Below are positions 1-64,000 of a stretch of DNA of 64,000 nucleotides, piece by piece (the first letter of the stretch is position 1; each line of letters opens with the position of its first letter). The notes under the pieces are model-generated. The model was given only the letters and a program-made list of their open reading frames with translations, had not been told where the DNA came from and did no database searches. The position numbers were made by a program, and so were the translations under genes. The stretch spans positions 62,001 to 126,000 of the IMG/VR virus record IMGVR_UViG_3300036944_001324. One strand, given 5' to 3'.

Positions 1-941
1 CGAGCTGTAAGCTTCTCGTAAACGTACTTGGCCACTTCATCGGCCGTAGCTTCGATGTTGGTGAGCAATTCACCAGTTTCGTTCTCATACAAAGACTTGT
101 ACAGGAACTGCATGTTGGAAGTTAGTGCGTCTTCAAACGAGAACCGAACCAACGCCGGCTTCTTGTCCTTGTTACGCAGGCAGACAGCATCGTTCCAGAT
201 GGCAACCTGCTTGAAGATGCTCAAAGAGAACCCAGTTTTCCAATTGTGTTCCTGCGCACCAATCACCCATTGTTCACCAGGGCGAAACCCCATGTCCAGT
301 GCACGGTTCAAACCCTGCCAACCAGTCATCAGGATGGCCGTACCGTTTTCTTGTTCTTGGATCTGGCGGATGATCTCAGCTGAAGCATGCAAGTCAGCCA
401 GATTGAGCATAGCGTTAATGGCCGGGTCCTTAGACTCAACGTTAACTTGGTAAGGCTCGAGTTTACTCACCAACTCACTGATCCATTGGCGAGTGTTAGT
501 AATGCTGTCGCGTTCTTGACGGAACGAGAAAGCAGCCTTGTTCAGCAGAGCATCAACTTCCTGATTGCGAAAGTGAGCACTGATGTTCTTTTGCAGATTG
601 ATTACAGCCAGTTCGATGGCCGGTTGATCAAGGTCTTTATTCAGTACCTGCTCTGCACCAGAGTACAAACCATCGTCACCATGGCAAGCGTGACGCATAG
701 ACAGCAACAAACTGTCCTTGTCGTATTGGTGAGTAACTGGGTTCTCAGCCATCTCCATGGCGATCTTCTTGAGAGCCGAGAGAACTTCACGTTCTTGACT
801 CACCCCGATGATAATCTCGGGAACCACTACCGCCTTGATCAACTTGCGGACCAGCTCCGCAGAGTTCTCTGATTTTTCTTTCAGTTGGCTTTCACGAAAA
901 AGCAAGGCGATAGCCTTGATGAGAAGCAGCTTATAGTCCAT
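1..941 (-). CDS. dnaB: DnaB-like replicative helicase (phiKZ gp118-like); only the N-terminal part is in the window
   Basis: Manual translation of the minus strand from ATG at 941 is open to the window edge: MDYKLLLIKAIALLFRESQLKEK...ILMTGWQGLNRALDMGFRPGEQWVIGAQEHNWKTGFSLSIFKQVA...LVRFSFED. This is the DnaB pattern TG..LN....G..PGE..VIGA, a variant Walker A, and FSxE. It lies divergent from the capsid operon, as in phiKZ. Absent from the ORF track because no stop codon falls in the window. Confidence 0.88.
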   Translation of the reverse strand, partial: MDYKLLLIKAIALLFRESQLKEKSENSAELVRKLIKAVVVPEIIIGVSQEREVLSALKKIAMEMAENPVTHQYDKDSLLLSMRHACHGDDGLYSGAEQVLNKDLDQPAIELAVINLQKNISAHFRNQEVDALLNKAAFSFRQERDSITNTRQWISELVSKLEPYQVNVESKDPAINAMLNLADLHASAEIIRQIQEQENGTAILMTGWQGLNRALDMGFRPGEQWVIGAQEHNWKTGFSLSIFKQVAIWNDAVCLRNKDKKPALVRFSFEDALTSNMQFLYKSLYENETGELLTNIEATADEVAKYVYEKLTA

Positions 942-1050
942 GGGTATTGTTAAAGTCGTTTCGTCAGAGGGAAATGAAGCAAGAACTTTTCGATTGTAAC
1001 CACAACCCAAGTCCTGCTCTACACAGAGATAAACGACGCTGTGCAAAAGA

Positions 1051-1070
1051 CTACCGGACCAATTAATATG
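1051..1070 (+). promoter_or_regulatory. Candidate late promoter (TATG core) upstream of the gene preceding the capsid gene
   Basis: CTACCGGACCAATTAATATG, with TATG at 1067-1070. phiKZ late promoters have a TATG core and the position matches the phiKZ gene 119 promoter. A 4-bp motif is weak evidence. Confidence 0.3.
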
Positions 1071-1216
1071 TACTGAGATTGCTGCTTTTTGGCTAACCTC
1101 TTTTTGATGTGACGGTGGATTCCGGGCACAAAAGGACGTAACTATGCGCTTAATCTCTATGACTGCACAAGCAGACCACTATTTTGTATTCAAGACGTTT
1201 TGAAAAGGACGCATCT

Positions 1217-1792
1217 GTGATTCCTCAACACGCCATTATCCTGACCCAGTCAGTGGTACGCGTACTCAAAAACAAACGACTCTCCTTGGAGGTCGTTACT
1301 GACTACAGTCAGATGCGAGCCTTGTTCTCGCAGAACGATTTGGCTGCGATCCTTGCGCTGCAGACCAGCGCGCTCACGCAGTCGATTCACGACAGCTTTT
1401 ATTATGCGTTGGTAGATAAGTGGAGAAGCTCTGCTAAAGAGCACGTACAGGAGCTGGACTCCGTATTGCTTCCCTTGTCCCAAAGCGAACTTGTGGCCAA
1501 CTACCTTCGGGAACAGTTGTCTTTGCCAGAAGGCAAGGATCTGGACCCAGCTGCTTCGCCAGTTCAAGTGGTTGACCTCAACGGCAGTGGCATCGCTGTG
1601 GTGCTTGACGTAGGCGCGATTCAATATCTCGCCGACGGAGCAAACAAATACACAGTCGTGCGCGCTGTCATGCAAGTGTTCCTCAAGTACATGCCTTTGG
1701 ATAAGCTGGCGAGCCAGGAATGGTTCCGTCGCTTGGTTCATCTGTCGGCCGTGTACTCGACTTTGCGTCCTCCGCAGCCAGTGATTAGCTGA
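1217..1792 (+). CDS. Conserved jumbo-phage protein upstream of the major capsid gene (phiKZ gp119 position)
   Basis: ORF 1184..1792; the likelier start is GTG at 1217 after AAGGAC. Assigned by synteny only. Confidence 0.65.
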   Translation: MIPQHAIILTQSVVRVLKNKRLSLEVVTDYSQMRALFSQNDLAAILALQTSALTQSIHDSFYYALVDKWRSSAKEHVQELDSVLLPLSQSELVANYLREQLSLPEGKDLDPAASPVQVVDLNGSGIAVVLDVGAIQYLADGANKYTVVRAVMQVFLKYMPLDKLASQEWFRRLVHLSAVYSTLRPPQPVIS

Positions 1793-1974
1793 GGACAACC
1801 TTTGTTTTTGACTTGAAAAAGACTGACAACGCTTTTACAACCGTATTTGTATTGTTGGTTATATCAGTCAAATACTCCACAATTGTCTGAGGAGTGCGTG
1901 ATTCTGGAAGTTTCATGCCCCTGGACGGTTCTTTTTCTTTTCTCTCATCTTTTTTCCTTGCAAGGATTTTCCCG

Positions 1975-4116
1975 ATGACCAAACTCTCCGCCATCGCGTC
2001 GACTGCCAGCTCTGTGCTGGCTGGCCGCGTTTTCCAAGCCGTGAAAAACCTGGCCTCTGAAGGCCAACCCGGCAAAGTGCATGCCGCTGCCAAGTACGCT
2101 TTCGGCACCGAATCCATGTCCGAAGCTGGTCAGCAAAACCTGCGCTCCGTGGCCGACCACGTTCGCAGCGAACTCAAGCGCGTTGCGCTGGCTGAAGGCA
2201 TCACCCCCACCGAAGGCCAGATCTCGGCCGCCACCGAATCCATGCTGATGGCTTCGAACGTGCAAGACTCGATCCGCCGCAATGCAGTGGTTGAAGGCAA
2301 TGGCAGCACCCCCTTCGTTGGTACCAGCGGCCTGGCCGATGGTTTCGCTGGTCGCACCATCGGTGCCGAAGCCTACAACGAAAGCGACAACACCAACGTC
2401 CTGGCCAACACCGTGACGTACAACATCCTGGCCGGCCGCCAGAACAAGGCTGGTGAACTGCTGTTCCCCACCGTGACTGTTCCTTCCGACAACGTCGGCG
2501 TGAGCGTGACCATTCGCCTGTACCAAGTGCATGACGACATCAAGCGTCAGATCTCCGGTGCCCGTGCCAACTTCAACCGCCGTTCGATCCATCGCGGCAT
2601 GATCGATCACACGATCCTGCACAACGACTCGACCATGGCCATCCCAGTGCACCGCACTGAATCGGCTGCCAACTTCACGACCGACGTGGCGGCCTACGAC
2701 ACCGTGAACGAAGGCGAAACGATCCACACCGGCGCCCTGCGCTTCGGTCGTACCGTCGACTTCATCGGCCTGAGCCAAACCGACACGCTGCTGGCTTCGG
2801 GCGTGATGACCCGTGAAGACGACCTGGACCCCGATGTGCGTCTGAAGGCTGTGTACCTGAAGGTTGGCGCGAACGTGGTTCGCTTCGCCGTGGAAAACCT
2901 GGCCCTGTCCAACTTCATCGCCACCGGTCAGGACAACTACCGCTCGCAAAAGCTGAACTTCGAAACCAGCTCGCTCGTGCTGCAGAAGACCACCAAGACC
3001 ATCGCCGGCGCCGCTCTGGCTGGTGACCTGGCTACCATCGACACCGGCAACCTGGTTGTGCGCCTGGGCGTCGTGGTCAACGGCAGTGTGAACATCGAAT
3101 CCGGTGATCTGGTGGCTCACGCCAACGGCCTGACCGTGCTGTCGATCTACGACGCCGACGACAAGTCCCAAGTGCCTACCGACGCTGGTGCTGGTCAGAC
3201 CCTGAAGAACGCCATCGAAGCCGGTACCCTGGTCGGTTACGACGTCAAGGCCTATCGCTCGAACGCTTCGCGTCGTCAACGCGGCCAACTGCTGGACACC
3301 ACGTTCTACACGCAAATCTGGGCCGTGCCTTACCGCTCGCCTCTGACCGCTCTGCGTCCCGTGAACGCTCCTGCACAGTCCGACGGTGCCGATCTGGAAG
3401 CCCTGGCCTCCGCGACGTTCATCCGCACGTCGTCCGAAGCCATCACCGTGCTGCTGGAAACCGCTGAAGTTCTGAGCGCTACCTCGGCCCTGGACCTGGA
3501 CCCCACCGCGATCCCTGAAACGCTGGGCGTCGCCCGCATGCTGCTGAAGCCCACCTACCTGTCGGGCAACATCAACATCGCGTCCGAAACCAACGCTGTG
3601 AAGTCGCACGAACTGGAAAAGGACATCCGCGCCGTTCTGGTGAACCGCATCCGTGACCTGGCCTACCGCCTGTACCGTGATTCGGAATTCCAAGCCGTGG
3701 TGGAATCGGGTGCTTCCGGCACGACCGACGAACCCGTGGTGTGCGTGGTGACCGATCCGATGACCGCTCGCTACCTGATGATCGAAGGTGAAGTGCGCAC
3801 CGCTGGTCCTGGCTTCGATCTGCGCATCGAAACCACTCCTGACGAACGCATGCAAGGTCGCATCGCCGTGGCCCTGGGCTACCCTGACAAGTCGGACGGC
3901 GCAGTGAACTCGCTGCACTTCGGCAACATGCTGTGGTCGCCTGAACTGGCCCTGGTTCTGCCTATCGCTCGCGATGGCAAGATCAGCAAGGAACTGACCG
4001 TGCAGCCACGCTTCCGTCACATCGTGAACACGCCTGTCCTGGGCATGCTCTCCGTGACCGGCCTGCCTGAAGTGGTGTCCGTGCGCGTGCCGATCGCTTT
4101 CAAGGAAGTGGTCTAA
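1975..4116 (+). CDS. Major capsid protein (phiKZ gp120-like)
   Basis: About 713 aa from ATG 1975 (AAGGA RBS). Strong high-expression codon bias. Propeptide-like N-terminus ending in IGAE/AYNE, fitting the S/A/G-x-E prohead-protease site. GELLFPTVTV and ELTVQPRFRHIVNTPVLG segments resemble phiKZ-type capsids. Synteny with DnaB and the RNAP subunit. Followed by a strong hairpin. Confidence 0.9.
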   Translation: MTKLSAIASTASSVLAGRVFQAVKNLASEGQPGKVHAAAKYAFGTESMSEAGQQNLRSVADHVRSELKRVALAEGITPTEGQISAATESMLMASNVQDSIRRNAVVEGNGSTPFVGTSGLADGFAGRTIGAEAYNESDNTNVLANTVTYNILAGRQNKAGELLFPTVTVPSDNVGVSVTIRLYQVHDDIKRQISGARANFNRRSIHRGMIDHTILHNDSTMAIPVHRTESAANFTTDVAAYDTVNEGETIHTGALRFGRTVDFIGLSQTDTLLASGVMTREDDLDPDVRLKAVYLKVGANVVRFAVENLALSNFIATGQDNYRSQKLNFETSSLVLQKTTKTIAGAALAGDLATIDTGNLVVRLGVVVNGSVNIESGDLVAHANGLTVLSIYDADDKSQVPTDAGAGQTLKNAIEAGTLVGYDVKAYRSNASRRQRGQLLDTTFYTQIWAVPYRSPLTALRPVNAPAQSDGADLEALASATFIRTSSEAITVLLETAEVLSATSALDLDPTAIPETLGVARMLLKPTYLSGNINIASETNAVKSHELEKDIRAVLVNRIRDLAYRLYRDSEFQAVVESGASGTTDEPVVCVVTDPMTARYLMIEGEVRTAGPGFDLRIETTPDERMQGRIAVALGYPDKSDGAVNSLHFGNMLWSPELALVLPIARDGKISKELTVQPRFRHIVNTPVLGMLSVTGLPEVVSVRVPIAFKEVV

Positions 4117-4151
4117 GCGCTAATTCTCCCTGAGCAATCAGGGTAGATAAA

Positions 4152-4192
4152 GCATAAGAAGAGGCCTTTCGGGGCCTCTTCTTTTATGCCGT
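4152..4192. terminator. Hairpin of the GCATA...TATGCCGT family
   Basis: GCATAAGAAGAGGCC-TTTCG-GGGCCTCTTCTTTTATGCCGT directly after the capsid stop codon. Confidence 0.8.
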
Positions 4193-4216
4193 CAGTATAA
4201 CCGAACATTTGGTTTA

Positions 4217-4248
4217 AACATTTTTTAGCAACATATCATCGTTGTGTA
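4217..4248 (+). promoter_or_regulatory. Putative early (virion RNAP) promoter, copy 1
   Basis: AACATTTTTTAGCAACATATCATCGTTGTGTA, nearly identical to intergenic motifs at 37843 and 63221. It precedes the operon containing the non-virion RNAP subunit, which is an early gene in phiKZ. Confidence 0.6.
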
Positions 4249-4378
4249 ATGCGTGACAGCAATGTCTCGCAAATATGCCCTCTATACAAACACCTGCTTC
4301 CAACCCAAGGAGATAACGATGATCAATGTAAATCAAGAAAGTCCATCGGAGCTTCACTCGAACTAAAACGAATAGCTC

Positions 4379-5740
4379 ATGGCTGTGCTTACCAAAGAGC
4401 CATGTCAGGAAGTGTTTACAGAGCCACAGGTCATTACGATAACTCGTAAGGTAGGTGGTATCAACATAGCCGACATGGAGGCCATATTTGGCCGACTCGC
4501 ACGTACTGATGCAATCACGGGTGGTGATAGCAACACAGTGATCCTTGAGAGCGAAAATCAAGAACGTGTAAGAGTTTTCAATTTCACCGAATTACCAATA
4601 ACAAAAGTTTCGCAGGATGGAATAAGGTCGGTTGTACTGCCTGTTGATCCTAGCGAATACATCCTGGCTATGCCAGTAATGAAAGCACTGGAAACACCCC
4701 TGTGGTGGTCGGCGCTTGCCAAGACACAAACTAAGCCACACGACTTGCTCAACAAGATCGTGATCGCTAAGAGTAGATTTTTTATCGGAAGGTCAGCGCA
4801 TGAGATCAAAGCCCAGCTGCGACTTAGCCGTATCGATGCCTCCAGTTTCGACAAATTGATGACGGCTGCCCCCTTTAGTGCCTATTATGGGGGTAAAAGA
4901 ATTCAAGCAGTTTATGCTATGTTCATGTACGTTGTTGATGTTGCTGATTTCAAAGGCTACATGCATCTGCACGAACGCTCTAGCGATACGTTTGTAACGT
5001 TTCGTGATCCGAGCACTGCTCCAGCCCATCCGTGGGATGTCAGTAACTCGTTAGTGGACTGCAGAGCAATACCGGAAGGTGGATCAATAGGGGCCGTCCC
5101 CATGTTGACTTACAGACTGGTGTACCATGAACACATGCCTAGAACACGCTATCTGAGAGAAGGCTCGACAGTTGTTGAGCTTATCCCGGAACGTGATCCT
5201 ACTACGGAAGAAGGTTTCTATAAACATCATTACTTACCCAGTCGTGGTAATGGCATTCCTGGTTTTCACAACCAGGAGTTTATTCCGATGGAGAAGATCA
5301 CGGAAGAAGGCGGGTTCTATTTGACGAAGGAAGGCGCTGCACTGAATCTAGCTGAGCAAGCGATAATCGCTCAGCGAAAGGAAGAGCAAAGCAACCGGGA
5401 GCAAACCGTCAAAGCTTGGGTAGCTGCAATGAACGCAGATGCTAAAGCGGCAGCCAGTCAGTACAAAGACTACTACAACGAATGTTTGTCTATGCTCAGG
5501 GAGCAAAAGCGCAAACAAACCACCGAGCACGAGCAAGCGTACCAAGCGCTAGCGCGTGAGCGAGATGCTTTGCGAGATCAGGTCACGCAGTTAAAGACTG
5601 AAGTGAATGATCGCAAGCGCGAGCATGAGGAAACCATGCTCGATCGGAAGGAAATGTTGGAAGCGTTGAAACTCATACCCGTGGTGATAGGCATCGTGGG
5701 AACCATAATCGCACTCGGGCAGAAGGGAAAAAAGAAATGA
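4379..5740 (+). CDS. Hypothetical protein with C-terminal coiled coil and terminal hydrophobic helix
   Basis: 453-aa ORF; heptad-rich E/Q/K/R region followed by LKLIPVVIGIVGTIIALGQKGKKK. Confidence 0.75.
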   Translation: MAVLTKEPCQEVFTEPQVITITRKVGGINIADMEAIFGRLARTDAITGGDSNTVILESENQERVRVFNFTELPITKVSQDGIRSVVLPVDPSEYILAMPVMKALETPLWWSALAKTQTKPHDLLNKIVIAKSRFFIGRSAHEIKAQLRLSRIDASSFDKLMTAAPFSAYYGGKRIQAVYAMFMYVVDVADFKGYMHLHERSSDTFVTFRDPSTAPAHPWDVSNSLVDCRAIPEGGSIGAVPMLTYRLVYHEHMPRTRYLREGSTVVELIPERDPTTEEGFYKHHYLPSRGNGIPGFHNQEFIPMEKITEEGGFYLTKEGAALNLAEQAIIAQRKEEQSNREQTVKAWVAAMNADAKAAASQYKDYYNECLSMLREQKRKQTTEHEQAYQALARERDALRDQVTQLKTEVNDRKREHEETMLDRKEMLEALKLIPVVIGIVGTIIALGQKGKKK

Positions 5741-5781
5741 AAGATCGTTGCGACTCTACAGACCAAAAGGGGTAATCCAGA

Positions 5782-7446
5782 ATGGGAATGGATAGGCACT
5801 TACTGAACTGTGCAAGACAGTTTACTCCGCCTGTGGAGATGGACATCGTTGACGGCCTGGCTGTCAAACACATGCAGCACGTGGAAGACTTCGTTGAAAG
5901 TATCTTTCGCACCGTAGCGAAGGACTTTCCACCTGGTCTGGAGTTCATCGGTGGTGAGCGTTGCTCGCCATACGAGGAGTTCATGAACGAACCACGTGTG
6001 AAGACAGGTGGTCGTCCGACGGTGGATATTGCGCAAAGCGATATTTACATGATGAAATACCGCTTCCGGTTTGAAGGTGAGGAGTTGCCTCCTCGTTACA
6101 TCTTCTTGCCGTACGTGGGTGAAGCCGGCTCGTTGATGCTCTCTGGTGCACGGTTCTTTATATCGCCTGTGCTCGCCGATGAACTCCTGTCCTATGAAAA
6201 GGACAAGATCTTCGTGGTGTTCATGCGTGATAAGAAGTACATCTACCGCACCAACCACTCTTTTGTGATCGATGACCAGATCACGGAACTGGGTGTGGCG
6301 TGGTCTATCCTTCACAACGACCCCAAGACAAAAACAAAGGGTCGCGAGAAGAAGATCATCCCGTTGATCCATTACCTGCTCTCCAAGTACGGCTTTACCG
6401 AGACCTTCAAGAAGTTCGGGAAATGCCTGGCAGTGATGGGTAAGGAAGACATCAATCCTGATGCCTACCCTCCTGAAGAATGGGTGATTGCGAAAAGCCG
6501 TCGGTTTATGCCGCGTCCGTATAACAACGGAACGGATGTGCGAATCGCGATTCCTCGTGCTCAGTACACGCCGATGGTTAAGTCCATGCTGGCTTCTTTC
6601 TTCTACGTTGCTGATCGGTTCGGCGAACGTCCCATCTTCGAGTACAAAGACAACACCCGTCTTTGGATGACGATGCTGGGTCTGACGCTCTGGGGCGATA
6701 GCAAGGATGAAAGCGTGATCTATGAAGAAGTGATCAACCACTTCAACAGCCTTGATAAGTACGTGGATGACTTCGTACGCCGTCAGCTGCAACACATCGG
6801 TCACCCGTGCGACAACATCTACGAGTTCCTTGCAGTGTGCATTGAGCACATGGACCAGTGGATGATCGAGACACCCAAACGTTCGATCACGTTGCATGAC
6901 AAGAAATTGTCCATCCTCTATCCGGTACTGTTGGTACCATTGATCATGCCGATCTCTCGGTTTTACTACGTCATTGAGGCGGAGGCACAAAAGAACGGAC
7001 TGACAAAGAAAAGCGTGACGAACATTCTTGGCGAAACCCTCAAGCCAAGACGGATTTTCAAAATCCGAACTGATGCAAGCAATGTATCGGCCATGAGCTA
7101 CTCTGGGGACAATAAGTTCTTCAAGCTCACCTCTGTGATCAAGCCGCAAAAGGGCTCCGGTCATGGGAATGATTCCAAATCTGACTCCGGTGTTCGGATG
7201 CACTCATCCATCGCTGAGGTTGGTAGTTTCTTAAACCTGCCAAAGACCGATCCAACCGGTCATGCGCGCGTCAACCCGCACTTGAAGCTCCTCGCAGGAG
7301 AGTACGTTCAGCGTGACCCTGAAGTTGTTGCCTTGTGCGACAGCGTTCAGCAGATCCTGGACCAAACCATGCGTTCAGCAGTGGTAGCGGGGCTGGAAGG
7401 CGACATGAGTCTGGAAGACATTGACGTCGGAGACTCGGACGAGTAA
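5782..7446 (+). CDS. rpoB: Non-virion RNA polymerase beta-like subunit, N-terminal part (phiKZ gp123-like)
   Basis: 554 aa. DIAQSDIYMMKYRF..IFLPYV..LMLSGARFFISPVLAD and HSSIAEVGSFLNLPKTDPTGHARVNP match the pattern of phiKZ-family beta fragments. Located just downstream of the capsid gene as in phiKZ. Confidence 0.8.
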   Translation: MGMDRHLLNCARQFTPPVEMDIVDGLAVKHMQHVEDFVESIFRTVAKDFPPGLEFIGGERCSPYEEFMNEPRVKTGGRPTVDIAQSDIYMMKYRFRFEGEELPPRYIFLPYVGEAGSLMLSGARFFISPVLADELLSYEKDKIFVVFMRDKKYIYRTNHSFVIDDQITELGVAWSILHNDPKTKTKGREKKIIPLIHYLLSKYGFTETFKKFGKCLAVMGKEDINPDAYPPEEWVIAKSRRFMPRPYNNGTDVRIAIPRAQYTPMVKSMLASFFYVADRFGERPIFEYKDNTRLWMTMLGLTLWGDSKDESVIYEEVINHFNSLDKYVDDFVRRQLQHIGHPCDNIYEFLAVCIEHMDQWMIETPKRSITLHDKKLSILYPVLLVPLIMPISRFYYVIEAEAQKNGLTKKSVTNILGETLKPRRIFKIRTDASNVSAMSYSGDNKFFKLTSVIKPQKGSGHGNDSKSDSGVRMHSSIAEVGSFLNLPKTDPTGHARVNPHLKLLAGEYVQRDPEVVALCDSVQQILDQTMRSAVVAGLEGDMSLEDIDVGDSDE

Positions 7447-7482
7447 CAACTTCCCACATTTCACAAGCAAAGGAAAAAACGC

Positions 7483-9498
7483 ATGTATACAAACAACTAC
7501 CCGTACGCCGGGCAGCAACAGCAGATGCAGGACACTAACCCGTCCTGCAAGCAGTTGCTCGCCCAGATCCCTCAATTCAGTATGCATTGGCCTGCCCCAT
7601 CCCCCCAGGGGCTCAACGGCGTGCCGCAAGCACTCAATGCAGAACTGCCCGCGATTGCCAACGTCGTCGGTAACTTCATCGGTGGTGTAGCGACCACCAA
7701 TGGTGCATACACCTACTACTTCAACGTACTGGCGTACAACGGCTTTCGCAACGACCATTTCATGGACTTGGTTGAATTCGCTGCGCGCTACTACATGCTC
7801 CTGCTGGAGCAGCGTGCTGTGGCGACGCAGCAGGAAGCGTTGTTGCGTGCCGCGGAAACCGCTGTGCAAACCTTGGCGTCTGTGACGGTTCTGAAGAACC
7901 CAGCTTTGCAGCAACTGCTCCAGCCGGAAATCTGGCATGCATGTATCGAGCTGGCATCCAAGTACCAGAACATCATGAACCAGTTTGCTCGTGGTGTTCC
8001 CCAGCAGCAGACGAACCAGGGCTACGGCGGCTACGCTAATCCGGCAGCTACCCAGCAGCAGGGCTACGGTACGAACACGGGGTATGGACAAGGCCAAGGT
8101 GGCTACGCGCCGCGCGGTGTTGTTGTAGAACAGTTCCAGCCGGCGCAGACCCACCAGGTCATGCCCGACGGCAACATCTACGTCGATCCCAACCGTTCGC
8201 GCCGTTCTCTGCGGGTCGATCCATCGATGGTGGAAGTGGAACCCAAGAAGTACTTCAACATCCCTGGTTCTGTCGTGCAGGAAGAAAAACCACAAGCCGC
8301 AGCTCCAGTCGCGGCCAAGGTTACGCACATGGCGCCTGGCCAAGGAATTACGGTCAGCGAAGTCAACTATCGTGTGGTCAATTCCGGCATCCCGGTGAAC
8401 ATCACATGGGCACCGCACAAGTACCAAGCTTACCAGCCCGCGTTCGACAAACACATGCAGGCGATGGTGGTAGAAAGCCGCCGCCTGGAAGAAACGAACG
8501 AAGTCATCAACGTCGCAACCATCAAAGAACTGGAGAATCCCAACATGAACCGTGCAGACCACGCCATCACGACCGCCCAATCCATCTATCGCGGTATGAA
8601 CCGCACCGAAGAACCTCGTGTTCAAAAGGTGGCCGCAGACCTGGATCTGGCGGCCCGTGCCATGACTGCGATGGCTTCGCAAGAAGATGACGAGGCAACA
8701 CAAAAGCTGCGCAACCTGCAACTGGTGGAAACCGATGCTGAGTACCTGGGAGAAGACTCCCTGATCAGCTTCGTGACCACTGCACGTGTTCGCCGCCTGT
8801 TGACCCAGATCACCGAAGGCCTCACGGCATTCACGGTGACGGGCTCGATCGTCACCAACTTTGCAACGCCACGACATCTGGCTGACGAGCTGTTCACGGA
8901 ACTGGGGCTGTGCCGTACGTTCGATGGGGTCGAGCAAACGTTGCGGGACTTCATGAAGAAGCACCAAAACGAGTTCGCAAGTGCTCTGACCTGGCGTGTC
9001 GACCGTTTCCTGCGTCGTGAGCTGTTGCATGTCATCCGCAAGCGCATGGGTGCGGTTCCTTTCAACTTCGACAGCTTCATCGACGACCAAACGGAAGTCA
9101 TCGAAGCGTTGGAAAAGGACTTCGGCCCGGCCTACAGCAAAGCGTTGCTCAAGTACCAGCATCGGTTCATCAGCGCTTTGTTCGGTGAATCCAACGTGAG
9201 CTTCGCAGACGACGAAGCACCACTGGTGTCGTCTGAGCCTCGCTGCACGGTGACGCTGCTCGACATCGATCGTGAAAACTTCGGTGTTCACATCGCTGAC
9301 GATGTCAGTCACGAAGTGTTTCCGACCAACTTCCCCGGCCTGCACGAGTTCATCGTGGCGGTGGTGAAGAACAATCCGGAAGCATTGCACCACTACATCG
9401 TGACGGAAGACGACTTCGTCTACGAGATCCATAGCTCTGTCGTCGGTGAAGGCGTGTACCTGATCAGCAATGGTCCTGCACTCGTCCAAGACGTGTAA
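7483..9498 (+). CDS. Conserved hypothetical protein with Q/G/Y-rich low-complexity segment
   Basis: 671-aa ORF, AAAGGA RBS, phage-type codon bias, hairpin downstream. Confidence 0.8.
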   Translation: MYTNNYPYAGQQQQMQDTNPSCKQLLAQIPQFSMHWPAPSPQGLNGVPQALNAELPAIANVVGNFIGGVATTNGAYTYYFNVLAYNGFRNDHFMDLVEFAARYYMLLLEQRAVATQQEALLRAAETAVQTLASVTVLKNPALQQLLQPEIWHACIELASKYQNIMNQFARGVPQQQTNQGYGGYANPAATQQQGYGTNTGYGQGQGGYAPRGVVVEQFQPAQTHQVMPDGNIYVDPNRSRRSLRVDPSMVEVEPKKYFNIPGSVVQEEKPQAAAPVAAKVTHMAPGQGITVSEVNYRVVNSGIPVNITWAPHKYQAYQPAFDKHMQAMVVESRRLEETNEVINVATIKELENPNMNRADHAITTAQSIYRGMNRTEEPRVQKVAADLDLAARAMTAMASQEDDEATQKLRNLQLVETDAEYLGEDSLISFVTTARVRRLLTQITEGLTAFTVTGSIVTNFATPRHLADELFTELGLCRTFDGVEQTLRDFMKKHQNEFASALTWRVDRFLRRELLHVIRKRMGAVPFNFDSFIDDQTEVIEALEKDFGPAYSKALLKYQHRFISALFGESNVSFADDEAPLVSSEPRCTVTLLDIDRENFGVHIADDVSHEVFPTNFPGLHEFIVAVVKNNPEALHHYIVTEDDFVYEIHSSVVGEGVYLISNGPALVQDV

Positions 9499-9508
9499 AC
9501 GTTAAAGT

Positions 9509-9552
9509 GGCATAAAAGAAGAGAGGCCTAAAAAGCCTCTCTTCTATGCCGT
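9509..9552. terminator. Hairpin of the GCATA...TATGCCGT family
   Basis: GGCATAAAAGAAGAGAGGC-CTAAAAA-GCCTCTCTTCTATGCCGT. Confidence 0.8.
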
Positions 9553-9591
9553 TTCTTCAATTGTATTTATTGTTCACAAAGGAAACTAACC

Positions 9592-10758
9592 ATGTCACAC
9601 ATCCACACCCTTTCCCAAGAACCCGCTGACGCACGACAAAAACAAATCGTCTCCATTGTGTCGGACAAGACCCTTCTTAACAACTTGGTCGACTACCTTG
9701 AAAAAGTCATGGGTAAGTACCTCAAGAACGGCCTTGATCCTGAACTGTATTTCAAGCGTGCGCGTAAAAGCATAGGCAGCGGTATTGCATTTGGGCACGC
9801 TGTTTCTCTGTCTGTTCTGCCGGACGTTGTCGGCGTTCTGACCCACAATGGCCCTTCGCACGGCACTGTCGACAGTTACGACAACATCATCGCAGCACAA
9901 AACGACTCATTTCAGTTTGCTCCCCTGCAGGGTTGTTTCAGGGTGGAGTCAGGCTTATCGTTCACGCCCGACTCAATGACGAGCCGGGACGAGCACATTG
10001 CCTGTGCCCACGCTCTGCGTAACGCGCAGCTGTTGGGAAAACTCCCACCCATTGTCCAGGCCACCGTAAAAGCCATGGCGATCAGTCTCATCACGCCTGA
10101 CATCACGGGGCCGAACTTTAATTCCGTTACTCGGTCGTTTAACTACTTGTCGAAAGGAAAGCCAACGACACTGGAGATACCGACACTGGACGCTTTTGGT
10201 GTCGAGGCTGTCCAGACATTCGAATTGCAGGATCTGTACTGGGTGTTGGAGCGCCACGTTCGTGCACTGTATGGATTCGACGGCTTTCTGCGATACGTGG
10301 TGGGTGCCGAACTGTACACACTTACCGACTCCGATGGCGGCGGGCGTAATTTCTTAACACCTCTCAAAAGTCTGGTGGATTACATCTGTCAGTACGACAA
10401 GCCTGTCACCTATCGAGATATCGATATTCGATCCGGCTTCAATAATGCTCTGCGTTACGGGTACGCCAATTTCTTGGAAATGGACGATATCAACGCCATG
10501 AGCGAGCAAGGCTTTTTCAGCAATCGGGTGCTGCATTTCTTGTTCATTATGTACTCTCAGTTGGTACTGGCGCTGGCTGTTCCAGAAAAAGGCACGGTTA
10601 TTCGACAGGAATCTACGATCCTTGGAACTACCGAGTTTGTCAGTGAAGGGGACGGGATTGTGACAACACGCTTTGTCCCTTCGCCACAAACGTCTCCCAA
10701 AAAACCAGCTGTCACCAAGCGTGACACGCTGAAGAACAGCAAGGTCGGTAAGCAGTAA
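9592..10758 (+). CDS. Hypothetical protein
   Basis: 388-aa ORF with AAAGGA RBS; no motif recognised. Confidence 0.75.
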   Translation: MSHIHTLSQEPADARQKQIVSIVSDKTLLNNLVDYLEKVMGKYLKNGLDPELYFKRARKSIGSGIAFGHAVSLSVLPDVVGVLTHNGPSHGTVDSYDNIIAAQNDSFQFAPLQGCFRVESGLSFTPDSMTSRDEHIACAHALRNAQLLGKLPPIVQATVKAMAISLITPDITGPNFNSVTRSFNYLSKGKPTTLEIPTLDAFGVEAVQTFELQDLYWVLERHVRALYGFDGFLRYVVGAELYTLTDSDGGGRNFLTPLKSLVDYICQYDKPVTYRDIDIRSGFNNALRYGYANFLEMDDINAMSEQGFFSNRVLHFLFIMYSQLVLALAVPEKGTVIRQESTILGTTEFVSEGDGIVTTRFVPSPQTSPKKPAVTKRDTLKNSKVGKQ

Positions 10759-10759
10759 T

Positions 10760-10802
10760 GCATAAGGAAGTAGCCCAAACGGGCTACTTCCTGCTATGCC
10801 GT
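10760..10802. terminator. Hairpin of the GCATA...TATGCCGT family
   Basis: GCATAAGGAAGTAGCCC-AAAC-GGGCTACTTCCTGCTATGCCGT. Confidence 0.8.
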
Positions 10803-10848
10803 TCTTTTCTTTTTTAGTCCCAAGAAGCTTGTGTTAAAAGGAGTTGTC

Positions 10849-10938
10849 ATGGGGTGCAAAAGGGTATCGCCTATCCGGTGTGTCACCATCCGCGAGAAAT
10901 TCAACATTAACACTCTTACCTGTTACGGTGCAAAATAA
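10849..10938 (+). CDS. Candidate 29-aa small protein MGCKRVSPIRCVTIREKFNINTLTCYGAK
   Basis: ATG at 10849 with AAAGGAG shortly upstream and TAA at 10936-10938; fills the gap before the MazG fusion gene. Confidence 0.4.
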   Translation: MGCKRVSPIRCVTIREKFNINTLTCYGAK

Positions 10939-10950
10939 AAGAAACCAATT

Positions 10951-11919
10951 ATGAACAACGATCTGATCGAATACGTCCAGCTTCTCTCCGGACGTGATAC
11001 AAAGACTCTGGACGGACGCAGTCTCAAGACAGCTGAAGAAACGGGTGAACTAGCATCCAAAGCTCTAGCCCATACTCAGTCGGCAGGCAGCCTGCATCGT
11101 TTTGTTACAGCTGCTGGTGTTTTGGAAGAGTGTGCCGACGTCATGCTCTGCGCCATGTCAGTCGCTTACAAACTCGGCTTTTCTCAAGAAGAACTCGAGT
11201 CAATGATGATGCGCAAAGCCCAGAAGTGGGACGTCATACAGCGCCGAGAAATGCAGGTGGTTGGTCCGCTGCCTTTTGAGATTCATATCACGGTGGAAGA
11301 TGCTTTAGTTGTTGATTTCAAAGCGGCTTGTGCTTCTTTGGGTGTCAAGCCTATCTTCCTTGCGCTACAAGACCGCGACGGAAACGCAAGAATGCGTGAC
11401 GTCATGACCAGTTCTGTACACCTCGGTGACAGTACGACCGCTCTGGTTGAAATGCACCGGATTGCCAACGGGTTGAAAGACCATGGTTTCAGGGTAGTGC
11501 GCAACAAGATCGAAACAGTGCCGTGGCATCCAACAGCTCCTTCTGATATTGACGGTGTTCGTTCGATGCCGCAAGGCTGCTACTTTGAAAGCCATTTGAA
11601 CATCTTGATCAAAGCAGCCACTGACGAAGATCGAGAACGCGTCAAAGAACAACTCAAACGCTACGCTACCGTTATCGGTGCTCACCTGTCGCGCAACATC
11701 TTCAAGGAATATTCTCCGACTGAGTTCACGGTAATGATGACGTTGCGCAGCTATACCGACGTGCGCGAAACGTTCCAAAAGAAAGTTGACTCACTGGTAG
11801 CCAACCTGGAAGCTGGTGGTTTCGAGTTGGAAAAGGTTATCGTGGAGTTCGCCTGCTACGACGATAAAACAAATCACGACGCTGCCTGGTTGTCTTATCC
11901 GTCGGAACAAACGGCATAA
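10951..11919 (+). CDS. mazG: MazG-like NTP pyrophosphohydrolase fused to an uncharacterised C-terminal domain
   Basis: The N-terminal ~95 aa carry KTAEETGELA...LEECADVMLCAMSVAYKLG, the MazG EExGE / EExAD metal-binding helices. The remaining ~225 aa are not MazG. Confidence 0.75.
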   Translation: MNNDLIEYVQLLSGRDTKTLDGRSLKTAEETGELASKALAHTQSAGSLHRFVTAAGVLEECADVMLCAMSVAYKLGFSQEELESMMMRKAQKWDVIQRREMQVVGPLPFEIHITVEDALVVDFKAACASLGVKPIFLALQDRDGNARMRDVMTSSVHLGDSTTALVEMHRIANGLKDHGFRVVRNKIETVPWHPTAPSDIDGVRSMPQGCYFESHLNILIKAATDEDRERVKEQLKRYATVIGAHLSRNIFKEYSPTEFTVMMTLRSYTDVRETFQKKVDSLVANLEAGGFELEKVIVEFACYDDKTNHDAAWLSYPSEQTA

Positions 11920-11955
11920 AAAGAAGGAAGGCCCGCAAGCCTTCCTTCTATGCTG
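11911..11955. terminator. Bidirectional hairpin between convergent genes
   Basis: ACGGCATAAAAAGAAGGAAGGC-CCGCAA-GCCTTCCTTCTATGCTGT. Confidence 0.8.
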
Positions 11956-12900
11956 TTAGCGAGAGTTTCCTGGCCCTGAAGAACTTCCTTCGTAGCTGTT
12001 GCCAGATGTGTGGTGGTTACCGTTAACACGAACGTCACCGTTGTGCGTAATCGTACCGGTATTGACGATAGACGCAGATGTGTTCTTGTAGCTGTTGCCG
12101 GTAAGCTCGTAGCTACTCGTAGTCAGTGTGTAACTGTTGCTACGGTACGTGTGTGTTCTGGTTTGCTCCGTGATGGACTCAGAAGCCTTGAGAGAGTATT
12201 TCTTGGTTTCCAAGTTGATCTCATCAGCACTCTTGATGTTGATGATACGTTGTTTAAGCTCAAGAAAACTCTTGTCCTTGTTCTCCATCCGGATATGACG
12301 GTTCTTGGAGTCGAGGAAAAAGTAGTTCCCGTCATCGTCTTGAATCTGGAAGAAGCCTTCCTTGGTATTCAGTTGGATGTCGTAAGCGAACGGTTCTTTA
12401 TCGTTCTTGTTCGTCCTCAAGTGGATGAACTTGTCGTGGGTAGAGATCTCGAAGAAATACGTGTTCGTATTGTCGAGCTCCTTATTCTCTTCACGCTCGT
12501 TACCCCACGCATACGTGACTGTTTCCAGTCTGCGCAGCTTAGGAGAGTCCTCGTACTCCACCCAGTAGAACTTGTCAGTGTCCTTGTAGCGGTAGATCTT
12601 AACCTTCTCACCACGCCTTACGTCCGGAGCCGTTTTGCGGTTGGTGTTACCTAACGGCATCCAGGTGGCTTTGATCGATGCAGTCGTTTTGATCTCGTTA
12701 TCAAACGCATTCTCGCCATCGACACCTTCGCCTTTGGATTTGTATTCCTCGGTGTTATCGGTCAGCTCCCCATCCATCATCGGCATGGCTTCTTGAGGAA
12801 CAACTTCAATTTCTTTGGACTTTCTCTTCTTGTTAGCGGCTACCGTACCCAAAGAGTAGAGTACTAAGCCTGACTTGTCGTATTCAGCTGTTTCTGCCAT
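11956..12900 (-). CDS. Probable baseplate central spike / puncturing protein (gp5/gpV-like; phiKZ gp164 position)
   Basis: N-terminal OB-fold-like segment (ATWMPLG..APDVRRGEKVKIYRY), then short beta-strand repeats typical of a spike beta-helix (...TYRSNSYTLTTSSYELTGNSYKNTSASIVNTGTITHNGDVRVNGNHHT). Divergent from SbcC. Confidence 0.6.
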   Translation of the reverse strand: MAETAEYDKSGLVLYSLGTVAANKKRKSKEIEVVPQEAMPMMDGELTDNTEEYKSKGEGVDGENAFDNEIKTTASIKATWMPLGNTNRKTAPDVRRGEKVKIYRYKDTDKFYWVEYEDSPKLRRLETVTYAWGNEREENKELDNTNTYFFEISTHDKFIHLRTNKNDKEPFAYDIQLNTKEGFFQIQDDDGNYFFLDSKNRHIRMENKDKSFLELKQRIINIKSADEINLETKKYSLKASESITEQTRTHTYRSNSYTLTTSSYELTGNSYKNTSASIVNTGTITHNGDVRVNGNHHTSGNSYEGSSSGPGNSR

Positions 12901-13047
12901 TGGGATTAACCTCTTGTCAAGGCACTTTTAAAATTCAATACCTTCTACTGCGGAAGGCAACCATAACATGCGTTATCAATTGGTAGTTTTGAGTAGCTTT
13001 TATCAGTAGGTACGGATCAGTATGTATTACCGTATCCCAAAAAGACA

Positions 13048-15540
13048 ATGAAAATAACCAAACTGCGGTTGGTGAAGTATCTTCGTATCACGGAAAGCGT
13101 AACGAACGTATTCGAGATCAACCCAACTGCTCCCACTCAATTCATCATCGGAACTAACGGTTCCGGTAAAAGCTCGATCATGTACGAGCTGTCTCCTTTG
13201 CCTGCCGAGAAAGCGTTCTACGCTAAAGGCGGATCTAAAGAGATACACCTCACACACGACGGCTCCTTCTATGTACTCATCAGTAACTTCGAGGAAGGCC
13301 AGCATCACCACTTCCTCAAAGACGGTAAGGAACTGAACGAAGGTGGAACGATCACAGTTCAAAAAGAACTGGTTAAACAGCACCTGCGTTACACCTCTGA
13401 AATTCACCAGATGGTCACAGGTGCTCGGCGTTTCCACCAGATGAGTTTGTCTGAACGCAAGTACTGGTTCACCACACTTGCTGATGCAGACTACGAATAC
13501 GCTATCAACGTATTCAACAAGATCAAAGATCGTGCACGAGACGTCAGCGGGGCCCTTAAACTGGCCAAGAAGCGACTTGTTATTGAGTCCTCTAAGCTGA
13601 TACCTCAAGAAGAGTTTGACGCGCTTAAACGCAGTTGTGACGCTCTGTATGAACAGGTGCAGTTCCTGATCGAACACCGTCAAATACCCGAGCACAATGT
13701 CAACGATCTTGGCACCGGCATTGAAGCCGAGTGGGCGAAGATAGAGTACAGCGCAAAGACTCTTCTCAGGCGCATTAAGACCCTTCGAAAAGAATTGCCA
13801 AATACTGAAGAAGGGATCACCGCAGAGATCAACCGGCTCCAGTCCGAGATCGCTGTTTGCCAGTCTCTATCTCAACGTTTCTACGATGAGCATTCCAAGG
13901 TAGCCCAGCTCTTTGAAGCTTGGCAGCAGTCTCGTCTGGAATCCATCGCAGAGATCGACAAAGAAATCACACAGGCCGAGAAAGACAAAGAGACAGCCCA
14001 AGCGTCATTGCTTCTCAAGCTTGAACAGCAGGCACCAGCCCAGGTTGTTCTTGCGTCGTGTGAAACCATTGAGCAATGGTTGCCTTCCGTTATTGACGGG
14101 TTGGTCAACAACCGTGAGCTGCAGTGGGGTAGAGCTGCGTTCGCAATTCTGAACGAAGAGATCGACGCCTTAGGCGTTCAGATCAACACAGAAAACAACA
14201 AAGCTGCCAGAGCCCAGCAGATCATCGATCACCAGCGACAGCACAAAGACGACGAAGATGTGAAGTGCCCGCGTTGCTCCCATGGTTTCAAACTCTCGTT
14301 TGATCCCTTGGTGCTCGAAGACGCTGTAAAAGCTCAAGCGCTTTACAAGACACAAGTGGAGTCTCTTCAAGAACAGCTTGCTAAGAAGCAAGAACTTCGA
14401 ACGAAGATGAGCGACTACTTCACAACGTACAAACACGTGGTCTCCACCCTTAACGCCACGCCAGGCATGGGTGTCTTTTGTTTGTACCTCCAGCAAAACG
14501 AGATCATCACCAACAGTCCCGAGAAGATAGGCCTTTACCTGAGCCACTTCAAACGCGATGCTGGTCAGTGGTCAGTCATTGAACGCTCGGAGCAACGTAT
14601 CACGTCAACCAGAGACCTTCTGGAAAAGACGATGGGTAGCGAGAATGCATCGAGCCACGACATTGCAGAGCGCAAGGTCAAACTCGAGCATGAAATCGCA
14701 GACAACGAACAACGCAAACGTTCGTTAGCCCTTGACATCGAACAGTTGCAACGCCACCAGCGTGATCTCAAACAGATCACAGAGCTGCAAACGCTGATCA
14801 CCGAGGCACAAGAAAACTGTAGCAAACTCACCATCAACGCTACGGAAACATTGCGCCGTCAGATCTACAACGAACTGCTGCGTAACGTACAATCTAACTT
14901 GGCCACCCAAGAGCAAGCGTTGCGTGCTTCTGAACGCCAACAATCCGTGATTAATGCAGTCACTGACGAAATCAATGGACTGATTCAGGATGAAGAAGCC
15001 TTGAAGCTTCTCATGAAAGAATTGTCACCCACCGAAGGACTGATCGCTGAAGGTTTGTTTGGTTTTATGAAGACGTTCATTCGTGAGATGAACAAGATCA
15101 TCAAACTCGTGTGGACATACCCTCTGGTTGTCAAGCCTTGTGCGTTAGAGTCTTCCGACAGCTTGTCGCTGAACTACAAGTTTCCCATGGATGTGGGTGG
15201 TAGCTCTCAGCCACGCAAAGACGTATCGGAAGGATCGGACGGTATGCTGGAGATGATCGATTTGTCTTTCCGTATCTCAGCCATGAAGGCGTTGCGAATT
15301 GGTGACTATCCCTTGTGTCTTGATGAGTTCGGAAAGACGCTTGACGTAACCCACAAACAAGCAACCATCGGTTTGCTTAGCGCGATCATCGAACTTGATC
15401 AGTTCGAGCAACTGTTCATGATTAGCCACGACGTTGTTCAGTACGGTTCTTTGGGAACCGCTGAGATCTGTGTTCTGCACGCTGCCAACATTCAGTTACC
15501 CCCTAACTGTGTCTTTAATAAACACGTCATTCTTCAGTGA
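13048..15540 (+). CDS. sbcC: SbcC/Rad50-like SMC-family ATPase
   Basis: Walker A GTNGSGKSS, long coiled coils, zinc hook CPRC at 14266, degenerate signature SEGSDG, Walker B LCLDEFG, H-loop MISH. Confidence 0.92.
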   Translation: MKITKLRLVKYLRITESVTNVFEINPTAPTQFIIGTNGSGKSSIMYELSPLPAEKAFYAKGGSKEIHLTHDGSFYVLISNFEEGQHHHFLKDGKELNEGGTITVQKELVKQHLRYTSEIHQMVTGARRFHQMSLSERKYWFTTLADADYEYAINVFNKIKDRARDVSGALKLAKKRLVIESSKLIPQEEFDALKRSCDALYEQVQFLIEHRQIPEHNVNDLGTGIEAEWAKIEYSAKTLLRRIKTLRKELPNTEEGITAEINRLQSEIAVCQSLSQRFYDEHSKVAQLFEAWQQSRLESIAEIDKEITQAEKDKETAQASLLLKLEQQAPAQVVLASCETIEQWLPSVIDGLVNNRELQWGRAAFAILNEEIDALGVQINTENNKAARAQQIIDHQRQHKDDEDVKCPRCSHGFKLSFDPLVLEDAVKAQALYKTQVESLQEQLAKKQELRTKMSDYFTTYKHVVSTLNATPGMGVFCLYLQQNEIITNSPEKIGLYLSHFKRDAGQWSVIERSEQRITSTRDLLEKTMGSENASSHDIAERKVKLEHEIADNEQRKRSLALDIEQLQRHQRDLKQITELQTLITEAQENCSKLTINATETLRRQIYNELLRNVQSNLATQEQALRASERQQSVINAVTDEINGLIQDEEALKLLMKELSPTEGLIAEGLFGFMKTFIREMNKIIKLVWTYPLVVKPCALESSDSLSLNYKFPMDVGGSSQPRKDVSEGSDGMLEMIDLSFRISAMKALRIGDYPLCLDEFGKTLDVTHKQATIGLLSAIIELDQFEQLFMISHDVVQYGSLGTAEICVLHAANIQLPPNCVFNKHVILQ

Positions 15541-15593
15541 TTGTTTAAAGCGCTTTTAAGGCCGTAATTGTGATTAGACTACCTACGCCATAG

Positions 15594-15655
15594 ACGGCAT
15601 AAAACAACCCCTTCTCTGGGCCTTTGCGGGCTTTTGAGAAGGGGTTGTATGCTGT
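15594..15655. terminator. Bidirectional hairpin between convergent genes
   Basis: ACGGCATAAAACAACCCCTTCTC...GAGAAGGGGTTGTATGCTGT. Confidence 0.75.
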
Positions 15656-15668
15656 CTGAATGTTTGGA

Positions 15669-16550
15669 TTACGCCAGGCGTACGATTTCCAACCAGTTTT
15701 GGGTATCGCGTTGTTGATTCGCAGCATCCACAGGGATGAACTTCGAAAAACCAATGCCTTCGTTGGACACCACAGGAATCGGGTTACCAACGTTGAGTTT
15801 GCTGTAACGACCCAGACGTGAGTCACGCTGGATGACGATGCGCACGGACGAGCCAGCGGTCAGCTGAATGTCTTTGCTACCGCCCACGAACCGACGACGA
15901 CGATCGAACATGTCTGCACGACTGAGCATACATTCAGCCAAAGGCAAAACGTACTCCATGGTGTTGCCTTGCCACACTTCCAGGAAGATCTTCACACCAA
16001 CACCCTTCATGGTGCCGTTGGTATACGTGATCGTCTGGTCGTCAAAAGACGCAGCCATGCTGGTGGTTGGGAAGAACCCCAGGCAGAACGAAGCATTGAT
16101 CGAATACAGACCAGCTGTCGAGATAGCGATCTTGCGGCGAGTTGCATCCAGGAATGCAATCTCGGCAGGACCAACGGTGGTATCACCCAGATCAAGCCAC
16201 TGCATGACGTGGGATGCGCTCTTGCGATTGTCGTCCACCGCGGTAGGCGATGCCAAGATCGTGTTGGTAAAACCAAGACCAAGTGCATCCGGATTGATCG
16301 AGAAACGACGGCGAGCACGAGCTGCGTACGTGGACTCAGGCAAGTTCTCGCGCAGGCGACCAAACGCATTCATGACCAGCGGTTTCACAACGGCAGCCTG
16401 CCAGATGGTCAGGTCGTTGTAAGTTTGTGGTTTCTTCAGTGCTTCACGCAGTTGTTGAGCCTGGGTGGTATTGCCCTGCAGTTCCTGCAGGAGCAAGCCA
16501 ATAGCTTCATCAGGTTGCGTCAGGATGTGGGTAGTGGTTGTGGTAGTCAT
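15669..16550 (-). CDS. Putative tail-associated protein with a beta-rich, possibly C1q/TNF-like C-terminal domain
   Basis: 293 aa; segment KIAISTAGLYSINASF; C-terminus TQNWLEIVRLA resembles that of the adjacent ORF. Sits in the tail-fibre cluster. Confidence 0.55.
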   Translation of the reverse strand: MTTTTTTHILTQPDEAIGLLLQELQGNTTQAQQLREALKKPQTYNDLTIWQAAVVKPLVMNAFGRLRENLPESTYAARARRRFSINPDALGLGFTNTILASPTAVDDNRKSASHVMQWLDLGDTTVGPAEIAFLDATRRKIAISTAGLYSINASFCLGFFPTTSMAASFDDQTITYTNGTMKGVGVKIFLEVWQGNTMEYVLPLAECMLSRADMFDRRRRFVGGSKDIQLTAGSSVRIVIQRDSRLGRYSKLNVGNPIPVVSNEGIGFSKFIPVDAANQQRDTQNWLEIVRLA

Positions 16551-17416
16551 AGTTCGATGATCTCGAAATAGTTGGTTGTGTCTTCCACGCCCGTGGCTGT
16601 TTCCTTGAACAAGCCAACGTGGTCGGTACGCGCACCGTAAGTGATCACGTACGGACTGCGTTCCACTTCGAAGGTGAGGGTATCGATGATCCCGAGGACA
16701 TCACCAGGTGTCTTGACGTTCAAAACCGTCGAAGACACCAATTGACGAACCTGGGCAGGATACACTTCTTCTTCGTAGAAGAGTGTTGTTTGAGGCAGCA
16801 ATTTGCCAGTGGAAGCACCGCCTGCCAAGTTACCACCGAGCAGGTAGCTCAGAGAACTCGTTACGGTCCGGTTGTTACCACCGGAGCTAAAGCGCCAGCT
16901 AGGATCAACCGTAGCAGCATCCCAGCGATCTGCACCCGACCAGACACCCCAGTTGAGCTTGGCGGTGATCATGATTCGGGCTGGGCGTGTGAACGTCAAG
17001 ACGTTACCCACACGGGTGTAGCACTCTCCGAGCATAGCGCGGTGACCCACCAAATCGCGTTCGTAAGCGATAGGCAGTGGATAACTCAGCTGAGCACCTG
17101 TGCGTGTGATGCCAATCTCAGAGTTGCGCAAAGGAATGGTCTTGGGGTTGACATACAGACGGTTGGCCGCTTTGAGTAGCGTGGCGTCGCCTTGCGTGCT
17201 GCGGATGTGTGTACGGATGGTCTGCGCCAGCGTACCACCGGTGTCTGAGGCCAGAGAACCGATGATCTGGGCATCAAAATCACAAATGCTGTCACGCCCG
17301 ATGTGAGCGATCAACTCGTTTGCGATTTGAACAGGTCCGTCTATGAAGATAGACCGAATGTCTTTAACGACCTGGGCTGAGCCCACGAACCGTTCTGGGG
17401 TAGTTTCATCTGGCAT
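16547..17416 (-). CDS. Putative tail-associated protein, probable paralog of 15669..16550
   Basis: 289 aa; its stop overlaps the next start by 4 bp (ATGA); C-terminus TTNYFEIIEL. Confidence 0.55.
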   Translation of the reverse strand: MPDETTPERFVGSAQVVKDIRSIFIDGPVQIANELIAHIGRDSICDFDAQIIGSLASDTGGTLAQTIRTHIRSTQGDATLLKAANRLYVNPKTIPLRNSEIGITRTGAQLSYPLPIAYERDLVGHRAMLGECYTRVGNVLTFTRPARIMITAKLNWGVWSGADRWDAATVDPSWRFSSGGNNRTVTSSLSYLLGGNLAGGASTGKLLPQTTLFYEEEVYPAQVRQLVSSTVLNVKTPGDVLGIIDTLTFEVERSPYVITYGARTDHVGLFKETATGVEDTTNYFEIIEL

Positions 17417-17444
17417 CTAAATACGTTTCCAAAATTGAATATTC

Positions 17445-17484
17445 AAACAAAAGAGGCTACCCCGGTAAAGGAGTAGCCTCTATG
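17445..17484 (-). terminator. Intrinsic terminator (hairpin plus U-tract on the minus strand)
   Basis: Minus strand reads GAGGCTACTCC-TTTACC-GGGGTAGCCTC-TTTTGTTTG. Confidence 0.65.
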
Positions 17485-17489
17485 GGGTG

Positions 17490-19337
17490 TCAAGGAGCGA
17501 TAGCGTAACCGATAGTCAAACCGGATGCGTTACGGATTTCAACCGTACGGCCCGTGCCACCCGTGGCAAAGATGTAGCACATGGCGATGCCATCAGCATT
17601 GTCAATGCGAACCGTCGCTTCAGGATCGACAGTTCCACCAGCAGGGAAACCATAACCCAGAACAACATCGTTGAGGTCACGGATAGCGAACGTTGCAGTA
17701 GGTGCCACGTAACCGCAATCGACCGAGTTCGGACGGTTGTCAATATAGAAACCACCGAAACCATCAGTGATCTTGACCACTTTGGTAGTGCCTTCGCAAT
17801 GCCAGCCAATTTCTTGACCACGCACTGGGACTGGTGCTTCTGTCTCGCGGGGAGATGTCTCCAGTGTCAAGCCTGAGCAAGGCGCGCATGCACCGCACGC
17901 AGCAAACAAGGTTTGGAAAGCACGGATGCTTCGAGCTTGTGCTTCTGGATCTGGGTTCTCGTCATCAGGATCGATCTGCCAGTTGTTGGTGATGAACGCA
18001 CGCATGAAGATCAGCAAGTTGTTGTAGGTGATGTATTCACGAACAGGTTTGCGTGCCAAGATAGTGCGGGTGTCTGCGATGGGCAGGTTCTCAAGCTGAC
18101 CCAAACCCACTTGAATGGCTGTCGTGTCGTGCGGATTGCGTGTATCCGTGATATGGTCTGTCAGGGTCTTCAGGAACAAGTCCGAATCCTTGGCAGTCAT
18201 CAGCTTGGCCCAGATCATCGAGCGCACGCCAGTGCTAGAGATGCTCAGAACGCCCGAGTAAGCCGCGCCAGTTGACAAGTTAAACCCACTGAAAACACCA
18301 CCGCGGTCTTGCGGATTGTTGCTTTCCTTGATGATAGCCCAGCGGCTTGTCGTATTCGTGAGATCAGGATATACAGACCGATCGTGCTGCACACCTGCGA
18401 GAACCGTTGCTTCGTACGTGTCAAAGATCACACGTGCGCCGTTGGTCAGGCTTTCAAGACCCGCCAACGTCGGTAGCATCATCGCACCATAACGCTTGCC
18501 AAGGTTGGTGGTTTCCGAAGAAACCAAACGGCTCAAGAGTTCTTCCTTGAACGCAACCAAGGAACGCAGCGTGATGTAGCGGTCGTTGATGTCACCGCCA
18601 AGGTTGAAGTTCTCACGGGCTGCCCAAGCGCCTTCGTTCTCGTTGGCGAGCGGCATGTTGACCACTTTGCCAAGACCTACAGATTCCTTGGAGAAGTGTT
18701 TCTTGAAGTTGTTGAGATACTCAACCAGTTCGGTGTCAAGGCGATACCGAGCCATCTCATGGATGCCGTTCAAAGCCACCCGTACTTTCTCTTGCAATCC
18801 AAAGATCACAGGAGCATCTGCCCAGACAAGGGCAGAACGCAGACGTTCAAGGGCATAAACCAAGAATTCAAAACCTTGACCATCACCGAGGTCATGGATG
18901 TGAGGTTGCGGAACCACCGTTGAAGGACGGTTGATGATGTCCAGGTAGGAGTCGCTGGTTTGGTTGTCCGTCTGTGTTTCAAGCAGATTGACCAGAGCTT
19001 CGATATTGCCGGAGTAATCGCCACCCAGCGCCTGGTACGTCATCTTCACATTGGACGATACTGCAGGGTTGATGACGATCACCAAACCAACAATCTCTTT
19101 GCCATACTTGATGGTTGGAGACTGATACAGCTCGGCAAAAACGTAGTCGATGTCTTTGGACAGGATGCGATCATTGACAGTATCAACGATGGTGCAACCC
19201 TCTACGTAGATAGCGCCTTGCTCGGGAGCAATAGCGCGAAAACGACGCTCTGAGAGCGTGTGCGGCTCGTTTCGAACGAGGTTATCGGGATTGACGCCGG
19301 TCGTATCCAGCGGGTACCGAACGAGTGTCTGAGGCAT
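17490..19337 (-). CDS. Tail fibre / baseplate-anchored virion protein, paralog A (1 Cys repeat)
   Basis: Likely start MPQTLVRYPLDTTGVNPDNLVRNEPH (ATG 19337). Contains the fibre motif HITDTRNPHDTTAIQVGLGQLENLP and one C-x(9-10)-DG.GG-...-CGY repeat. Confidence 0.7.
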   Translation of the reverse strand: MPQTLVRYPLDTTGVNPDNLVRNEPHTLSERRFRAIAPEQGAIYVEGCTIVDTVNDRILSKDIDYVFAELYQSPTIKYGKEIVGLVIVINPAVSSNVKMTYQALGGDYSGNIEALVNLLETQTDNQTSDSYLDIINRPSTVVPQPHIHDLGDGQGFEFLVYALERLRSALVWADAPVIFGLQEKVRVALNGIHEMARYRLDTELVEYLNNFKKHFSKESVGLGKVVNMPLANENEGAWAARENFNLGGDINDRYITLRSLVAFKEELLSRLVSSETTNLGKRYGAMMLPTLAGLESLTNGARVIFDTYEATVLAGVQHDRSVYPDLTNTTSRWAIIKESNNPQDRGGVFSGFNLSTGAAYSGVLSISSTGVRSMIWAKLMTAKDSDLFLKTLTDHITDTRNPHDTTAIQVGLGQLENLPIADTRTILARKPVREYITYNNLLIFMRAFITNNWQIDPDDENPDPEAQARSIRAFQTLFAACGACAPCSGLTLETSPRETEAPVPVRGQEIGWHCEGTTKVVKITDGFGGFYIDNRPNSVDCGYVAPTATFAIRDLNDVVLGYGFPAGGTVDPEATVRIDNADGIAMCYIFATGGTGRTVEIRNASGLTIGYAIAP

Positions 19338-19475
19338 GAGGTAGACGTGCTCCGAAATTGAATTAGTGGGCGACAACAGCGAAAGGCCCACACCTAGATC
19401 GCTATACGCAAAAAGAAAAGAAGCCAGGGTTTATCGCCCAGTGTCATAGTTATTTTTGATCGGCCTGACTGCTTA

Positions 19476-19522
19476 GACAACATAAAGAGGAGACCCTTGT
19501 GAGGTCTCCTCTTTTATGCCGT
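19476..19522. terminator. Hairpin of the CATA...TATGCCGT family
   Basis: GACAACATAAAGAGGAGACC-CTTGTGA-GGTCTCCTCTTTTATGCCGT. Confidence 0.8.
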
Positions 19523-22500
19523 TAGGCGAAGTAGCGCGTAAAGTTCGGGCTACGAACGCCGACTTGCGGAGCGATTGCAAAGCAAACGTAAGCACCGCGC
19601 GGAGTTACACCGTTGTCGTAGATGCTAAACTGCGTGGATGCAGCACCACTGGCGTTGGTCGTCAGGTTCAAAGTAGAACCCACTGCGCGAGTGATACCTT
19701 GGGCATTCGGATAGAAACCAAATGCAGTCAGGTTAGCCGTTGTCTCGATCCAGCACTCCACGACGTACGTGGTGTTGGGTGAGAACCCAGTCAAGCGAAC
19801 GTACTGTGTTTCAGTGACGCCCGGTGTGATGGTCGTGTGACTGCTGTAGTACTGGATGACAGGGTTGTACGGAGCAGGCGTAGGTGCAGGTGTACCAACG
19901 AAGGTACGAACAAACTGCGCAGACTGCAGGTTGTTAAATGCAGGTGCGACAGCCCAGCAAGTGTAAGCACCGCGTGGTAGGCTGACACCATCGTCGTAAG
20001 AGTTCACGGAGTAGATACCGTAACCACTTGCATTGGTAGTGATCGACACCGTAGTGGTTTTTCGGGTCTGCGGTGAAGGCAGTGCCGGCGAGTACAGCCA
20101 CAGCTCAATGGCGTACGTGGTGTTAGGAGCAGCCCCACTCAGTGTTGCGGAGATCGTTTCCGTGACACCTGCCGAGATCGTGCTGTGGGTACTGGAGTAC
20201 GTCAAGACAGGATTCAGAGGTGCTGGTGTTGGTGCTGGTGTACCGATGAACGAACGTGACACCGATGGTGATACCTTGTTCAGCGAAGTGGCAACCACCC
20301 AAGAGATGTAAACACCGCGGGGCGTGGACACACCGTCGTCTGGTGGGTTGTTCAAAACGAAACTACCGTTACCAAGCTGGTTGGTGGTAATCGTTGCCGT
20401 GCCAGCAGCACGCGTCTGTGGCGGTGGAACCGCTGTCGATGTGAACCAGAACTCGATCGGATACGTCGTGTTCGGTGCGGCATTGGTAATGGTCGCGGTG
20501 ATCGTTTCAGCAATACCGGGACTGATCGTCGTGTGCGATGTCGAGTACGTAATGTTAGCGTTAACGGGCGCAGGAGTCGGAGCAGGCGTTGGCGCTTGCG
20601 TTGGACTTGCCATGAACGTACGTGTAACCTTCACCGACTCGATAGAGAGCGATGGTACAGTCACCCAGCATTGATAAACACCGCGTGGAACACCGACTCC
20701 GTCGTCCGGCGGATTGTTGATAGTGTTAGTACCAGTTCCCTGAGCGTTGGTAGTAAGTGAAACGATACCTGCCGAGCGTGTTTGTGGGGCTGGCAAAGAC
20801 GATGAGAACAACCAGTACTCGATCTGGTACGTGGTGTTAGGAGCGGCACCTGTCAGCGTAGCTGTGATGGTTTCCGTGTCGCCAGGGTAAATGGTCGTGC
20901 GGGTTGTCGCGTAAACAATCGTTGCCGGCGTCGTGTTAGCAACAAAGGTACGAACTACCTTGGGAGCGGTAACAGGAATCGATGCAATCTCAGCCCACGA
21001 TTCATAAGAACCACGAGGAGTAGATACACCGTCATCAGCAGGGTTGTTGATCACATGCGTGGCCGTACCCTGAGAGTTGGTGGTGATAGACACCGTTCCA
21101 GCTGGTCGAGTTTGTGGCGGAGGCAATGCTGCCGAGGTCAACCAATAGGTCAATTGGTAAGTAGTGTTCGGTGCAGCGCCGGTCAACGTTACCGTAATGG
21201 TTTCGGTTTGACCCATGCTAATCGTTGTCCGATTAGTGGCGTACAGCAGCGTCGGGGTACCAGGAGAAGTCCCGCCCGTGAACGTCCGATCGATGGTGTT
21301 GGACACCGCTTCGAACTCAGCGCATTCCACCCACGAGGTGTAAACACCACGAGGAATCTGACCATCGTCAGTAACTTGCAGGATTTCGATGGCTGTGCCT
21401 TGTGCATCGGTAGTCACCATCACCTTGCCAGCGCTTTGTTTGCCACCAACAGCAGTGGAGTCGATCCAGAATTCGATTTCGTATTCTGTATTGGGTTGTG
21501 CGCCACGCAGCGTAGCTGTGATGGTTTCAACTGTTCCTGGTGTGATGGTCGTGTGACTGGTAGCGTACTCCATTGTCACCGAGCCTGGAGCTGGCGTCTC
21601 CGAAGGATCTGGTGTCCCGCCAGTGCCTGGAGGGGTTGGGTAGATCGTACCACCGCAGATGTAGGTGTTGATCATGCTAGGCATGTCGTAGTAACCGCCA
21701 TGACCGTCGGCATAACGCACCATCTGGTTCACACCAGAGCAGAACGTTGCGATCTGTGTACCGGCCTTCGGGTTCTCAACGTATCCGCAATCCGGATCGT
21801 TCGCTTTGATAACCTCACGGTTAGAACCACCCTTACCGTCGGCGTACAGGACCACCTTGTCGTAGCCTTCACAAGCCTCGCTGATCTTCTCACCTTGTTT
21901 GGGTACGTTGAAGTACTTGCAGTCGTCGCTATCGCTTTGGGCAAGACGGTCGACATGACCGCCCTTACCGTCAGCCCAGCGTACGTACTTGTCAGTTCCA
22001 TCACAAAAGGAGCTGAGGAACGTGTCTTTGTTCGGATACTTCGTGCCGTCTGGACCGTAGCCGCTGCCATCGTCACTGCATGGTGCGAAGATGATCTTGG
22101 CGTCATCCATCGGGTTGTTTTCAAGATCCACCAACCCATCGTCACCACGCACCAACTCGATACCTTCCATGTGGGCACGCATGTGGTACATGAGTGCATC
22201 CATCGTCACCAGTTTCCGGGTGGAAGTGCGAGACAGGATATCGTCAACCGTCACGACTGGAAGGTTTTCCAGCTTCTCAAGCTTGATGTCATCCTTGGTT
22301 ACATCGTGCGGGTTGTTGTTGGCTTTGACGTGATCTTCCACCAATTGCTTCAGATCCAGAGAATCCGACTGGAAGTAGTAGCGGTGCCAAGTCAACGGAC
22401 TTGCACACCGCGCAGCTGTGAGAATACCAAGGTACATCTCACCAGTGCGTGCATTGATGCCTTTCAAGAAACACCCAGTACCAGCAGTGTCCCCTACGAG

Positions 22501-23505
22501 CTTCGTGATGATGAATTGGTCATCGAGCGGGTAGCCAACGGGGTACATCCCTTCCGAGGCCTTGATCGTCTTGGCTGCAAGCCGTGGAGACGGAAGCGTG
22601 AAAACCGTACCGTGCCGAGCAACATAGATGCTACCGCGCTGTGGGTCTTCGATCTGACCGAACTCTTCACCCAAGTTGGTAGAGCTAGACTCTACTACGC
22701 GTGTCACCAAAGATGTAGCGAACATACCCAAACCACGAAGGTTCACGTAGCGATCGTCCTCGTACGACGGCGATACAAACGCCCCACCAGCCGCAGCACC
22801 TGCGTGCTCGTTAGCCAGTACGTAGTTGCGCATCAGGTCAAGACCGAACTGGAACAGCGACATAGTGCTTTTCCATTCGTTGAACTTGTCCAGAACCACG
22901 TTGTCAACAACGACAGTCGAGTTAAAGCGCAGAGCATCAAGCCCTGCGTCGATGTTTCGGTTAGCTTCGTCCCACGACGCGCTAGAACCGATCTCAATGG
23001 CTGTCTTGACATCGCCGAGCGCAGCGGTGACACGCTCCCAACCGTACACATGGGCGAGCAAGTGCAGGTGAGCAGCCGGTTTGAAGTACTTGGGGATGTC
23101 TTTGATCACAGACCAATCAACAACACCAGTGGATTCGTTTCTGCGGTCAGCCAGCCACTGAACAAGTTCATTGGCGTTGCGTGAGTTCGGACCACCGTAG
23201 GCTTGGTAGTCGATAGCAAGTTCGGCTGCTGCAAGTGGATCGGTAACGATCATTGCATGAAAGACAGCTTTACCAGACCGCGTGGAAGCTTCTTCCCACA
23301 GATCCACGAACGTGAACTGTGACTCCAGCAGATCCGTATCAGTAGCGGGGTCAAAGATGCGGAAGTCATCTTTGTAAAAGGCGCCGTAGCGCGGGATGAT
23401 CATGCGGCGTGTCCCCGGCGCAGGTGAGTGATGCTCGCCCAAAACGCGGTTATTAGGAGACAGCCCAGTCACGTCCAAAGGAAGAACGGCAATGGGGTTA
23501 GGCAT
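19522..23505 (-). CDS. Tail fibre / adhesin, paralog B (3 Cys repeats plus 6 Ig-like repeats)
   Basis: 1327 aa; shared N-terminus LPLDVTGLSPNNRVLGEHH; fibre motif HVKANNNPHDVTKDDIKLEKLENLP; repeats visible in the translation with PTPAP linkers. Confidence 0.8.
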   Translation of the reverse strand: MPNPIAVLPLDVTGLSPNNRVLGEHHSPAPGTRRMIIPRYGAFYKDDFRIFDPATDTDLLESQFTFVDLWEEASTRSGKAVFHAMIVTDPLAAAELAIDYQAYGGPNSRNANELVQWLADRRNESTGVVDWSVIKDIPKYFKPAAHLHLLAHVYGWERVTAALGDVKTAIEIGSSASWDEANRNIDAGLDALRFNSTVVVDNVVLDKFNEWKSTMSLFQFGLDLMRNYVLANEHAGAAAGGAFVSPSYEDDRYVNLRGLGMFATSLVTRVVESSSTNLGEEFGQIEDPQRGSIYVARHGTVFTLPSPRLAAKTIKASEGMYPVGYPLDDQFIITKLVGDTAGTGCFLKGINARTGEMYLGILTAARCASPLTWHRYYFQSDSLDLKQLVEDHVKANNNPHDVTKDDIKLEKLENLPVVTVDDILSRTSTRKLVTMDALMYHMRAHMEGIELVRGDDGLVDLENNPMDDAKIIFAPCSDDGSGYGPDGTKYPNKDTFLSSFCDGTDKYVRWADGKGGHVDRLAQSDSDDCKYFNVPKQGEKISEACEGYDKVVLYADGKGGSNREVIKANDPDCGYVENPKAGTQIATFCSGVNQMVRYADGHGGYYDMPSMINTYICGGTIYPTPPGTGGTPDPSETPAPGSVTMEYATSHTTITPGTVETITATLRGAQPNTEYEIEFWIDSTAVGGKQSAGKVMVTTDAQGTAIEILQVTDDGQIPRGVYTSWVECAEFEAVSNTIDRTFTGGTSPGTPTLLYATNRTTISMGQTETITVTLTGAAPNTTYQLTYWLTSAALPPPQTRPAGTVSITTNSQGTATHVINNPADDGVSTPRGSYESWAEIASIPVTAPKVVRTFVANTTPATIVYATTRTTIYPGDTETITATLTGAAPNTTYQIEYWLFSSSLPAPQTRSAGIVSLTTNAQGTGTNTINNPPDDGVGVPRGVYQCWVTVPSLSIESVKVTRTFMASPTQAPTPAPTPAPVNANITYSTSHTTISPGIAETITATITNAAPNTTYPIEFWFTSTAVPPPQTRAAGTATITTNQLGNGSFVLNNPPDDGVSTPRGVYISWVVATSLNKVSPSVSRSFIGTPAPTPAPLNPVLTYSSTHSTISAGVTETISATLSGAAPNTTYAIELWLYSPALPSPQTRKTTTVSITTNASGYGIYSVNSYDDGVSLPRGAYTCWAVAPAFNNLQSAQFVRTFVGTPAPTPAPYNPVIQYYSSHTTITPGVTETQYVRLTGFSPNTTYVVECWIETTANLTAFGFYPNAQGITRAVGSTLNLTTNASGAASTQFSIYDNGVTPRGAYVCFAIAPQVGVRSPNFTRYFA
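19525..21580 (-). repeat. Six tandem ~105-115 aa Ig-like repeats within paralog B
   Basis: Consensus Y(A/S)(T/S)xxTTIxPGxTETITATLxGAxPNTTYxIExW...TTNxxG...DDGxxxPRGxYxxW...RTF, read from the translation. The copies are diverged at DNA level. Confidence 0.9.
21650..22045 (-). repeat. Three tandem ~44-aa Cys-pair repeats within paralog B
   Basis: Pattern PxxGxxhxxxCxGxxxxxxxADGxGG...CxY occurs three times. Confidence 0.85.
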
Positions 23506-23530
23506 AAAAGGAAATTAGTTCAATTCAAAC

Positions 23531-23602
23531 AGGCATAAACCCAAGGTACCAGAAAGCTCTTCCGTAAAGAAGTAGGCCTTCGAAGTACCTTGGGTTATGT
23601 TG
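23531..23602. terminator. Long hairpin of the GGCATA...TATG family
   Basis: AGGCATAAACCCAAGGTAC...GTACCTTGGGTTATGT. Confidence 0.65.
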
Positions 23603-23617
23603 GCTCTCTAGGAGCTA

Positions 23618-25618
23618 TTACGCGCGCCAGCCGAGGAACGTACGTGCAACGCGTGGTGCCGCCTTACCCGTAGCCGTCTCAACAACCCAGCTGTTGTAAA
23701 CGCCAACTGGGAACATCGGGTCAGTGATAACCGTGATGCGCGAGACGCCGTTACCGGAGCCATCGGTAGTCACTGTGATCGTGCCACCCGAACGCTCTTG
23801 TGGAGCAGGCAGCGCAGTGGAGTGCAGACGGAACTCACACGTGAAGGTGCGGTTAGGCTCCCAACCCGTCATGATCACGCTGATGATTTCGCTATCACCG
23901 TACCACGTCTGCGTGTTGCTCGACGAGTACTGGATGTTACGTGGCAACGAAGGCGTTTGCGTCGGTGCGGGTGTGTTTTGATAACCGCACTCCGTAGAGT
24001 TGACGGTAATGGTAACGTTGTACGTTCCACCGCTGCCGTTGGCGCGGATCTCCTGGCGGTTAAAGCCATTGCAGGTGTAACCGAGAACGGTACCAGCTGG
24101 AGGATGCGTCTGTGTAGGTGGTGTAGTTGGCACCACGTATCCGCAATCGGTAGAGTTGCGGGTAAGGATGGCGTCGTACGTTCCACCAGAACCATCGGTG
24201 TAAGTACCCCACTGGTCAAAGCCACGGCATTCGTAGCCGATGAGAGAACCTGCTGGCGGATGAACCACCACTTGGCACTGAGACGAGTTGAGAACGCGAT
24301 CGAGCGTGATACCACCGGAGCCATTGGCAATCGAGCGTACAAGCGTCGTGCCTTCGCACACCGTCGACAGAACTGTACCGGCTGGAGGATACTCACCACC
24401 AGACTTACATTGCGGCGCGTCTGCTTGGATCAGCTCAGAGTACACACCACCATGACCGTCTGCCTTCAGACCCATCAGTGTAGTGCCAGAGCAGTACTGG
24501 GTGAGGATTTCGCCCTTTGGAGGGTGAGCAATCGGAGTAGTGGTTTGGTAACCGCAAGTCGTGTCCTTGGGTTGAATGATCGATTCGTACGTTCCACCCT
24601 TACCGTCAGCGTACGTACCGATACGGTCATAATGCACGTTGCAGTACGTGTGAAGCAGAGCGCCCTGTGGAATGGGTGGGGCAGTCGTAGCTGTAGCGCC
24701 GCAACCATGGATACCCATGTAGTCGATCAATGCATCGAAGGTCACGTATTTTTCAACACGTGCGGCGCGCAGAATATCGTCACGGGTTACCACGGGGAGG
24801 TTGCGCACGGCACCCAGACCCACGCTTTGAGCGGTGGCGCTGTGGATTTCCGTGTTCGCCATGTGGGTCACGAAAGTTTCGATCAAATCAGAAATGGTCA
24901 GGATGCCCAGAGCATCCAGCACAGCCCGAAGCGTAGCCGGTGTGATCAAAGTGGTGTTACTCTCACCAGCAACTGCATCGATTGCAGACGCAGGCCCAAA
25001 GTTCTGCACTTTGTCCAGACCGATCTGATCCTTATTAACCTGGTGAGGGTTGAGCAGGTTACGAACGTGGTTGTACTCATCACCGCTGGCCCGTGCCAAG
25101 ATAGCGGTAGCGATCTGAATGATCGCGTTGACCACTTCGGTCTGACCCACCATGTCGGAGAAGTTCCACGGGTGATCCGTGGGTGTGAACATCGCCGGCA
25201 AGTTGGCGATCTGCTCCCAAGTCAAAGCACGCGGATTCTTGACGATGTCAGCAATAGCTGTCGTCATTGCAGCTGTGTCAAGCGTCCATTGTCCACCGAC
25301 GGTCTGGTACTCGAGAATGTACTCGGTGTCTTCAGACACGTTCAGTGGGACCACTGCCGAGTACACATCCTTGGCAGTCGACAGTGACGCACCAACGAAA
25401 TGCAAACCGAAGTGGAAGTCAACCCCGTAGACGAGCGGGAGCAACGAAGCCCCGGCCCGTTTGAACACCCGCATCGATTCAGCGTAGAACGGTGCGAACT
25501 TCGGAATCAAGAAATGGTAGTCACGGGTATTGTCGTACGTGACAACCTGCGGTTCAGCAAGAACCCGGTTCGTCAGTGCGACCCCCGTGCGGTCCTCTGG
25601 ATAGGTATAAGTGGTCAT
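23618..25618 (-). CDS. Tail fibre / adhesin, paralog C (5 Cys repeats plus 1 Ig-like repeat)
   Basis: 666 aa; N-terminus YPEDRTGVALTNRVLAEPQ; fibre motif HVRNLLNPHQVNKDQIGLDKVQNF; five Cys repeats (about 23981-24677) and one terminal Ig-like unit (about 23621-23945). Confidence 0.8.
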   Translation of the reverse strand: MTTYTYPEDRTGVALTNRVLAEPQVVTYDNTRDYHFLIPKFAPFYAESMRVFKRAGASLLPLVYGVDFHFGLHFVGASLSTAKDVYSAVVPLNVSEDTEYILEYQTVGGQWTLDTAAMTTAIADIVKNPRALTWEQIANLPAMFTPTDHPWNFSDMVGQTEVVNAIIQIATAILARASGDEYNHVRNLLNPHQVNKDQIGLDKVQNFGPASAIDAVAGESNTTLITPATLRAVLDALGILTISDLIETFVTHMANTEIHSATAQSVGLGAVRNLPVVTRDDILRAARVEKYVTFDALIDYMGIHGCGATATTAPPIPQGALLHTYCNVHYDRIGTYADGKGGTYESIIQPKDTTCGYQTTTPIAHPPKGEILTQYCSGTTLMGLKADGHGGVYSELIQADAPQCKSGGEYPPAGTVLSTVCEGTTLVRSIANGSGGITLDRVLNSSQCQVVVHPPAGSLIGYECRGFDQWGTYTDGSGGTYDAILTRNSTDCGYVVPTTPPTQTHPPAGTVLGYTCNGFNRQEIRANGSGGTYNVTITVNSTECGYQNTPAPTQTPSLPRNIQYSSSNTQTWYGDSEIISVIMTGWEPNRTFTCEFRLHSTALPAPQERSGGTITVTTDGSGNGVSRITVITDPMFPVGVYNSWVVETATGKAAPRVARTFLGWRA

Positions 25619-25804
25619 AGAGCCCTATGGGTGCGATAAGAAACGATTCATGCCTGTGAAAGTCGGAACGAAGCCAGCCAACATGCTATAGATGCAAGTC
25701 CATAAGACCCACCGATAGCTAAACCTTAAAAACACGCCCTTGTGACGTGCTTAAGTTTCCAGCTCGAGTAACTATAGTATTTTCAAAGAAGGAATGTACT
25801 CGCT

Positions 25805-27058
25805 ATGTACAATATCGACAGCGCCTATGGCGTGACACGAACCCAAGGTGCTCAATGGAAAGCGCACGACGTCAAGGCAATGACCGCTACGGAAGTCTTT
25901 AGCACTTTCCGGCAGTTGTACCTGACTCTGTCTTCCCAGTTTCTGGCTGAGCCTATTTTCGTGGACTTCATGTCCATGCAACATAACCTCGGTACCTCCA
26001 CCGAAACCATGGAAGTCATCTTCGAAAACTGGGATAACACAACCCCAGATACGATTGATGAAATTCCTCAGTACGACACAGTGCGTGCTATCTTTACCGA
26101 TGCATTCCGTGCCGGCTACAAGATCAACGTCGCGCGTCCCGGCAGTCACTGGACATCAGCCGCTAGCCTGGCTGAACGCACCGAAGTGCAGATCTCTCGG
26201 CCTGGCACCAACATGACCCATTTCACCAAGCACTGCATGGTGAGTGTGAATGGGTATTTCTATCCGACCGAGACGGATGGAGTTCTCACCTTCTTGCCCA
26301 ATGCTGGCAAGAACAGCTACGCGTCTCGCCGCAACCAGTGCGGTATCTTGTCATTCGAGAAAGTGGGTGAAATCCAGCAAGTACCGATCATCCCCGCAAA
26401 CGTTCGACCTGCTGCGGTTGGTGGCGAGCTACGCTATCGCTGCCACGTCGATCTGCCTGATGTCGATCTGACCAACAAGAGCGTGATCTTGGTGATTGCC
26501 GGGCATATCCACTTCCTTGGTGACGGTGTGTTCTGGCCGGTATCGAACAACACGTTCTGTGTGGACATGGAGAAGATCCCTTCTCTGCAGCGCTTCTACG
26601 AAAGCCGCAAGTTCATCGACTATTCGAAAATGAACTTGACCCAGTGGATCGACAAGGAAGTTGTGAACATTGAAGAGTTCTTCTCCGACGCCAAGTTCAT
26701 GCACTACATCGCTCATGAGCAATCGTTCTTTGTGGTGGTGGACACCCCGCGTCTGACCAAAGCCCGCATGCACATCCGGCAATTCAACATGCCAGGTCTT
26801 TTCATCGCTTATCGTGAACCCAACGAACTGCTGATGACAGGTACGGGCCGTGTTGCAGAATACTGGAAGACCCATGAGGACGGTGAATGGCGTGTTACGG
26901 TTGCTGACAGCTACCGTGCAAAACGTGTCTTCAACACAACACCTGACTTCAATCCCAACGAAGGTGTTTCCTCCACCAACGTTCCTTACAGCACCTACGC
27001 TTACAGTCGGGCCCATCTGCTTGACATCATCGGTGACAAATTGAAAACAACGCCTTGA
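25805..27058 (+). CDS. Conserved jumbo-phage protein, probably virion structural
   Basis: 417-aa ORF with phage codon bias in the tail/baseplate cluster; no catalytic motif seen. Confidence 0.65.
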   Translation: MYNIDSAYGVTRTQGAQWKAHDVKAMTATEVFSTFRQLYLTLSSQFLAEPIFVDFMSMQHNLGTSTETMEVIFENWDNTTPDTIDEIPQYDTVRAIFTDAFRAGYKINVARPGSHWTSAASLAERTEVQISRPGTNMTHFTKHCMVSVNGYFYPTETDGVLTFLPNAGKNSYASRRNQCGILSFEKVGEIQQVPIIPANVRPAAVGGELRYRCHVDLPDVDLTNKSVILVIAGHIHFLGDGVFWPVSNNTFCVDMEKIPSLQRFYESRKFIDYSKMNLTQWIDKEVVNIEEFFSDAKFMHYIAHEQSFFVVVDTPRLTKARMHIRQFNMPGLFIAYREPNELLMTGTGRVAEYWKTHEDGEWRVTVADSYRAKRVFNTTPDFNPNEGVSSTNVPYSTYAYSRAHLLDIIGDKLKTTP

Positions 27059-27128
27059 CGGCATACATCCCCTACCCCGTGATTAACTCCTTGAGCGGAT
27101 GTTACATCAGGGGTAGGGGACTATGCTG
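27058..27128. terminator. Bidirectional hairpin between convergent genes
   Basis: ACGGCATACATCCCCTACCCC...GGGGTAGGGGACTATGCTG. Confidence 0.7.
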
Positions 27129-27149
27129 CTTGGTGCTCCCAAACAGCGT

Positions 27150-27776
27150 TTAAGGCGCTGGGAGATTGTTCTTAACCCATGCTTCCAATTGCTGAAGCTT
27201 GGAGCGTGTAGCTTGTAAGTCGTCAAGAGCTCGTTGAAGCTTGGAGTAGTCACTCTCGTTGTCAATGACTGCTTCCAAACGAATCGCTTCCAGACGTGCG
27301 CTTTCCTCGTGAGAGATAATGGCGGGCTGGCTGATGATGACACCCTTGATAGTGGGTTTCACACCGACAGCAGACTGCACCAGTCCTTCGATACGTCCGA
27401 TCAACCCATCGAGTTGAAAAGAGTCAGGCAAGGGACCCAGTGAGACACCGAGTACAACGGGGGTGTACAGAACTCCATTGATGTCCGGAGCGCTAGCGAT
27501 GAAGCTAGAAGGAACGTAGACCCATTCACCCGTACCAGCTTGCAGACCGACAATGCAAACGTTGTTTGCAAGATCTTCTTGGTAAGCTTCTGCGCTCACA
27601 CCGTGGGGTTCGTAATAACGCTCCCAGATCAGATCGCCGGATGCAGCGATGTCAGACAACATCCGCAGGCTACGGCACGTATAAGCCACCTGAGGGGTCA
27701 GCAGCGCGTCATACGGAGCCAGCAGTGTGAATACACCGACAGCCCCGATTTGAGGTATAAAACCCGACATGTTCAA
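27150..27776 (-). CDS. Probable virion structural protein
   Basis: 208-aa ORF directly abutting the upstream ORF; structural cluster. Confidence 0.6.
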   Translation of the reverse strand: MNMSGFIPQIGAVGVFTLLAPYDALLTPQVAYTCRSLRMLSDIAASGDLIWERYYEPHGVSAEAYQEDLANNVCIVGLQAGTGEWVYVPSSFIASAPDINGVLYTPVVLGVSLGPLPDSFQLDGLIGRIEGLVQSAVGVKPTIKGVIISQPAIISHEESARLEAIRLEAVIDNESDYSKLQRALDDLQATRSKLQQLEAWVKNNLPAP

Positions 27777-29084
27777 TTACACCGTGGCGTAGTTAAAACG
27801 AGCAGCAACCATGTACTCGACGTTATCGAGCTTTTGGCTCACGAACGTGATGTTGTTACGGGTAAGCGTACGCATACCGGCAGGAACGTCAAGCGACGTG
27901 GTCAGGTTCTCGGCGGCGCGCAGCAGGTTACCCATCATGGTCACCCATTGTTTGGTCAGCTCACTTTGACGGTTGAAGTCTTCGTGCGTGGACTCGACAC
28001 CCAGGTAGTCGTTGACGACTTGCGAGAGCAAGAACATGTTGTTGCGGTTGTCTGGGCCACCTACCACCACCAAACCAATCGAGCGGTAAGGATGGTGGGT
28101 GAACTGCAAGGCAGCGTTCACGTGAGCCAGTGTCCATTCAGGAGGGAGCTTGGACTTCGCAAACAGCAGGCTTTCTTCACCCGTCATGATCGGGGAGTAG
28201 ATGCCGGCGATCGATGTGCGGTTCGGGATAGCGTACTTATCCCAGCGAGGGAACACCACGAAGTGGGTGTTGCGAAACAGATCAGGAAGAATAACCTTCC
28301 AGGATTCGATGTCCTCATTGGAATGCGATTCGATGTAGCTGGTGATAGCTGCATTGATCAGGTCTGTGGTGTTGCCCTTAGGGCCGTAGACAACCGCGTA
28401 CCAATTGAGGGTAATCGTGTTGTTCAGTTGAGCCGGGTTGTACCACTTGACGGTCTGCGCGACGGTCACGGTGTTGGGCTTTTTGTCTTTGGCTTCTTCA
28501 ACCAACTCCATGACACGGTCTTGGGGGCGGCTCTCGAGCAGGTTCTGAACCTGACCAGCAGCCAGCAGCAGATCGTCCAGACGATCCACAGGTGGAACGA
28601 TCACGATGTCGTACTCGTCGTACTGTGCTTCGAAAGCACTGTTACGCAGCCAGATCTTGGCAGAGATTTCAGGACTGCCGTCGATAGTCAGACGAAACTT
28701 GACCCATTCAGGCATCCGACGTGTGCCGTCAGAGCTCAAGGGGCCGCAAGTGATCTCACTCACATAACCCGAAAAACGCAGATCCAGTGCAGCGATGAAA
28801 TCTTGAAGGCGCCAAGACGCATTGATAGTGAGGCCCTGGTCGTAGATCCAGTTGCCCATCTCCAGCAAGCGATCACGGTGCGCAACACCGATGGCTTGAG
28901 GTGTTTGGTTGTCCTTGGAAGAAAAGACCAACAACTCCAAACCAGCGTAGGTGGGTGTGGAATACTCTTTCACGTCCTTGGAGAACGTGCGGCAGAAGCT
29001 GGTGATTTCACCAAAAACAGACGTGGCGGAATTGCCATTGTCTTTGAGTTGAGCCAGGGACCAAAAGCCCTTAACGGTAAGCAT
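27777..29084 (-). CDS. Probable virion structural protein
   Basis: 435-aa ORF in the same operon. Confidence 0.65.
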   Translation of the reverse strand: MLTVKGFWSLAQLKDNGNSATSVFGEITSFCRTFSKDVKEYSTPTYAGLELLVFSSKDNQTPQAIGVAHRDRLLEMGNWIYDQGLTINASWRLQDFIAALDLRFSGYVSEITCGPLSSDGTRRMPEWVKFRLTIDGSPEISAKIWLRNSAFEAQYDEYDIVIVPPVDRLDDLLLAAGQVQNLLESRPQDRVMELVEEAKDKKPNTVTVAQTVKWYNPAQLNNTITLNWYAVVYGPKGNTTDLINAAITSYIESHSNEDIESWKVILPDLFRNTHFVVFPRWDKYAIPNRTSIAGIYSPIMTGEESLLFAKSKLPPEWTLAHVNAALQFTHHPYRSIGLVVVGGPDNRNNMFLLSQVVNDYLGVESTHEDFNRQSELTKQWVTMMGNLLRAAENLTTSLDVPAGMRTLTRNNITFVSQKLDNVEYMVAARFNYATV

Positions 29085-29253
29085 GGTGTTCTTTATCCTT
29101 GTGACTAATAAACCCGCATAAGTGATTCCCGACGCTTTTGCAGACCATTAAACGTGATCTGAAAGCTTCGGGAACAAGCCCTTGACGGGCACAGAAACTT
29201 ATGATATAATTTTCGCGATAACTGCAAAGAACCCTTAATGAGGCGTCCCCTAC

Positions 29254-29688
29254 ATGACCCAAATAATTAACCTACTCAGCTTTATAAAGGAGCTGTTGTT
29301 CAACCGTGGTAAGAAAGACGGTAAAAAGGACCACAAAAGTGGTTTCCTACACACATTGTTGCTGGCTGTATTGGCTGCTTCTTTGTACGGTAACTATTTG
29401 CTCGCTGGTCGTGTGTACGAAAAGACCAAGCAAATCATCAGCCTCAAAAACGAAGTCCAAGAGCTTCGTCCCATGGCAGACAAAGTCGCTGAACTCCAAT
29501 ACATCAACACTGCACTGAGTAATACCATCGCCTTGCTTACAGGCGGCACAGCAGCCCTTGGGCGTGGTAAGACACCCTTACCCTACCCACTGCCTCCTCA
29601 GAGCCCTAAAGAGGCTCTGGTGGCGCCTGCTCCACCGCCTAACAATCCACAACGCCAATTACCGGCAAAAGAAAATAAGGTTGAGTGA
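29254..29688 (+). CDS. Single-pass membrane protein with coiled coil and Pro-rich tail (spanin/holin-like architecture)
   Basis: GFLHTLLLAVLAASLYGNYLL hydrophobic helix, coiled coil, then PLPYPLPPQSP...APPP. Confidence 0.6.
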   Translation: MTQIINLLSFIKELLFNRGKKDGKKDHKSGFLHTLLLAVLAASLYGNYLLAGRVYEKTKQIISLKNEVQELRPMADKVAELQYINTALSNTIALLTGGTAALGRGKTPLPYPLPPQSPKEALVAPAPPPNNPQRQLPAKENKVE

Positions 29689-29718
29689 AAAAATACAGCC
29701 AACCTGAATTGGTTGTAG

Positions 29719-29740
29719 GGTAACGCTGCGCAGCGTTACC
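29719..29740. repeat. Perfect 22-bp palindrome
   Basis: GGTAACGCTGCGCAGCGTTACC, intergenic, just upstream of RNase H. Confidence 0.9.
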
Positions 29741-29770
29741 ACAAACCAACCAACCTGAGATTGAAAAACA

Positions 29771-31285
29771 ATGAGCAATGATTCAGCCGAGTCCGTTGTC
29801 ACAGATGGGCTCGTCCTTTATGCCGATGGTTCGCGCAAGGGCGACAACGTTAACGGCTATCTTGGATACGGTGTTCACGGTTACTCCTTTTCTGTGGAAC
29901 CGCCCAAGAAAGGAACTGGCAATCCAAAGTACGTACCTACCGAGAAAGGGTACGTGGAAAAAACCGAAGAAGGTATTAAACCGATCACACCGGTTCGTTA
30001 CTTTGACGCTGTGGGTTCAACCCACCAACTGGCTTCGAACAACGTGGCCGAGCTGTACGCAGCACAGCACGCCATCGATATCGCGACACAACACCATACC
30101 AAGAAGTTGTTGATCAAGACCGATTCGAAATACGTGGTTGGCGGGATCATGGAGTGGTCCCAGAACTGGGTGAAGAACCGCTGGATCAAGCGCGATGGAA
30201 CACCCGTACCCAACAAGGTAGAATGGCAAGGCCTGCTCGCTAGTGTCGCCAACCTGACGGCCACTGGTGCCAAGCTGGACGTTCAGTACGTCAAAGGTCA
30301 CTCCACGTTCCTTGGCAACAACATCGCTGACAAACTTGCTGGGATTGGCTCAGAAATGAGCAAAGGCGGTAAAGCCACTGTTCACACGACAGTCAGTAAT
30401 CCCGATGGTTACTGGAAAACGCAAGAAGAGAAATCTCCTTTGCTGGCATTCCGTACCATGCTGTTCTCTACGATGACAAGCACCCATCATCCTGGTGAGT
30501 ACTACCTCACTACGGAATCCAAGGGTGAAGAACTCGTAGGCAAAGCACACGTGGATACAGCCTACGCAGTTGTGCAGCTCAAAGAACCCGAACCAGTTCT
30601 GGACATGGTTCGTCATCGCCAAAGCGTCTTGACGGATGGTATTGATTACCTGACGCTTGCACGCATCGACCGGATCTTTGCAGGCGGTCGTGCTGACGAT
30701 CTGATGCAATACGGTGAGCACTGCCTTACCCTTGGACGCGGCCGTAGCAAGAACATGTTCTTCGTTGCTGACCTGAACACGGGTGAAGGTGGTGGGCACG
30801 GTGAGCCATTGACTGAACAGCTTGAACCACCAATGCTAGCCATGCGGGCCATGATGGCGATTGCTGACCTCAAGGACATCTTGGAAGCTTTTAAGGACCA
30901 AGACAAAGCAGTTTGGGAAAAAGCAAACTGGTGCGTGACGGATATCACGAGCGAGTTCTACAAAACCGAGGAAAAGAAAGTCGGTAAAGAAACCAAGCAG
31001 GTTCAAGAGATGCACAAAAGCATCAGCGTCACGATGACGAAGAAAGCCCTGAAGATCAATGCTTTCGGAAGAATGGTGGACATTAACCTGACGCTTGGTC
31101 TTGATGTACCGGGTCGCAATAACCTCAACCGTTTTGCTGAACGGGGGGTGAAGATGCATTTGATCTGTGCCAAGGAAAGTGATAGCGCCTTCCGTTTTCA
31201 CACAGTCATCCAAGCCGGTGAAGACTGGAGCATCTGGAGCAGTTATTACAGCAACATGGTGCTCCTGCCTAAGGAAACAACCTAG
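29771..31285 (+). CDS. rnhA: RNase HI with long C-terminal extension (phiKZ gp155-like)
   Basis: LYADGS, NNVAELYAA, IKTDSKYV, VPNKVEWQ, VKGHS..GNNIADKLA give the complete D/E/D/D RNase H set. Confidence 0.92.
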   Translation: MSNDSAESVVTDGLVLYADGSRKGDNVNGYLGYGVHGYSFSVEPPKKGTGNPKYVPTEKGYVEKTEEGIKPITPVRYFDAVGSTHQLASNNVAELYAAQHAIDIATQHHTKKLLIKTDSKYVVGGIMEWSQNWVKNRWIKRDGTPVPNKVEWQGLLASVANLTATGAKLDVQYVKGHSTFLGNNIADKLAGIGSEMSKGGKATVHTTVSNPDGYWKTQEEKSPLLAFRTMLFSTMTSTHHPGEYYLTTESKGEELVGKAHVDTAYAVVQLKEPEPVLDMVRHRQSVLTDGIDYLTLARIDRIFAGGRADDLMQYGEHCLTLGRGRSKNMFFVADLNTGEGGGHGEPLTEQLEPPMLAMRAMMAIADLKDILEAFKDQDKAVWEKANWCVTDITSEFYKTEEKKVGKETKQVQEMHKSISVTMTKKALKINAFGRMVDINLTLGLDVPGRNNLNRFAERGVKMHLICAKESDSAFRFHTVIQAGEDWSIWSSYYSNMVLLPKETT

Positions 31286-31290
31286 CGTAC

Positions 31291-31327
31291 GGTAGAAGGC
31301 CTCTAAAGGGCCTTCTACCTATGCTGT
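31291..31327 (+). terminator. Hairpin followed by TATGCTGT
   Basis: GGTAGAAGGCC-TCTAAA-GGGCCTTCTACC-TATGCTGT. Confidence 0.75.
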
Positions 31328-31443
31328 CTACCCACGAATACTTTGATAGCTTCGAAGCCACTACCAGAAAGGCTTATCAAGATGCAGCAAACCCATTCGC
31401 GTATGAGTCATTACCCCCTCACAACCCAACCCGTGTAACAACC

Positions 31444-31914
31444 ATGATGACAACCAAATCCTCCGATCAAAAGGGGAATAACGAGCCGGCTCAGAAATCC
31501 CGACTCGAAACCCTCAAAGCAGCAGTGATCAAAGCCGTCGTTCCTATCCGGATGCGCAAAGCTATTTTCGCAGCTTCTTTGGTCGCGCGGCTTAAAGACT
31601 TGACAACTCCCGACAAAGAGTTGGCCAAGCGAGTGGGCATCCTCATGGAGCTCACGTGTAATCCCTCCTCGCTTCTGTATCCGATGCAAATCAACAACTG
31701 GATATGGAAGGACCTCAGTACTGACGGTATCGATCTCTCCGGCAAGAGTCAACTGTCGAGCGAACAACTTCATGCTTTCTGCACGGCTGTGATCAATAGC
31801 ACACCAGAAGCTCTGGAATACAACACGCACCGCGCCATGCGTGAAGACGTTTACCGGTTAGTGATGGCATTCACACCGGCTACGGCGTCCAGAATGAACA
31901 TGCAGGCTGCATAA
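31444..31914 (+). CDS. Conserved hypothetical protein
   Basis: ORF 31321..31914; likelier start ATG 31444 (MMTTKSS). Confidence 0.6.
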   Translation: MMTTKSSDQKGNNEPAQKSRLETLKAAVIKAVVPIRMRKAIFAASLVARLKDLTTPDKELAKRVGILMELTCNPSSLLYPMQINNWIWKDLSTDGIDLSGKSQLSSEQLHAFCTAVINSTPEALEYNTHRAMREDVYRLVMAFTPATASRMNMQAA

Positions 31915-31927
31915 CCCACCCAGACAC

Positions 31928-31966
31928 CATAGAGCAGGGTCCGAAAAGGACCCTGCTCTTATGCCG
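31928..31966. terminator. Bidirectional hairpin between convergent genes
   Basis: CATAGAGCAGGGTCC-GAAA-AGGACCCTGCTCTTATGCCG. Confidence 0.8.
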
Positions 31967-31975
31967 CTTAAAGCG

Positions 31976-32809
31976 TTAAACCTTCTTCAAAACGTCGGTG
32001 AGGCGTTCCACGGAAGCCACGTAGGTGGTTGCCCGGTAGTAGGTCAGCGCAAAGAACTCGACCTGACGAGCCAGAGCGAACAAGCATTCTACCAAGTTGT
32101 TCAGCTGGACTCCAGACAGATCTTCGATGCTGCCTTCGTTGATTTCTTCAACCAGCAGGTTGATCAGGTCATTGACTTCTTTGACACTGTTTTGTACCAC
32201 GGAAGGATCAATGCTTTTGATCTCTCGGATGATGCCTTGGCTCACGTTGAAGACATCACGAATGTCGCCGATGCTGGTAGTGATGTCACCCACGGTCATG
32301 ACGGCGCGATGAGAACCCCGCACAAAGAAAGAAGCAACACTGGCGTCGATTTCTTCAGAACGCTTTTGGGCGACCGAGTTGTTCTTCGTCAGATCACGAA
32401 GATACTGACGAGAACTCTTGTTCGAGAGAATTTCAGCAATCAGCTTGCGGTACGTCAGGATAGCCGGTGCGGTGAAATCGTGGTAGTAATTGAACCCAGA
32501 CAAAACCGTGTTGCCGTAGTCAAGGTAGTTGCCATGAAAGCCCTCGAGGGTAGTCACCGACAAAGGAGCAACGACCGCGAAGTTAGCGCTTGCCAGCTTC
32601 CGCATGATCTTTTCTTGTTCCACTGCCAGATGGGTGGCCTTGTAGAAGTCAAACTTGGCAGAAAAGAAACTGGCCAGGCCGTCGCGAGCACTTGCGAAGA
32701 AGCGTGGCAGAAAGCCAACGGTAGCCCGGGACGTGTTGCCGGTTTGGAATTCAGCAGCGATGGCTTCGCGAGCCACCTGCATTGCCGGAGTGATCAAAGT
32801 CAGTTGCAT
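31976..32809 (-). CDS. Probable virion (head) protein
   Basis: 277-aa helical ORF; N-terminal AAE could be a prohead-protease site. Function by context only. Confidence 0.55.
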   Translation of the reverse strand: MQLTLITPAMQVAREAIAAEFQTGNTSRATVGFLPRFFASARDGLASFFSAKFDFYKATHLAVEQEKIMRKLASANFAVVAPLSVTTLEGFHGNYLDYGNTVLSGFNYYHDFTAPAILTYRKLIAEILSNKSSRQYLRDLTKNNSVAQKRSEEIDASVASFFVRGSHRAVMTVGDITTSIGDIRDVFNVSQGIIREIKSIDPSVVQNSVKEVNDLINLLVEEINEGSIEDLSGVQLNNLVECLFALARQVEFFALTYYRATTYVASVERLTDVLKKV

Positions 32810-33002
32810 GTACTTGCTTTCAAAAATAAGAAGGGTTTGCTAGTGAAGCTTATCGGGCTTACCAAAATGGAATATGAATCCATTTTGTCAATGGTTCTAT
32901 AGAATTACCGACTATTTTTTCTGGCGTTGGTGCATCATTTGTTACGAAGGCTTGCAACCCAAGTCCTTCTATTTTCATTCATCAACACAAGCCTACTCCC
33001 TT

Positions 33003-34514
33003 ATGCTGCAACTTGCACCCGATCTGGAGACATCCCCAGCCATGAAAATCCTGCTGAACATCGGCGGGGGACTCGACATGCCAACAGGCACCTACATCAA
33101 AGGCCTTCATGGCGAGATGATATTGCTCGGTGGTTTGGGCTTTATCACCGGTATGGTAGGTATCGGTAACAACTTCAAGACCACACTGCTGCATTGCATG
33201 ACCAACCAGGGCATGGCCCGAGTGTTTGAGTCCTGCGCCCTGCCTGAAAAGAAAACTCAACGCAAGCTCAAGCGTCTTGAGAGCACCAACTCCGCCTACG
33301 ATACGGAAGTGAACATTCAGCTGCCGCGTCTGAAGACGCTCGCTGCTGCGATTCGTACCTTCGCTGCCTTGGGCTATAACCTGATCGACCAGAAGTACTG
33401 GCGTGTCACGGACAAGACCATTTACTGGGGCAACGAGTGGTTCGAGAAGTTCAAGGACTTCATGAAGTACAAACGCAAGAACGAAGACGCGTACAAACTG
33501 CTCACTCCGTTCCCGGATCATGACGGCAAATCACCCATGCCGGTGTTGCTGCCTACTTTCGGCTGCGTGGACTCTTTGACGGACTTCCAGTCCGAAAAAG
33601 AAGAAGAGATGATGGACGCCAACGAACTCGGTGAGTCCGGTGGCAATACCCTGTTCATGAAGGGCGGCTTGATCAAGACGCGACTGCTGACAGAACTGCC
33701 TGCCCTCACTGGTGGTGCGTACCACTTCATTGGCCTCACCGCGCAGTTGAACAAAGAGCTGGCCATGGGCGGCCCTCCAGGCGGCGCCGCACAACCGACC
33801 AAGAAGCTGCAGTACTTGAAGAACGGTGACCGTATCGTAGGCGCCACGAACAAGTTCACCTACGCTACCAGCGTGTGCTTTAACGCTTACAACGCGGCTC
33901 CTTTGGTGGACAAAGACCGCATGGCCGAGTACCCGCACCCTTCGGGCTCCAAAGGCATCGGTGACACTGATCTGAACACCGTCAAACTCACGGTACTGCG
34001 CAACAAGAATGGCCCCACTGGCGTCACCCTCACCATGGTGGTCACGCAGCGTGAAGGCTTGCAGTTCGAACTCACTGAGTTCCACAACATCCGCGAGAAT
34101 GGCCGTTTCGGTATCATCGGTAAGGGTGCTTACTACACCCTGGCTCTGTACCCCGAATGCTCCGTGATGCGCACCACAATCCGTGCCAAGATCGAAGAAG
34201 ACGCCAAGCTGCGTCGCGCGATCAACATCACTTCCGAAATGCAGCAGATGACCGAGTTCATGCCCGACATCTGGGCTGAGTACGGCTGCACACCGGAAGA
34301 GCTGCACGCCGATCTGATCAAGCTGGGCTATGATTGGGATCTTCTCCTGAAGACACGCGGTTACTGGTTGTTCAACAACGAGACCAACCCAGTTCCTTTC
34401 CTGTCCACCTACGACTTCCTGCGCATGCGCAAAGGCGAGTACTTCCCGTACTGGATGACTGAAGACAAGAAGGGCATCAAGCCCGAGTTTGTGTTCGAGT
34501 ACGACACCCAATAA
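33003..34514 (+). CDS. uvsX: UvsX/RecA-like recombinase (phiKZ gp152-like)
   Basis: LNIGGGLDMPTG, variant Walker A GMVGIGNNFKTT, AYDTE, Walker B GCVDSLT, FIGLTAQL, and a late strand TVLRNKNGP. Start probably 33003 or 33042 rather than 32874. Confidence 0.85.
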   Translation: MLQLAPDLETSPAMKILLNIGGGLDMPTGTYIKGLHGEMILLGGLGFITGMVGIGNNFKTTLLHCMTNQGMARVFESCALPEKKTQRKLKRLESTNSAYDTEVNIQLPRLKTLAAAIRTFAALGYNLIDQKYWRVTDKTIYWGNEWFEKFKDFMKYKRKNEDAYKLLTPFPDHDGKSPMPVLLPTFGCVDSLTDFQSEKEEEMMDANELGESGGNTLFMKGGLIKTRLLTELPALTGGAYHFIGLTAQLNKELAMGGPPGGAAQPTKKLQYLKNGDRIVGATNKFTYATSVCFNAYNAAPLVDKDRMAEYPHPSGSKGIGDTDLNTVKLTVLRNKNGPTGVTLTMVVTQREGLQFELTEFHNIRENGRFGIIGKGAYYTLALYPECSVMRTTIRAKIEEDAKLRRAINITSEMQQMTEFMPDIWAEYGCTPEELHADLIKLGYDWDLLLKTRGYWLFNNETNPVPFLSTYDFLRMRKGEYFPYWMTEDKKGIKPEFVFEYDTQ

Positions 34515-34520
34515 TCACAA

Positions 34521-34570
34521 GCTGCGTGAAACTTCACGCAGCGTTCCATCTCTTTCTTTTTCTTTCATTT
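34521..34570 (+). terminator. Hairpin plus pyrimidine tract after UvsX
   Basis: GCTGCGTGAA-AC-TTCACGCAGC followed by TCTCTTTCTTTTTTCTTTC. Confidence 0.5.
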
Positions 34571-34574
34571 CACC

Positions 34575-34976
34575 ATGAACACCCAAGACTCTAACGTGAC
34601 CGACGTTGTGGACAAAAACACTCCACGCTCTGCCGACGGTTTTCACCTGTCCCCTGCTCAGCTGACCAAGCAACCCGGCGATGTCGATCTGATCGAAAAA
34701 TGCCGTGAGATCCTGGTTGGCCTTGCCATCGATCCTGAACAACTGGCTGTCTACGATAGCGCTCACACGCTCATCATGGCCAAGAACATGACCACGTTCG
34801 CACAGCGCACAGCGCTCAACCAGTTCTGGCACCTGCAGATGGGTCCCTTCGGTCGCCTGTCCCACATGCAGCGCTACAAGCTGATCGAAAACGGTACGGT
34901 CGAAGACTGGCTGCGTTTGTTCAACCAGGGTCCTGCTCAATTCATCATCGACAACAAGCTGCCCGTGCCGTTTTGA
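34575..34976 (+). CDS. Conserved hypothetical protein
   Basis: 133-aa ORF with phage codon bias. Confidence 0.7.
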   Translation: MNTQDSNVTDVVDKNTPRSADGFHLSPAQLTKQPGDVDLIEKCREILVGLAIDPEQLAVYDSAHTLIMAKNMTTFAQRTALNQFWHLQMGPFGRLSHMQRYKLIENGTVEDWLRLFNQGPAQFIIDNKLPVPF

Positions 34977-35101
34977 TGAACCATTATTGCTGTTGGATAT
35001 TAAAAACCCCATCAGTAATAATGGTATGCGTTGAGTGACATCGACGTTTGTTCCGTACCTGAAGCATCAATCTCCCACCACTAAGAAAGGAGTACTGCAA
35101 G

Positions 35102-35392
35102 ATGAAGAAAATCCTGCTGTTCTGTTCGATCTGTTGCCTGTTCCTGCTCTCGATCCCTGCTTTCACCCTGGGCCTGGCCGCGGCCGTCTCTGACGCCTTC
35201 GCCCATCCCGAGTTCGTGATCCTGGCGGCCGCCGCGTGCGCTACTGCCATGGCGTTCGTCGCCACTCAAGCCATGGCCAAGGCCATTGCCTGGGCGCGAA
35301 TGCGATTGCAGCGCAAGGGTTTCTCGATCGGTGCTGGTTCCTCGGATTTCGCCGGTATGGTGAGCGCAAGCTCGTTCCATGCCAGGTGTTAA
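35102..35392 (+). CDS. Small membrane protein (two hydrophobic helices)
   Basis: AAGGAG RBS; MKKILLFCSICCLFLLSIPAFTLGLAAA and FVILAAAACATAMAFVA. Confidence 0.7.
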   Translation: MKKILLFCSICCLFLLSIPAFTLGLAAAVSDAFAHPEFVILAAAACATAMAFVATQAMAKAIAWARMRLQRKGFSIGAGSSDFAGMVSASSFHARC

Positions 35393-35440
35393 TCTTTAAC
35401 AACTGATCAAACCTTCTTCGACTTCGCACACAGTTGACGA

Positions 35441-35479
35441 TAACTCCACCGCTATGTTAGCGGTGGAGCTTTATGCTGT
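35441..35479 (+). terminator. Hairpin followed by TTATGCTGT
   Basis: AACTCCACCGCTA-TGT-TAGCGGTGGAGCT-TTATGCTGT. Confidence 0.75.
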
Positions 35480-35509
35480 CGGTGTTTTTAACGCTTAAAA
35501 AGAAATCGT

Positions 35510-35791
35510 ATGCTTGAACTCTATCTGGTATGGCTCTCCGGTATTTCTATCGGGTGGCCTATCTTCCTTTTCATTTGTTTGTTGTGTGTAGCGATAGCGC
35601 TGCTTAACGACGCCAAGTCCAACATTGCCACTGCATTCAGCGGTGTGCTTCTCTTGCTTAGCGTCTTCGCACTGGCGTTGTTAACGCTCTCGCCAGACAA
35701 AAGCACAATCCAAGAGATGATTCAAATTACCAGGTATCCTGATTTGAAGTCTCGACCTGTTTTGCAACCTATTCCTACGGAACCCAAGTAA
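35510..35791 (+). CDS. Small membrane protein (two hydrophobic helices)
   Basis: 93 aa, strongly hydrophobic; its stop overlaps the RNAP start (TAATG). Confidence 0.65.
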   Translation: MLELYLVWLSGISIGWPIFLFICLLCVAIALLNDAKSNIATAFSGVLLLLSVFALALLTLSPDKSTIQEMIQITRYPDLKSRPVLQPIPTEPK

Positions 35792-36459
35792 TGTCTAACC
35801 GCCAACAAGCTACCGAGTACCTACTCAGCTGGATCGACAAGCTCGATCCCAGTGGCCACAACCGTACCATCATGGAGCAACAACTGGGAGCGATGTCTGA
35901 CGAACAGTTCACCAAACTGATGGATGACTTCGAAAACGACGTCGATCGTCCTGCCATGTACGTGCCCAACTTCGGTCCGGTGAAACTGGATATCCAGCGC
36001 AATCACCGCATCGCCCAAGAACTGGGTCATGACTTCTACCAGCAACTGTGGATCGGTTCCGTGGATTACCAAACTCCTAAGTACCTGACTCCTCAGAAGT
36101 ACATGATCCTGGAGTTGCCGTGCCGTCGTCAAGCGCAGATCCTGGACAAGGGTATCTCGACCACGGAACACACACGCTCTATCGACCAGCGCACCGGTCA
36201 AGTAGCCGGTGACAGTGCAGCGGCCAAGGTGTCCTACCCTGAGCTGAACATCCTGCGCGGCATGGGGATGGAGCAAACAGTCAAGGAACTGATCAAGTTC
36301 CGTGGTGGTGATCTTCGTGGCTTTGACGCCATGAACACCATGGCGCATCGTCAAGGCGAAGTCAGTCTGGACGCCATCACTCCCTACGCTTCGGGTGTGG
36401 AGTCGACGTCCGCAATGAAGGTCAGTCTCACCTCGATGCACCTGAGCAACACGCTGTAG
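35791..36459 (+). CDS. rpoB: Virion RNA polymerase beta C-terminal subunit (phiKZ gp149-like)
   Basis: LPCRRQAQILDKGIS...IDQRTGQVAGDSAAAKVSYPELNILRGMG...ELIKFRGGD corresponds to the beta C-terminal region (HMVDDKIHAR...TQQP.GG...GE.E..AL...E.LT.KSDD). Confidence 0.82.
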   Translation: MSNRQQATEYLLSWIDKLDPSGHNRTIMEQQLGAMSDEQFTKLMDDFENDVDRPAMYVPNFGPVKLDIQRNHRIAQELGHDFYQQLWIGSVDYQTPKYLTPQKYMILELPCRRQAQILDKGISTTEHTRSIDQRTGQVAGDSAAAKVSYPELNILRGMGMEQTVKELIKFRGGDLRGFDAMNTMAHRQGEVSLDAITPYASGVESTSAMKVSLTSMHLSNTL

Positions 36460-36463
36460 CCAC

Positions 36464-37246
36464 ATGTTCAACCTAGGACCCTACAACGATTTCTTGCAAG
36501 GAGTCTACGTCGATCTGGACTCTTTGTTCGATACACGTTTTGCAGTTCTTGAACAGGTCGATCCCATTCTTGCTCTGCACAACCTCAAGAATGGCTGGAA
36601 CACTCGTGTTCAGGATGTCTTCGAAGGAATCGACAAGAAGCTCTTCGACGAGTTGTACAAGACACGGGACAACACAGTCTTAGCTATGGCGCCGTCCACG
36701 CAGATCATCGACGCTGTGAAGACATGGGTTACAAAAGCCCTTGAAACGATCAACGGTTCACCCAACGGTGATAAGGTCGTGATCTTCGTGAATGTGTGGC
36801 CGTACAACATCACTAAGGATCATGCCCGGGAAATTGGTACCTCTGTGCACCGATTGGTTGGACAAACCGTCGACATTCGAATGCTCAATGTAGATCCTGA
36901 GAAGATCTGCACCAGGACGGCCAAAGCGTATTTCTCGGCCATGTTCATGTATGACTGGGATTACTGGCTGGAAGCCAATACGAAGAACGCAAGCTTTGAG
37001 AAACAGCGCATCCCTGATGTGACGCTGTACGCTCCCAAGATCTACAAACAAGGCGAGCCTTCTAAGGAAGAACTCGCCATGATCGCTAAGAGCAAGGCCA
37101 ACATGTTCGAGCAGTTTGAAATGATGGCTGGTCCGCAAGTTGGTATCGAATTCATCGATATTGCTTTTTACAGCAACTACATGCCAACCGATTACATCGA
37201 GCATTACGAAGACATGCGCAACGCTGTGAAGAACACAGCCTTGTGA
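36464..37246 (+). CDS. Conserved hypothetical protein with possible HAD-like DxD motif
   Basis: 260 aa; N-terminal GVYVDLDSLFDTR. Confidence 0.65.
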   Translation: MFNLGPYNDFLQGVYVDLDSLFDTRFAVLEQVDPILALHNLKNGWNTRVQDVFEGIDKKLFDELYKTRDNTVLAMAPSTQIIDAVKTWVTKALETINGSPNGDKVVIFVNVWPYNITKDHAREIGTSVHRLVGQTVDIRMLNVDPEKICTRTAKAYFSAMFMYDWDYWLEANTKNASFEKQRIPDVTLYAPKIYKQGEPSKEELAMIAKSKANMFEQFEMMAGPQVGIEFIDIAFYSNYMPTDYIEHYEDMRNAVKNTAL

Positions 37247-37248
37247 AG

Positions 37249-37290
37249 CGGCATAAAAGCCCCTCTGAAAAGAGGGGCTTAATATGCTGT
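37249..37290. terminator. Bidirectional hairpin between convergent genes
   Basis: CGGCATAAAAGCCCCTCT-GAAA-AGAGGGGCTTAATATGCTGT. Confidence 0.8.
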
Positions 37291-37298
37291 CTCGGTCG

Positions 37299-37802
37299 TT
37301 AATCGGGAGCGTCGACTTCTGCCAGTTTCACGTCTCCGCGAACTTCCACAAACTTCTCGAAGGTGTTGTTAATGGTGCCTTGAGTCAACTCACCGGGAAC
37401 AAAGTCCCGGGTAGCGATATCGTCCTTCAAAGTTGGAATCTCAACTTCACGATCGCCGGTAGCTTCTCGCATCGGTGGCTTGGCGCCCGAAGTTTGTGCA
37501 AGGTATTCCCGCACCAGTGCTTGTTGTTGAGCCTGCAAGTTTTGGCCTGCCTCTTCGCTCTTGATCCGCATCTGACCCAAAGCTGCAGAGTCCATGTCCT
37601 TCATGGTACTGAGCATCACCGTCAGCATCTTGGGATCTTTCGGTATCCCGTCACTAGCGATACCGCGCACAATCATGCCGCGGATCTTGCGTGTGTACCC
37701 GAGGTCCTTGACGGGCTCGTAGTTAACGTCAACGTCAGGCAACTCAGGAACAGGTCCAGCGATGGTAGGGTTTGGCGTGTGGTCTTCGTCGTTTGCGCTC
37801 AT
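37299..37802 (-). CDS. Conserved hypothetical protein
   Basis: ORF 37299..37844; likelier start ATG 37802 (MSANDED). Confidence 0.65.
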   Translation of the reverse strand: MSANDEDHTPNPTIAGPVPELPDVDVNYEPVKDLGYTRKIRGMIVRGIASDGIPKDPKMLTVMLSTMKDMDSAALGQMRIKSEEAGQNLQAQQQALVREYLAQTSGAKPPMREATGDREVEIPTLKDDIATRDFVPGELTQGTINNTFEKFVEVRGDVKLAEVDAPD

Positions 37803-37842
37803 GATCAAATCTTTCCGATGGATGTTACTGACTAAGTTAAGC

Positions 37843-37875
37843 AACTTTTTTTCAGCAATACATCATAGTTGTGTA
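37843..37875 (+). promoter_or_regulatory. Putative early promoter, copy 2
   Basis: AACTTTTTTTCAGCAATACATCATAGTTGTGTA. Confidence 0.6.
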
Positions 37876-37941
37876 TAGTAGATGGATAAGCCGGTTTCAT
37901 AGGCTTATGTTTTCATTTTCATCATAACTTCACAAAAGCAC

Positions 37942-38451
37942 ATGTTTCAAAAACTGATCAAACGCATCCAACTCAGGTGGATGAAGTTGCAAATCAACGT
38001 ACGGCGAGACGTGCTGATCCACAAAAAACCAGCAGAATTCTTGCAGTATTGCACAGCGCTTATTCTCCGTAACCCGGAGTTTGAGCTGCGACCCACAACG
38101 CGTAACGTGTGGATCTATGCACCACAAAACGCGAAAGAGTTCACGGAGATCCTCTCCAAAATCACGTCGGCTATCGCGTTTGACAAACCTGTAAAGGACG
38201 TTGTCAATCTCGGGCCGTTCAAAGAAATGCACCCGCTGTCGTTTTTGACGACTGACATCGGTTGTATCGACGATGGCAAGCAGCATTGTCTTTTCCACGT
38301 ATCTGCGATTAGAGAGATCGCTAACTATCTCAACAGAGGTATCGAGGAGGATAAAAACTACAGCCGGTATAACCACCGCATCTTGTCACCACTGGTGCAG
38401 GACCTGCAGTTGTATATCGATCAGATCTTCAAGCTGTACCGCGACGCTTAG
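37942..38451 (+). CDS. Hypothetical protein
   Basis: 169-aa ORF downstream of promoter copy 2. Confidence 0.65.
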   Translation: MFQKLIKRIQLRWMKLQINVRRDVLIHKKPAEFLQYCTALILRNPEFELRPTTRNVWIYAPQNAKEFTEILSKITSAIAFDKPVKDVVNLGPFKEMHPLSFLTTDIGCIDDGKQHCLFHVSAIREIANYLNRGIEEDKNYSRYNHRILSPLVQDLQLYIDQIFKLYRDA

Positions 38452-38529
38452 GCGCTTTATGCGCAGCTACGTTCAAACACGTAGTTTAACCAACACCAAC
38501 ACCCACCGTTCTTAAATAGAGGTGATCAC

Positions 38530-39162
38530 ATGCAGAACAAAGACCCGGATCGTACTGATTCCATCGATGCTGATTTCCAAAAACGCATCAGAGAAGACAC
38601 GAAGAGAATCATCCGCTATGTGGATGAAATCGGCCCTACCGACGCCCGTGTAGGTTTGAAGCTTTTGTATCGCAAGATCTTGGACGATTTGTCCATCAAT
38701 GCGACGCGCTGGAAAACGCTGATGGACACGTACCTGCGTGACCCCATCAACGGGATTTTGAACAACACGGAAGAGCATGTGCAGCAGCGCAGTGCTCTGA
38801 ACAAGAACCTTGTCACCAATGACCAGATGACATGGAAGGTCTTTCTGCGCGGCTTGCGTTTCATTCGCGTGAAGCGTTTGCGTTTTTCGGTGACGTTGGT
38901 TCACAGCAACGACACCACCACTGAGCACGGCATGTGGCTCAACATCCGGAACAACTACACCCCGCTGGACGATTACGATGACCCAAGAAGTACCTACAAC
39001 CGAATTCCCGTCCTTGAAGTACGGGATGACAGCAAGGGCAATCTTGCTGAAGTTCCGGCAGATGCAACCGTGCGTGGCGTCATCACTGCCCCTCCCCCCA
39101 TCGACTTCGACAAGTACCGAACTCAGTACCCAGTTCTCGGTGACAAGGCCGAAGATAAGTGA
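38530..39162 (+). CDS. Conserved hypothetical protein, possibly helical DNA-binding
   Basis: AGAGG RBS; LLYRKILDDL...RSALNKNL...MTWKVFLRGL helical pattern. Confidence 0.7.
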   Translation: MQNKDPDRTDSIDADFQKRIREDTKRIIRYVDEIGPTDARVGLKLLYRKILDDLSINATRWKTLMDTYLRDPINGILNNTEEHVQQRSALNKNLVTNDQMTWKVFLRGLRFIRVKRLRFSVTLVHSNDTTTEHGMWLNIRNNYTPLDDYDDPRSTYNRIPVLEVRDDSKGNLAEVPADATVRGVITAPPPIDFDKYRTQYPVLGDKAEDK

Positions 39163-39637
39163 CCTTGCGCTCGAAGCGTTTGTCGCCGAGTCAATCAGTC
39201 ACCCCCATGGCGCCCTCGACACGATTTATTTCGTGGCCGAAGTCCTCATCGGCAGTCTGGCGAACAAGAACAACGTGATGGATTACGAGAAGTTCATCAC
39301 GAACAACAAGAACGTTCATTCTTTCTTGTCGGAGTACTTGAGCGTTCTGCAGGCGCAACTGGCGGAAGCCGATTACGGTTTGGTCAATCTGATCCAACTC
39401 ATTGGCGATGCCGTCGTACCTGGATGGGTTGAGAAGAAAGAAGAGTTCGGTGGCAACGAGCTTTTTGCGGAAGAACGGTTTCCGAATTCGCACGATATCA
39501 ACGTCACGCTGCTCAACAACCCCATGACCGCTATCGTGGTATTACTTCGCATCCATGTAGAAAAATTGTTGGCACTTGTCAACAGTTTGGGAGAATACAA
39601 AACATCGTTCGAGGCAGAGCTTACGAGAAAACCGTAA
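39140..39637 (+). CDS. Hypothetical protein
   Basis: ORF 38978..39637; GTG 39140 gives a plausible 23-bp overlap with the upstream gene. Confidence 0.55.
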   Translation: MTRPKISDLALEAFVAESISHPHGALDTIYFVAEVLIGSLANKNNVMDYEKFITNNKNVHSFLSEYLSVLQAQLAEADYGLVNLIQLIGDAVVPGWVEKKEEFGGNELFAEERFPNSHDINVTLLNNPMTAIVVLLRIHVEKLLALVNSLGEYKTSFEAELTRKP

Positions 39638-39738
39638 CGCTTTACTCCCAGGGCAATTTTACCTCGTTCAACATCCGTGACAAACTCGTCTAACCAACAG
39701 TACGTCAAAACAGCACATTCAATCAGGAGCACTTTCGC

Positions 39739-40989
39739 ATGACTTACGAACGCAACAACAACGCACCCCGCACCCGCAACAAGAACGATCAGCAACGTCG
39801 CCCGGCTCAACAACAGCGCCTCACCTCTGGCTCGGCCGCTCCTGCCCCAGCTGCCCGTCGTGAAAGCCTGCTCAATCCCGCAATGGCTGAAGGCCTGTCG
39901 CAACTGATGCGTCAATCGTTCGCGGAAGCTCCTCCCGAACAGCTGGCTCCCCACGCTGCTACCCGGCTGCCTCCCATCCCATCGAGCGACAAGGACGGTG
40001 TCACGTACATCAACTTCTCCGCTTCGGCCCGTACAGAGCTCGGCCAGATCCTGTCGTTCGACAACATGTTGGCTTTCGACCACACGTTGATCGATGTGCG
40101 TGTTCCAACGATCCAGCATTTTTGGGCCTTCATCCAAAGCGGTGGTGTCAATCCCAAGATCTTCAGTTTCAGCAACGACAAGCTGCGCGCCCACATCCGC
40201 CAACAAGGTCGCCCCGTCTACCAGCGCAACCAATACGCGCTGTTGGCACATGCCTACTGGCTCAAGTTCATGCAGTACCCTGCACTGATCGATGTGATGG
40301 TCAACTACACCGGTGAGTTCGACTACTTCCTGGATCGCGCATCGATCCGCAAACGCCCTGTCGCGGCCCCGTACCTCGTGGACATCATGAAGCAGATCCG
40401 TTCGGCCCTGCGCCGTGGTCATGATCTGGACCTCGTGCGTTTCATGGACCGCGATGTCCAGATGGAACTGCGAACCTTGACCAACGGTCAGCGTGACGCC
40501 CGCGTGGCTGAAATCTTGGACAAGGCTTTCAAGGAAGCCCGCACTCGCCAGGCGCAGATCCGCAACAACCGCGAAAACCAGGAAACCGTTGCCAAGGCAG
40601 CCAAGCACGTCGGTGAACTGGCCATCAACATGGCTGAAGAAGAAGAAGGCATGCGGTCCGAGCACGAGGTGTCGCAGACCCCTGTGTTCGCGATCGGTCA
40701 GACTGGCTTCCAACCCCGTGTCGAGCCGGCTGAACCGGAAGTGAAACCGGAGCTCAACGTAGCCTTCTTGGGTCAGGTGGCTGTCTCTGAAGACGGCATC
40801 GTCAACGCAGCGCCCAAAGCACCGCAAAGCCCTGAAGAACCTGCGGCTCCTGAAGCCCCACAAAGCCCTGCAGAACCTGAAGCGCCGGTTGCCCCTTCGG
40901 CACCCGTTGCTGAAGCTGCGGACGACTCTGATGGTGAAACCGTTGTGCTCGACGGCTTCAACAACGCAGCCACTGCAGTAGCAAGCTAA
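39739..40989 (+). CDS. Hypothetical protein with possible NADAR/YbiA-like core and disordered termini
   Basis: AGGAG RBS; DGVTYINFSASARTELGQILSF...PTIQHFWAF; Pro/Glu/Ala-rich tail with PQSPEEPAAPEAPQSPAEPEAP repeats. Confidence 0.7.
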   Translation: MTYERNNNAPRTRNKNDQQRRPAQQQRLTSGSAAPAPAARRESLLNPAMAEGLSQLMRQSFAEAPPEQLAPHAATRLPPIPSSDKDGVTYINFSASARTELGQILSFDNMLAFDHTLIDVRVPTIQHFWAFIQSGGVNPKIFSFSNDKLRAHIRQQGRPVYQRNQYALLAHAYWLKFMQYPALIDVMVNYTGEFDYFLDRASIRKRPVAAPYLVDIMKQIRSALRRGHDLDLVRFMDRDVQMELRTLTNGQRDARVAEILDKAFKEARTRQAQIRNNRENQETVAKAAKHVGELAINMAEEEEGMRSEHEVSQTPVFAIGQTGFQPRVEPAEPEVKPELNVAFLGQVAVSEDGIVNAAPKAPQSPEEPAAPEAPQSPAEPEAPVAPSAPVAEAADDSDGETVVLDGFNNAATAVAS

Positions 40990-41004
40990 CCGCAACTGGG
41001 TGTA

Positions 41005-41071
41005 ATAACCCGTGACCTGACCATCTAGGTGAACTTATAGTTTGCTTTGGATGGTCGGGCGGTTATGCCGT
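41005..41071 (+). terminator. Imperfect long hairpin ending in TTATGCCGT
   Basis: ATAACCCG..GACC..CCATC...GATGG.TC.GGCGGTTATGCCGT. Confidence 0.55.
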
Positions 41072-41120
41072 GTATCGGGTTATCGGTTTTTATTCAATCT
41101 TTCCGACCATAGGAACACCC

Positions 41121-41759
41121 ATGTTCATTTTCAATCCCAGTTATACCCAAGCGCAAGACACCGAAACCATGACGCGTCTGACGCGTCTGAAGAAAGCCGC
41201 TGATCGTGTCTATCAGTACTACGAGTGGCTCAGTGAAGACCATCGCAACACCCTCTCCGGAGATGCGAATAAAGCGGAGATCGAAGCCCTCTGTGACGAT
41301 GTCCGGATCGCTTTGTTCCTGAGCACCGGTCAAGACGCATTGGTGCCTTACTTCACTGCGTGTGTTTTGTTTGCTCTGCTGGTTTCCCACGCAGACGCTG
41401 CACCTTCTGGCACACCTTGCCCGATCGATCGCAGTACCTTGGAAGGCATGTACGACGCCAAGGCCGTGAGCGTTCTGCTCAATGATGCCGACTACCAGTT
41501 GATCTCGTACTCGACAGGTAGCTTCCTGTTGGCTGACACGGCCGATCCTGGCAACCTGAGCACCATGGCTCTGGCGCGCAAGGGCTCCTTGGTAATGGCA
41601 GACCAAGAGCTGACCGAAACCATCAGCTTGCAAACCTTGCTGATGGCAGAGCCAGATGGCGACGATTTGGACGAAGAACAACAAGGTCATGTTTTCCTTC
41701 GGGAACTCCACCGCCTTGAGTCAGAATCCAAAGCAATGGTAAATCAATCATCTGACTGA
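41121..41759 (+). CDS. Hypothetical protein
   Basis: ORF 41070..41759; ATG 41121 follows AGGA. Confidence 0.65.
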   Translation: MFIFNPSYTQAQDTETMTRLTRLKKAADRVYQYYEWLSEDHRNTLSGDANKAEIEALCDDVRIALFLSTGQDALVPYFTACVLFALLVSHADAAPSGTPCPIDRSTLEGMYDAKAVSVLLNDADYQLISYSTGSFLLADTADPGNLSTMALARKGSLVMADQELTETISLQTLLMAEPDGDDLDEEQQGHVFLRELHRLESESKAMVNQSSD

Positions 41760-41772
41760 CGACCCTGACACA

Positions 41773-41818
41773 CCGTACTCCTTAACGGGAGTACGGATGT
41801 TACCTCGTATTTTTTTTT
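41773..41818 (+). terminator. Intrinsic terminator candidate
   Basis: CCGTACTCC-TTAACG-GGAGTACGG with a downstream T9 tract. Confidence 0.55.
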
Positions 41819-41860
41819 GCCTCTCAGAGCAGTACATGCTGAGATTTCCAAAGTCAGAAT

Positions 41861-43351
41861 ATGAAACTCGCACTTGCTAAACCAACATTCAATACAGACC
41901 CAGATGAAGATCTAGCACCGGTAGACGTTTATAAACAAACGTCTACGGAAGTGGTTAACAGCTATCAAGAGACCAGTGAACAAAGCCAAGGCTTGTTCGA
42001 TAGCTTGGCCAACATCAATCCCCAGGAACTGCTGTCGCAAGCCACACAAGCCCTTGGAACAGCTTCTAAGGTGGCTGCGGCACTCGCGCGTGGTCAGAAC
42101 ATGCGTGATCCCTTCAGTGGGCTTGCAGGCGGCGCTGGAGCTATCGGAGCTGGCGGCATCGCACAGTCTCTGAAAACCCTCAGCGCTGGACTTGGTTTGA
42201 TCCGTGGTGTATCTAACGCCACCAACATTTCCCAGATCCTTGGAGCCGGTGCTCGCTTCGCTGGACGAGACGGTGCCGCTATCAGTAAGCTTGCTTACTC
42301 GGTAGGTACCGTTGAACGCAACCTCTCATCTTTCAAGAGTCTGCAAGGACGAAGTGGTTTGTCAGTCCTTAGCCGTCAGCTTGCGTTGGGTGCAGGCATG
42401 GGCTCCGCAGTCGGATCTATTTTGGGTGACATGTCGCCAGCCATGACCCAAAGCTACAATGCAGCTGCTAACGCTGCTTTGAGCATTACCGGCGTGGTGC
42501 AAAAGGGCACCGTTGTCTCTGGGCGAACACGTGACCCATACAACGCTACTGTTATCAACAACGCTATCTCCGAATTCCGAGGGGATGGTTACAACACACG
42601 CGTTACGGACTCCGCTGGTTTGGCTGGCTCGATCGCTGGCCTCACGTACGCCAGTCGTATCACCGGTATCCCTGGCGTTTTCAAAACACTGACGGATGAC
42701 ATCGATGATGCGCAAGTGTGCAAAGCAGCTGCTGTGCCTTTGGCGCGAGAAGCAGCAACCGTTGGAGATGTACACCTCTTCATGGATCTGGCTAACTCCA
42801 AGGTGGGTAACCAACTGCAAAGCGCCGTCCCAGAGCTTGCCAGTGGGATGATCTCGACAGTGCGTCCTCCCGAAGATCTTGCTCAGCAAGAATACGGTCG
42901 TCTCTACGATGACTTCAGTAGTGCACTCAACACAGTCTCCCCCAACTGGAAAACGTACAAAACACAAACGGGCTCCAGTTACGTGAACGCAGCCTACGTA
43001 GCACAAAACCCTTTCATGCAAGACATGATCGCGGCCAAGATGAACAACATGATGGGACCACCCGGTTCCAACGAACAAAGCATCTATCCACAAAACAGCG
43101 TCTACAGCTCAACACCGGGTCTGATCGATCCAAACACCGCGGTTGTGAACACCACAACCGTCGAGCAGTTTGTAGCAACGGTTGACGGTCAAGAGACGGT
43201 CATGACAGCGCAAACGACCCAAGTTGCTGACGAAGCATTCATGATGCTTGCCTCAGTGTTTCCTGGTGAAAGCGTGGATGCCGGTCTTAAGGAACATTTC
43301 CCTTATTTCCATACGAGCCTCGGTCGCCCAGTCATGGGTATCCCTATCTAG
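41861..43351 (+). CDS. Probable virion structural (baseplate/tail) protein
   Basis: 496 aa, Gly/Ala/Ser-rich middle region; neighbours the tail module. Confidence 0.6.
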   Translation: MKLALAKPTFNTDPDEDLAPVDVYKQTSTEVVNSYQETSEQSQGLFDSLANINPQELLSQATQALGTASKVAAALARGQNMRDPFSGLAGGAGAIGAGGIAQSLKTLSAGLGLIRGVSNATNISQILGAGARFAGRDGAAISKLAYSVGTVERNLSSFKSLQGRSGLSVLSRQLALGAGMGSAVGSILGDMSPAMTQSYNAAANAALSITGVVQKGTVVSGRTRDPYNATVINNAISEFRGDGYNTRVTDSAGLAGSIAGLTYASRITGIPGVFKTLTDDIDDAQVCKAAAVPLAREAATVGDVHLFMDLANSKVGNQLQSAVPELASGMISTVRPPEDLAQQEYGRLYDDFSSALNTVSPNWKTYKTQTGSSYVNAAYVAQNPFMQDMIAAKMNNMMGPPGSNEQSIYPQNSVYSSTPGLIDPNTAVVNTTTVEQFVATVDGQETVMTAQTTQVADEAFMMLASVFPGESVDAGLKEHFPYFHTSLGRPVMGIPI

Positions 43352-43355
43352 GAAG

Positions 43356-43397
43356 ACAGCATAAGCAGGGAGCTTTCGCTCCCTGCTGCTATGCCGT
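43356..43397. terminator. Bidirectional hairpin between convergent genes
   Basis: ACAGCATAAGCAGGGAGC-TTTC-GCTCCCTGCTGCTATGCCGT. Confidence 0.8.
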
Positions 43398-43404
43398 TTA
43401 GACG

Positions 43405-45582
43405 TTAGTTACCACGTCCCGTGTCCTCGTACCACAGGTCAAGCAGGTTGACGATAGGAAGATCCCGAATAACGCCAGCCCAGTGTTCCTGGGAAGTGAG
43501 CATTCGAATGTCGCCACGCAACCAGTTCTTCACTCGCAGCTTGAGCTTTTGACCACGGTAGATCTGCTCGCCAAGCGTAGCAGAACCCAAAGTAGCCATG
43601 TAGTCTGAGTAAGTACTGTCATGAACGTTGATCGTCTCAAATGGATCAATAGAACCAATCTGGATAGGAACGTACATCACGGAAGACAGATCTTTCACAG
43701 AGAACTGCACGTCCACTGCCAGCATGTCTTTGTTCTTGGTAAACCCGAGATTAGAGACACCGCGAGTGATCTGCAGCGACTCAATGATACCGCACCGCGT
43801 AACAGCGCGACCTTGGTCGTACAGTTCGCACAGGAAAGGTTGCGTGTATGCTTGACGACCTGCGGCGTGCGGAAGCGCACCCGCCAAGATCATCGCCAGT
43901 GGGATGTAGATGTTGGTCAGCTGGGACACTGGATGACCGTAAGGGGCCACCAGACGCATGCTGTAGGTCTTGCTGGGCAGCGTTGCTACCGAGTTCTCCC
44001 AATGGTCAGGGATGTCTACATACGCACTACCCATCACGGACAAGAGTCCATCGATCTTGAGTGTGTGAAGAGCACCAGCGAGGAACTCTTTACCAGCGTC
44101 GACGATCATGCCTGCACCAGCACCGATATCACCACCTGCGAAGGTGTAGTAAGCGGCGCGCCCTTGTGCAGAAGTGCTGTTGAATTTCTGAGCCAGGTCA
44201 GACGGCTTGGTAGCGTTACTGAAAGACTCGCTCACGGAGCCAGTGTGGTCCACACGGAACGTAGCGAATGCAGAACCATCAGAAAACTCGGCATCCAAAA
44301 ATTCTTTAAATCCAGATATCTTGGACAAAAGCCGCTCACTCAGCGTCGGGTTGTAAGTCTTCTTGGCTTCTTTCTCAAGTTGCTCCTGAGATACGGCACC
44401 AGACTCACTGGCCAAGCGTTCTTCGAGCGTTCCCCCCATGATGGTTTCCATTTTGGGCTTTTCACTCTTTTCTTGGCTACCGCCTGTGAAGGAGTTCTTC
44501 CACTTGTTGATCAGCTCTTCAAGTGTGAGACCATTGTCATTGGTTTGTACGTTGTTGAATGCGCTTTGCATCGCGGATTGCAATTCTTCGTACGACGCAG
44601 CATTCTCGATAGCTTGTTTCTGTGCGTTCAAAAGACGCATGTTGATGCGTTCAACCCGGGTTACCAGATTCTTCACGTTGATGTAACCGGAATCGTCAAA
44701 AACACCCGGCAACAATTGCTTGATAGAGTCATGCATTTCTTTGTCGAACTGCTGCTCTTCACCGATGCGTTTGTCACCAGACTGGGTCGGGAACATGCCC
44801 TTATGGGTTGCCAGTTGGTTGACAATGGTCGTCACAGCCGACCAGTACACGGGCATGTTGGGTCGAGAGTAGTAGAACTTGGTGGGATTGGTTGTCAAGA
44901 TACCCTTGAGACCGCTTGCAATGTACGCTGCGGCCATGAGACCGAAGAACAACACACCACCCAAAGCTACAAAGCCAACTACAGCACCACCGACTTGACC
45001 CGCGGTGAAAGCCAGACCAGTCACACGACCAGAGTTCGCCAGATAGGCTGCACCCACGTCATAAAAACCAGTAAAGAAACTGATAAGCGAGTTGAACTCA
45101 GGCTTACCAAAACGCATGTGAATCACTTGGTAGCTATCGTCGATAGCTTCCGAGTAGTATGCGCCCATGCCTTGGTTGGTCATTCGGCTTGCAACCGTGA
45201 ATGCATTGCGATCAGGCACGAGACCGGGCTTAGGTGGATCGGCAAACGGCGTGAAGCCGGGTCGGGGATTACAAACGTAATTACCCCCGAGAGAAGTATC
45301 TTCAAACTTCCGATCCGCTGTGGAGTAAAAGCGATTTCGCTCGAACTCTTCTTCCAAGTAGAAGCCCTTGGCATACAGGGTCTCACTCACCCAGTGGTAA
45401 TCTTGGATTTGATCGACTTCGGAGTGAAGGAAGCGAGATCGCTTCTTCAGTAGTTCGTAAGCGCGCTTGGCGACTTCTTCAGAAGACACCCCTGGCAAGG
45501 CCTTGACTGCCTCACCACCTTCGGTGACGAACTTATCAGCCAGCTTGGCTTTGGTAGCCAGTTCTTCAAGAGAAAGAGTCAT
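43405..45582 (-). CDS. Virion structural protein downstream of the tape measure (phiKZ gp182-like, probable baseplate hub)
   Basis: 725 aa; DTSLGGNYVCNPRP...GMGAYYSEAIDD...HMRFGKPEFNSL; synteny with the gp181-like gene. Confidence 0.65.
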   Translation of the reverse strand: MTLSLEELATKAKLADKFVTEGGEAVKALPGVSSEEVAKRAYELLKKRSRFLHSEVDQIQDYHWVSETLYAKGFYLEEEFERNRFYSTADRKFEDTSLGGNYVCNPRPGFTPFADPPKPGLVPDRNAFTVASRMTNQGMGAYYSEAIDDSYQVIHMRFGKPEFNSLISFFTGFYDVGAAYLANSGRVTGLAFTAGQVGGAVVGFVALGGVLFFGLMAAAYIASGLKGILTTNPTKFYYSRPNMPVYWSAVTTIVNQLATHKGMFPTQSGDKRIGEEQQFDKEMHDSIKQLLPGVFDDSGYINVKNLVTRVERINMRLLNAQKQAIENAASYEELQSAMQSAFNNVQTNDNGLTLEELINKWKNSFTGGSQEKSEKPKMETIMGGTLEERLASESGAVSQEQLEKEAKKTYNPTLSERLLSKISGFKEFLDAEFSDGSAFATFRVDHTGSVSESFSNATKPSDLAQKFNSTSAQGRAAYYTFAGGDIGAGAGMIVDAGKEFLAGALHTLKIDGLLSVMGSAYVDIPDHWENSVATLPSKTYSMRLVAPYGHPVSQLTNIYIPLAMILAGALPHAAGRQAYTQPFLCELYDQGRAVTRCGIIESLQITRGVSNLGFTKNKDMLAVDVQFSVKDLSSVMYVPIQIGSIDPFETINVHDSTYSDYMATLGSATLGEQIYRGQKLKLRVKNWLRGDIRMLTSQEHWAGVIRDLPIVNLLDLWYEDTGRGN

Positions 45583-45676
45583 GGAAAAATACCATTGTTA
45601 AATAGGGAGATCATAGGATGGAGAACTCTATTTTTAAAGCGTTAATTGTTAAATAGGCATGCTACCCCTAACCCAA

Positions 45677-45733
45677 CAACATAAAAGCCCTCCTAGAGGC
45701 CTCTAAAGGCTTTCTAGGAGGGTCTATGCCTGT
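45677..45733. terminator. Hairpin of the CATA...TATGCC family
   Basis: CAACATAAAAGCCCTCCTAGA-GGCCTCTAAAGGCTT-TCTAGGAGGGTCTATGCCTG. Confidence 0.7.
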
Positions 45734-45736
45734 GGC

Positions 45737-48700
45737 TTACGCCACGCGCCGCGTATCTACGATGGGTTCACTCACTTTACGAGGCCTGCGATCAGGCTGT
45801 GGTGATCCTGTTGAAGATGGAGCGGGTGGTGTTGCAGCTCCTGCGGTAGAAGCTGCTTCAGTTTGTTCACCTTGTTTGGCTATCATGAGATCCAAAATAC
45901 GCTGTTGGATATCACGCGACTCAATCAGGATTTTGTTAGTGTTACCGATACCATCAATGAGGTTCTTCTCATGGGTGCTGCGTGCACCCACTTCTGTATC
46001 CCGCGCATCTCGCTGCATGGCTGGTTGAACAGCCATCGGCATGAACGAAGGAGAACCAGAAGAAACTTGTCGCGGCTTAGGAGTCGTCTCTTCTTGCGAA
46101 GGACGGTACAGAGCGTTTTGCATGGTGGGTGCACCAGACTCAGAAGCAACACTCGTCGACGGGGAAGGTGTTGAAACACTTCCTGCCGAGTCATTGGCTG
46201 CTGGTGTAGTCGCCTTTGCCACCTGGGTAACGTTTCCTACATCGGGGGAGCCGATGCCGAACGCAGAAGCTGCTTTGGTCAGCTTGTTTTGCAGCAAAGT
46301 CATGATCTCTTGCTTCGTGCGTGGACGGCCACCATCGAAGAAGATCGACTTGTTAGCAGCCGCGGCTTCAGGCATTGCGTGAGCTGGCGTGACATTGTCA
46401 GCAAGACCCATGAAACGTCGACCACCGCCTGGGCCTAAGAAATGCAAGAGATAAGCACTCAGTGCATTCGCAGGCATGCCTGCCTTTTGTGCAGTCTGCA
46501 GATTTTGTTTCAAGTACAACGCACCCATGATGGCGTTGGCCTTAGGGTCGTTTGGAGAAGCATCGGCGGGAATGCCGTAGCTTGCACCATGCTTCTTGAC
46601 CATGTCGTTCCAAGTTCCCTTGGTAAACTGGTACAAACCCTTGGCGCTCGATGTTCCAGCAGCAGCGCCAGACTTGAAGCTGCTTTCAACAGCAACTGTT
46701 GTCTGGGCCAAGTTGGGATCAACACCCACTTGGGCAGCAGCATCCGCTACCAGCTTCTTCATGTCGGCAACTGAACTACCACCACCCTTGAGGTCTTGGT
46801 AGCCACCGCCCTTGCCTTCGTAGTTGTTCAGTGCGGTTTGAGCTTGGCCAGCTGGCGAACCTTTGAGCTTTGGAGAGCCTTCAAAGTCAGGCAGACTTCC
46901 ACCACCGGAGCCACCAATGCTTCCAGCAGAACCGGAAGCAGTAACTTCCGCACCGATCTGAGCAGCACCACCTGCGTAACCACCCTTGCCTGTCATGCTT
47001 GGCGTAGCGGCGGAGCGACTAGCATCTCCTTCGCGATCGCTCTTGATGGTCTCACCACCTGCATTGAACAAAGCCAAAGCGTGATCCGTGTTACGGCGAC
47101 CATGGGCGTACAGACCCTTAGCCCGACCAACACCACCACCGCCTTTACCGGGGGAGTGAGAAACAGCCATGGTTGCAGCCATGCCGTCTTTCTTGTACTT
47201 GTTGACGTTGTCTTGAATACCAGCTGGCTCGATGTGCCAAGGCTCACCACCGACGGGTCGGGTGAAACCATACTTGCGCATGAGACCAAGCTTATCAAGT
47301 GCGTTAGCGTCGATAGAGTTAATGTCAAAAGCCAGTCCGTACTCATGCAGGCTTGTACCTGGTCGAGCAGCGTTTTCTGGATTGTTCATGTACTCACGCT
47401 GTTGATCAGCGAATGAACGCATGCCGGCGTTCAGTTGTATCTTCTTACCTGTGATGGTTCCGTACTCTTCCACCATGCCTCGGAACAGCTTTACAGCCTC
47501 CGGGTTAGCTCCGTCGAGGGTTGCACCGCTATGATACTTGAGGAATGCCTCAGCACCGGAGCCGTTCATCAGGTCACCGCCAGCTACCTTGAGGGAGCCA
47601 GTCGATGGGGGTGCAGAAGTCTTTTCTGTTTTGGCAGGGCCGCCAGAACTACCAGCGTTTGCTTTAGCGTCCGATTCCATGTCTGGAAGAACGTTAGCTT
47701 GGTACGCTGGTTTGGCGCCAGCCATCTGGGGTGTGTCCGGACGATACACTGCACGCAGCATCTGCGGAGTTTGTGTAGGTGTCGTGCTAGCAGGTGAGGA
47801 TTTTACCTTCTCCTCTTGGATGGTCTGCTTTTCTGCACGTTCTTTCAAGAGTTCCACGAACGGCTTGATAGAGACCGTGGTTTCGCTCAGTGTGTAGCCT
47901 GGCCAAGGAGAAGCCGAGACTTTCATCACTTGGCTAGCGATGGCCATCATGGCGTTAGCCACTGCCTCGCTTTGGGTCGGTGTCAATGCAGCGTTAGCGG
48001 CTGCAAGATCTTTGGTTTGTGTGTGGAAACACGCCTGCGCGTAGAACGTCGTAAAGACAGGCAAGAAACGAGACTGGAACCAGGTTACCCAGTTATCCAC
48101 AGCCCGAGTGTTATCCTTATCGACACCAAACAAACCGTTGACAATCGTCAGTACTTTGCTAGGGTCACCCGTGAACGTAGCGACGCCCTCAGAGGACAGA
48201 TCGATTTGTTTTTGAACATGGGCTTCGAGACTGTTCAAAGAAGCCACCTTGTTAGGCTGTACGTCCATGATCCCGTACAGACGGAAACGAATCGATGCCA
48301 ATGCGTCGACGCTCTTGCTTGGCAAGGGTTCGATGTTGCTGGTGCTGTAAGTGATACCTTGACCGCCAAGAACAGAAACGTCTTTGGATGCGTCGTTCTT
48401 GTAAGCGTTCAGCTGGTTGTGCTGACTCTTCATGTCGACGTAGTCTTTCATGCCTGCCTTACCAGCGGCAGCTCCACCCTTGGATTGATCCTGGGCAGAT
48501 TTCAAGACGGCATCTACTTCTTTGCGTTTCATGTCGCCCTTGCTGGTTTCCAGCGCGAGCTTTTCCGTCTTGGAAGCCTTGGAAGCTTTTTCTTCCAGCA
48601 TCTTGCCAAGTACTTCTTTCATGTCGCGAATAGCTGCACCGTTAACGCTCAGGTCGTTACCAGAGCCGAACGGATTAGACAACTCGTCATGACCCTCGGA

Positions 48701-51700
48701 CACCGCAGTAACTGCTTTGAAGAAAGCCAGCTCATTGGAAGGTTTGAGGTTGTCAATGTCTGCCATCTTCTTGAGATCGGCGGTCTTTGCAGCCGCAGCA
48801 TGTTTCAAGAAGTTGGGTTTGAAGCGACGCTCGAGCCAACGCGAGAACGTTGCGAGCTGCTGTTCGTTATCAACGTCAATGCGAAAACGTGTTACGATTT
48901 CTTGGGCATCGATTTTGGATTCGTCGATAGAAGCTTTACCTTCATCGAGCTTGACGAATGGGAAGAGGTATTCTTCCAGCCACTGCAGAGTAGCAATAGG
49001 TCCGGTATCACCCATACCTACGCCGTACTCGGCCATCCGCAATGCACGCAGGTTGCCACTGCCCTTGGCTTTGACAGGTTCAGTGTTGTCACCCTTGACC
49101 AGATCGTAGAGTTCTTTCAAACCCCACACAGCACCAGCCACAGTCAATGCAGTCGCGACGATAGGTGCACCCAAAAGCGCAGCCACACCTGCCAGAGCAG
49201 GAATAGCAAGGCGTTTCAGAGCGAAGCCACCTACGGCCATCGCACCTCGGCCGAGACCAGCGGCGCCACCCATGCGTGCGCCGACTCCAGCAGCAGTGCG
49301 GACACCAGCCTTACCCCACGTACCGATTTTGGAAGCAGCACGGCTGAAGATACCTGGCTTACCACCAGGCTTACCACCCTTACCGCCTTTACCCCCTCCG
49401 CCTCCGAACATGTCAGCAATACCGCTGGCCAAACCAGCGAGCATCCCACCTTTACTGGTGAGGCTATTGATGATCATGTCGATGGTGTTCTCAGTACCCA
49501 TGGAGCCGGGCTTTTGAACATCGCTCAGGTCTTTGGTGGGTTCATTGATGTTGCGTTGTTTGTTCTTGAGATCCTGCCAAGAGTTATCACGCAGGCCATC
49601 GCCGTCTGTGTCACCCTTAGCACCGGCAGCGCCAGCCACAGCTGCTTTACCGGAATAACGTGCTTTAGCGTTATTGAACTTCTCTTTCGCGCCACCCATG
49701 AAGCGCTTGAACAGAGATTTGTTTTGTTTCTTGAGTTCGTCAATTTCTCGAGTGGTTTTCTCTTGACCGTCTTTAACGGCTTCTTTGACGTCAGCGGTGT
49801 CACCAGTTGCACCCGTACCACCCAGAGCGCCTAAGCCTTTGCGCTTAGAACGCCAGCGACTGAATGCGCTACCGATTGCAGAAGCTCCTGCGCCTACTGC
49901 CTTACCAGCAGCTGACAACAAGTTGGTTCCACCGTCGTAGTCGCGGTTCGTTGCAGGAGGTTCACCGGGTGCGGCAGGGCCATTGTTGTTTGTGTTGGGA
50001 GCGTCAGCTGCTTTAGCGATGGTCGCCAAAGGGCCACCAGAGGAGCTTTGTGGCAAACGAGAATCCAGGATGTCTCGAATTTGTTCCAGTACGGAATGGC
50101 TTTGTTCAGAGATCTGAATCTGAGAAGTAGCTTCTCCACCAGGACCACCGTTGTTACGGAAACCGCTCAACCCCTTAGTGACGAACGTTTTGGCTGCAGA
50201 ACCAATGCCACTGAGAACCTTCTTAGATTTCTTGGCAATCCAGGCAGTGGTGCGAACGGCAGAGACAGCGCGTTTGCGCATACCTTCGGCAATCTGCTGG
50301 GTAATAGTCTTGAATGGGTTGCCGTCTTCATCGACCAGACCTTTGACCAGATCTTCGATGCTGATCTTTGTTTCGTTGGTAGCGTCTACAACTTCGCCTT
50401 TGATCTTCGTTGGTCGATCAATCACTGAACCGTCGGACTTGTTGAGATAGCCACCGAGACGCATCACGTGAGCGTACAGTCGTGGTGTTGCCTCACCCTT
50501 GACGTAAACGTCGCGAGGAGGAATCAATACTTCTTTGAGGATGGCTTTGCCGAAGTTACCAACCATGCCGAGTTTGCGTTTGGCAAACAAAGCGGTTTGT
50601 CCGGTAACGTTCAGCAAACGACCAAGGCCTTTACCTGCGGCAGTCATGGCGCGCTGGACACGGTCAGCGAATACCCGTGCAAAGATCTTGGCGTTGCTCT
50701 TAACGTAAGCTTTCTTGAGCTCAGAAGGAGAAAGAATGTACTTGCCGTTTTCATCGAAGACACCTTCTACAGCGTCGGCGACGGCCATCAAGGTACTAAG
50801 GACCTTGCCTTTAGCGTCAAAGTAGGCGCCGGCTTGTAGGCCTTCCGACGTGATGCGGGGAGCCTTCTCATTACCAACAAAGAGTTCACCGATAACGGGG
50901 ATTCCGTCTTTGAGGTCCTGGAACATGCGAGCGCCAAAGAGGCGGCTCTTGGAAGCTTTGTCAGCGGCTTCTTCAACCACCTTCGAACCCACGCGCTTAC
51001 CCAGGCGGGCAACAGCTTTACCGCGGTTCCAACCACCACGCAGTTTGTCCTTGAACTTGCCAAGGTTCTCACCCATCGTGCTGTTCCAAAAGCCCTTGAC
51101 TTTGTCTTTGGCTTGGTCGGCGTAACCTGCGGCTTGTTCTGCAAACGCGTTGGCTTTCTCGGAAGCAGCTTTGCCAAAACCACCCATGCTAAAGCCACCA
51201 CCTGACTTGCCACCGCCGGAGCCACCGAAACCACCGCCACGCTCCATGCTTTCAGCGATCATGGACAGAACGCCGTACTGACGCTCTGCGATGTGAACCA
51301 GCTTTTGCAGGTTACCCATGCCTTTGGTGTCACCGAGCTCTTTGTCGATACGGTCTTGCAGGCCTTGGATGCCTGCCATCGCGATACCGTTCATGCTCGT
51401 GAGGTCGATCTTCTTGCCACCAGGGGCAGCTTCTTCACCGAACTCTTTGTTAACGTCCTGGGCCATCGGGCCGACCTTGGGTGACTGATCATCACTCTCG
51501 GTCTTTTTGTACTTCCAACGACTGATCGTGATCTTCTTGAGTTTCTCAAGAATAGATGCAGGATTCATTGGCTTGATACCGTCCTTGGCAAAGAAGTCGC
51601 TCTTGACGACCTTACCACCACCCAAGGCAGTTTCAATGATCTTGTCCAGGTCGATGTCAGACTGGTCCGCATCGAGTTCGTTGGCTTTGGTGAAGCCCAT

Positions 51701-53581
51701 CTCGTCCATGATGCTACCGTGACCTTCATTGAAAGCATTTTGAATAGCTGCTCGTGGATCTTTCAACCCACTCTTAGCCTCGCCCATGCTGTCGATGAAC
51801 TTGTTGCGTGCGCGCAAAGCTTTGCCAGTCCCGGAGAACTTGCCTGCTTCTTTGCTGTCGAAGAAAGCCTGCATGGCGCGTGCCACGGCTTCAGCTTCTT
51901 CTTTGGAGCCAGTGCCTTTCCAAAAGCCAGCTTCCGTCATCCGTTGGGGCGTCATAGAAGAGCCAGTGATCTGACCCTTGAGCAAAGAACGCTTGAGGCG
52001 CTCTTGTGCTTCTTGACTCAAGTCAGAACCAGAAGCGACTTCTGATACGAACTTGTCCATTGCACCGCCACTGCGCTGACCTTCCGAGAAGCGTTTGTTG
52101 TATTTCTTGATCAGATCGTCTTTGCTAGCAAAACCAGCTTTGTCGTGATCGTAGTACGTAAGGCCGATCTTGGTGTCACCCGTGCGTGCGATTTGCAGCT
52201 CTTGCAAGATCCGTGCAAGGTAGCCCGGCATCACCTCGGTGATAGAGCGCTTGTATGCGTTATCCAGTTCGGCTGGTTGCTTGAGGTTCTCCCCGCCCTT
52301 CTCTTTGGCAATACGTCGTTCGTTATTGCGGGCAGGCACCATCATCGAGGCAAGACCACGCAGAACCTGCATGGTGGTGCTCTCGTCCATCTCGCCACCG
52401 AATGCAAAGTCACGCAGCTCAGCGTCGCCGTTTTGCATGACGTTTTTAAGGGTGGAAGCACCCTTTTGAATCGCTCGATTGGCTTTGCGGTTACCGCGGG
52501 TGATCTTGCGGATCTTGCCGCCTGCGATGTCATCAAAGACACCCAGACCAAACTTGGTAGCACCTTCGGCGATCTGCCTGCGACGACGAACTGCTGGATC
52601 TTCATCATCAAGGTCCATGTCCATGTCAGAAGCCATGGTTGCCCCTTGGAGTCCCATGACAACATAGTCAGTCATTTCCTTGAGCGACTTGGCAAACTGG
52701 TTGCTCGCTGCTTGGAAGATGTTATCACCACCGGCACTGAACTTACCCAAGGCCTTGTCAACGAACTGGTTCTTCGCGTTGTTGACGAAGCGTTCAGTGA
52801 TACGGATCTTCTCAGACTCTGGAAGGCCGGTGTTGTGTCGGATCTGATCGAGCTGAGTACGGTTTTGTGCGATCAGCATGCGCAGCTGCTCGTTGGTATC
52901 CCTGATACCGAAGACCATGCGGTACTGCAGCTCCAGGCTCTTCTTTTGATAAGCCTGGGTAATACCTACCGTGTGCTTAGCGAGGATGTCGCTAGAGCGA
53001 GCGATAGTGTTGAGCAAGTTCGTATGCGTTTTGAAACGAACAAGCTCAGCGGTCTTTTCGATGTTGGCTTTGGCTTCGTCTTGCTCACGCTCATGTTGAC
53101 GTACATCGTCCTGAGCTGAAAACATCTGCTCCAAGGAAGCCGCAATGGCGCGATCTTCTTCGGCTTGTTTGTTGAACTTTTCAGCCTTGTAACCCCGAGT
53201 GTTTTCTTCAAGGTAGTCAACCAGCTTGAGCGTGCGGCGCATTTTCTGCGGAATCTTGTTACGAATCGACTTGGCGAATTCGTTAACAGGCTCGCGTGCA
53301 GTGTTCTTGAACTCGTTGACAGCATTCGCGATGGTGTCACGTGTTCCAGTATAGGTGTCGAAAGCTTCCCCGTATTCAGCAGGAAGAGCTTTACCCACCA
53401 GACGACGCAGAGTCTGCTCGTCAGAGTAGTGGGCTTTTGCAGCGGTGGCGATTCCTTTGCGGATCGTCTTGGCCGGGCTTCTGTCTTTCGGGTCAGTTTC
53501 CCCGAAGTCAAAGTCACCCATTCCGAAGTCCATATCATCGAACTCCGTAGGCCCGCGCTTGAGCCGATCAGATTTTATCAT
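45737..53581 (-). CDS. Tape-measure / virion lytic protein (phiKZ gp181-like) with internal S74-like domain, M15 peptidase and lytic transglycosylase
   Basis: 2614 aa, mostly helical and A/G/K-rich. SLT domain (AAQVGVDPNLAQTTVAVESSF...SAKGLYQFTKGTW) at about 46290-46760. M15 domain (NAGMRSFADQ...ARPGTSLHEYGLAFDI...GGEPWHI) at about 47225-47450. Next to the virion RNAP genes as in phiKZ. Confidence 0.88.
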   Translation of the reverse strand: MIKSDRLKRGPTEFDDMDFGMGDFDFGETDPKDRSPAKTIRKGIATAAKAHYSDEQTLRRLVGKALPAEYGEAFDTYTGTRDTIANAVNEFKNTAREPVNEFAKSIRNKIPQKMRRTLKLVDYLEENTRGYKAEKFNKQAEEDRAIAASLEQMFSAQDDVRQHEREQDEAKANIEKTAELVRFKTHTNLLNTIARSSDILAKHTVGITQAYQKKSLELQYRMVFGIRDTNEQLRMLIAQNRTQLDQIRHNTGLPESEKIRITERFVNNAKNQFVDKALGKFSAGGDNIFQAASNQFAKSLKEMTDYVVMGLQGATMASDMDMDLDDEDPAVRRRRQIAEGATKFGLGVFDDIAGGKIRKITRGNRKANRAIQKGASTLKNVMQNGDAELRDFAFGGEMDESTTMQVLRGLASMMVPARNNERRIAKEKGGENLKQPAELDNAYKRSITEVMPGYLARILQELQIARTGDTKIGLTYYDHDKAGFASKDDLIKKYNKRFSEGQRSGGAMDKFVSEVASGSDLSQEAQERLKRSLLKGQITGSSMTPQRMTEAGFWKGTGSKEEAEAVARAMQAFFDSKEAGKFSGTGKALRARNKFIDSMGEAKSGLKDPRAAIQNAFNEGHGSIMDEMGFTKANELDADQSDIDLDKIIETALGGGKVVKSDFFAKDGIKPMNPASILEKLKKITISRWKYKKTESDDQSPKVGPMAQDVNKEFGEEAAPGGKKIDLTSMNGIAMAGIQGLQDRIDKELGDTKGMGNLQKLVHIAERQYGVLSMIAESMERGGGFGGSGGGKSGGGFSMGGFGKAASEKANAFAEQAAGYADQAKDKVKGFWNSTMGENLGKFKDKLRGGWNRGKAVARLGKRVGSKVVEEAADKASKSRLFGARMFQDLKDGIPVIGELFVGNEKAPRITSEGLQAGAYFDAKGKVLSTLMAVADAVEGVFDENGKYILSPSELKKAYVKSNAKIFARVFADRVQRAMTAAGKGLGRLLNVTGQTALFAKRKLGMVGNFGKAILKEVLIPPRDVYVKGEATPRLYAHVMRLGGYLNKSDGSVIDRPTKIKGEVVDATNETKISIEDLVKGLVDEDGNPFKTITQQIAEGMRKRAVSAVRTTAWIAKKSKKVLSGIGSAAKTFVTKGLSGFRNNGGPGGEATSQIQISEQSHSVLEQIRDILDSRLPQSSSGGPLATIAKAADAPNTNNNGPAAPGEPPATNRDYDGGTNLLSAAGKAVGAGASAIGSAFSRWRSKRKGLGALGGTGATGDTADVKEAVKDGQEKTTREIDELKKQNKSLFKRFMGGAKEKFNNAKARYSGKAAVAGAAGAKGDTDGDGLRDNSWQDLKNKQRNINEPTKDLSDVQKPGSMGTENTIDMIINSLTSKGGMLAGLASGIADMFGGGGGKGGKGGKPGGKPGIFSRAASKIGTWGKAGVRTAAGVGARMGGAAGLGRGAMAVGGFALKRLAIPALAGVAALLGAPIVATALTVAGAVWGLKELYDLVKGDNTEPVKAKGSGNLRALRMAEYGVGMGDTGPIATLQWLEEYLFPFVKLDEGKASIDESKIDAQEIVTRFRIDVDNEQQLATFSRWLERRFKPNFLKHAAAAKTADLKKMADIDNLKPSNELAFFKAVTAVSEGHDELSNPFGSGNDLSVNGAAIRDMKEVLGKMLEEKASKASKTEKLALETSKGDMKRKEVDAVLKSAQDQSKGGAAAGKAGMKDYVDMKSQHNQLNAYKNDASKDVSVLGGQGITYSTSNIEPLPSKSVDALASIRFRLYGIMDVQPNKVASLNSLEAHVQKQIDLSSEGVATFTGDPSKVLTIVNGLFGVDKDNTRAVDNWVTWFQSRFLPVFTTFYAQACFHTQTKDLAAANAALTPTQSEAVANAMMAIASQVMKVSASPWPGYTLSETTVSIKPFVELLKERAEKQTIQEEKVKSSPASTTPTQTPQMLRAVYRPDTPQMAGAKPAYQANVLPDMESDAKANAGSSGGPAKTEKTSAPPSTGSLKVAGGDLMNGSGAEAFLKYHSGATLDGANPEAVKLFRGMVEEYGTITGKKIQLNAGMRSFADQQREYMNNPENAARPGTSLHEYGLAFDINSIDANALDKLGLMRKYGFTRPVGGEPWHIEPAGIQDNVNKYKKDGMAATMAVSHSPGKGGGGVGRAKGLYAHGRRNTDHALALFNAGGETIKSDREGDASRSAATPSMTGKGGYAGGAAQIGAEVTASGSAGSIGGSGGGSLPDFEGSPKLKGSPAGQAQTALNNYEGKGGGYQDLKGGGSSVADMKKLVADAAAQVGVDPNLAQTTVAVESSFKSGAAAGTSSAKGLYQFTKGTWNDMVKKHGASYGIPADASPNDPKANAIMGALYLKQNLQTAQKAGMPANALSAYLLHFLGPGGGRRFMGLADNVTPAHAMPEAAAANKSIFFDGGRPRTKQEIMTLLQNKLTKAASAFGIGSPDVGNVTQVAKATTPAANDSAGSVSTPSPSTSVASESGAPTMQNALYRPSQEETTPKPRQVSSGSPSFMPMAVQPAMQRDARDTEVGARSTHEKNLIDGIGNTNKILIESRDIQQRILDLMIAKQGEQTEAASTAGAATPPAPSSTGSPQPDRRPRKVSEPIVDTRRVA

Positions 53582-53848
53582 TGGTGATTTTCTCTACTTG
53601 GTCCAAAATTATTTGACATCCCTGTGGGTCTCACTAGCAGGGTATATAAGGGATACCTCTTAGCTCCCGTTATAAGAGCTAAAAGGCGTCCCTGTTTTTG
53701 CCCCTGCCGAGGTAGCTTTCACGAGGAACGAAAAGCTTACGCATCATAGCGATTAAAAGCGGATGATGTAAAGATCGTATCTAAACATAGCAATCTCTTG
53801 ACACTATCAGGTAGCTTTCATCGGTAGTTTTTCACTGGTCCAATATCC

Positions 53849-55852
53849 ATGTCTTCCAAAATTCCGTTTAACATCAAACTGCTACAGCTTGACGCTAAAG
53901 CTACGGTGGCGCTCAAACCTATCACAACGAACGACACGTTCGAAGGAGCCACCCGCAACTTTCACCCCAGTGGTTTGTTCTCAGTGAACATCTTTGGTCG
54001 TGTGGGTGATCCCTCACGGATGAAGAGTTTCGCCTACATCGACATCAAGGTACCGATCTTGCACCCCTTGGTGGTGCGGGTACTTGGCAAACTCAAACGC
54101 ATCTATCCTGAGATTCTCATGGGTAAGACCTACGCGGTCTGGGATGCAACACTCAAAGACTTCGTCAAAAGTGACATGCTCTCTGGTGAGACAGGTTATC
54201 ACTTCTTCATGCAGCACTTTGAGAAGATCCAGTTCCCGCAGCGCCTGTCCGATATTCGTGAACTGAACATCAAGTTCATCGAGAAGGTGCGTGGCGTGAA
54301 TGCGACGACTGAACGCATCATCGTTGCCCCGGCTGGTTTCCGTGACTTCATCATCCATGCGGATGACCGTGAAGAAGAAGACGAGGTCAATGCCCTGTAC
54401 CGCAAGATGCTGTCGGTCTCCAACCCGATCAGTCGCAGCGCTTTTGAAGCATCTCCCAAGACGTTCGATAAAGCACGCGCTTCCTTGCAATCGACCTTCA
54501 TCGAGATCTTCGAGTATTTCGAGAAAATGGTGGAAGGCAAGAACAAGCTTTTCATGGGTAAGTGGTTGACTCGTGAGATCGCTTACGGCACTCGTAACGT
54601 GATCACTACGCAGAACCTGCCTGTCAAGAAGCTCTTCGCCCCCGACTCACCCGGTTTCAACCACACGGGGATTGGCTTGTTCCAATACCTCAAAGCTTAC
54701 CAGCCTGTTTGTATTCACCAAGTTCGTGAAAACTTCATCTCCAAGGTGTTCACGACCCCGCAAGCTCCTGCGCTGCTGGTGAACATGAAGACGCTTCACA
54801 CCGAACGGGTGTTGGTGGACTCTGAACACTTCGACAGTTGGATGACACCTGAAGGCTTGGAGCGTATCTTCAACCTCTACGGTGAGGAAAGCGTTCGCCA
54901 TGAGCCTATCGTGATCGAAGGCCGCTACCTGGGTCTCATCTACAACGACGGCAAAGGCTTTAAGCTTTTCCAAGACATCGACGAGCTTCCAGAAGGTGCA
55001 GACCCTAAGTTCGTGAAACCCATCACGCTGTCTGAGCTGTTCTACATTGCCGTGTACCAATACACGGAAAACTACATCCTGAACGTTACCCGTTTTCCTG
55101 TGACGGGTTTTGGTTCGATCTATCCAAGCATCCCTTACCTGAAACCAACGATGGCGACGGTGAGTTTGCAACCGATGAACGATCAATGGGAGTTTGATGA
55201 GCAGCAACCTATTGCTTACAACTTCCCGGTCCGCGATAGTGCGTTCGTTAATACCCTGATGCCCGCACCAAACAAGCTCGGTGGGCTTAACGCCGACTTT
55301 GACGGGGACAAATGCACAGGCATGGGTATCTTCTCGCTGGAAGCTTGCGAAGAAGGTCGTCGCGTTCTGAAGAGCCGTAACTTCTACGTTCTCTCAAACG
55401 GCAAGATCGCCCACTCACTGAACACAGACACCGTCAAATACCTGATGCGCGGCCTTACCAGCAAGCCCCAGGCTTATCCGGTAACGGAAGCTTACCGGGA
55501 AGAAAATGACTCCACGTTCGAGCACTATGGTGAAGTGTTCAGCATCAACAAAGTGCACGAGATCATCGAGAAAAAGAAACTCGAGATTACTTATCTGAAT
55601 GCAAACAAGTCTTTGGCTTGGTTGCTCGATGTGCAAGACCGCAAAGGTCTGAAGTACGAAACGTTGGCTGATCCCGAACGGATCAAGAATGCGGATACCG
55701 AAACACCACTGATCGTGATCGATGACCCGCGCTGTGATTTGGTCGTGGCTGATGGTTTGCATCGGTTGGTCAAGGCTGTTCGTATTGAACACCGCACCAT
55801 GGTTCCTTGTTACGTCCTCAAATACTCGGACATTGCTTCCGCCCGTGTTTGA
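53849..55852 (+). CDS. rpoC: Virion RNA polymerase beta-prime catalytic subunit (phiKZ gp180-like) with C-terminal ParB/Srx-like domain
   Basis: HPSGLFSVNIFG, AYIDIKVPILHP, LNVTRFPVTG, and catalytic NADFDGD at 55289-55309. An extra ~120 aa carry PLIV...VVADGLHRLVKA. Confidence 0.9.
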   Translation: MSSKIPFNIKLLQLDAKATVALKPITTNDTFEGATRNFHPSGLFSVNIFGRVGDPSRMKSFAYIDIKVPILHPLVVRVLGKLKRIYPEILMGKTYAVWDATLKDFVKSDMLSGETGYHFFMQHFEKIQFPQRLSDIRELNIKFIEKVRGVNATTERIIVAPAGFRDFIIHADDREEEDEVNALYRKMLSVSNPISRSAFEASPKTFDKARASLQSTFIEIFEYFEKMVEGKNKLFMGKWLTREIAYGTRNVITTQNLPVKKLFAPDSPGFNHTGIGLFQYLKAYQPVCIHQVRENFISKVFTTPQAPALLVNMKTLHTERVLVDSEHFDSWMTPEGLERIFNLYGEESVRHEPIVIEGRYLGLIYNDGKGFKLFQDIDELPEGADPKFVKPITLSELFYIAVYQYTENYILNVTRFPVTGFGSIYPSIPYLKPTMATVSLQPMNDQWEFDEQQPIAYNFPVRDSAFVNTLMPAPNKLGGLNADFDGDKCTGMGIFSLEACEEGRRVLKSRNFYVLSNGKIAHSLNTDTVKYLMRGLTSKPQAYPVTEAYREENDSTFEHYGEVFSINKVHEIIEKKKLEITYLNANKSLAWLLDVQDRKGLKYETLADPERIKNADTETPLIVIDDPRCDLVVADGLHRLVKAVRIEHRTMVPCYVLKYSDIASARV

Positions 55853-55879
55853 GTCCCTTTTCCTTTTGTGAGTAACGAC

Positions 55880-56122
55880 ATGTCTGATACTCGTGTTTAT
55901 GTTCCTGCAGGTTCTGCGGGAGGCCACCCGGCTTTTGTGGAGCATGTTCCGTTGGGTCAAACCAATGCGAAGAACTTCGGCATTGCGGTTACTGCCCTTC
56001 GGCCCAACATCCCTGGCGTGGATCTGCGTCAAGTGCAAAGCGTCAACGGTGCAGCCGTTGACGTGGGTACTTCTGCAAACTACGTCGATATGAATCCCCG
56101 CACTCACGTGCTCAAGAAATGA
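55880..56122 (+). CDS. Small hypothetical protein between the two virion RNAP genes
   Basis: 80-84 aa; ATGA overlap with the beta subunit start. Confidence 0.6.
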   Translation: MSDTRVYVPAGSAGGHPAFVEHVPLGQTNAKNFGIAVTALRPNIPGVDLRQVQSVNGAAVDVGTSANYVDMNPRTHVLKK

Positions 56123-59100
56123 AACCATCTCAATCCATCGCGTCTTTGCTCGGTCGGGTAGATCCTTCTTTGGAAGTGATGATTACCCCCGAGCTGTTTC
56201 GCCGTCGTTTCGTTGTGTGGAAACCAGAACACCTGGTCATGCCACCAACACCGCTGATCAACCAGTTCGAGTTCCCCAACAACGCAGTCTATCACTACGT
56301 TGTCATGGACGGCATCCAAGAGGGCCCAAGCCCTACGGATGTGAAGCTCGCGACGATCGATAAAAAGATCACCATCGAAGCAGTCCGTCAGCTCACAAGC
56401 TCTGAAGGTAAACCAGCCCCGATTGCTGTCAACATCCAGTCGTCTGTTGACGCCTGGCACCGGTACAACAAACGTTTTCGCAAATCGCGCGATGCGGTGG
56501 CAGAAGCTCCTAGCGAGCAGACACTGGCCATCATCAACTACGCGTTCTTGCCGCAGCTGTACCGCTACACCCGCTCGATCTACACGGATCGGTATCGCTG
56601 GGTGAATACCTGGGCCACTGTGTTCAACAAGATCAATGAGATCTCCCAGACCACCACCCGCACGAACTTCATCTTCGTGGACATGCCGCAGCAACTACCG
56701 TCCATGCAGCGTCTGGAAGCGCTGACAGACAAACCTGATGCAATGATCGTGCGTACGCTTCCAACTCCAGAAGACTGGATGCTCTACGAACTGTGGAAAT
56801 GGGTTGATCCTGAAAAGCGTGGTACTAGCTTGCTCAACCGGATCGATCCACTGCACTACGACAAGGTCCGACTGGTGATCCAAGACGCTGGTCGTTTCAT
56901 CTGCTTGGACTTGGGTCTTTTGAACCAATGGCTGCGCGATCCGACGGGTTCGAAAGAATCTACCGGACGTCTGAAGCCAGTCGAGTTGCAAAAGCGTCTG
57001 CTGCGCGGCTTGATGGGGTTGATGCAAAATCGTGTTCCAGTCATTCTTGACGAGAACACTGGCGATATCGATCAAACAGCCATCGATGCACAACAGCAAC
57101 AAAACGATGCTTCTACATCGACTAACGTGGGTGACACGGAGACCACTGCGCAACGGGTTGAGCGTATCCTGGCCGAGCTCGATGACGACATCGCTCAACT
57201 GGACACGAACGACGCGCAGCGGATGAAGATGCTGGAAGAAGGCGCCATCAGTGCTTCACAACCGGCTTCCGTAGAAACTACGGAAGAAGTGAGCTTTGAC
57301 AAACCAGTTACGCCTGTTGACATGATCCGCAAGCAAGCGGACAACCTGGACAACATGGGTGTACTCGCACCGTCCGAGTACCGCAAGATCTTGCGTTTGC
57401 TTGATAACGGTCAGAAACTCAAAGACCCCTTCGGCGGTGACAAGACGCTGGTGGAGTTCGGTACGGTCACTCCTGATGAGACGCTCATCAAGAATGTTCA
57501 CCAGTTGCCTGACTCGGTAACAATCATCGACAAGAGCATGCGTGAGGCATCGCTCAAGGATTTCGACAGCAAGTACATCGATCAGTTCCTGCGACGCGAT
57601 ACCGTCGGATGCGTTGCCGCCATGCAAAAAGCAGGGATGATCATCTCTGACTATCAGGTAGAGGTCAACGAAGACGCTCTTGGTAAGTACGAACTTCACT
57701 CCGTTCGTTTCTCTCCACTGGTAGGCCTTCCTACCACGTTGCGCTTTAAGCTCCCTGTTCCGGACTCGTCTGGCAAGATCAAGAGCGGCGGTACGGATTA
57801 CCGTTTCCGCAAACAGCGTGTGGACGCCCCCATCCGCAAGATCTCAGCTTCCCGTGTGGCTATCTCTAGCTACTATGGCAAGAGCTTTGTGTCCCGTTCT
57901 GAACGCAGTACCTACGACTACGGCCGCTGGTTGCAACGTGAAGTCATGGTGCAGGTCATGGGTGAGAACCCAACCATCACCAACATCAAAACAGGTGACG
58001 TGTTCTACCGCGAATGCACAGGACCTCGTTCGTTCACGGCGATGTCTGAGCGCTATCGTGAGTTCACCTTCCAAGGCATCAACTTCAATTTTGATTGGAG
58101 CAAGCAAAAGGAAATCTTCGGTGATGAAGCTATTGCCGAAGCCAAGACTCAAAACCTGACCCTCTGCGGTAAAGACGCCAATGCTCTTTACGCAGTGGAT
58201 GTGAACAACACGCTGTACAAGGTGGAGCCTGGTAATTCCACACCTGTGGAGTCCTTTGAAGTGTTCCTTGGTCTGGAAGCTTTGCGTGCTCCCTTGGAGT
58301 TCACGGAATGCCGCATCATGGGCAAGAACATTCCCACTGGTGTTGTACTGGCTTACTACTACGGCCTGAGCACGCTGATCAAGATGCTGGGTGCATCGGT
58401 GCGACGTGTTGGCGCTGGGCAGCGTCAGAACCTGCAACCCAACGAATGGTCGGTAGCCTTCGAAGATGAAACTCTCATCTTCAACCGTGACGATCGTCTG
58501 GCCACGCTGATCTTGGCTGGTTTCCGCTCGGTTGAAAAGAGCACCAAGCGTTACTCGATCTACGCTTTCGACAAGCAAGCCGTATACCTGAACGTTCTTG
58601 AGCAGCAAGGTCTGTCCGTTCGTTACCTGCGTGAACTCGACAACCTGGACAAGCTCTTCGTTGATCCGATCACCGAACGCGTTCTCAAACGCATGGGTGA
58701 GCCTACAACCTACCGTGGCCTTATCAAGCGTGCATCTGAGATGCTGCTCCTTGACGAGCATCCCCGTTTGCTTGACGTCCGTTACATGCGCTGGCGCGGT
58801 ATGGAGCGTATCGCAGGTAGCGTCTACACTGAGATGGTGCGTTCTGTGCGTGAGCATGGTTCTTTGGCCGGTCGTAGCAACGCCCATTTGAAGCTGAACG
58901 TCTACAGTGTCTGGAAAGCCGTGATGCAGGATCAGTCCATGACACAAGTCAAGGACATCAATCCCATCAACGACCTCAAGGAAATCGAAGCCACGACCTA
59001 CGCAGGTGCTGGTGGTCGCTCCAGCCGTTCGCTCACACGCTCTGCACGTTACTTCGATCCAACTGACCTGGGTGTTACCTCGGAAGCCACCTCGGACTCC

Positions 59101-60372
59101 AAGGACGTTGCTATCAACACCTACACCAGTGCCTCGCCTCGCTTTGACAGCCTGGAAGGTACGGTCATGGAGCCCTTGTACGAGAATACACCAGCGACCA
59201 GTATTCTCTCCACATCCGCCCTAGTATCCCCGTTCTCCACAAACGAGGACGGAAAAAGAACAAACTTTATCTCAGTTCAGCAAGGTCATGGCATCCCTTG
59301 CGATAACTACAAAGTCTCTCCGGTGCGAACTGGGTTTGAAGAAACCATCGCACACAAAGTCGGTGAGAACTTCGCTGCAGCAGCCAAGATGAACGGTAAA
59401 GTGACGCGTGTACGTCCTAACGGTATCTTGGTACAGTACGCCGATGGTAGTACTCAAGGTTTTGAAATTGGTCGTCGTTTTGGTAATGCCTCCGGTATGA
59501 CCATCCCGCACGATCTTGTCTCCAACTTCAAAGAAGGCGACAGTTTCAATGCTGGTGACGTACTGACCTATCACAAGGGCTTCTTCAAGCCCGATCGTTT
59601 CAACCCCAGTCAAGTGCGCTGGATGAACGGTACGATCTGCACAGTTGCTCTTTTGGAGAGCCGTCAGACCCACGAAGACGCTTGCTCTTTGTCTTCCAAG
59701 TTCGCAGGATCGTTCGGAACTCGCATGACAGCAGTCAAGCGGGTTGTCGTGAACTTTGACCAACAAGTCCACAGTTTGGTGAATGTTGGTGATCACGTGA
59801 GTTACTCGAGCAGCCTGTGTGTTATCGAGGACTCCATCGGAACAGATACGTCGCTTTTTACGGACGAGACGCTCAATACTTTGAAAGCCCTCTCGGGGCA
59901 GTCTCCTCGCGCTAAAGTGACAGGACGCGTGGACAATATCGAAGTCTTCTATCATGGGGACAAAGAAGATATGTCCGAAAGTCTTCGCTCGTTGGCCGAT
60001 GTCAGTGATCGCCGCATGGCTGATCGCAGGCGTTCTGTTGGTAAGGCTGTCTTTACAGGGCAAGTGGATGAAGGCTATCGCATCGAAGGGGAACCTTTGC
60101 TGCTTGACACGGCAGTGATCGTTGTCTACATTACCCACACTGTCGGTGCGGGTGTGGGCGACAAGTTCGTGTTCGGTAATCAGCTCAAGACCGTTGTATC
60201 TGAAGTTATGGATTATCCCGTGACTGCCAAGAACGGTATTGAAATTGATGCCATCTTCGGCGCCAAGTCCATCTTCGATCGGATTGTGCCTAGCCCATTC
60301 CTCATCGGAACCACTACCACTTTACTCGGCATCATCGGCAAAAACACTGCCAAAATCTTCAAGGGAAATTAA
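56119..60372 (+). CDS. rpoB: Virion RNA polymerase beta subunit, N-terminal/middle part (phiKZ gp178-like)
   Basis: 1417 aa; GGRSSRS, DLGVTSEATSDSKDVA, EDGKRTNFISVQQGH, HEDACSLS, GDKFVFGNQLKTVV, IDAIFGAKSIFDRIV are RNAP beta conserved blocks. Confidence 0.9.
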   Translation: MKPSQSIASLLGRVDPSLEVMITPELFRRRFVVWKPEHLVMPPTPLINQFEFPNNAVYHYVVMDGIQEGPSPTDVKLATIDKKITIEAVRQLTSSEGKPAPIAVNIQSSVDAWHRYNKRFRKSRDAVAEAPSEQTLAIINYAFLPQLYRYTRSIYTDRYRWVNTWATVFNKINEISQTTTRTNFIFVDMPQQLPSMQRLEALTDKPDAMIVRTLPTPEDWMLYELWKWVDPEKRGTSLLNRIDPLHYDKVRLVIQDAGRFICLDLGLLNQWLRDPTGSKESTGRLKPVELQKRLLRGLMGLMQNRVPVILDENTGDIDQTAIDAQQQQNDASTSTNVGDTETTAQRVERILAELDDDIAQLDTNDAQRMKMLEEGAISASQPASVETTEEVSFDKPVTPVDMIRKQADNLDNMGVLAPSEYRKILRLLDNGQKLKDPFGGDKTLVEFGTVTPDETLIKNVHQLPDSVTIIDKSMREASLKDFDSKYIDQFLRRDTVGCVAAMQKAGMIISDYQVEVNEDALGKYELHSVRFSPLVGLPTTLRFKLPVPDSSGKIKSGGTDYRFRKQRVDAPIRKISASRVAISSYYGKSFVSRSERSTYDYGRWLQREVMVQVMGENPTITNIKTGDVFYRECTGPRSFTAMSERYREFTFQGINFNFDWSKQKEIFGDEAIAEAKTQNLTLCGKDANALYAVDVNNTLYKVEPGNSTPVESFEVFLGLEALRAPLEFTECRIMGKNIPTGVVLAYYYGLSTLIKMLGASVRRVGAGQRQNLQPNEWSVAFEDETLIFNRDDRLATLILAGFRSVEKSTKRYSIYAFDKQAVYLNVLEQQGLSVRYLRELDNLDKLFVDPITERVLKRMGEPTTYRGLIKRASEMLLLDEHPRLLDVRYMRWRGMERIAGSVYTEMVRSVREHGSLAGRSNAHLKLNVYSVWKAVMQDQSMTQVKDINPINDLKEIEATTYAGAGGRSSRSLTRSARYFDPTDLGVTSEATSDSKDVAINTYTSASPRFDSLEGTVMEPLYENTPATSILSTSALVSPFSTNEDGKRTNFISVQQGHGIPCDNYKVSPVRTGFEETIAHKVGENFAAAAKMNGKVTRVRPNGILVQYADGSTQGFEIGRRFGNASGMTIPHDLVSNFKEGDSFNAGDVLTYHKGFFKPDRFNPSQVRWMNGTICTVALLESRQTHEDACSLSSKFAGSFGTRMTAVKRVVVNFDQQVHSLVNVGDHVSYSSSLCVIEDSIGTDTSLFTDETLNTLKALSGQSPRAKVTGRVDNIEVFYHGDKEDMSESLRSLADVSDRRMADRRRSVGKAVFTGQVDEGYRIEGEPLLLDTAVIVVYITHTVGAGVGDKFVFGNQLKTVVSEVMDYPVTAKNGIEIDAIFGAKSIFDRIVPSPFLIGTTTTLLGIIGKNTAKIFKGN

Positions 60373-60375
60373 ACC

Positions 60376-62064
60376 ATGGCGTCCAAGGAAATCAACACGG
60401 CGGTGGTATTGTCCAACGCTACGCAACTCGGTGTGGAGGTGCTCATGCGAGTGAGCCGTGCCAACATCAGCGGCGCAGTCGGCGGTCAATTCCTCACCCG
60501 TACGGCCTGTGCGGCTTTCATCGCTCAATCAGTGCGCGAGAAAGCTTTCAGCGCAGCCATCACTGCCAAGCCTTACCAGTTCGGTAACGAGAGCCTGGGC
60601 ACGGAAGGCACCTGGGTGCCTGCCGCTAACCCCAGCTCGTCTACGCTGATCTCGACGTCGGCAAGCATGCAGCTCGTGAAAGAACGTGCTGCTGAATTGG
60701 TTGCACGCGGCATCAACCTGCGCGCCAAGGCCAACACGCCTTTGCTGGAACTGGTGAGTTTCACCACACCCACCATTGTCTCCGATGCCAACACTGGCAA
60801 CTACGACTTCACGGAAGTGCAAAGCTCTTCGGAGCACACTCCGCGTCTGGAGCAGACCGCCCAGTTCGTTGCTGACCGCGTGAGCGATCACATCAACTAC
60901 GCGCGCAACGTGGTCTCGCCTGCTCTGGAGAACATCCTCAAGCAAGTGTCCGAAGGTATCGAAAGCCTCGCGATCGATCCCTACACTGGCTACAAGGTCA
61001 AGGAACTGAGCTACCCGCCTGTGCTGGACTTGGAGCAATTCCAAGAACTTCTGCAGAAGTTCGACACCGGCACCAACGTGGTTCCAACGGCTTCGCTCAA
61101 GTACCCTGCGTACACCAACGAGCAGATCATCGAAGCATGCCACACCGGCTCGGCCAACATCGACTCGCTGATCGATGAATGGCTCAGCAGCCTGCCTGAA
61201 GGCAAATTGCAGTCCATCTGGCAGTCTGTCTTTCAAAACAAGATCGCTGTTCCACCTACTGCAGAGATCGAATCTCTGCAGGACATGCTCCGGGACTTCG
61301 ATAACGCTCTGCCCAACGCGGTGGTCATCTTCATGCTGGCTGAACGCCTGTCGCAAGACATCGGCTCTGACTGCGGTATGGAACTGGGTGAGGCCCGTGA
61401 TCTGTTCTTTGCGATCAAGCAAGCGTGCGTGACGGCCGTTCGTCGTGGCGTACTGCGCTACGAAAGCTACATGTCCACGAAGACGGTGGTGTCGGTCTAC
61501 GACAAGCTCACGCGCACTGTCCATGTGAACAAGAACGTCTACCGTGAGTGGATCGCTGGCGGTGGTTCCGTGGAAGTGCTCTTTGGCTTCCTCACGCTGG
61601 GCAAGAACATGACGTCCGCTTCCGAGCTGACCGCTGGCGCTGAAGAAGCCCTGGAAGCATGGCGTTGGCACTCCACGGTGCTGCAAAGCGAGAAAGACGC
61701 ACGTTTCACTGCTGAAGTCAAAGAACTGGCCTGCCAAGTCTTTGAACAAGAACTGAACGGCACGATCTCCGAAGGCGAGCAAGAAGCCTTGAACAGCATC
61801 AGCAACAAGAACCAGCTGTGCAATGAGTTCCGCAAACTCATGGGTGAAATCACCAGCGCACAAATTCGCAGCAACTGGAAAGACTGCGTCTGGCGTGCTG
61901 CTTGCCAAAGCCGCTTCTTCTACACCTCTGCTCTGGACTTCCTGAGCGAAGTGAACTACGAAGTGAACGAGCGTGCTTGCGAACCTCAGGACGCAGCCAC
62001 CAAGGCAACTATCAGCTACGTTGGCAAGTACATTGCTGACATGGTGGAAGTGTTCAACAACTAA
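60376..62064 (+). CDS. Conserved jumbo-phage protein (phiKZ gp177 position)
   Basis: 562-aa ORF with strong codon bias; synteny only. Confidence 0.7.
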   Translation: MASKEINTAVVLSNATQLGVEVLMRVSRANISGAVGGQFLTRTACAAFIAQSVREKAFSAAITAKPYQFGNESLGTEGTWVPAANPSSSTLISTSASMQLVKERAAELVARGINLRAKANTPLLELVSFTTPTIVSDANTGNYDFTEVQSSSEHTPRLEQTAQFVADRVSDHINYARNVVSPALENILKQVSEGIESLAIDPYTGYKVKELSYPPVLDLEQFQELLQKFDTGTNVVPTASLKYPAYTNEQIIEACHTGSANIDSLIDEWLSSLPEGKLQSIWQSVFQNKIAVPPTAEIESLQDMLRDFDNALPNAVVIFMLAERLSQDIGSDCGMELGEARDLFFAIKQACVTAVRRGVLRYESYMSTKTVVSVYDKLTRTVHVNKNVYREWIAGGGSVEVLFGFLTLGKNMTSASELTAGAEEALEAWRWHSTVLQSEKDARFTAEVKELACQVFEQELNGTISEGEQEALNSISNKNQLCNEFRKLMGEITSAQIRSNWKDCVWRAACQSRFFYTSALDFLSEVNYEVNERACEPQDAATKATISYVGKYIADMVEVFNN

Positions 62065-62080
62065 TCCCTTGGTTGTAGAA

Positions 62081-62127
62081 ACGGCATAACAAGGAGAGTC
62101 CCTTCATCGGGCTCTCCTTTTATGTTG
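62081..62127. terminator. Hairpin of the ACGGCATA...TATG family
   Basis: ACGGCATAACAAGGAGAGTCC-CTTCATC-GGGCTCTCCTTTTATGTTG. Confidence 0.8.
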
Positions 62128-62152
62128 CTCAACCTATTCCAAAGAGGAAGAT

Positions 62153-62881
62153 ATGGATTTCAGTCAATTGCACCGGGACGCAGCAGCAGTGAAGAAAACT
62201 CTGCTGATGACGCCTGGTGATAACAGCGTGTACACCAAGACGGGATGCAAGGTTTACTTCCCGCAGCGCTTCCTTGATCGCTCTATGGCGTTCGTAGGCA
62301 GTGAGAACTTGGTCTGCGGTATTGTGGCTATCGTGTTGGAAACCGGCGAGTACGCAGTCTTGTCGGTGAACGCCATGGTTCCGATGGAGCCCGACACAAT
62401 CGAGAAGGTTAACTACCTTGGTGTCGATTATGTGGAGTTTGGTTTTGAGCCCGGTGCTCGTGTCATCAAGACCCTTGATTTGGTCAAGAACGACATCTTG
62501 GTTTACCGGATCAACAACGAACTTATCTCCAAAGGAAATGTTCCTTGGTACATGGAGTACGACGACATGGCTGCAGTGTTTGATACTGCGGCCAAACATG
62601 CAGGCACCAACATCGCTGAAAACAGTGAGGTGACGGAACTCATCGTTTCATTGATCGCGCGTGACCAAGAAGATCGCACGGTTTACTACCGCTCGACTAT
62701 CAACACGCCAGAAGAGATGAAAGCCAAGAAAGTAGCATGGATCGCCATGATGAGCGCTGCTTACTCAGCGACCAATACCCTGAACAAACTAGGCGGCAGC
62801 TACTTCACTGAAGGTGCTTTGTCCGCTATGGTCTATCCGACTGAACGTGTGGAGAAGATCGAAGAGTTGATCCGAGCCTGA
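62153..62881 (+). CDS. Conserved jumbo-phage protein (phiKZ gp176 position)
   Basis: 242 aa, GAGGA RBS; synteny only, function not established from sequence. Confidence 0.65.
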   Translation: MDFSQLHRDAAAVKKTLLMTPGDNSVYTKTGCKVYFPQRFLDRSMAFVGSENLVCGIVAIVLETGEYAVLSVNAMVPMEPDTIEKVNYLGVDYVEFGFEPGARVIKTLDLVKNDILVYRINNELISKGNVPWYMEYDDMAAVFDTAAKHAGTNIAENSEVTELIVSLIARDQEDRTVYYRSTINTPEEMKAKKVAWIAMMSAAYSATNTLNKLGGSYFTEGALSAMVYPTERVEKIEELIRA

Positions 62882-62884
62882 GTC

Positions 62885-63154
62885 ATGGAAGACGCGGCTT
62901 TCGATCAGTTCACGTTCGTCATGTTGATCATGACGCTCAAAGAGATCGCTCACACTGAGATCTTTCGGACCAACCAAGAACGCTCTAAGCGTTTCGCCAC
63001 GAATTACCCGACGCTCATGGCGGGCGGTTACGTGTGTAGTTGGGGGGTTACCCTATGGTTGTTGTTTGACAACGCTCCAGCGGCCATTGCGGGCTTCCTA
63101 GCGGCATTCCTGTGGGAGGTTCTCATGACACCTACAGCTGGCCGTAAAAAGTAG
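62885..63154 (+). CDS. Small membrane protein
   Basis: 89 aa; LMAGGYVCSWGVTLWLLF and AIAGFLAAFLWEVL hydrophobic helices. Confidence 0.6.
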   Translation: MEDAAFDQFTFVMLIMTLKEIAHTEIFRTNQERSKRFATNYPTLMAGGYVCSWGVTLWLLFDNAPAAIAGFLAAFLWEVLMTPTAGRKK

Positions 63155-63165
63155 ACATACTACAA

Positions 63166-63204
63166 GCATAAAAGCCAGCCGTAAAAAGCTGGCTTTTATG
63201 CTGT
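63166..63204. terminator. Hairpin of the GCATA...TATGCTGT family
   Basis: GCATAAAAGCCAGC-CGTAAAAA-GCTGGCTTTTATGCTGT. Confidence 0.8.
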
Positions 63205-63220
63205 TTAGTAGGGTGAAGGT

Positions 63221-63252
63221 AACATTTTTCAGCGATACATCATCGATGTGTA
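63221..63252 (+). promoter_or_regulatory. Putative early promoter, copy 3
   Basis: AACATTTTTCAGCGATACATCATCGATGTGTA. Confidence 0.6.
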
Positions 63253-63271
63253 TTGGTACGTCTAAGCGTAC

Positions 63272-63305
63272 AAGCCCTGGCTAGCAACCAGGGTTTTTAT
63301 GCCGT
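63272..63305 (+). terminator. Hairpin followed by TTTTATGCCGT, just downstream of promoter copy 3
   Basis: AAGCCCTGG-CTAGCAA-CCAGGGTTT-TTATGCCGT. Confidence 0.65.
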
Positions 63306-63397
63306 CTAAATGCAAACTTCTCACTAAACGGATTTTATAAAAACCGGACACCTAATTGCGTGTGTCCGGTATGTCGTTCAATCATCGAAAGAAAAAC

Positions 63398-63823
63398 ATG
63401 CAATACTTGAATCAACTCACTGGTCGTTCTTTCTCTTTGTCTTTGGTGGTTTGTGAGAAAAGAGGTAAAGGGGTAATTGCCTATCTTGTTCCAACACATC
63501 TCGTAGGTAATCCCGTTATTGGGGTTATGGATAGAACGCGCATGACGCCGAGCGACGGAAAACCCTGGTATCCAGTGTTCGAGGGTGACGACCTTATCTC
63601 GGCGCTCGCTGGACTGGAAACTTCTATTTCTGTCGTACTCTCACGGACACGAAACGGCGAGATAATTTCCGTAGAGAAGTTCGCAGCGATGACGTGGAAC
63701 ACAGCAGTGTCCACTATTCAACATAACCGACCCGTTCTGAGTGTTACAGCTATTCTTAAAATGGAAGACATCTCACAGCTCATTCCGCGAGATAAGGCCG
63801 ACCCGCCTTCCTGCGGTATCTAA
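63398..63823 (+). CDS. Hypothetical protein
   Basis: ORF 63356..63823; likelier start ATG 63398 (MQYLNQ). Confidence 0.55.
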   Translation: MQYLNQLTGRSFSLSLVVCEKRGKGVIAYLVPTHLVGNPVIGVMDRTRMTPSDGKPWYPVFEGDDLISALAGLETSISVVLSRTRNGEIISVEKFAAMTWNTAVSTIQHNRPVLSVTAILKMEDISQLIPRDKADPPSCGI

Positions 63824-63832
63824 GGGGTTATC

Positions 63833-64000
63833 ATGAAAGACTTTTTCACATCTGAAGTTTTGCACCCTACTGGGTTTGCCAAGATGCAGGACAAAGACGC
63901 CGTTCGTCACAAAATCGGATTGATCTTAGCCGGTGCAGATCACGCCTATTTGATCCTCGCTGACCATCCTCTTGGTCTCTACGATAAGGACAAACTTCAC
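63833..64000 (+). CDS. Hypothetical protein, truncated by the window end
   Basis: AGGGG RBS, ATG 63833, open to the end (MKDFFTSEVLHPTGFAKMQDKDAVRHKIGLILAGADHAYLILADHPLGLYDKDKLH). Confidence 0.55.
   Translation, partial: MKDFFTSEVLHPTGFAKMQDKDAVRHKIGLILAGADHAYLILADHPLGLYDKDKLH

What the first reader, a model, noticed from the sequence alone, without database searches (positions are those of the whole stretch)
51330..51601. Self-cleaving intramolecular-chaperone (Peptidase_S74-like) domain inside the tape-measure protein
Seen: at aa ~661-750 of 2614, K-SDFFAKDGIKPMNPASILEKLKKITISRWKYKKTESDDQSPKVGPMAQDVNKEFGEEAAPGGKKIDLTSMNGIAMAGIQGLQDRIDKEL. This follows the ICA/S74 consensus SDxxxKxxI...L..L....W.YK...(H/V)GPMAQD....FG...I......AIQ.L plus a coiled coil, with the Ser and the +5 Lys of the catalytic dyad intact. 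Established: ICA domains normally sit at the extreme C-terminus of tailspikes and fibres, drive trimerisation and then autocleave at that Ser; an internal position is known in the eukaryotic factor MYRF. Inference: this tape measure may trimerise through the ICA and cut itself into a ~660-aa N-fragment and a ~1950-aa C-fragment carrying the lytic domains, i.e. an assembly-coupled or ejection-priming maturation independent of the prohead protease. I do not know of this architecture being described for a tape measure.
Basis: partly seen in the sequence, partly recalled or inferred. Interest (0 to 1): 0.8.

Follow-up and report, generated by a model that had tools for sequence, protein, structure and literature searches.

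The report
Self-cleaving chaperone domain inside giant tail lysin
A giant tail-associated cell-wall-digesting protein of an uncultured phiKZ-like jumbo phage carries, in its middle, a well-conserved copy of the self-cutting folding domain that normally sits at the very end of phage tail fibres. This suggests the protein trimerises and cuts itself in two, an arrangement seen in over 150 uncultured relatives but in none of the 11 cultured ones tested.

Summary
The minus-strand ORF 45737-53581 (2614 aa) is the orthologue of phiKZ gp181. At aa 661-750 it contains a genuine Peptidase_S74 intramolecular chaperone domain (ICD): Pfam E=4e-8, above the gathering score. A family profile matches solved ICDs (MYRF ICA, phi29 gp12, a tail fibre), and the AlphaFold model retrieves ICD structures as its top ten hits.

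Ser661, Asp662, Lys666 and GPMAQD are invariant in 43 orthologues that average 29% column identity. SDxxxK is kept in 109 of 111 further giant homologues. The domain always sits at one module junction, which is a low-complexity linker in all 11 cultured chimalliviruses tested; none of these has the domain.

Where kept, it is as conserved as the two lytic domains (72-73% against 45% overall). In the nearest relatives that lost the Ser, the whole domain has decayed.

Best reading (about 0.6): ICD-driven trimerisation, then self-cleavage between K660 and S661. This is inferred, not shown.

The "tape measure" label is plausible but unproven; recent phiKZ and Goslar virion structures do not place gp181. 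I found no prior description. I rate it a new variant of a known kind.

The parts
45737..53581 (-). Whole gene: 2614-aa orthologue of phiKZ gp181 (virion-associated peptidoglycan hydrolase, candidate tape measure)
   Evidence: ORF. PHROG 3201 matches aa 15-1990 with E=3.8e-248. tblastn gives 25-29% identity to the gp181 orthologues of Eowyn, RSF1, Goslar, PhiPA3 and others. Synteny of vRNAP beta, gp181, gp182 matches phiKZ and six other isolates.
52322..53476 (-). N-terminal long-helix region (aa 36-420)
   Evidence: The AF2 model of aa 1-760 shows helices of up to 66 residues, at low to moderate pLDDT.
51617..52264 (-). Alpha/beta module (aa 440-655) directly upstream of the cut site; end of the family-wide N-terminal homology block
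   Evidence: pLDDT 73-85. BLASTP blocks to every ICD-less orthologue end at query aa 630-657.
51599..51604 (-). Predicted scissile bond, K660|S661 (Ser661 is the nucleophile)
   Evidence: S661 is invariant in 43 orthologues. It aligns to the first residue (Ser) of the phi29 gp12 ICD chain in 3GUD, which starts with SD, and to the corresponding position (an Ala in the crystallised chain) of MYRF 7DC3. Model confidence dips below 50 at aa 656-662. Cleavage itself is inferred.
51584..51586 (-). Lys666, putative general base of the Ser-Lys dyad (Ser +5)
   Evidence: Invariant in 43 orthologues. SDxxxK is kept in 109 of 111 further giant homologues.
51332..51601 (-). Intramolecular chaperone domain (Peptidase_S74-like), aa 661-750
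   Evidence: Pfam PF13884 covers aa 661-716. The profile matches PDB entries 8JOV, 7DC3 and 3GUD. The AF2 core has pLDDT 92-96. The top ten Foldseek hits are all ICDs.
51455..51472 (-). Invariant GPMAQD motif (aa 704-709); counterpart of the G-x-I-A-Q motif of solved ICDs
   Evidence: Invariant columns; alignments to 8JOV, 7DC3 and 3GUD.
51332..51403 (-). C-terminal long helix of the ICD (aa 727-750), presumed trimeric coiled coil
   Evidence: Helix 108-131 of the model. It is retained even in the decayed copies in P0003 and P0004.
51170..51235 (-). Gly-rich linker (aa 783-804) after the ICD
   Evidence: Read directly from the sequence; 23 Gly in aa 701-800.
49118..49240 (-). Hydrophobic, transmembrane-like segment (aa 1448-1488)
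   Evidence: Kyte-Doolittle 19-residue peak of 2.17, the only segment above 1.4. An equivalent peak is present in 170 of 182 giant family members at a median relative position of 0.62.
47204..47503 (-). VanY/peptidase M15-like cell-wall peptidase domain (aa 2027-2126)
   Evidence: Pfam PF02557 at E=4e-4, which is below the gathering score. PHROG 13118 'endolysin' at E=2.8e-16. PF02557 is precomputed for many orthologues.
46451..46750 (-). Lytic transglycosylase (SLT) domain (aa 2278-2377)
   Evidence: Pfam PF01464 at E=1.7e-9; PHROG 4067.
43405..45582 (-). Downstream neighbour: orthologue of phiKZ gp182, the hexameric 'spacer' ring under the tail-tube initiator
   Evidence: PHROG 3181 at E=3.9e-179. 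Same position as gp182 in phiKZ. Role of gp182 from PMC13250141.

Best explanation
The gene encodes the phiKZ-gp181-type giant tail lysin of an uncultured phiKZ-like jumbo phage. At the junction between its conserved N-terminal module (aa 1-655) and the rest of the protein, a canonical intramolecular chaperone domain (aa 661-750) replaces the unstructured linker seen in cultured relatives.

Most likely mechanism: three nascent chains associate through the ICD, which nucleates trimer formation of the upstream module. Once the trimer forms, Ser661, activated by Lys666, cuts the K660|S661 bond. The product is an N-terminal fragment of about 660 aa and a C-terminal fragment of about 1954 aa. The C-terminal fragment starts with the ICD and carries a hydrophobic helix plus two cell-wall hydrolase domains (VanY-like and SLT).

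Shown: domain identity, position, conservation of the dyad, and evolutionary behaviour.

Inferred: trimerisation, cleavage, and the fate of the two fragments.

Sub-confidences: true ICD 0.97; catalytically active self-cleavage about 0.65; the protein is the tail tape measure about 0.5.
For: 1. Pfam PF13884 scores above the gathering score.
2. A profile of 43 orthologous segments matches solved ICDs: 8JOV tail fibre C-terminus at 3e-5, MYRF ICA 7DC3 at 8.5e-5, and phi29 gp12 ICD 3GUD at 6e-3. The 3GUD chain begins exactly at the aligned Ser.
3. The top ten Foldseek hits of the AF2 model are all ICDs: 7DC3 prob 1.00, 3GUD prob 0.90, then 3GW6. The aa 1-760 model gives the same top hit.
4. S661, D662, K666 and GPMAQD are invariant at 29% mean column identity. 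SDxxxK is kept in 109 of 111 additional giant homologues.
5. Against P0006 and P0007 the ICD is 72-73% identical, while the whole protein is 45%. That equals the conservation of the enzymatic domains.
6. The pattern is all-or-none. In P0003, P0004 and P0005 (65%, 66% and 54% identical overall) the Ser is replaced by Ala, Ala and Thr, and the domain has collapsed to 17-32% identity with deletions. On the tree these are two independent decays within the query's own subclade. Once catalysis is lost, nothing preserves the fold.
7. The position is fixed at the end of the N-terminal homology block.
8. Between environmental strains the ICD shows few differences: two listed, both at third codon positions by my arithmetic. 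The roughly 110 nt just upstream in the protein show about 20.
Against: There is no protein-level evidence of cleavage or trimerisation, and every ICD-bearing member is uncultured.

The domain is dispensable for the family. Eleven cultured chimalliviruses lack it, and it was lost at least five times on the tree.

A conserved Ser-Lys could in principle serve structure only.

An ICD trimer may be too bulky for a tail-tube lumen. That is my own estimate and I did not compute it.

The structural matches have modest TM-scores (0.43-0.52), because a monomer model is being compared with intertwined trimers.
Confidence: 0.6

Rival explanations
1. The ICD is a folding and trimerisation nucleus only. 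It brings three chains into register but does not cut, or cuts inefficiently, and the protein stays in one piece in the virion.
For: ICD-less orthologues work as single chains in cultured phages. The C-terminal helix of the domain survives even in the decayed copies in P0003 and P0004, which hints at a role independent of cleavage. From published work on endosialidase as I recall it, Ser-to-Ala ICD mutants still fold and trimerise.
Against: If only folding mattered, the Ser and Lys would be free to vary. Instead they are invariant in 43 orthologues, and the motif is kept in 109 of 111 more. Loss of the Ser coincides with decay of the whole domain.
Confidence: 0.2
2. The chemistry is the same but the biology differs. 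The protein is not a length-determining tape measure. It is an ejected tail or internal protein, and the cut frees the 660-aa N-terminal trimer so that it can travel into the cell separately from the membrane-inserting, wall-digesting C-terminal fragment, as in MYRF.
For: The order N-part, ICD, hydrophobic helix, C-terminal domains mirrors MYRF, and MYRF ICA is the best structural match. gp181 is not placed in the phiKZ or Goslar virion structures. No tape-measure family matches the protein.
Against: Nothing shows that either fragment enters the cell. The N-terminal module has no recognisable enzymatic or DNA-binding domain. The gene sits next to the tube-base ring gene gp182, as a tape-measure gene would.
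Confidence: 0.15
3. The domain is a neutral relic of a past recombination with a tail-fibre gene and has no present function.
For: Repeated loss and decay in several lineages. Closely similar C-terminal ICDs exist in small (about 240-430 aa) phage proteins that could have been donors.
Against: It is the best-conserved non-enzymatic segment of the protein in lineages that keep it. It is retained, with the dyad, in 157 diverged giant proteins.
Confidence: 0.03
4. Artefact: a chance motif, a misassembly, or two genes (a fibre with a C-terminal ICD plus a lysin) wrongly read as one.
For: None found.
Against: The frame is open through all 2614 codons. Independent contigs from other samples bridge the site with no gap or joint. 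ICD-less orthologues are collinear on both sides of it. The HMM evidence is strong.
Confidence: 0.01

Closest known systems
C-terminal intramolecular chaperone domains of phage tailspikes and fibres (endosialidase endoNF, PDB 3GW6; phi29 gp12, 3GUD; T5 pb1; Pfam PF13884, MEROPS S74)
   Same: Same sequence family and fold. It has the same SDxxxK Ser-Lys motif, the G-x-(I/M)-A-Q motif and the terminal long helix. The closest sequence relatives outside the gp181 family are ordinary C-terminal ICDs of about 240-430-aa phage proteins, for example in Achromobacter phage CF418P1 and Agrobacterium phage Atu_ph08.
   Different: Here 1864 residues follow the domain, so it is not the last 100-150 residues of the protein. 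The upstream partner is a helical plus alpha/beta module of a tail lysin, not a beta-helical fibre or spike. After a cut the ICD would stay attached to a large functional fragment and would not be discarded.
MYRF / MrfA ICA domain (eukaryotic membrane-tethered transcription factors; PDB 7DC3; PMC3742443, PMC3828593)
   Same: It is the only well-studied case of an internal ICD. The order is N-terminal cargo, ICD, hydrophobic helix, C-terminal region. It is the best structural match to the model (prob 1.00) and matches the profile at E=8.5e-5.
   Different: There is no NDT80-type DNA-binding domain. The hydrophobic helix lies about 700 residues after the ICD, not close to it. The context is a viral structural protein. 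Common descent of the whole architecture is not shown.
phiKZ gp181 and its orthologues in cultured chimalliviruses (PhiPA3 gp213, Goslar gp204, RSF1 ORF042 and others)
   Same: They are orthologous: same N-terminal module, mid-protein block, hydrophobic helix in most, and C-terminal SLT. The gene has the same position between the virion RNA polymerase beta subunit and gp182.
   Different: They have no ICD. Pfam finds nothing at E<=1 in four of them, and the family HMM finds nothing in eleven. The junction is a Gly/Pro-rich linker. phiKZ gp181 also lacks the VanY-like domain.
Proteolytically processed tape measure proteins (lambda gpH to H*, T5 pb2). This comparison rests on my own knowledge; nothing about them was tested here.
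   Same: They are long helical tail-lumen proteins, with hydrophobic segments and, in T5 pb2, a C-terminal muralytic domain. They are cut during maturation.
   Different: To my knowledge those cuts are near the C-terminus and are not made by an S74 domain. Here the predicted cut is a quarter of the way along the chain and is self-catalysed.

Membership tests
Peptidase_S74 / intramolecular chaperone domain (PF13884) | Match to the family HMM above the curated threshold | tested here: met
   33.9 bits against a gathering score of 22, E=4e-8, covering profile positions 1-55 of 58.
Peptidase_S74 / intramolecular chaperone domain (PF13884) | Catalytic Ser with Lys five residues downstream | tested here: met
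   S661 and K666 are present. Both are invariant in 43 orthologues, and the motif is in 109 of 111 further homologues.
Peptidase_S74 / intramolecular chaperone domain (PF13884) | Fold of solved ICDs | tested here: met
   The top ten Foldseek hits are all ICDs (7DC3 prob 1.00, 3GUD 0.90, 3GW6). TM-scores of 0.43-0.52 are modest, as expected when a monomer model is compared with intertwined trimers.
Peptidase_S74 / intramolecular chaperone domain (PF13884) | Location at the extreme C-terminus of a trimeric fibre or spike | tested here: not met
   The domain ends at aa 750 of 2614. This is the point of interest. MYRF shows that the feature is typical of the family, not obligatory.
Peptidase_S74 / intramolecular chaperone domain (PF13884) | Trimerisation-dependent self-cleavage at the Ser | not testable with these tools
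   Needs expression with S661A and K666A controls. Only monomer prediction was available.
phiKZ gp181-type virion peptidoglycan hydrolase | Homology over the N-terminal and central modules, plus a C-terminal lytic transglycosylase | tested here: met
   PHROG 3201 at E=3.8e-248 and the SLT domain; BLASTP blocks to seven isolates.
phiKZ gp181-type virion peptidoglycan hydrolase | Conserved gene position between virion RNAP beta and gp182 | tested here: met
phiKZ gp181-type virion peptidoglycan hydrolase | Presence in the virion and muralytic activity | not testable with these tools
   Known for phiKZ gp181 only (Briers 2008, as cited in PMC5380687).
Tail tape measure protein | Match to a described tape-measure family | tested here: not met
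   No tape-measure family in Pfam or PHROGs matches.
Tail tape measure protein | Very long, mostly helical chain with hydrophobic segment(s) and optional C-terminal lysin | tested here: inconclusive
   Long helices at aa 36-420, but with low confidence. One conserved hydrophobic helix. Two lysin domains. These are compatible with a tape measure but not specific to one.
Tail tape measure protein | Gene adjacent to tube-base or hub genes | tested here: met
   The next gene is the gp182 orthologue, the spacer ring under the tube initiator. In T4, gene 29 likewise precedes genes 48 and 54 (my own knowledge).
Tail tape measure protein | Lies in the tube lumen and sets tail length | not testable with these tools
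   gp181 is not modelled or mentioned in the phiKZ atlas, and I found no mention of its Goslar orthologue or of a tape measure in the Goslar structure paper.
MYRF-type membrane-tethered factor | Internal ICD followed by a transmembrane helix | tested here: met
   ICD at aa 661-750; hydrophobic helix at aa 1448-1488.
MYRF-type membrane-tethered factor | NDT80-type DNA-binding domain upstream of the ICD | tested here: not met
   No such Pfam hit. Foldseek finds nothing for the N-terminal module. The protein works like MYRF at most; it is not a member.

The most novel reading that the evidence does not exclude
The ICD makes this giant protein a two-part delivery device. After self-cleavage, the C-terminal fragment (ICD, hydrophobic helix, two wall hydrolases) opens the envelope and inserts into the membrane. 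The freed 660-aa N-terminal trimer is released into the cell, or into the early infection vesicle of nucleus-forming phages. This would be a phage counterpart, and possibly an evolutionary precedent, of the MYRF mechanism of cutting to release cargo from a membrane tether.
Probability: 0.12. Interest if true: 0.85.

Novelty: new variant of a known kind. Interest (0 to 1): 0.6.

Why it matters
1. It predicts self-catalysed, protease-independent processing of the largest virion protein in a large, environmentally widespread but uncultured branch of phiKZ-like jumbo phages. Close relatives of this phage appear in wastewater, groundwater, river, soil, biofilm and gut metagenomes.

2. Among the cases I know of, it gives a second architectural context for an internal ICD besides eukaryotic MYRF, and this one is in a phage, the group from which the domain is thought to come.

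3. The natural pairs with and without the domain form a ready-made comparison for asking what the cut is for. They include close relatives in which the domain decayed after loss of the Ser.

4. It bears on annotation. Many gp181 orthologues are labelled 'tail fiber protein' in RefSeq and PHROGs, a label that the phiKZ and Goslar structures do not support.

5. The prediction can be tested quickly with one recombinant fragment and two point mutants.

Tried and rejected
- Megablast of the gene against 50,697 phage records found nothing, so the phage has no close cultured relative.
- tblastn of the ICD alone, even at E<=1, found no chimallivirus. It found only ordinary C-terminal ICDs in small phage proteins.
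- A single-sequence search of solved structures gave only noise: RAD23B Gly-rich region and RbfA. The family profile was needed.
- I looked for a relic of the ICD in cultured phiKZ-clade orthologues. A small [F/V]-x-G-P motif is conserved in their linker and faintly recalls GPMAQD, but the ICD HMM gives no hit there. I do not claim it.
- P0044 and P0047 at first seemed to lack the dyad. They keep SDxxxK about 65 residues upstream, across an insertion.
- Foldseek on the N-terminal 660 residues gave no credible match other than the ICD.
- The ICD-only tree (99 columns) is too poorly resolved to prove a single capture. One origin is not excluded.
- Literature searches for a tape-measure assignment of gp181 or for an ICD in a tape measure found nothing. 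Thomas et al. 2012 on phiKZ proteolysis is not in the library.
- Source names for the NCBI-derived homologues are absent.
Full report
**1. The observation**

The window carries a 2614-codon ORF on the minus strand, 45737..53581. Ser661 is at 51601-51599 and Lys666 at 51586-51584.

Pfam gives three hits:
- Peptidase_S74 (PF13884), aa 661-716, E=4e-8, 33.9 bits against a gathering score of 22, covering profile positions 1-55 of 58.
- SLT, aa 2278-2377, E=1.7e-9.
- A sub-threshold VanY hit, aa 2027-2094.

The VanY hit is backed by a PHROG 'endolysin' match and by precomputed PF02557 hits in many orthologues.

It is not an assembly artefact. A 6.2-kb contig from an independent wastewater sample spans 50400-52800 with 35 substitutions and no indel or joint. 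A groundwater contig bridges 51336-52102.

**2. What the gene is**

The window belongs to a phiKZ-like (chimallivirus-type) jumbo phage. It encodes the split virion RNA polymerase beta subunits (53849-55852 and 56119-60372), a phiKZ-type major head protein (1894-4116) and other signature families.

The ORF lies between the RNAP beta subunit gene and a gp182 orthologue (43405-45582). phiKZ gp181 occupies the same place, and so do its orthologues in Eowyn, RSF1, Goslar, PhiPA3, RP12 and Xoo-sp14. PHROG 3201 matches aa 15-1990 at E=3.8e-248. So this is the gp181 orthologue.

No cultured phage is close to it. Megablast finds nothing, and the best tblastn identities are 25-29%.

**3. Is the domain a true ICD?**

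A single-sequence search of solved structures failed. I then aligned the region from 43 orthologues (alignment A1, mean column identity 29%). The invariant positions are S661, D662, K666, G704-P-M-A-Q-D709 and G715.

The profile matches several solved ICDs:

| PDB entry | Protein | E-value |
|---|---|---|
| 8JOV | tail fibre, C-terminal end | 3e-5 |
| 7DC3 | MYRF ICA domain | 8.5e-5 |
| 3GUD | phi29 gp12 chaperone | 6e-3 |

The deposited 3GUD chain begins at the aligned Ser.

An AlphaFold model of aa 620-790 has pLDDT 92-96 through the core. Its ten best Foldseek hits in the PDB are all ICDs: 7DC3 (prob 1.00), 3GUD (0.90) and 3GW6. TM-scores are only 0.43-0.52. That is expected when a monomer model is compared with chains from intertwined trimers. 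A second model of aa 1-760 again retrieves only MYRF ICA. I put the domain identity at about 0.97.

**4. Distribution**

In the word-indexed search, 73 family members were found, and an HMM built from the ICD detects the domain in 46 of them, always at about aa 650-830 (one exception at about 1135).

The exhaustive profile search of 1.84 billion representatives gave 18,217 S74-like proteins. Of these, 191 score E<=1e-30. The best 150 are dominated by proteins of about 1500-3900 aa with the domain at about aa 620-900. Altogether I hold 157 giant proteins with an internal ICD and 14 short proteins with an ordinary C-terminal ICD of the same subtype. Of 111 newly found giants, 109 keep SDxxxK and the other two have TDxxxK and SExxxK. 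P0044 and P0047, which first looked dyad-less, keep the motif across a 65-residue insertion.

No cultured chimallivirus has the domain:
- tblastn of the ICD against 50,697 phage records finds none, even at E<=1.
- The family HMM finds nothing in phiKZ, PhiPA3, Goslar, Eowyn, RSF1, RP12, Xoo-sp14, Noxifer, Phabio, Psa21 or PS119XW.
- Pfam finds nothing at E<=1 in four of them.

**5. Where it sits**

BLASTP of the query against every ICD-less orthologue gives an N-terminal block that ends at query aa 630-657. The next block starts at about aa 800-1018. In those proteins the interval is a Gly/Pro-rich, low-complexity linker. The ICD thus occupies a pre-existing module junction. It is an insertion into a continuous protein, not the seam of a gene fusion.

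The aa 1-760 model shows the following:
- long helices at aa 36-420, with low confidence;
- a better-defined alpha/beta module at aa 440-655;
- two short strands at aa 631-633 and 641-643;
- a confidence dip below 50 at aa 656-662, which is the predicted scissile site;
- the ICD after that.

Further downstream there is a single strongly hydrophobic segment at aa 1448-1488. It is conserved in 170 of 182 giant family members at a median relative position of 0.62.

**6. Evolutionary behaviour**

On a tree built from the N-terminal module alone, the ICD-bearing proteins fall mostly in one group of 52 rows (44 with the domain, 8 without). All seven cultured phages included in that tree lie outside it. 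At least 5-7 changes of state are needed.

The query's own subclade is the most informative part:

| Comparison with the query | Overall identity | ICD identity | Residue at 661 |
|---|---|---|---|
| P0006, P0007 | 45% | 72-73% | Ser |
| P0003 | 65% | 29% | Ala |
| P0004 | 66% | 32% | Ala |
| P0005 | 54% | 17% | Thr |

- In P0006 and P0007 the ICD is as conserved as the VanY-like and SLT domains.
- In P0003, P0004 and P0005 the W-x-Y-K/GPMAQD core is also deleted.
- Given the tree, these are two independent decays.
- The pattern is all-or-none: strongly constrained with the dyad, free to rot without it. This is the best available indirect evidence that the value of the domain lies in catalysis.
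- It also shows that the protein can function without the domain.

Between environmental strains, the ICD shows two listed differences, both at third codon positions by my arithmetic. The roughly 110 nt encoding aa 618-654 show about twenty.

**7. Mechanism proposed**

By analogy with characterised ICDs (Schwarzer 2007 as cited in PMC7824862; PMC4690869; PMC3742443), three chains assemble through the ICD, the upstream module folds as a trimer, and Ser661 with Lys666 cuts the K660|S661 bond. This gives fragments of 660 and 1954 residues. Unlike in tail fibres, the ICD would remain at the head of a large functional fragment. None of these steps is shown here, and I put self-cleavage at about 0.65.

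**8. Is it a tape measure?**

In favour:
- the size and the long helices;
- the conserved hydrophobic helix;
- the C-terminal lysins;
- the neighbouring gene, gp182, which forms the hexameric spacer ring directly under the tube initiator in phiKZ (PMC13250141). In T4, the tape-measure gene 29 likewise precedes genes 48 and 54 (my own knowledge).

Against or unresolved:
- no tape-measure family matches;
- older work called gp181 a needle-like puncturing device (PMC5380687);
- the 2026 phiKZ atlas gives the spike, hub, tip, pin and tube-initiator rings to other proteins and mentions neither gp181 nor a tape measure;
- I found no mention of a tape measure or of the gp181 orthologue in the Goslar structure paper.

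The old 'puncturing device' role is thus superseded, and the protein is simply unplaced. That is what one would expect of a disordered lumen protein, but it is not proof. I give the tape-measure reading about 0.5.

**9. Comparison with what is known**

The domain is a member of PF13884/S74, but it breaks the family's usual positional rule. The only well-studied internal ICD is in eukaryotic MYRF/MrfA, which shares the order cargo, ICD, hydrophobic helix. The phage protein lacks the NDT80 domain and is not a MYRF family member.

Iyer et al. 2021 surveyed jumbo phages and reported S74 domains only in 'group 2' phages, in a tail-fibre context. Searches combining gp181, tape measure, Peptidase_S74 and intramolecular chaperone found no description of this architecture. 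The precomputed Pfam labels in public protein collections already carry PF13884 for these proteins. The raw fact is therefore latent in databases, but it is undescribed and uninterpreted.

**10. Verdict**

I rate it a new variant of a known kind, with interest 0.6.

Noticed in passing
window 17490-19391, 19522-23505, 23618-25618 (all minus strand): Three adjacent large ORFs (633, 1327 and 666 aa) share one N-terminal domain (PHROG 2163 'virion structural protein', E down to 1e-56) and have different C-terminal parts. They look like a paralogous set of baseplate or fibre proteins with swapped distal domains.
   Followed up: no
phiKZ gp181 and orthologues in RefSeq (L004:13335-20048, and loci L006-L009 and L012-L014): Many gp181 orthologues are labelled 'tail fiber protein' in RefSeq and in PHROG 3201. 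The phiKZ and Goslar virion structures give no support for this. The label may have spread from family members that carry the S74 domain, which is usually read as a tail-fibre marker.
   Followed up: partly
L004 (phiKZ gp181 about aa 720-730) and the same linker in PhiPA3, Phabio, Psa21, PS119XW, P0070 and P0071: Seven of the eight aligned proteins share a small conserved [F/V]-x-G-P motif in the otherwise variable linker after the N-terminal module; Noxifer does not. phiKZ reads HFIGPMYQ, which faintly recalls the H-x-GPMAQD core of the ICD. The ICD HMM gives no hit there, so whether it is a relic is open.
   Followed up: partly
P0036-P0040, P0045, P0048 (about aa 660-800); P0044 and P0047 (aa 747-902): One subclade has a 30-65-residue insertion between the catalytic SDxxxK helix and the rest of the ICD. 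If these still cleave, the dyad helix and the core tolerate a long spacer.
   Followed up: partly
P0153, P0165, P0166, P0177, P0188, P0192, P0198 (about 300-430 aa); L001:5215-6402; L002:5197-6357: Small phage proteins with an ordinary C-terminal ICD score almost as well against the gp181 ICD profile as the giants do (E about 1e-34 to 1e-36). The two from cultured phages (Achromobacter CF418P1 and Agrobacterium Atu_ph08, genomes of about 58 kb) lie in structural gene clusters. They are possible donors of the domain.
   Followed up: partly
window 47204-47503 versus L004 (phiKZ gp181): The window protein and many uncultured orthologues carry a VanY/peptidase-M15-like domain in addition to SLT. 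phiKZ gp181, Eowyn and RSF1 show only SLT, and Goslar shows a weak chitinase-class-I-like hit in place of SLT. The lytic end of the protein is modular.
   Followed up: no
window 50800-52400: Near-identical or related sequence is present in runs labelled shale gas, wastewater, biofilm, groundwater, river, soil and chicken gut metagenomes. The phage lineage is environmentally widespread although uncultured.
   Followed up: partly
window 51620-51730 (aa about 618-654): The segment encoding the last roughly 40 residues before the ICD carries a dense cluster of about 20 strain differences shared by three other samples. The ICD just after it is almost invariant. This could be a recombination boundary or a relaxed linker.
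   Followed up: no

What the first reader, a model, noticed from the sequence alone, without database searches (positions are those of the whole stretch)
55480..55852. Virion RNAP catalytic beta-prime subunit fused to a ParB/Sulfiredoxin-like domain
Seen: about 60 aa after NADFDGD the frame continues without a stop into ~120 extra aa, FEHYGEVFSINKV...LAWLL...ERIKNADTETPLIVIDD...LVVADGLHRLVKAVRIEHRTMVPCYVL, containing the ParB/Srx hallmark P-h-h-V...hhDGxHRh (DGLHRL at 55751-55768). The junction reads PVTE/AYREE, similar to the GAE/AYNE capsid maturation site. Established: ParB/Srx domains bind NTPs (CTP in ParB clamps, ATP in Srx); phiKZ gp180 is, as I recall, about 550 aa without such a tail. 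Inference: either a nucleotide-sensing or DNA-clamping module on the injected RNAP, or a passenger protein packaged by fusion and released by the prohead protease.
Basis: partly seen in the sequence, partly recalled or inferred. Interest (0 to 1): 0.72.

Follow-up and report, generated by a model that had tools for sequence, protein, structure and literature searches.

The report
Injected phage RNA polymerase carrying ParB/Srx-like domain
A giant phage's virion-packaged RNA polymerase catalytic subunit really does end in a small ParB/sulfiredoxin-type nucleotide-binding domain. The same domain family is found in other phages as a free head-associated protein or fused to other proteins that are packaged and injected, so it is most likely an accessory enzyme delivered with the polymerase. 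Its activity is unknown.

Summary
ORF 53849-55852 (+, 667 aa) is the vRNAP beta'-N subunit (phiKZ gp180 family, aa 4-537, NADFDGD at aa 481-487). It runs without a stop into a 120-aa domain (aa 549-667).

- **Not an artefact.** Four independent metagenome assemblies span the junction with no indels and mostly synonymous changes. Eight related genes carry the same fusion, including cultured Ralstonia phages RP12, RP31 and FLC4-3B.
- **ParB/Srx fold.** A family profile hits SbnI at E 5e-6. An unbiased structure search of 48,161 chains returns almost only ParB/Srx proteins.
- **Not canonical ParB or Srx.** It has no HTH, no dimerisation domain, no GERRxRA motif and no catalytic Cys.
- **Family context (PHROG 17560).** Most members are free 105-145 aa phage proteins. 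Others are fused to portal, MuF, ART, NUDIX or pyrophosphatase domains, and one is inserted into vRNAP beta'-C.
- **Probably uncleaved.** Published RP31 virion proteomics finds the fused orthologue at 74 kDa (75.2 predicted).

Best reading: a virion-delivered accessory nucleotide-dependent domain tethered to the injected polymerase. The fusion is unreported in the papers read but present in deposited genomes. Interest is moderate.

The parts
53849..55852 (+). Whole gene: vRNAP beta'-N subunit fused to a ParB/Srx-like C-terminal domain (667 aa, 76.2 kDa; stop at 55850-55852)
   Evidence: continuity confirmed in independent assemblies
53858..55459 (+). beta'-N module (aa 4-537), homologous to phiKZ gp180 / RP12 ORF42
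   Evidence: PHROG 2986 E 3e-188; tblastn to 310 phage records; subunit table in PMC5468394
55289..55309 (+). NADFDGD catalytic Mg-binding motif (aa 481-487)
   Evidence: direct reading
55466..55498 (+). Linker (aa 540-550), predicted disordered. It holds the PVTE-A junction; Glu547 is invariant in all 8 fused relatives
   Evidence: pLDDT under 50 for model residues 1-11; junction comparison
55493..55849 (+). ParB/Srx-fold domain of the PHROG 17560 family (aa 549-667). It has a family-specific N-terminal beta-hairpin (Y-x-E...S-T-F-x-H-x-G) followed by the ParB/Srx core
   Evidence: PHROG 17560 E 1e-16; AF2 model pLDDT 86; fold searches; profile hit to SbnI E 4.8e-6
55751..55768 (+). DGLHRL motif (aa 635-640). 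D, G and H are each 99% conserved and R is invariant in the family. It aligns with DGVHR of SbnI
55679..55720 (+). Second conserved block, R611...A615-D616...P620 (99%, 91%, 91% and 98% conserved), leading into the central strand
56119..60372 (+). Next gene: vRNAP beta-N-like subunit (1417 aa). Conserved synteny partner
   Evidence: PHROG 3148 E 0; same order in RP12, FLC9, RSF1, OBP and PA7
45737..53581 (-). Divergent upstream gene: 2614-aa virion protein with tail-fibre-like, endolysin and transglycosylase regions. Conserved synteny partner, context only
   Evidence: PHROGs 3201, 4067 and 13118; RP31 ORF40 homologue detected in virions

Best explanation
The gene encodes the catalytic beta'-N subunit of the virion-packaged multisubunit RNA polymerase. 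An accessory domain is permanently tethered to its C-terminus, exactly at the beta' split site, through a disordered linker of about 10 residues.

The accessory domain belongs to a phage family (PHROG 17560) of minimal ParB/Srx-fold domains. They keep the superfamily's phosphate-binding strand-helix motif (D-G-x-H-R) plus R611, D616 and W591, but have no DNA-binding or dimerisation modules. Members of this family are delivered inside capsids in three ways:
- as small free proteins encoded among head genes;
- fused to portal or MuF 'polyvalent' ejection proteins, next to nucleotide-handling domains;
- as here, riding on the vRNAP.

Because it is fused, the domain would be packaged at the polymerase's own copy number (about 10 per phiKZ virion), ejected with the genome, and placed next to the incoming DNA and the first transcription complexes.

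*Shown:* the fusion is real and under purifying selection, the fold and motif, the family's architectures and gene contexts, and virion presence of the full-length orthologue.

*Inferred:* the domain binds an NTP and hydrolyses it or transfers its phosphate. It then acts as an early-infection accessory enzyme on nucleotides or nucleic acid rather than as a core part of the polymerase.
For: **Fusion real and conserved**
- no indels; 12 synonymous against 4 replacement changes.
- eight fused relatives at 41-81% identity.
- the fused genes lie in one 99/97-supported beta'-N clade, and a single origin is not rejected (p-AU 0.23).

**Fold**
- SbnI E 4.8e-6, aligned over DGVHR.
- 10 of the 11 chains with Z>=2 out of 48,161 are ParB/Srx proteins; top is Srx at Z 6.4.
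- Searches agree.
- a family member hits Pfam ParBc_2 above its cut-off.
- all family-invariant residues are intact in the window.

**Cargo pattern**
- fusions to portal+InPase, MuF (three times), cytidylyltransferase+ART-PolyVal, NUDIX and peptidase C39.
- PA5oct gp343 is an MS-detected virion protein.
- free copies lie among internal-head-protein genes.
- free copies lie just downstream of the major head protein gene.
- the same domain is inserted in vRNAP beta'-C of another phage.

**Stays attached**
- RP31 ORF39 is 75.2 kDa predicted and 74 kDa observed, with 26 peptides (PMC5468394 Table S3).

**gp180 can carry a passenger into virions and cells**
- mCherry-gp180 is packaged and injected (PMC10612078).

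**Precedent**
- An HD phosphohydrolase domain sits on AR9-type vRNAP (PMC7598289).
Against: - No biochemical activity is known for any member of this family.
- Pfam has no model for it.
- Foldseek E-values and TM-scores to solved structures are weak (0.05; 0.3-0.4). The assignment rests on how exclusive the hits are and on the profile match.
- Two separate fusions to the two beta' halves could instead mean a polymerase-specific role.
- The junction keeps an S/A/G-x-E-like site in 6 of 8 relatives, so some processing is possible.
- The RP31 gel masses are coarse.
- The tail is acidic (pI 5.6), which does not favour a nuclease or DNA-binding activity.
Confidence: 0.55

Rival explanations
1. Passenger released by the prohead protease. 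The domain is fused only so that it gets packaged, and is cut off at xxE (after Glu547) during head maturation to become a free internal head or ejection protein.
For: The linker is predicted disordered. Glu at -2 from the domain's first Tyr is invariant in all 8 fused versions, and the P3 residue is A or S in 6 of them, matching the S/A/G-x-E specificity I recall for phiKZ-type proteases. A similar E-AY-x-E string occurs at aa 159-163 of the major head protein (window 2362-2376). Free-standing family members sit among internal head protein genes.
Against: The RP31 fused orthologue was found in virions at 74 kDa against 75.2 kDa predicted. A cleaved beta'-N would be about 61 kDa. Glu at -2 is also the commonest residue in free-standing members (32 of 90), so it is a family feature. 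The window itself has Val at P3. The motif carries little information.
Confidence: 0.2
2. Integral regulatory module of the polymerase. An NTP-gated (ATP or CTP) switch on beta' controls early transcription, promoter escape, or retention of vRNAP on the phage genome during packaging and ejection.
For: The domain has joined vRNAP beta' twice in different ways: at the C-terminus of beta'-N here, and as a loop insertion between residues about 149 and 158 of beta'-C in P0108. The fusion has been retained across divergence down to 41% identity. The phosphate-binding motif is intact.
Against: - Most vRNAPs lack it, including FLC9 and RSF1 inside the same clade, and those genomes show no copy elsewhere.
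- Most family members are free proteins or are fused to portal or MuF.
- PA5oct carries the domain in a virion protein and, as I recall (not checked here), has no vRNAP.
- Modelling the tail against the phage's own beta'-C gave no answer.
Confidence: 0.15
3. Non-enzymatic packaging or structural adaptor. The domain binds a head-interior component or the DNA end and serves to recruit its carrier into the capsid.
For: It is consistently associated with head genes and head proteins.
Against: Near-absolute conservation of D-G-x-H-R, R611 and D616 across about 100 diverse members is typical of a ligand-binding or catalytic site. vRNAPs without the domain are packaged normally. MuF and portal fusions place it among cargo domains.
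Confidence: 0.1
4. Artefact: a lost stop codon, a frameshift or an assembly chimera joins two separate genes.
For: In many phages the domain is a separate small gene.
Against: Independent assemblies agree base for base on the frame. The substitution pattern is that of a translated sequence. Eight relatives, including three cultured, published phages, share the fusion. No free-standing copy lies next to beta'-N in any unfused relative.
Confidence: 0.02

Closest known systems
phiKZ gp180 / Ralstonia phage RP12 ORF42 (vRNAP beta'-N subunit)
   Same: PHROG 2986 over the full profile, the NADFDGD motif, and gene order (giant lytic virion protein | beta'-N | beta-N). RP12, RP31 and FLC4-3B share the very same C-terminal domain (41% identity overall).
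   Different: phiKZ-type, OBP, Eowyn, Proteus phage 10, Xoo-sp14, FLC9 and RSF1 orthologues end at 507-551 aa with no tail. In the RP12-type records the tail is annotated only as part of the beta' subunit.
SbnI / SerK free serine kinases (ParB/Srx fold)
   Same: They are the best sequence-profile match (E 4.8e-6). The D-G-x-H-R motif aligns with DGVHR, and the core fold is shared (Z 4.7-5.9).
   Different: SbnI and SerK have a second domain of about 150 aa that the tail lacks. The tail has its own N-terminal beta-hairpin extension. Kinase activity is untested.
Sulfiredoxin
   Same: It is the best structural match (Z 6.4, 79-84 aligned residues), a single-domain protein of similar size, with the H-R of the ATP-binding motif.
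   Different: The catalytic Cys of the FGGCHR motif is Leu637 here and is not conserved as Cys in the family. Nothing links the tail to peroxiredoxin.
Canonical ParB / Noc / KorB CTP-dependent clamps
   Same: The N-terminal nucleotide-binding fold is shared (Foldseek probability up to 0.98 against AlphaFold models; Z about 5-6).
   Different: The tail has no GERRxRA box, no HTH, no C-terminal dimerisation domain and no ParA or parS context. It is acidic.
DdrB-like ParB domains of polyvalent proteins (Iyer et al. 2017, PMC5512222)
   Same: Both are ParB/Srx-superfamily domains found solo or in multidomain proteins of phages, next to virion genes, and proposed to be packaged and injected. Partner domains are the same (MuF, portal, ART-PolyVal, InPase).
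   Different: No Pfam ParB-type model hits the tail or 97 free-standing relatives. The conserved motifs differ, so it appears to be a separate family. Fusion to a multisubunit vRNAP is not mentioned in the passages of that paper that my term search returned.
HD phosphohydrolase domain on the vRNAP beta-C subunit of Bacillus jumbo phages AR9/PBS1
   Same: It is an accessory nucleotide or nucleic-acid hydrolase-type domain fused to a subunit of a jumbo-phage virion RNAP, of unknown role (PMC7598289, PMC7824862).
   Different: The fold, the subunit, the terminus and the phage lineage are all different.

Membership tests
Jumbo-phage vRNAP beta'-N (phiKZ gp180 family) | Full-length homology to the family, including the NADFDGD Mg-binding motif | tested here: met
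   PHROG 2986 E 3e-188, profile 5-538 of 539; NADFDGD at aa 481-487
Jumbo-phage vRNAP beta'-N (phiKZ gp180 family) | It is the virion rather than the non-virion paralogue: synteny with beta-N and the giant lytic protein, and presence in virions | tested here: met
   Synteny is identical to RP12 ORF43/42/41, OBP and PA7. The RP31 orthologue ORF39 was detected in virions. Virion presence of this phage's own protein was not tested.
ParB/Srx superfamily (fold level) | Alpha/beta core fold of the ParB N-domain / sulfiredoxin | tested here: met
   The model has pLDDT 86. In the unbiased VIA search, 10 of the 11 chains with Z>=2 are ParB/Srx proteins, top Z 6.4. The top 50 Foldseek hits are all from the superfamily. 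The Atlas search gives TM 0.74 to a ParB/Srx cluster. The scores themselves are middling.
ParB/Srx superfamily (fold level) | Conserved Arg-containing phosphate-binding motif at the strand-helix junction | tested here: met
   D635, G636 and H638 are each 99% conserved and R639 is invariant. The motif aligns with DGVHR of SbnI.
ParB/Srx superfamily (fold level) | Binds or hydrolyses a nucleotide | not testable with these tools
   Needs binding and NTPase assays
Canonical ParB (CTP-dependent partition clamp) | GERRxRA CTP-binding box | tested here: not met
   The motif is VADGLHRL, with no GERR
Canonical ParB (CTP-dependent partition clamp) | HTH DNA-binding domain and C-terminal dimerisation domain | tested here: not met
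   The protein ends 27 aa after the DGLHRL motif (aa 635-640). No Pfam HTH_ParB or ParB_C hit. The family is 105-145 aa long.
Sulfiredoxin | Catalytic Cys in the F-G-G-C-H-R motif | tested here: not met
   Leu637 occupies that position, and it is variable in the family
SbnI/SerK serine kinases | Two-domain architecture with a C-terminal substrate-binding domain | tested here: not met
   The match covers only the N-domain, SbnI residues 28-85. The tail has nothing beyond it.
PHROG 17560 (phage minimal ParB/Srx-like domain) | Significant profile match and the family signature Y-x-E / S-T-F-x-H-x-G / W / R..AD...P / D-G-x-H-R | tested here: met
   E 1e-16. All signature residues are present except that the 91%-conserved Tyr is Phe564.
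Polyvalent / virion-delivered effector domains (Iyer et al. 2017) | The same domain recurs in multidomain proteins with MuF, portal and other effector domains, and solo next to virion genes | tested here: met
   gene contexts
Polyvalent / virion-delivered effector domains (Iyer et al. 2017) | Ejected into the host with the DNA and acts early | not testable with these tools
   Only indirect support: vRNAP must be injected, and mCherry-gp180 is injected in phiKZ
DdrB-like ParB (Pfam ParB-type models) | Sequence match to curated ParB-type Pfam models | tested here: not met
   No Pfam hit at E<=1 for the tail, and none at E<=0.01 among the 97 free-standing relatives. Only one paralogous copy, in P0031, hits ParBc_2.

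The most novel reading that the evidence does not exclude
The ParB/Srx module is a nucleotide-gated switch physically coupled to the catalytic subunit of an injected multisubunit RNA polymerase. For example, a CTP- or ATP-dependent latch could hold vRNAP on the phage genome in the capsid and release or activate it once cellular NTPs are met on ejection. The beta'-N tail and the beta'-C loop insertion would then be two routes to the same position on the enzyme.
Probability: 0.12. Interest if true: 0.8.

Novelty: new variant of a known kind. Interest (0 to 1): 0.5.

Why it matters
How jumbo phages package their virion polymerase, eject it and start transcription inside the early infection compartment is poorly understood. 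The function of accessory domains on these enzymes is unknown; the HD domain of AR9 is the only one noted in the reviews read here.

This finding defines a second accessory module, an intact nucleotide-binding ParB/Srx domain. It occurs in cultured, tractable phages (RP12, RP31, FLC4-3B), so the role can be tested directly.

It also links the vRNAP to the wider logic of virion-delivered 'polyvalent' effector domains. And it flags an uncurated but widespread phage ParB/Srx family (at least 150 clusters at 50% identity) whose chemistry is unknown.

Tried and rejected
- **Pfam** on the whole protein, the tail and 97 family members gave no ParB-type hit.
- **IMG/VR scan** with peptide patterns from the protein found no close relatives.
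- **Word-indexed protein search** found only close fused relatives.
- **P0005**, the nearest free-standing homologue, has its DNA withheld, so its context is unknown.
- **Domain tree of 157 sequences.** It is too short to resolve and cannot say whether the RNAP-fused tails share one origin. I used the beta'-N tree instead.
- **Complex prediction of the tail with the phage's own beta'-C.** This was meant to test whether the two architectures place the domain at one site. It gave no answer (score 0.00) and counts as no evidence either way.
- **P0007 as a split version of the gene.** It looked like one but is exon 2 of a fused gene interrupted by a group I intron.
- **Xoo-sp14 as a fused orthologue.** The apparent match to aa 621 is read-through of the alignment. 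Its gene is 550 aa, and its ParB-like gene lies elsewhere in the genome.
- **Charge.** The tail is acidic and the family is near neutral, so there is no support for non-specific DNA binding.
- **Prior descriptions.** Term searches in two jumbo-phage RNAP and genomics reviews and in the RP12/RP31 paper found no mention of ParB.
Full report
**1. The observation**

The window lies in a 271,654-bp, 99%-complete IMG/VR virus record. ORF 53849-55852 (+) encodes 667 aa.
- Residues 4-537 match the jumbo-phage beta'-N family (PHROG 2986) over its whole 539-position profile at E 3e-188.
- Residues 547-651 match a second, unrelated family, PHROG 17560 ('unknown function', 119 positions), at E 1e-16.
- NADFDGD is aa 481-487 (nt 55289-55309).
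- Pfam recognises neither part.

**2. Is the fusion real?**

Yes, on three lines of evidence.

*Independent assemblies.* Near-identical sequence occurs in many unrelated metagenomes: shale gas, groundwater, wastewater, biofilm, soil and chicken gut. Contigs from four of them span the junction, tail and stop with no insertion or deletion. Of the 16 listed substitutions in aa 545-667, 12 are synonymous and 4 are replacements (H559L, I580V, V595A, H648R). None creates a stop. That is the pattern of a translated sequence under purifying selection.

*Relatives.* The same architecture is found in:
- P0002 (81% identity);
- fragments P0003 and P0004;
- P0033 on contig L010 (54% identity, with a further 135 unassigned residues);
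- contig L011;
- the cultured Ralstonia phages RP12, RP31, FLC4-3B and FLC1-1B (about 41% identity; 664-671 aa).

*Unfused relatives.* Their genes stop at 507-551 aa and abut the next polymerase gene directly, with no small gene in between: FLC9 542, RSF1 538, Xoo-sp14 550, Proteus phage 10 543, Eowyn 540, OBP 518 and Phikzvirus PA7 551.

Only the RP12-type group among 310 phage records with a beta'-N homologue carries the tail.

In a beta'-N tree the fused genes fall in one well-supported clade (99/97) together with unfused FLC9 and RSF1. A single origin of the fusion is not rejected (p-AU 0.23). The fusion is therefore old and was retained while the carrier diverged to 41% identity. It was either lost once or gained twice.

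**3. What the tail is**

An exhaustive HMMER search found 150 cluster representatives at E<1e-3. Most are free proteins of 105-145 aa.

An alignment of the tail with 97 of them shows a compact signature:
- Y549 (92%) and E551 (96%);
- S555, G561 and W591 (95%);
- R611 (99%), A615-D616 and P620 (98%);
- D635, G636 and H638 (each 99%) and R639 (invariant);
- K642-A643.

The window keeps all of these. The one departure elsewhere in the signature is Phe564, where 91% of members have Tyr.

A profile of this alignment hits three distinct SbnI sequences (best E 4.8e-6), aligned through DGVHR, and *H. pylori* ParB at E 0.12.

The AlphaFold model has pLDDT 86, with residues 540-550 disordered. Structure searches gave:
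- Foldseek against PDB: 50 top hits, all ParB/Srx proteins (PadC, Srx, ParB, Noc, SbnI, KorB, Atu1540, SerK), but with weak scores (E 0.05, TM 0.3-0.4).
- Against Swiss-Prot models: ParB, Noc, SbnI and Srx, with probability up to 0.98.
- An aligner that does not depend on Foldseek, run over 48,161 chains: only 11 with Z>=2. Ten are ParB/Srx proteins, led by sulfiredoxin at Z 6.4 and SerK at 5.7.
- The ESM Atlas: TM 0.74 to a 'ParB/Srx family N-terminal domain' cluster.

One paralogous copy in P0031 passes Pfam's ParBc_2 cut-off.

I take the fold assignment as secure (about 0.9). Membership in any characterised subfamily fails:
- no GERRxRA, HTH or dimerisation domain, so it is not a ParB clamp;
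- Leu in place of the Srx cysteine;
- no second domain as in SbnI and SerK.

The tail is also acidic (pI 5.6; family median 6.8).

**4. Where the family occurs**

This is the most informative result.

*Free copies sit in head-gene neighbourhoods:*
- between internal-head-protein genes in Psa21 and RVTF4;
- immediately downstream of the major head protein gene on two contigs.

*Fused copies:*
- In PA5oct the domain is the C-terminus of gp343, annotated as a structural protein detected by ESI-MS/MS.
- It is fused to portal plus inorganic pyrophosphatase (P0089), to MuF (P0088, P0021, P0061), to cytidylyltransferase plus ART-PolyVal (P0023), to NUDIX (P0026) and to peptidase C39 (P0072).

These are the hallmark architectures of the 'polyvalent proteins' that Iyer et al. 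argue are packaged and injected with the DNA (PMC5512222). That paper describes a different ParB family (DdrB-like) in the same role.

*A second vRNAP fusion.* P0108 is a vRNAP beta'-C subunit (the phiKZ gp80 / RP12 ORF258 family, 48% identical to this phage's own beta'-C). It has the domain cleanly inserted between own-beta'-C residues about 149 and 158.

*Where it is absent.* FLC9 and RSF1 show no hit to the domain anywhere in their genomes. PA5oct, which carries it in a virion protein, has no vRNAP as I recall (not checked here). The domain's function therefore does not seem to require the polymerase, and the polymerase does not require it.

**5. Tethered or released?**

The junction strings in the eight fused genes all have Glu two residues before the domain's first Tyr. 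Six have A or S at the position three before the cut. That resembles the S/A/G-x-E specificity I recall for phiKZ-type prohead proteases. It also resembles GAE-AYNE at aa 157-163 of the major head protein (window 2362-2376).

Three points weigh against release:
- Glu at that position is the commonest residue in free-standing members as well (32 of 90).
- The window has Val at P3.
- Published gel-slice MS of RP31 virions found the fused orthologue ORF39 at 74 kDa against 75.2 kDa theoretical, with 26 peptides and 41% coverage (PMC5468394 Table S3). A cleaved carrier would run at about 61 kDa.

The gel masses are coarse, so I leave cleavage at about 0.2.

phiKZ gp180 is known to tolerate a passenger. 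mCherry-gp180 assembles into vRNAP, is packaged at roughly 7-10 copies per virion and is injected (PMC10612078).

**6. Mechanism proposed**

The domain is an accessory, nucleotide-dependent module that this phage lineage delivers by tethering it to the injected polymerase's catalytic subunit at the beta' split site.
- *Shown:* architecture, conservation, fold, motif integrity, family contexts, and virion presence of the orthologue.
- *Inferred:* NTP binding, hydrolysis or phosphotransfer, and action at the incoming genome early in infection.

The frequent nucleotide-handling partner domains (pyrophosphatase, NUDIX, nucleotidyltransferase, ART) point to nucleotide chemistry more than to DNA clamping.

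The main rival is a polymerase-specific regulatory switch. It is kept alive by the two independent beta' fusions. Complex modelling to test co-location gave no answer.

**7. Novelty**

The fold family in phages, virion-delivered ParB-type domains, and accessory domains on vRNAP (HD in AR9; PMC7598289) are all known kinds.

The specific ParB/Srx-on-beta' architecture sits unremarked in deposited genomes. Term searches in the RP12/RP31 paper and the two reviews found no mention of ParB. I rate it a new variant of a known kind, of moderate interest. It is directly testable in cultured Ralstonia phages.

Noticed in passing
L011:2084-2468 (metagenomic relative; gene L011:659-3011): A group I intron (Rfam RF00028, 57.6 bits, E 4e-13) interrupts the fused beta'-N gene inside the catalytic motif. 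Exon 1 ends ...GADF and exon 2 resumes DGD... Gene callers therefore split it into a 486-aa and a 148-aa protein (P0007).
   Followed up: yes
L019:2048-2386 (Xanthomonas phage LucasX, MW825358.1): A second group I intron (RF00028, 56.8 bits) lies at the same region of the beta'-N gene, just after the NADFDGD region. The GenBank record shows a truncated 507-aa CDS followed by a 360-bp gap and a 50-aa ORF, so the gene is probably mis-annotated.
   Followed up: partly
P0108 / L009:383-2017: In another metagenomic phage, the vRNAP beta'-C subunit carries the same ParB/Srx-like domain as an insertion of about 115 aa, between residues corresponding to about 149 and 158 of this phage's beta'-C (G000:C1:194407-195717). 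The contig is only 2 kb, so whether that phage's beta'-N also carries a tail is unknown.
   Followed up: partly
P0033 aa 666-798 (L010:7451-9847): The 54%-identical fused orthologue has a further extension of about 135 aa after the ParB/Srx-like domain, with no PHROG or Pfam match.
   Followed up: partly
window 1894-4116 (+), motif at 2362-2376: This is the major head protein (PHROG 3231, E 7e-155).
   Followed up: partly
window 54900-56200: This phage, or strains at least about 95% identical to it, occurs in metagenomes from very different places: shale gas, groundwater, wastewater, biofilm, soil and chicken gut. The host is unknown. The nearest cultured relatives infect Ralstonia and Burkholderia.
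   Followed up: no
window 55524 (aa 559): The biofilm-metagenome strain (run X4) has His559 replaced by Leu, at a position that is His in 72% of family members (the F-x-H-x-G hairpin). This suggests the residue is not essential.
   Followed up: no
L003:4001-4324 and L006:4001-4351 (Psa21 gp219, RVTF4 XDJ14847): The annotated starts of these free-standing family members begin at profile position 20, while the tblastn match starts about 40-60 nt upstream. The deposited start codons are probably too far downstream.
   Followed up: no
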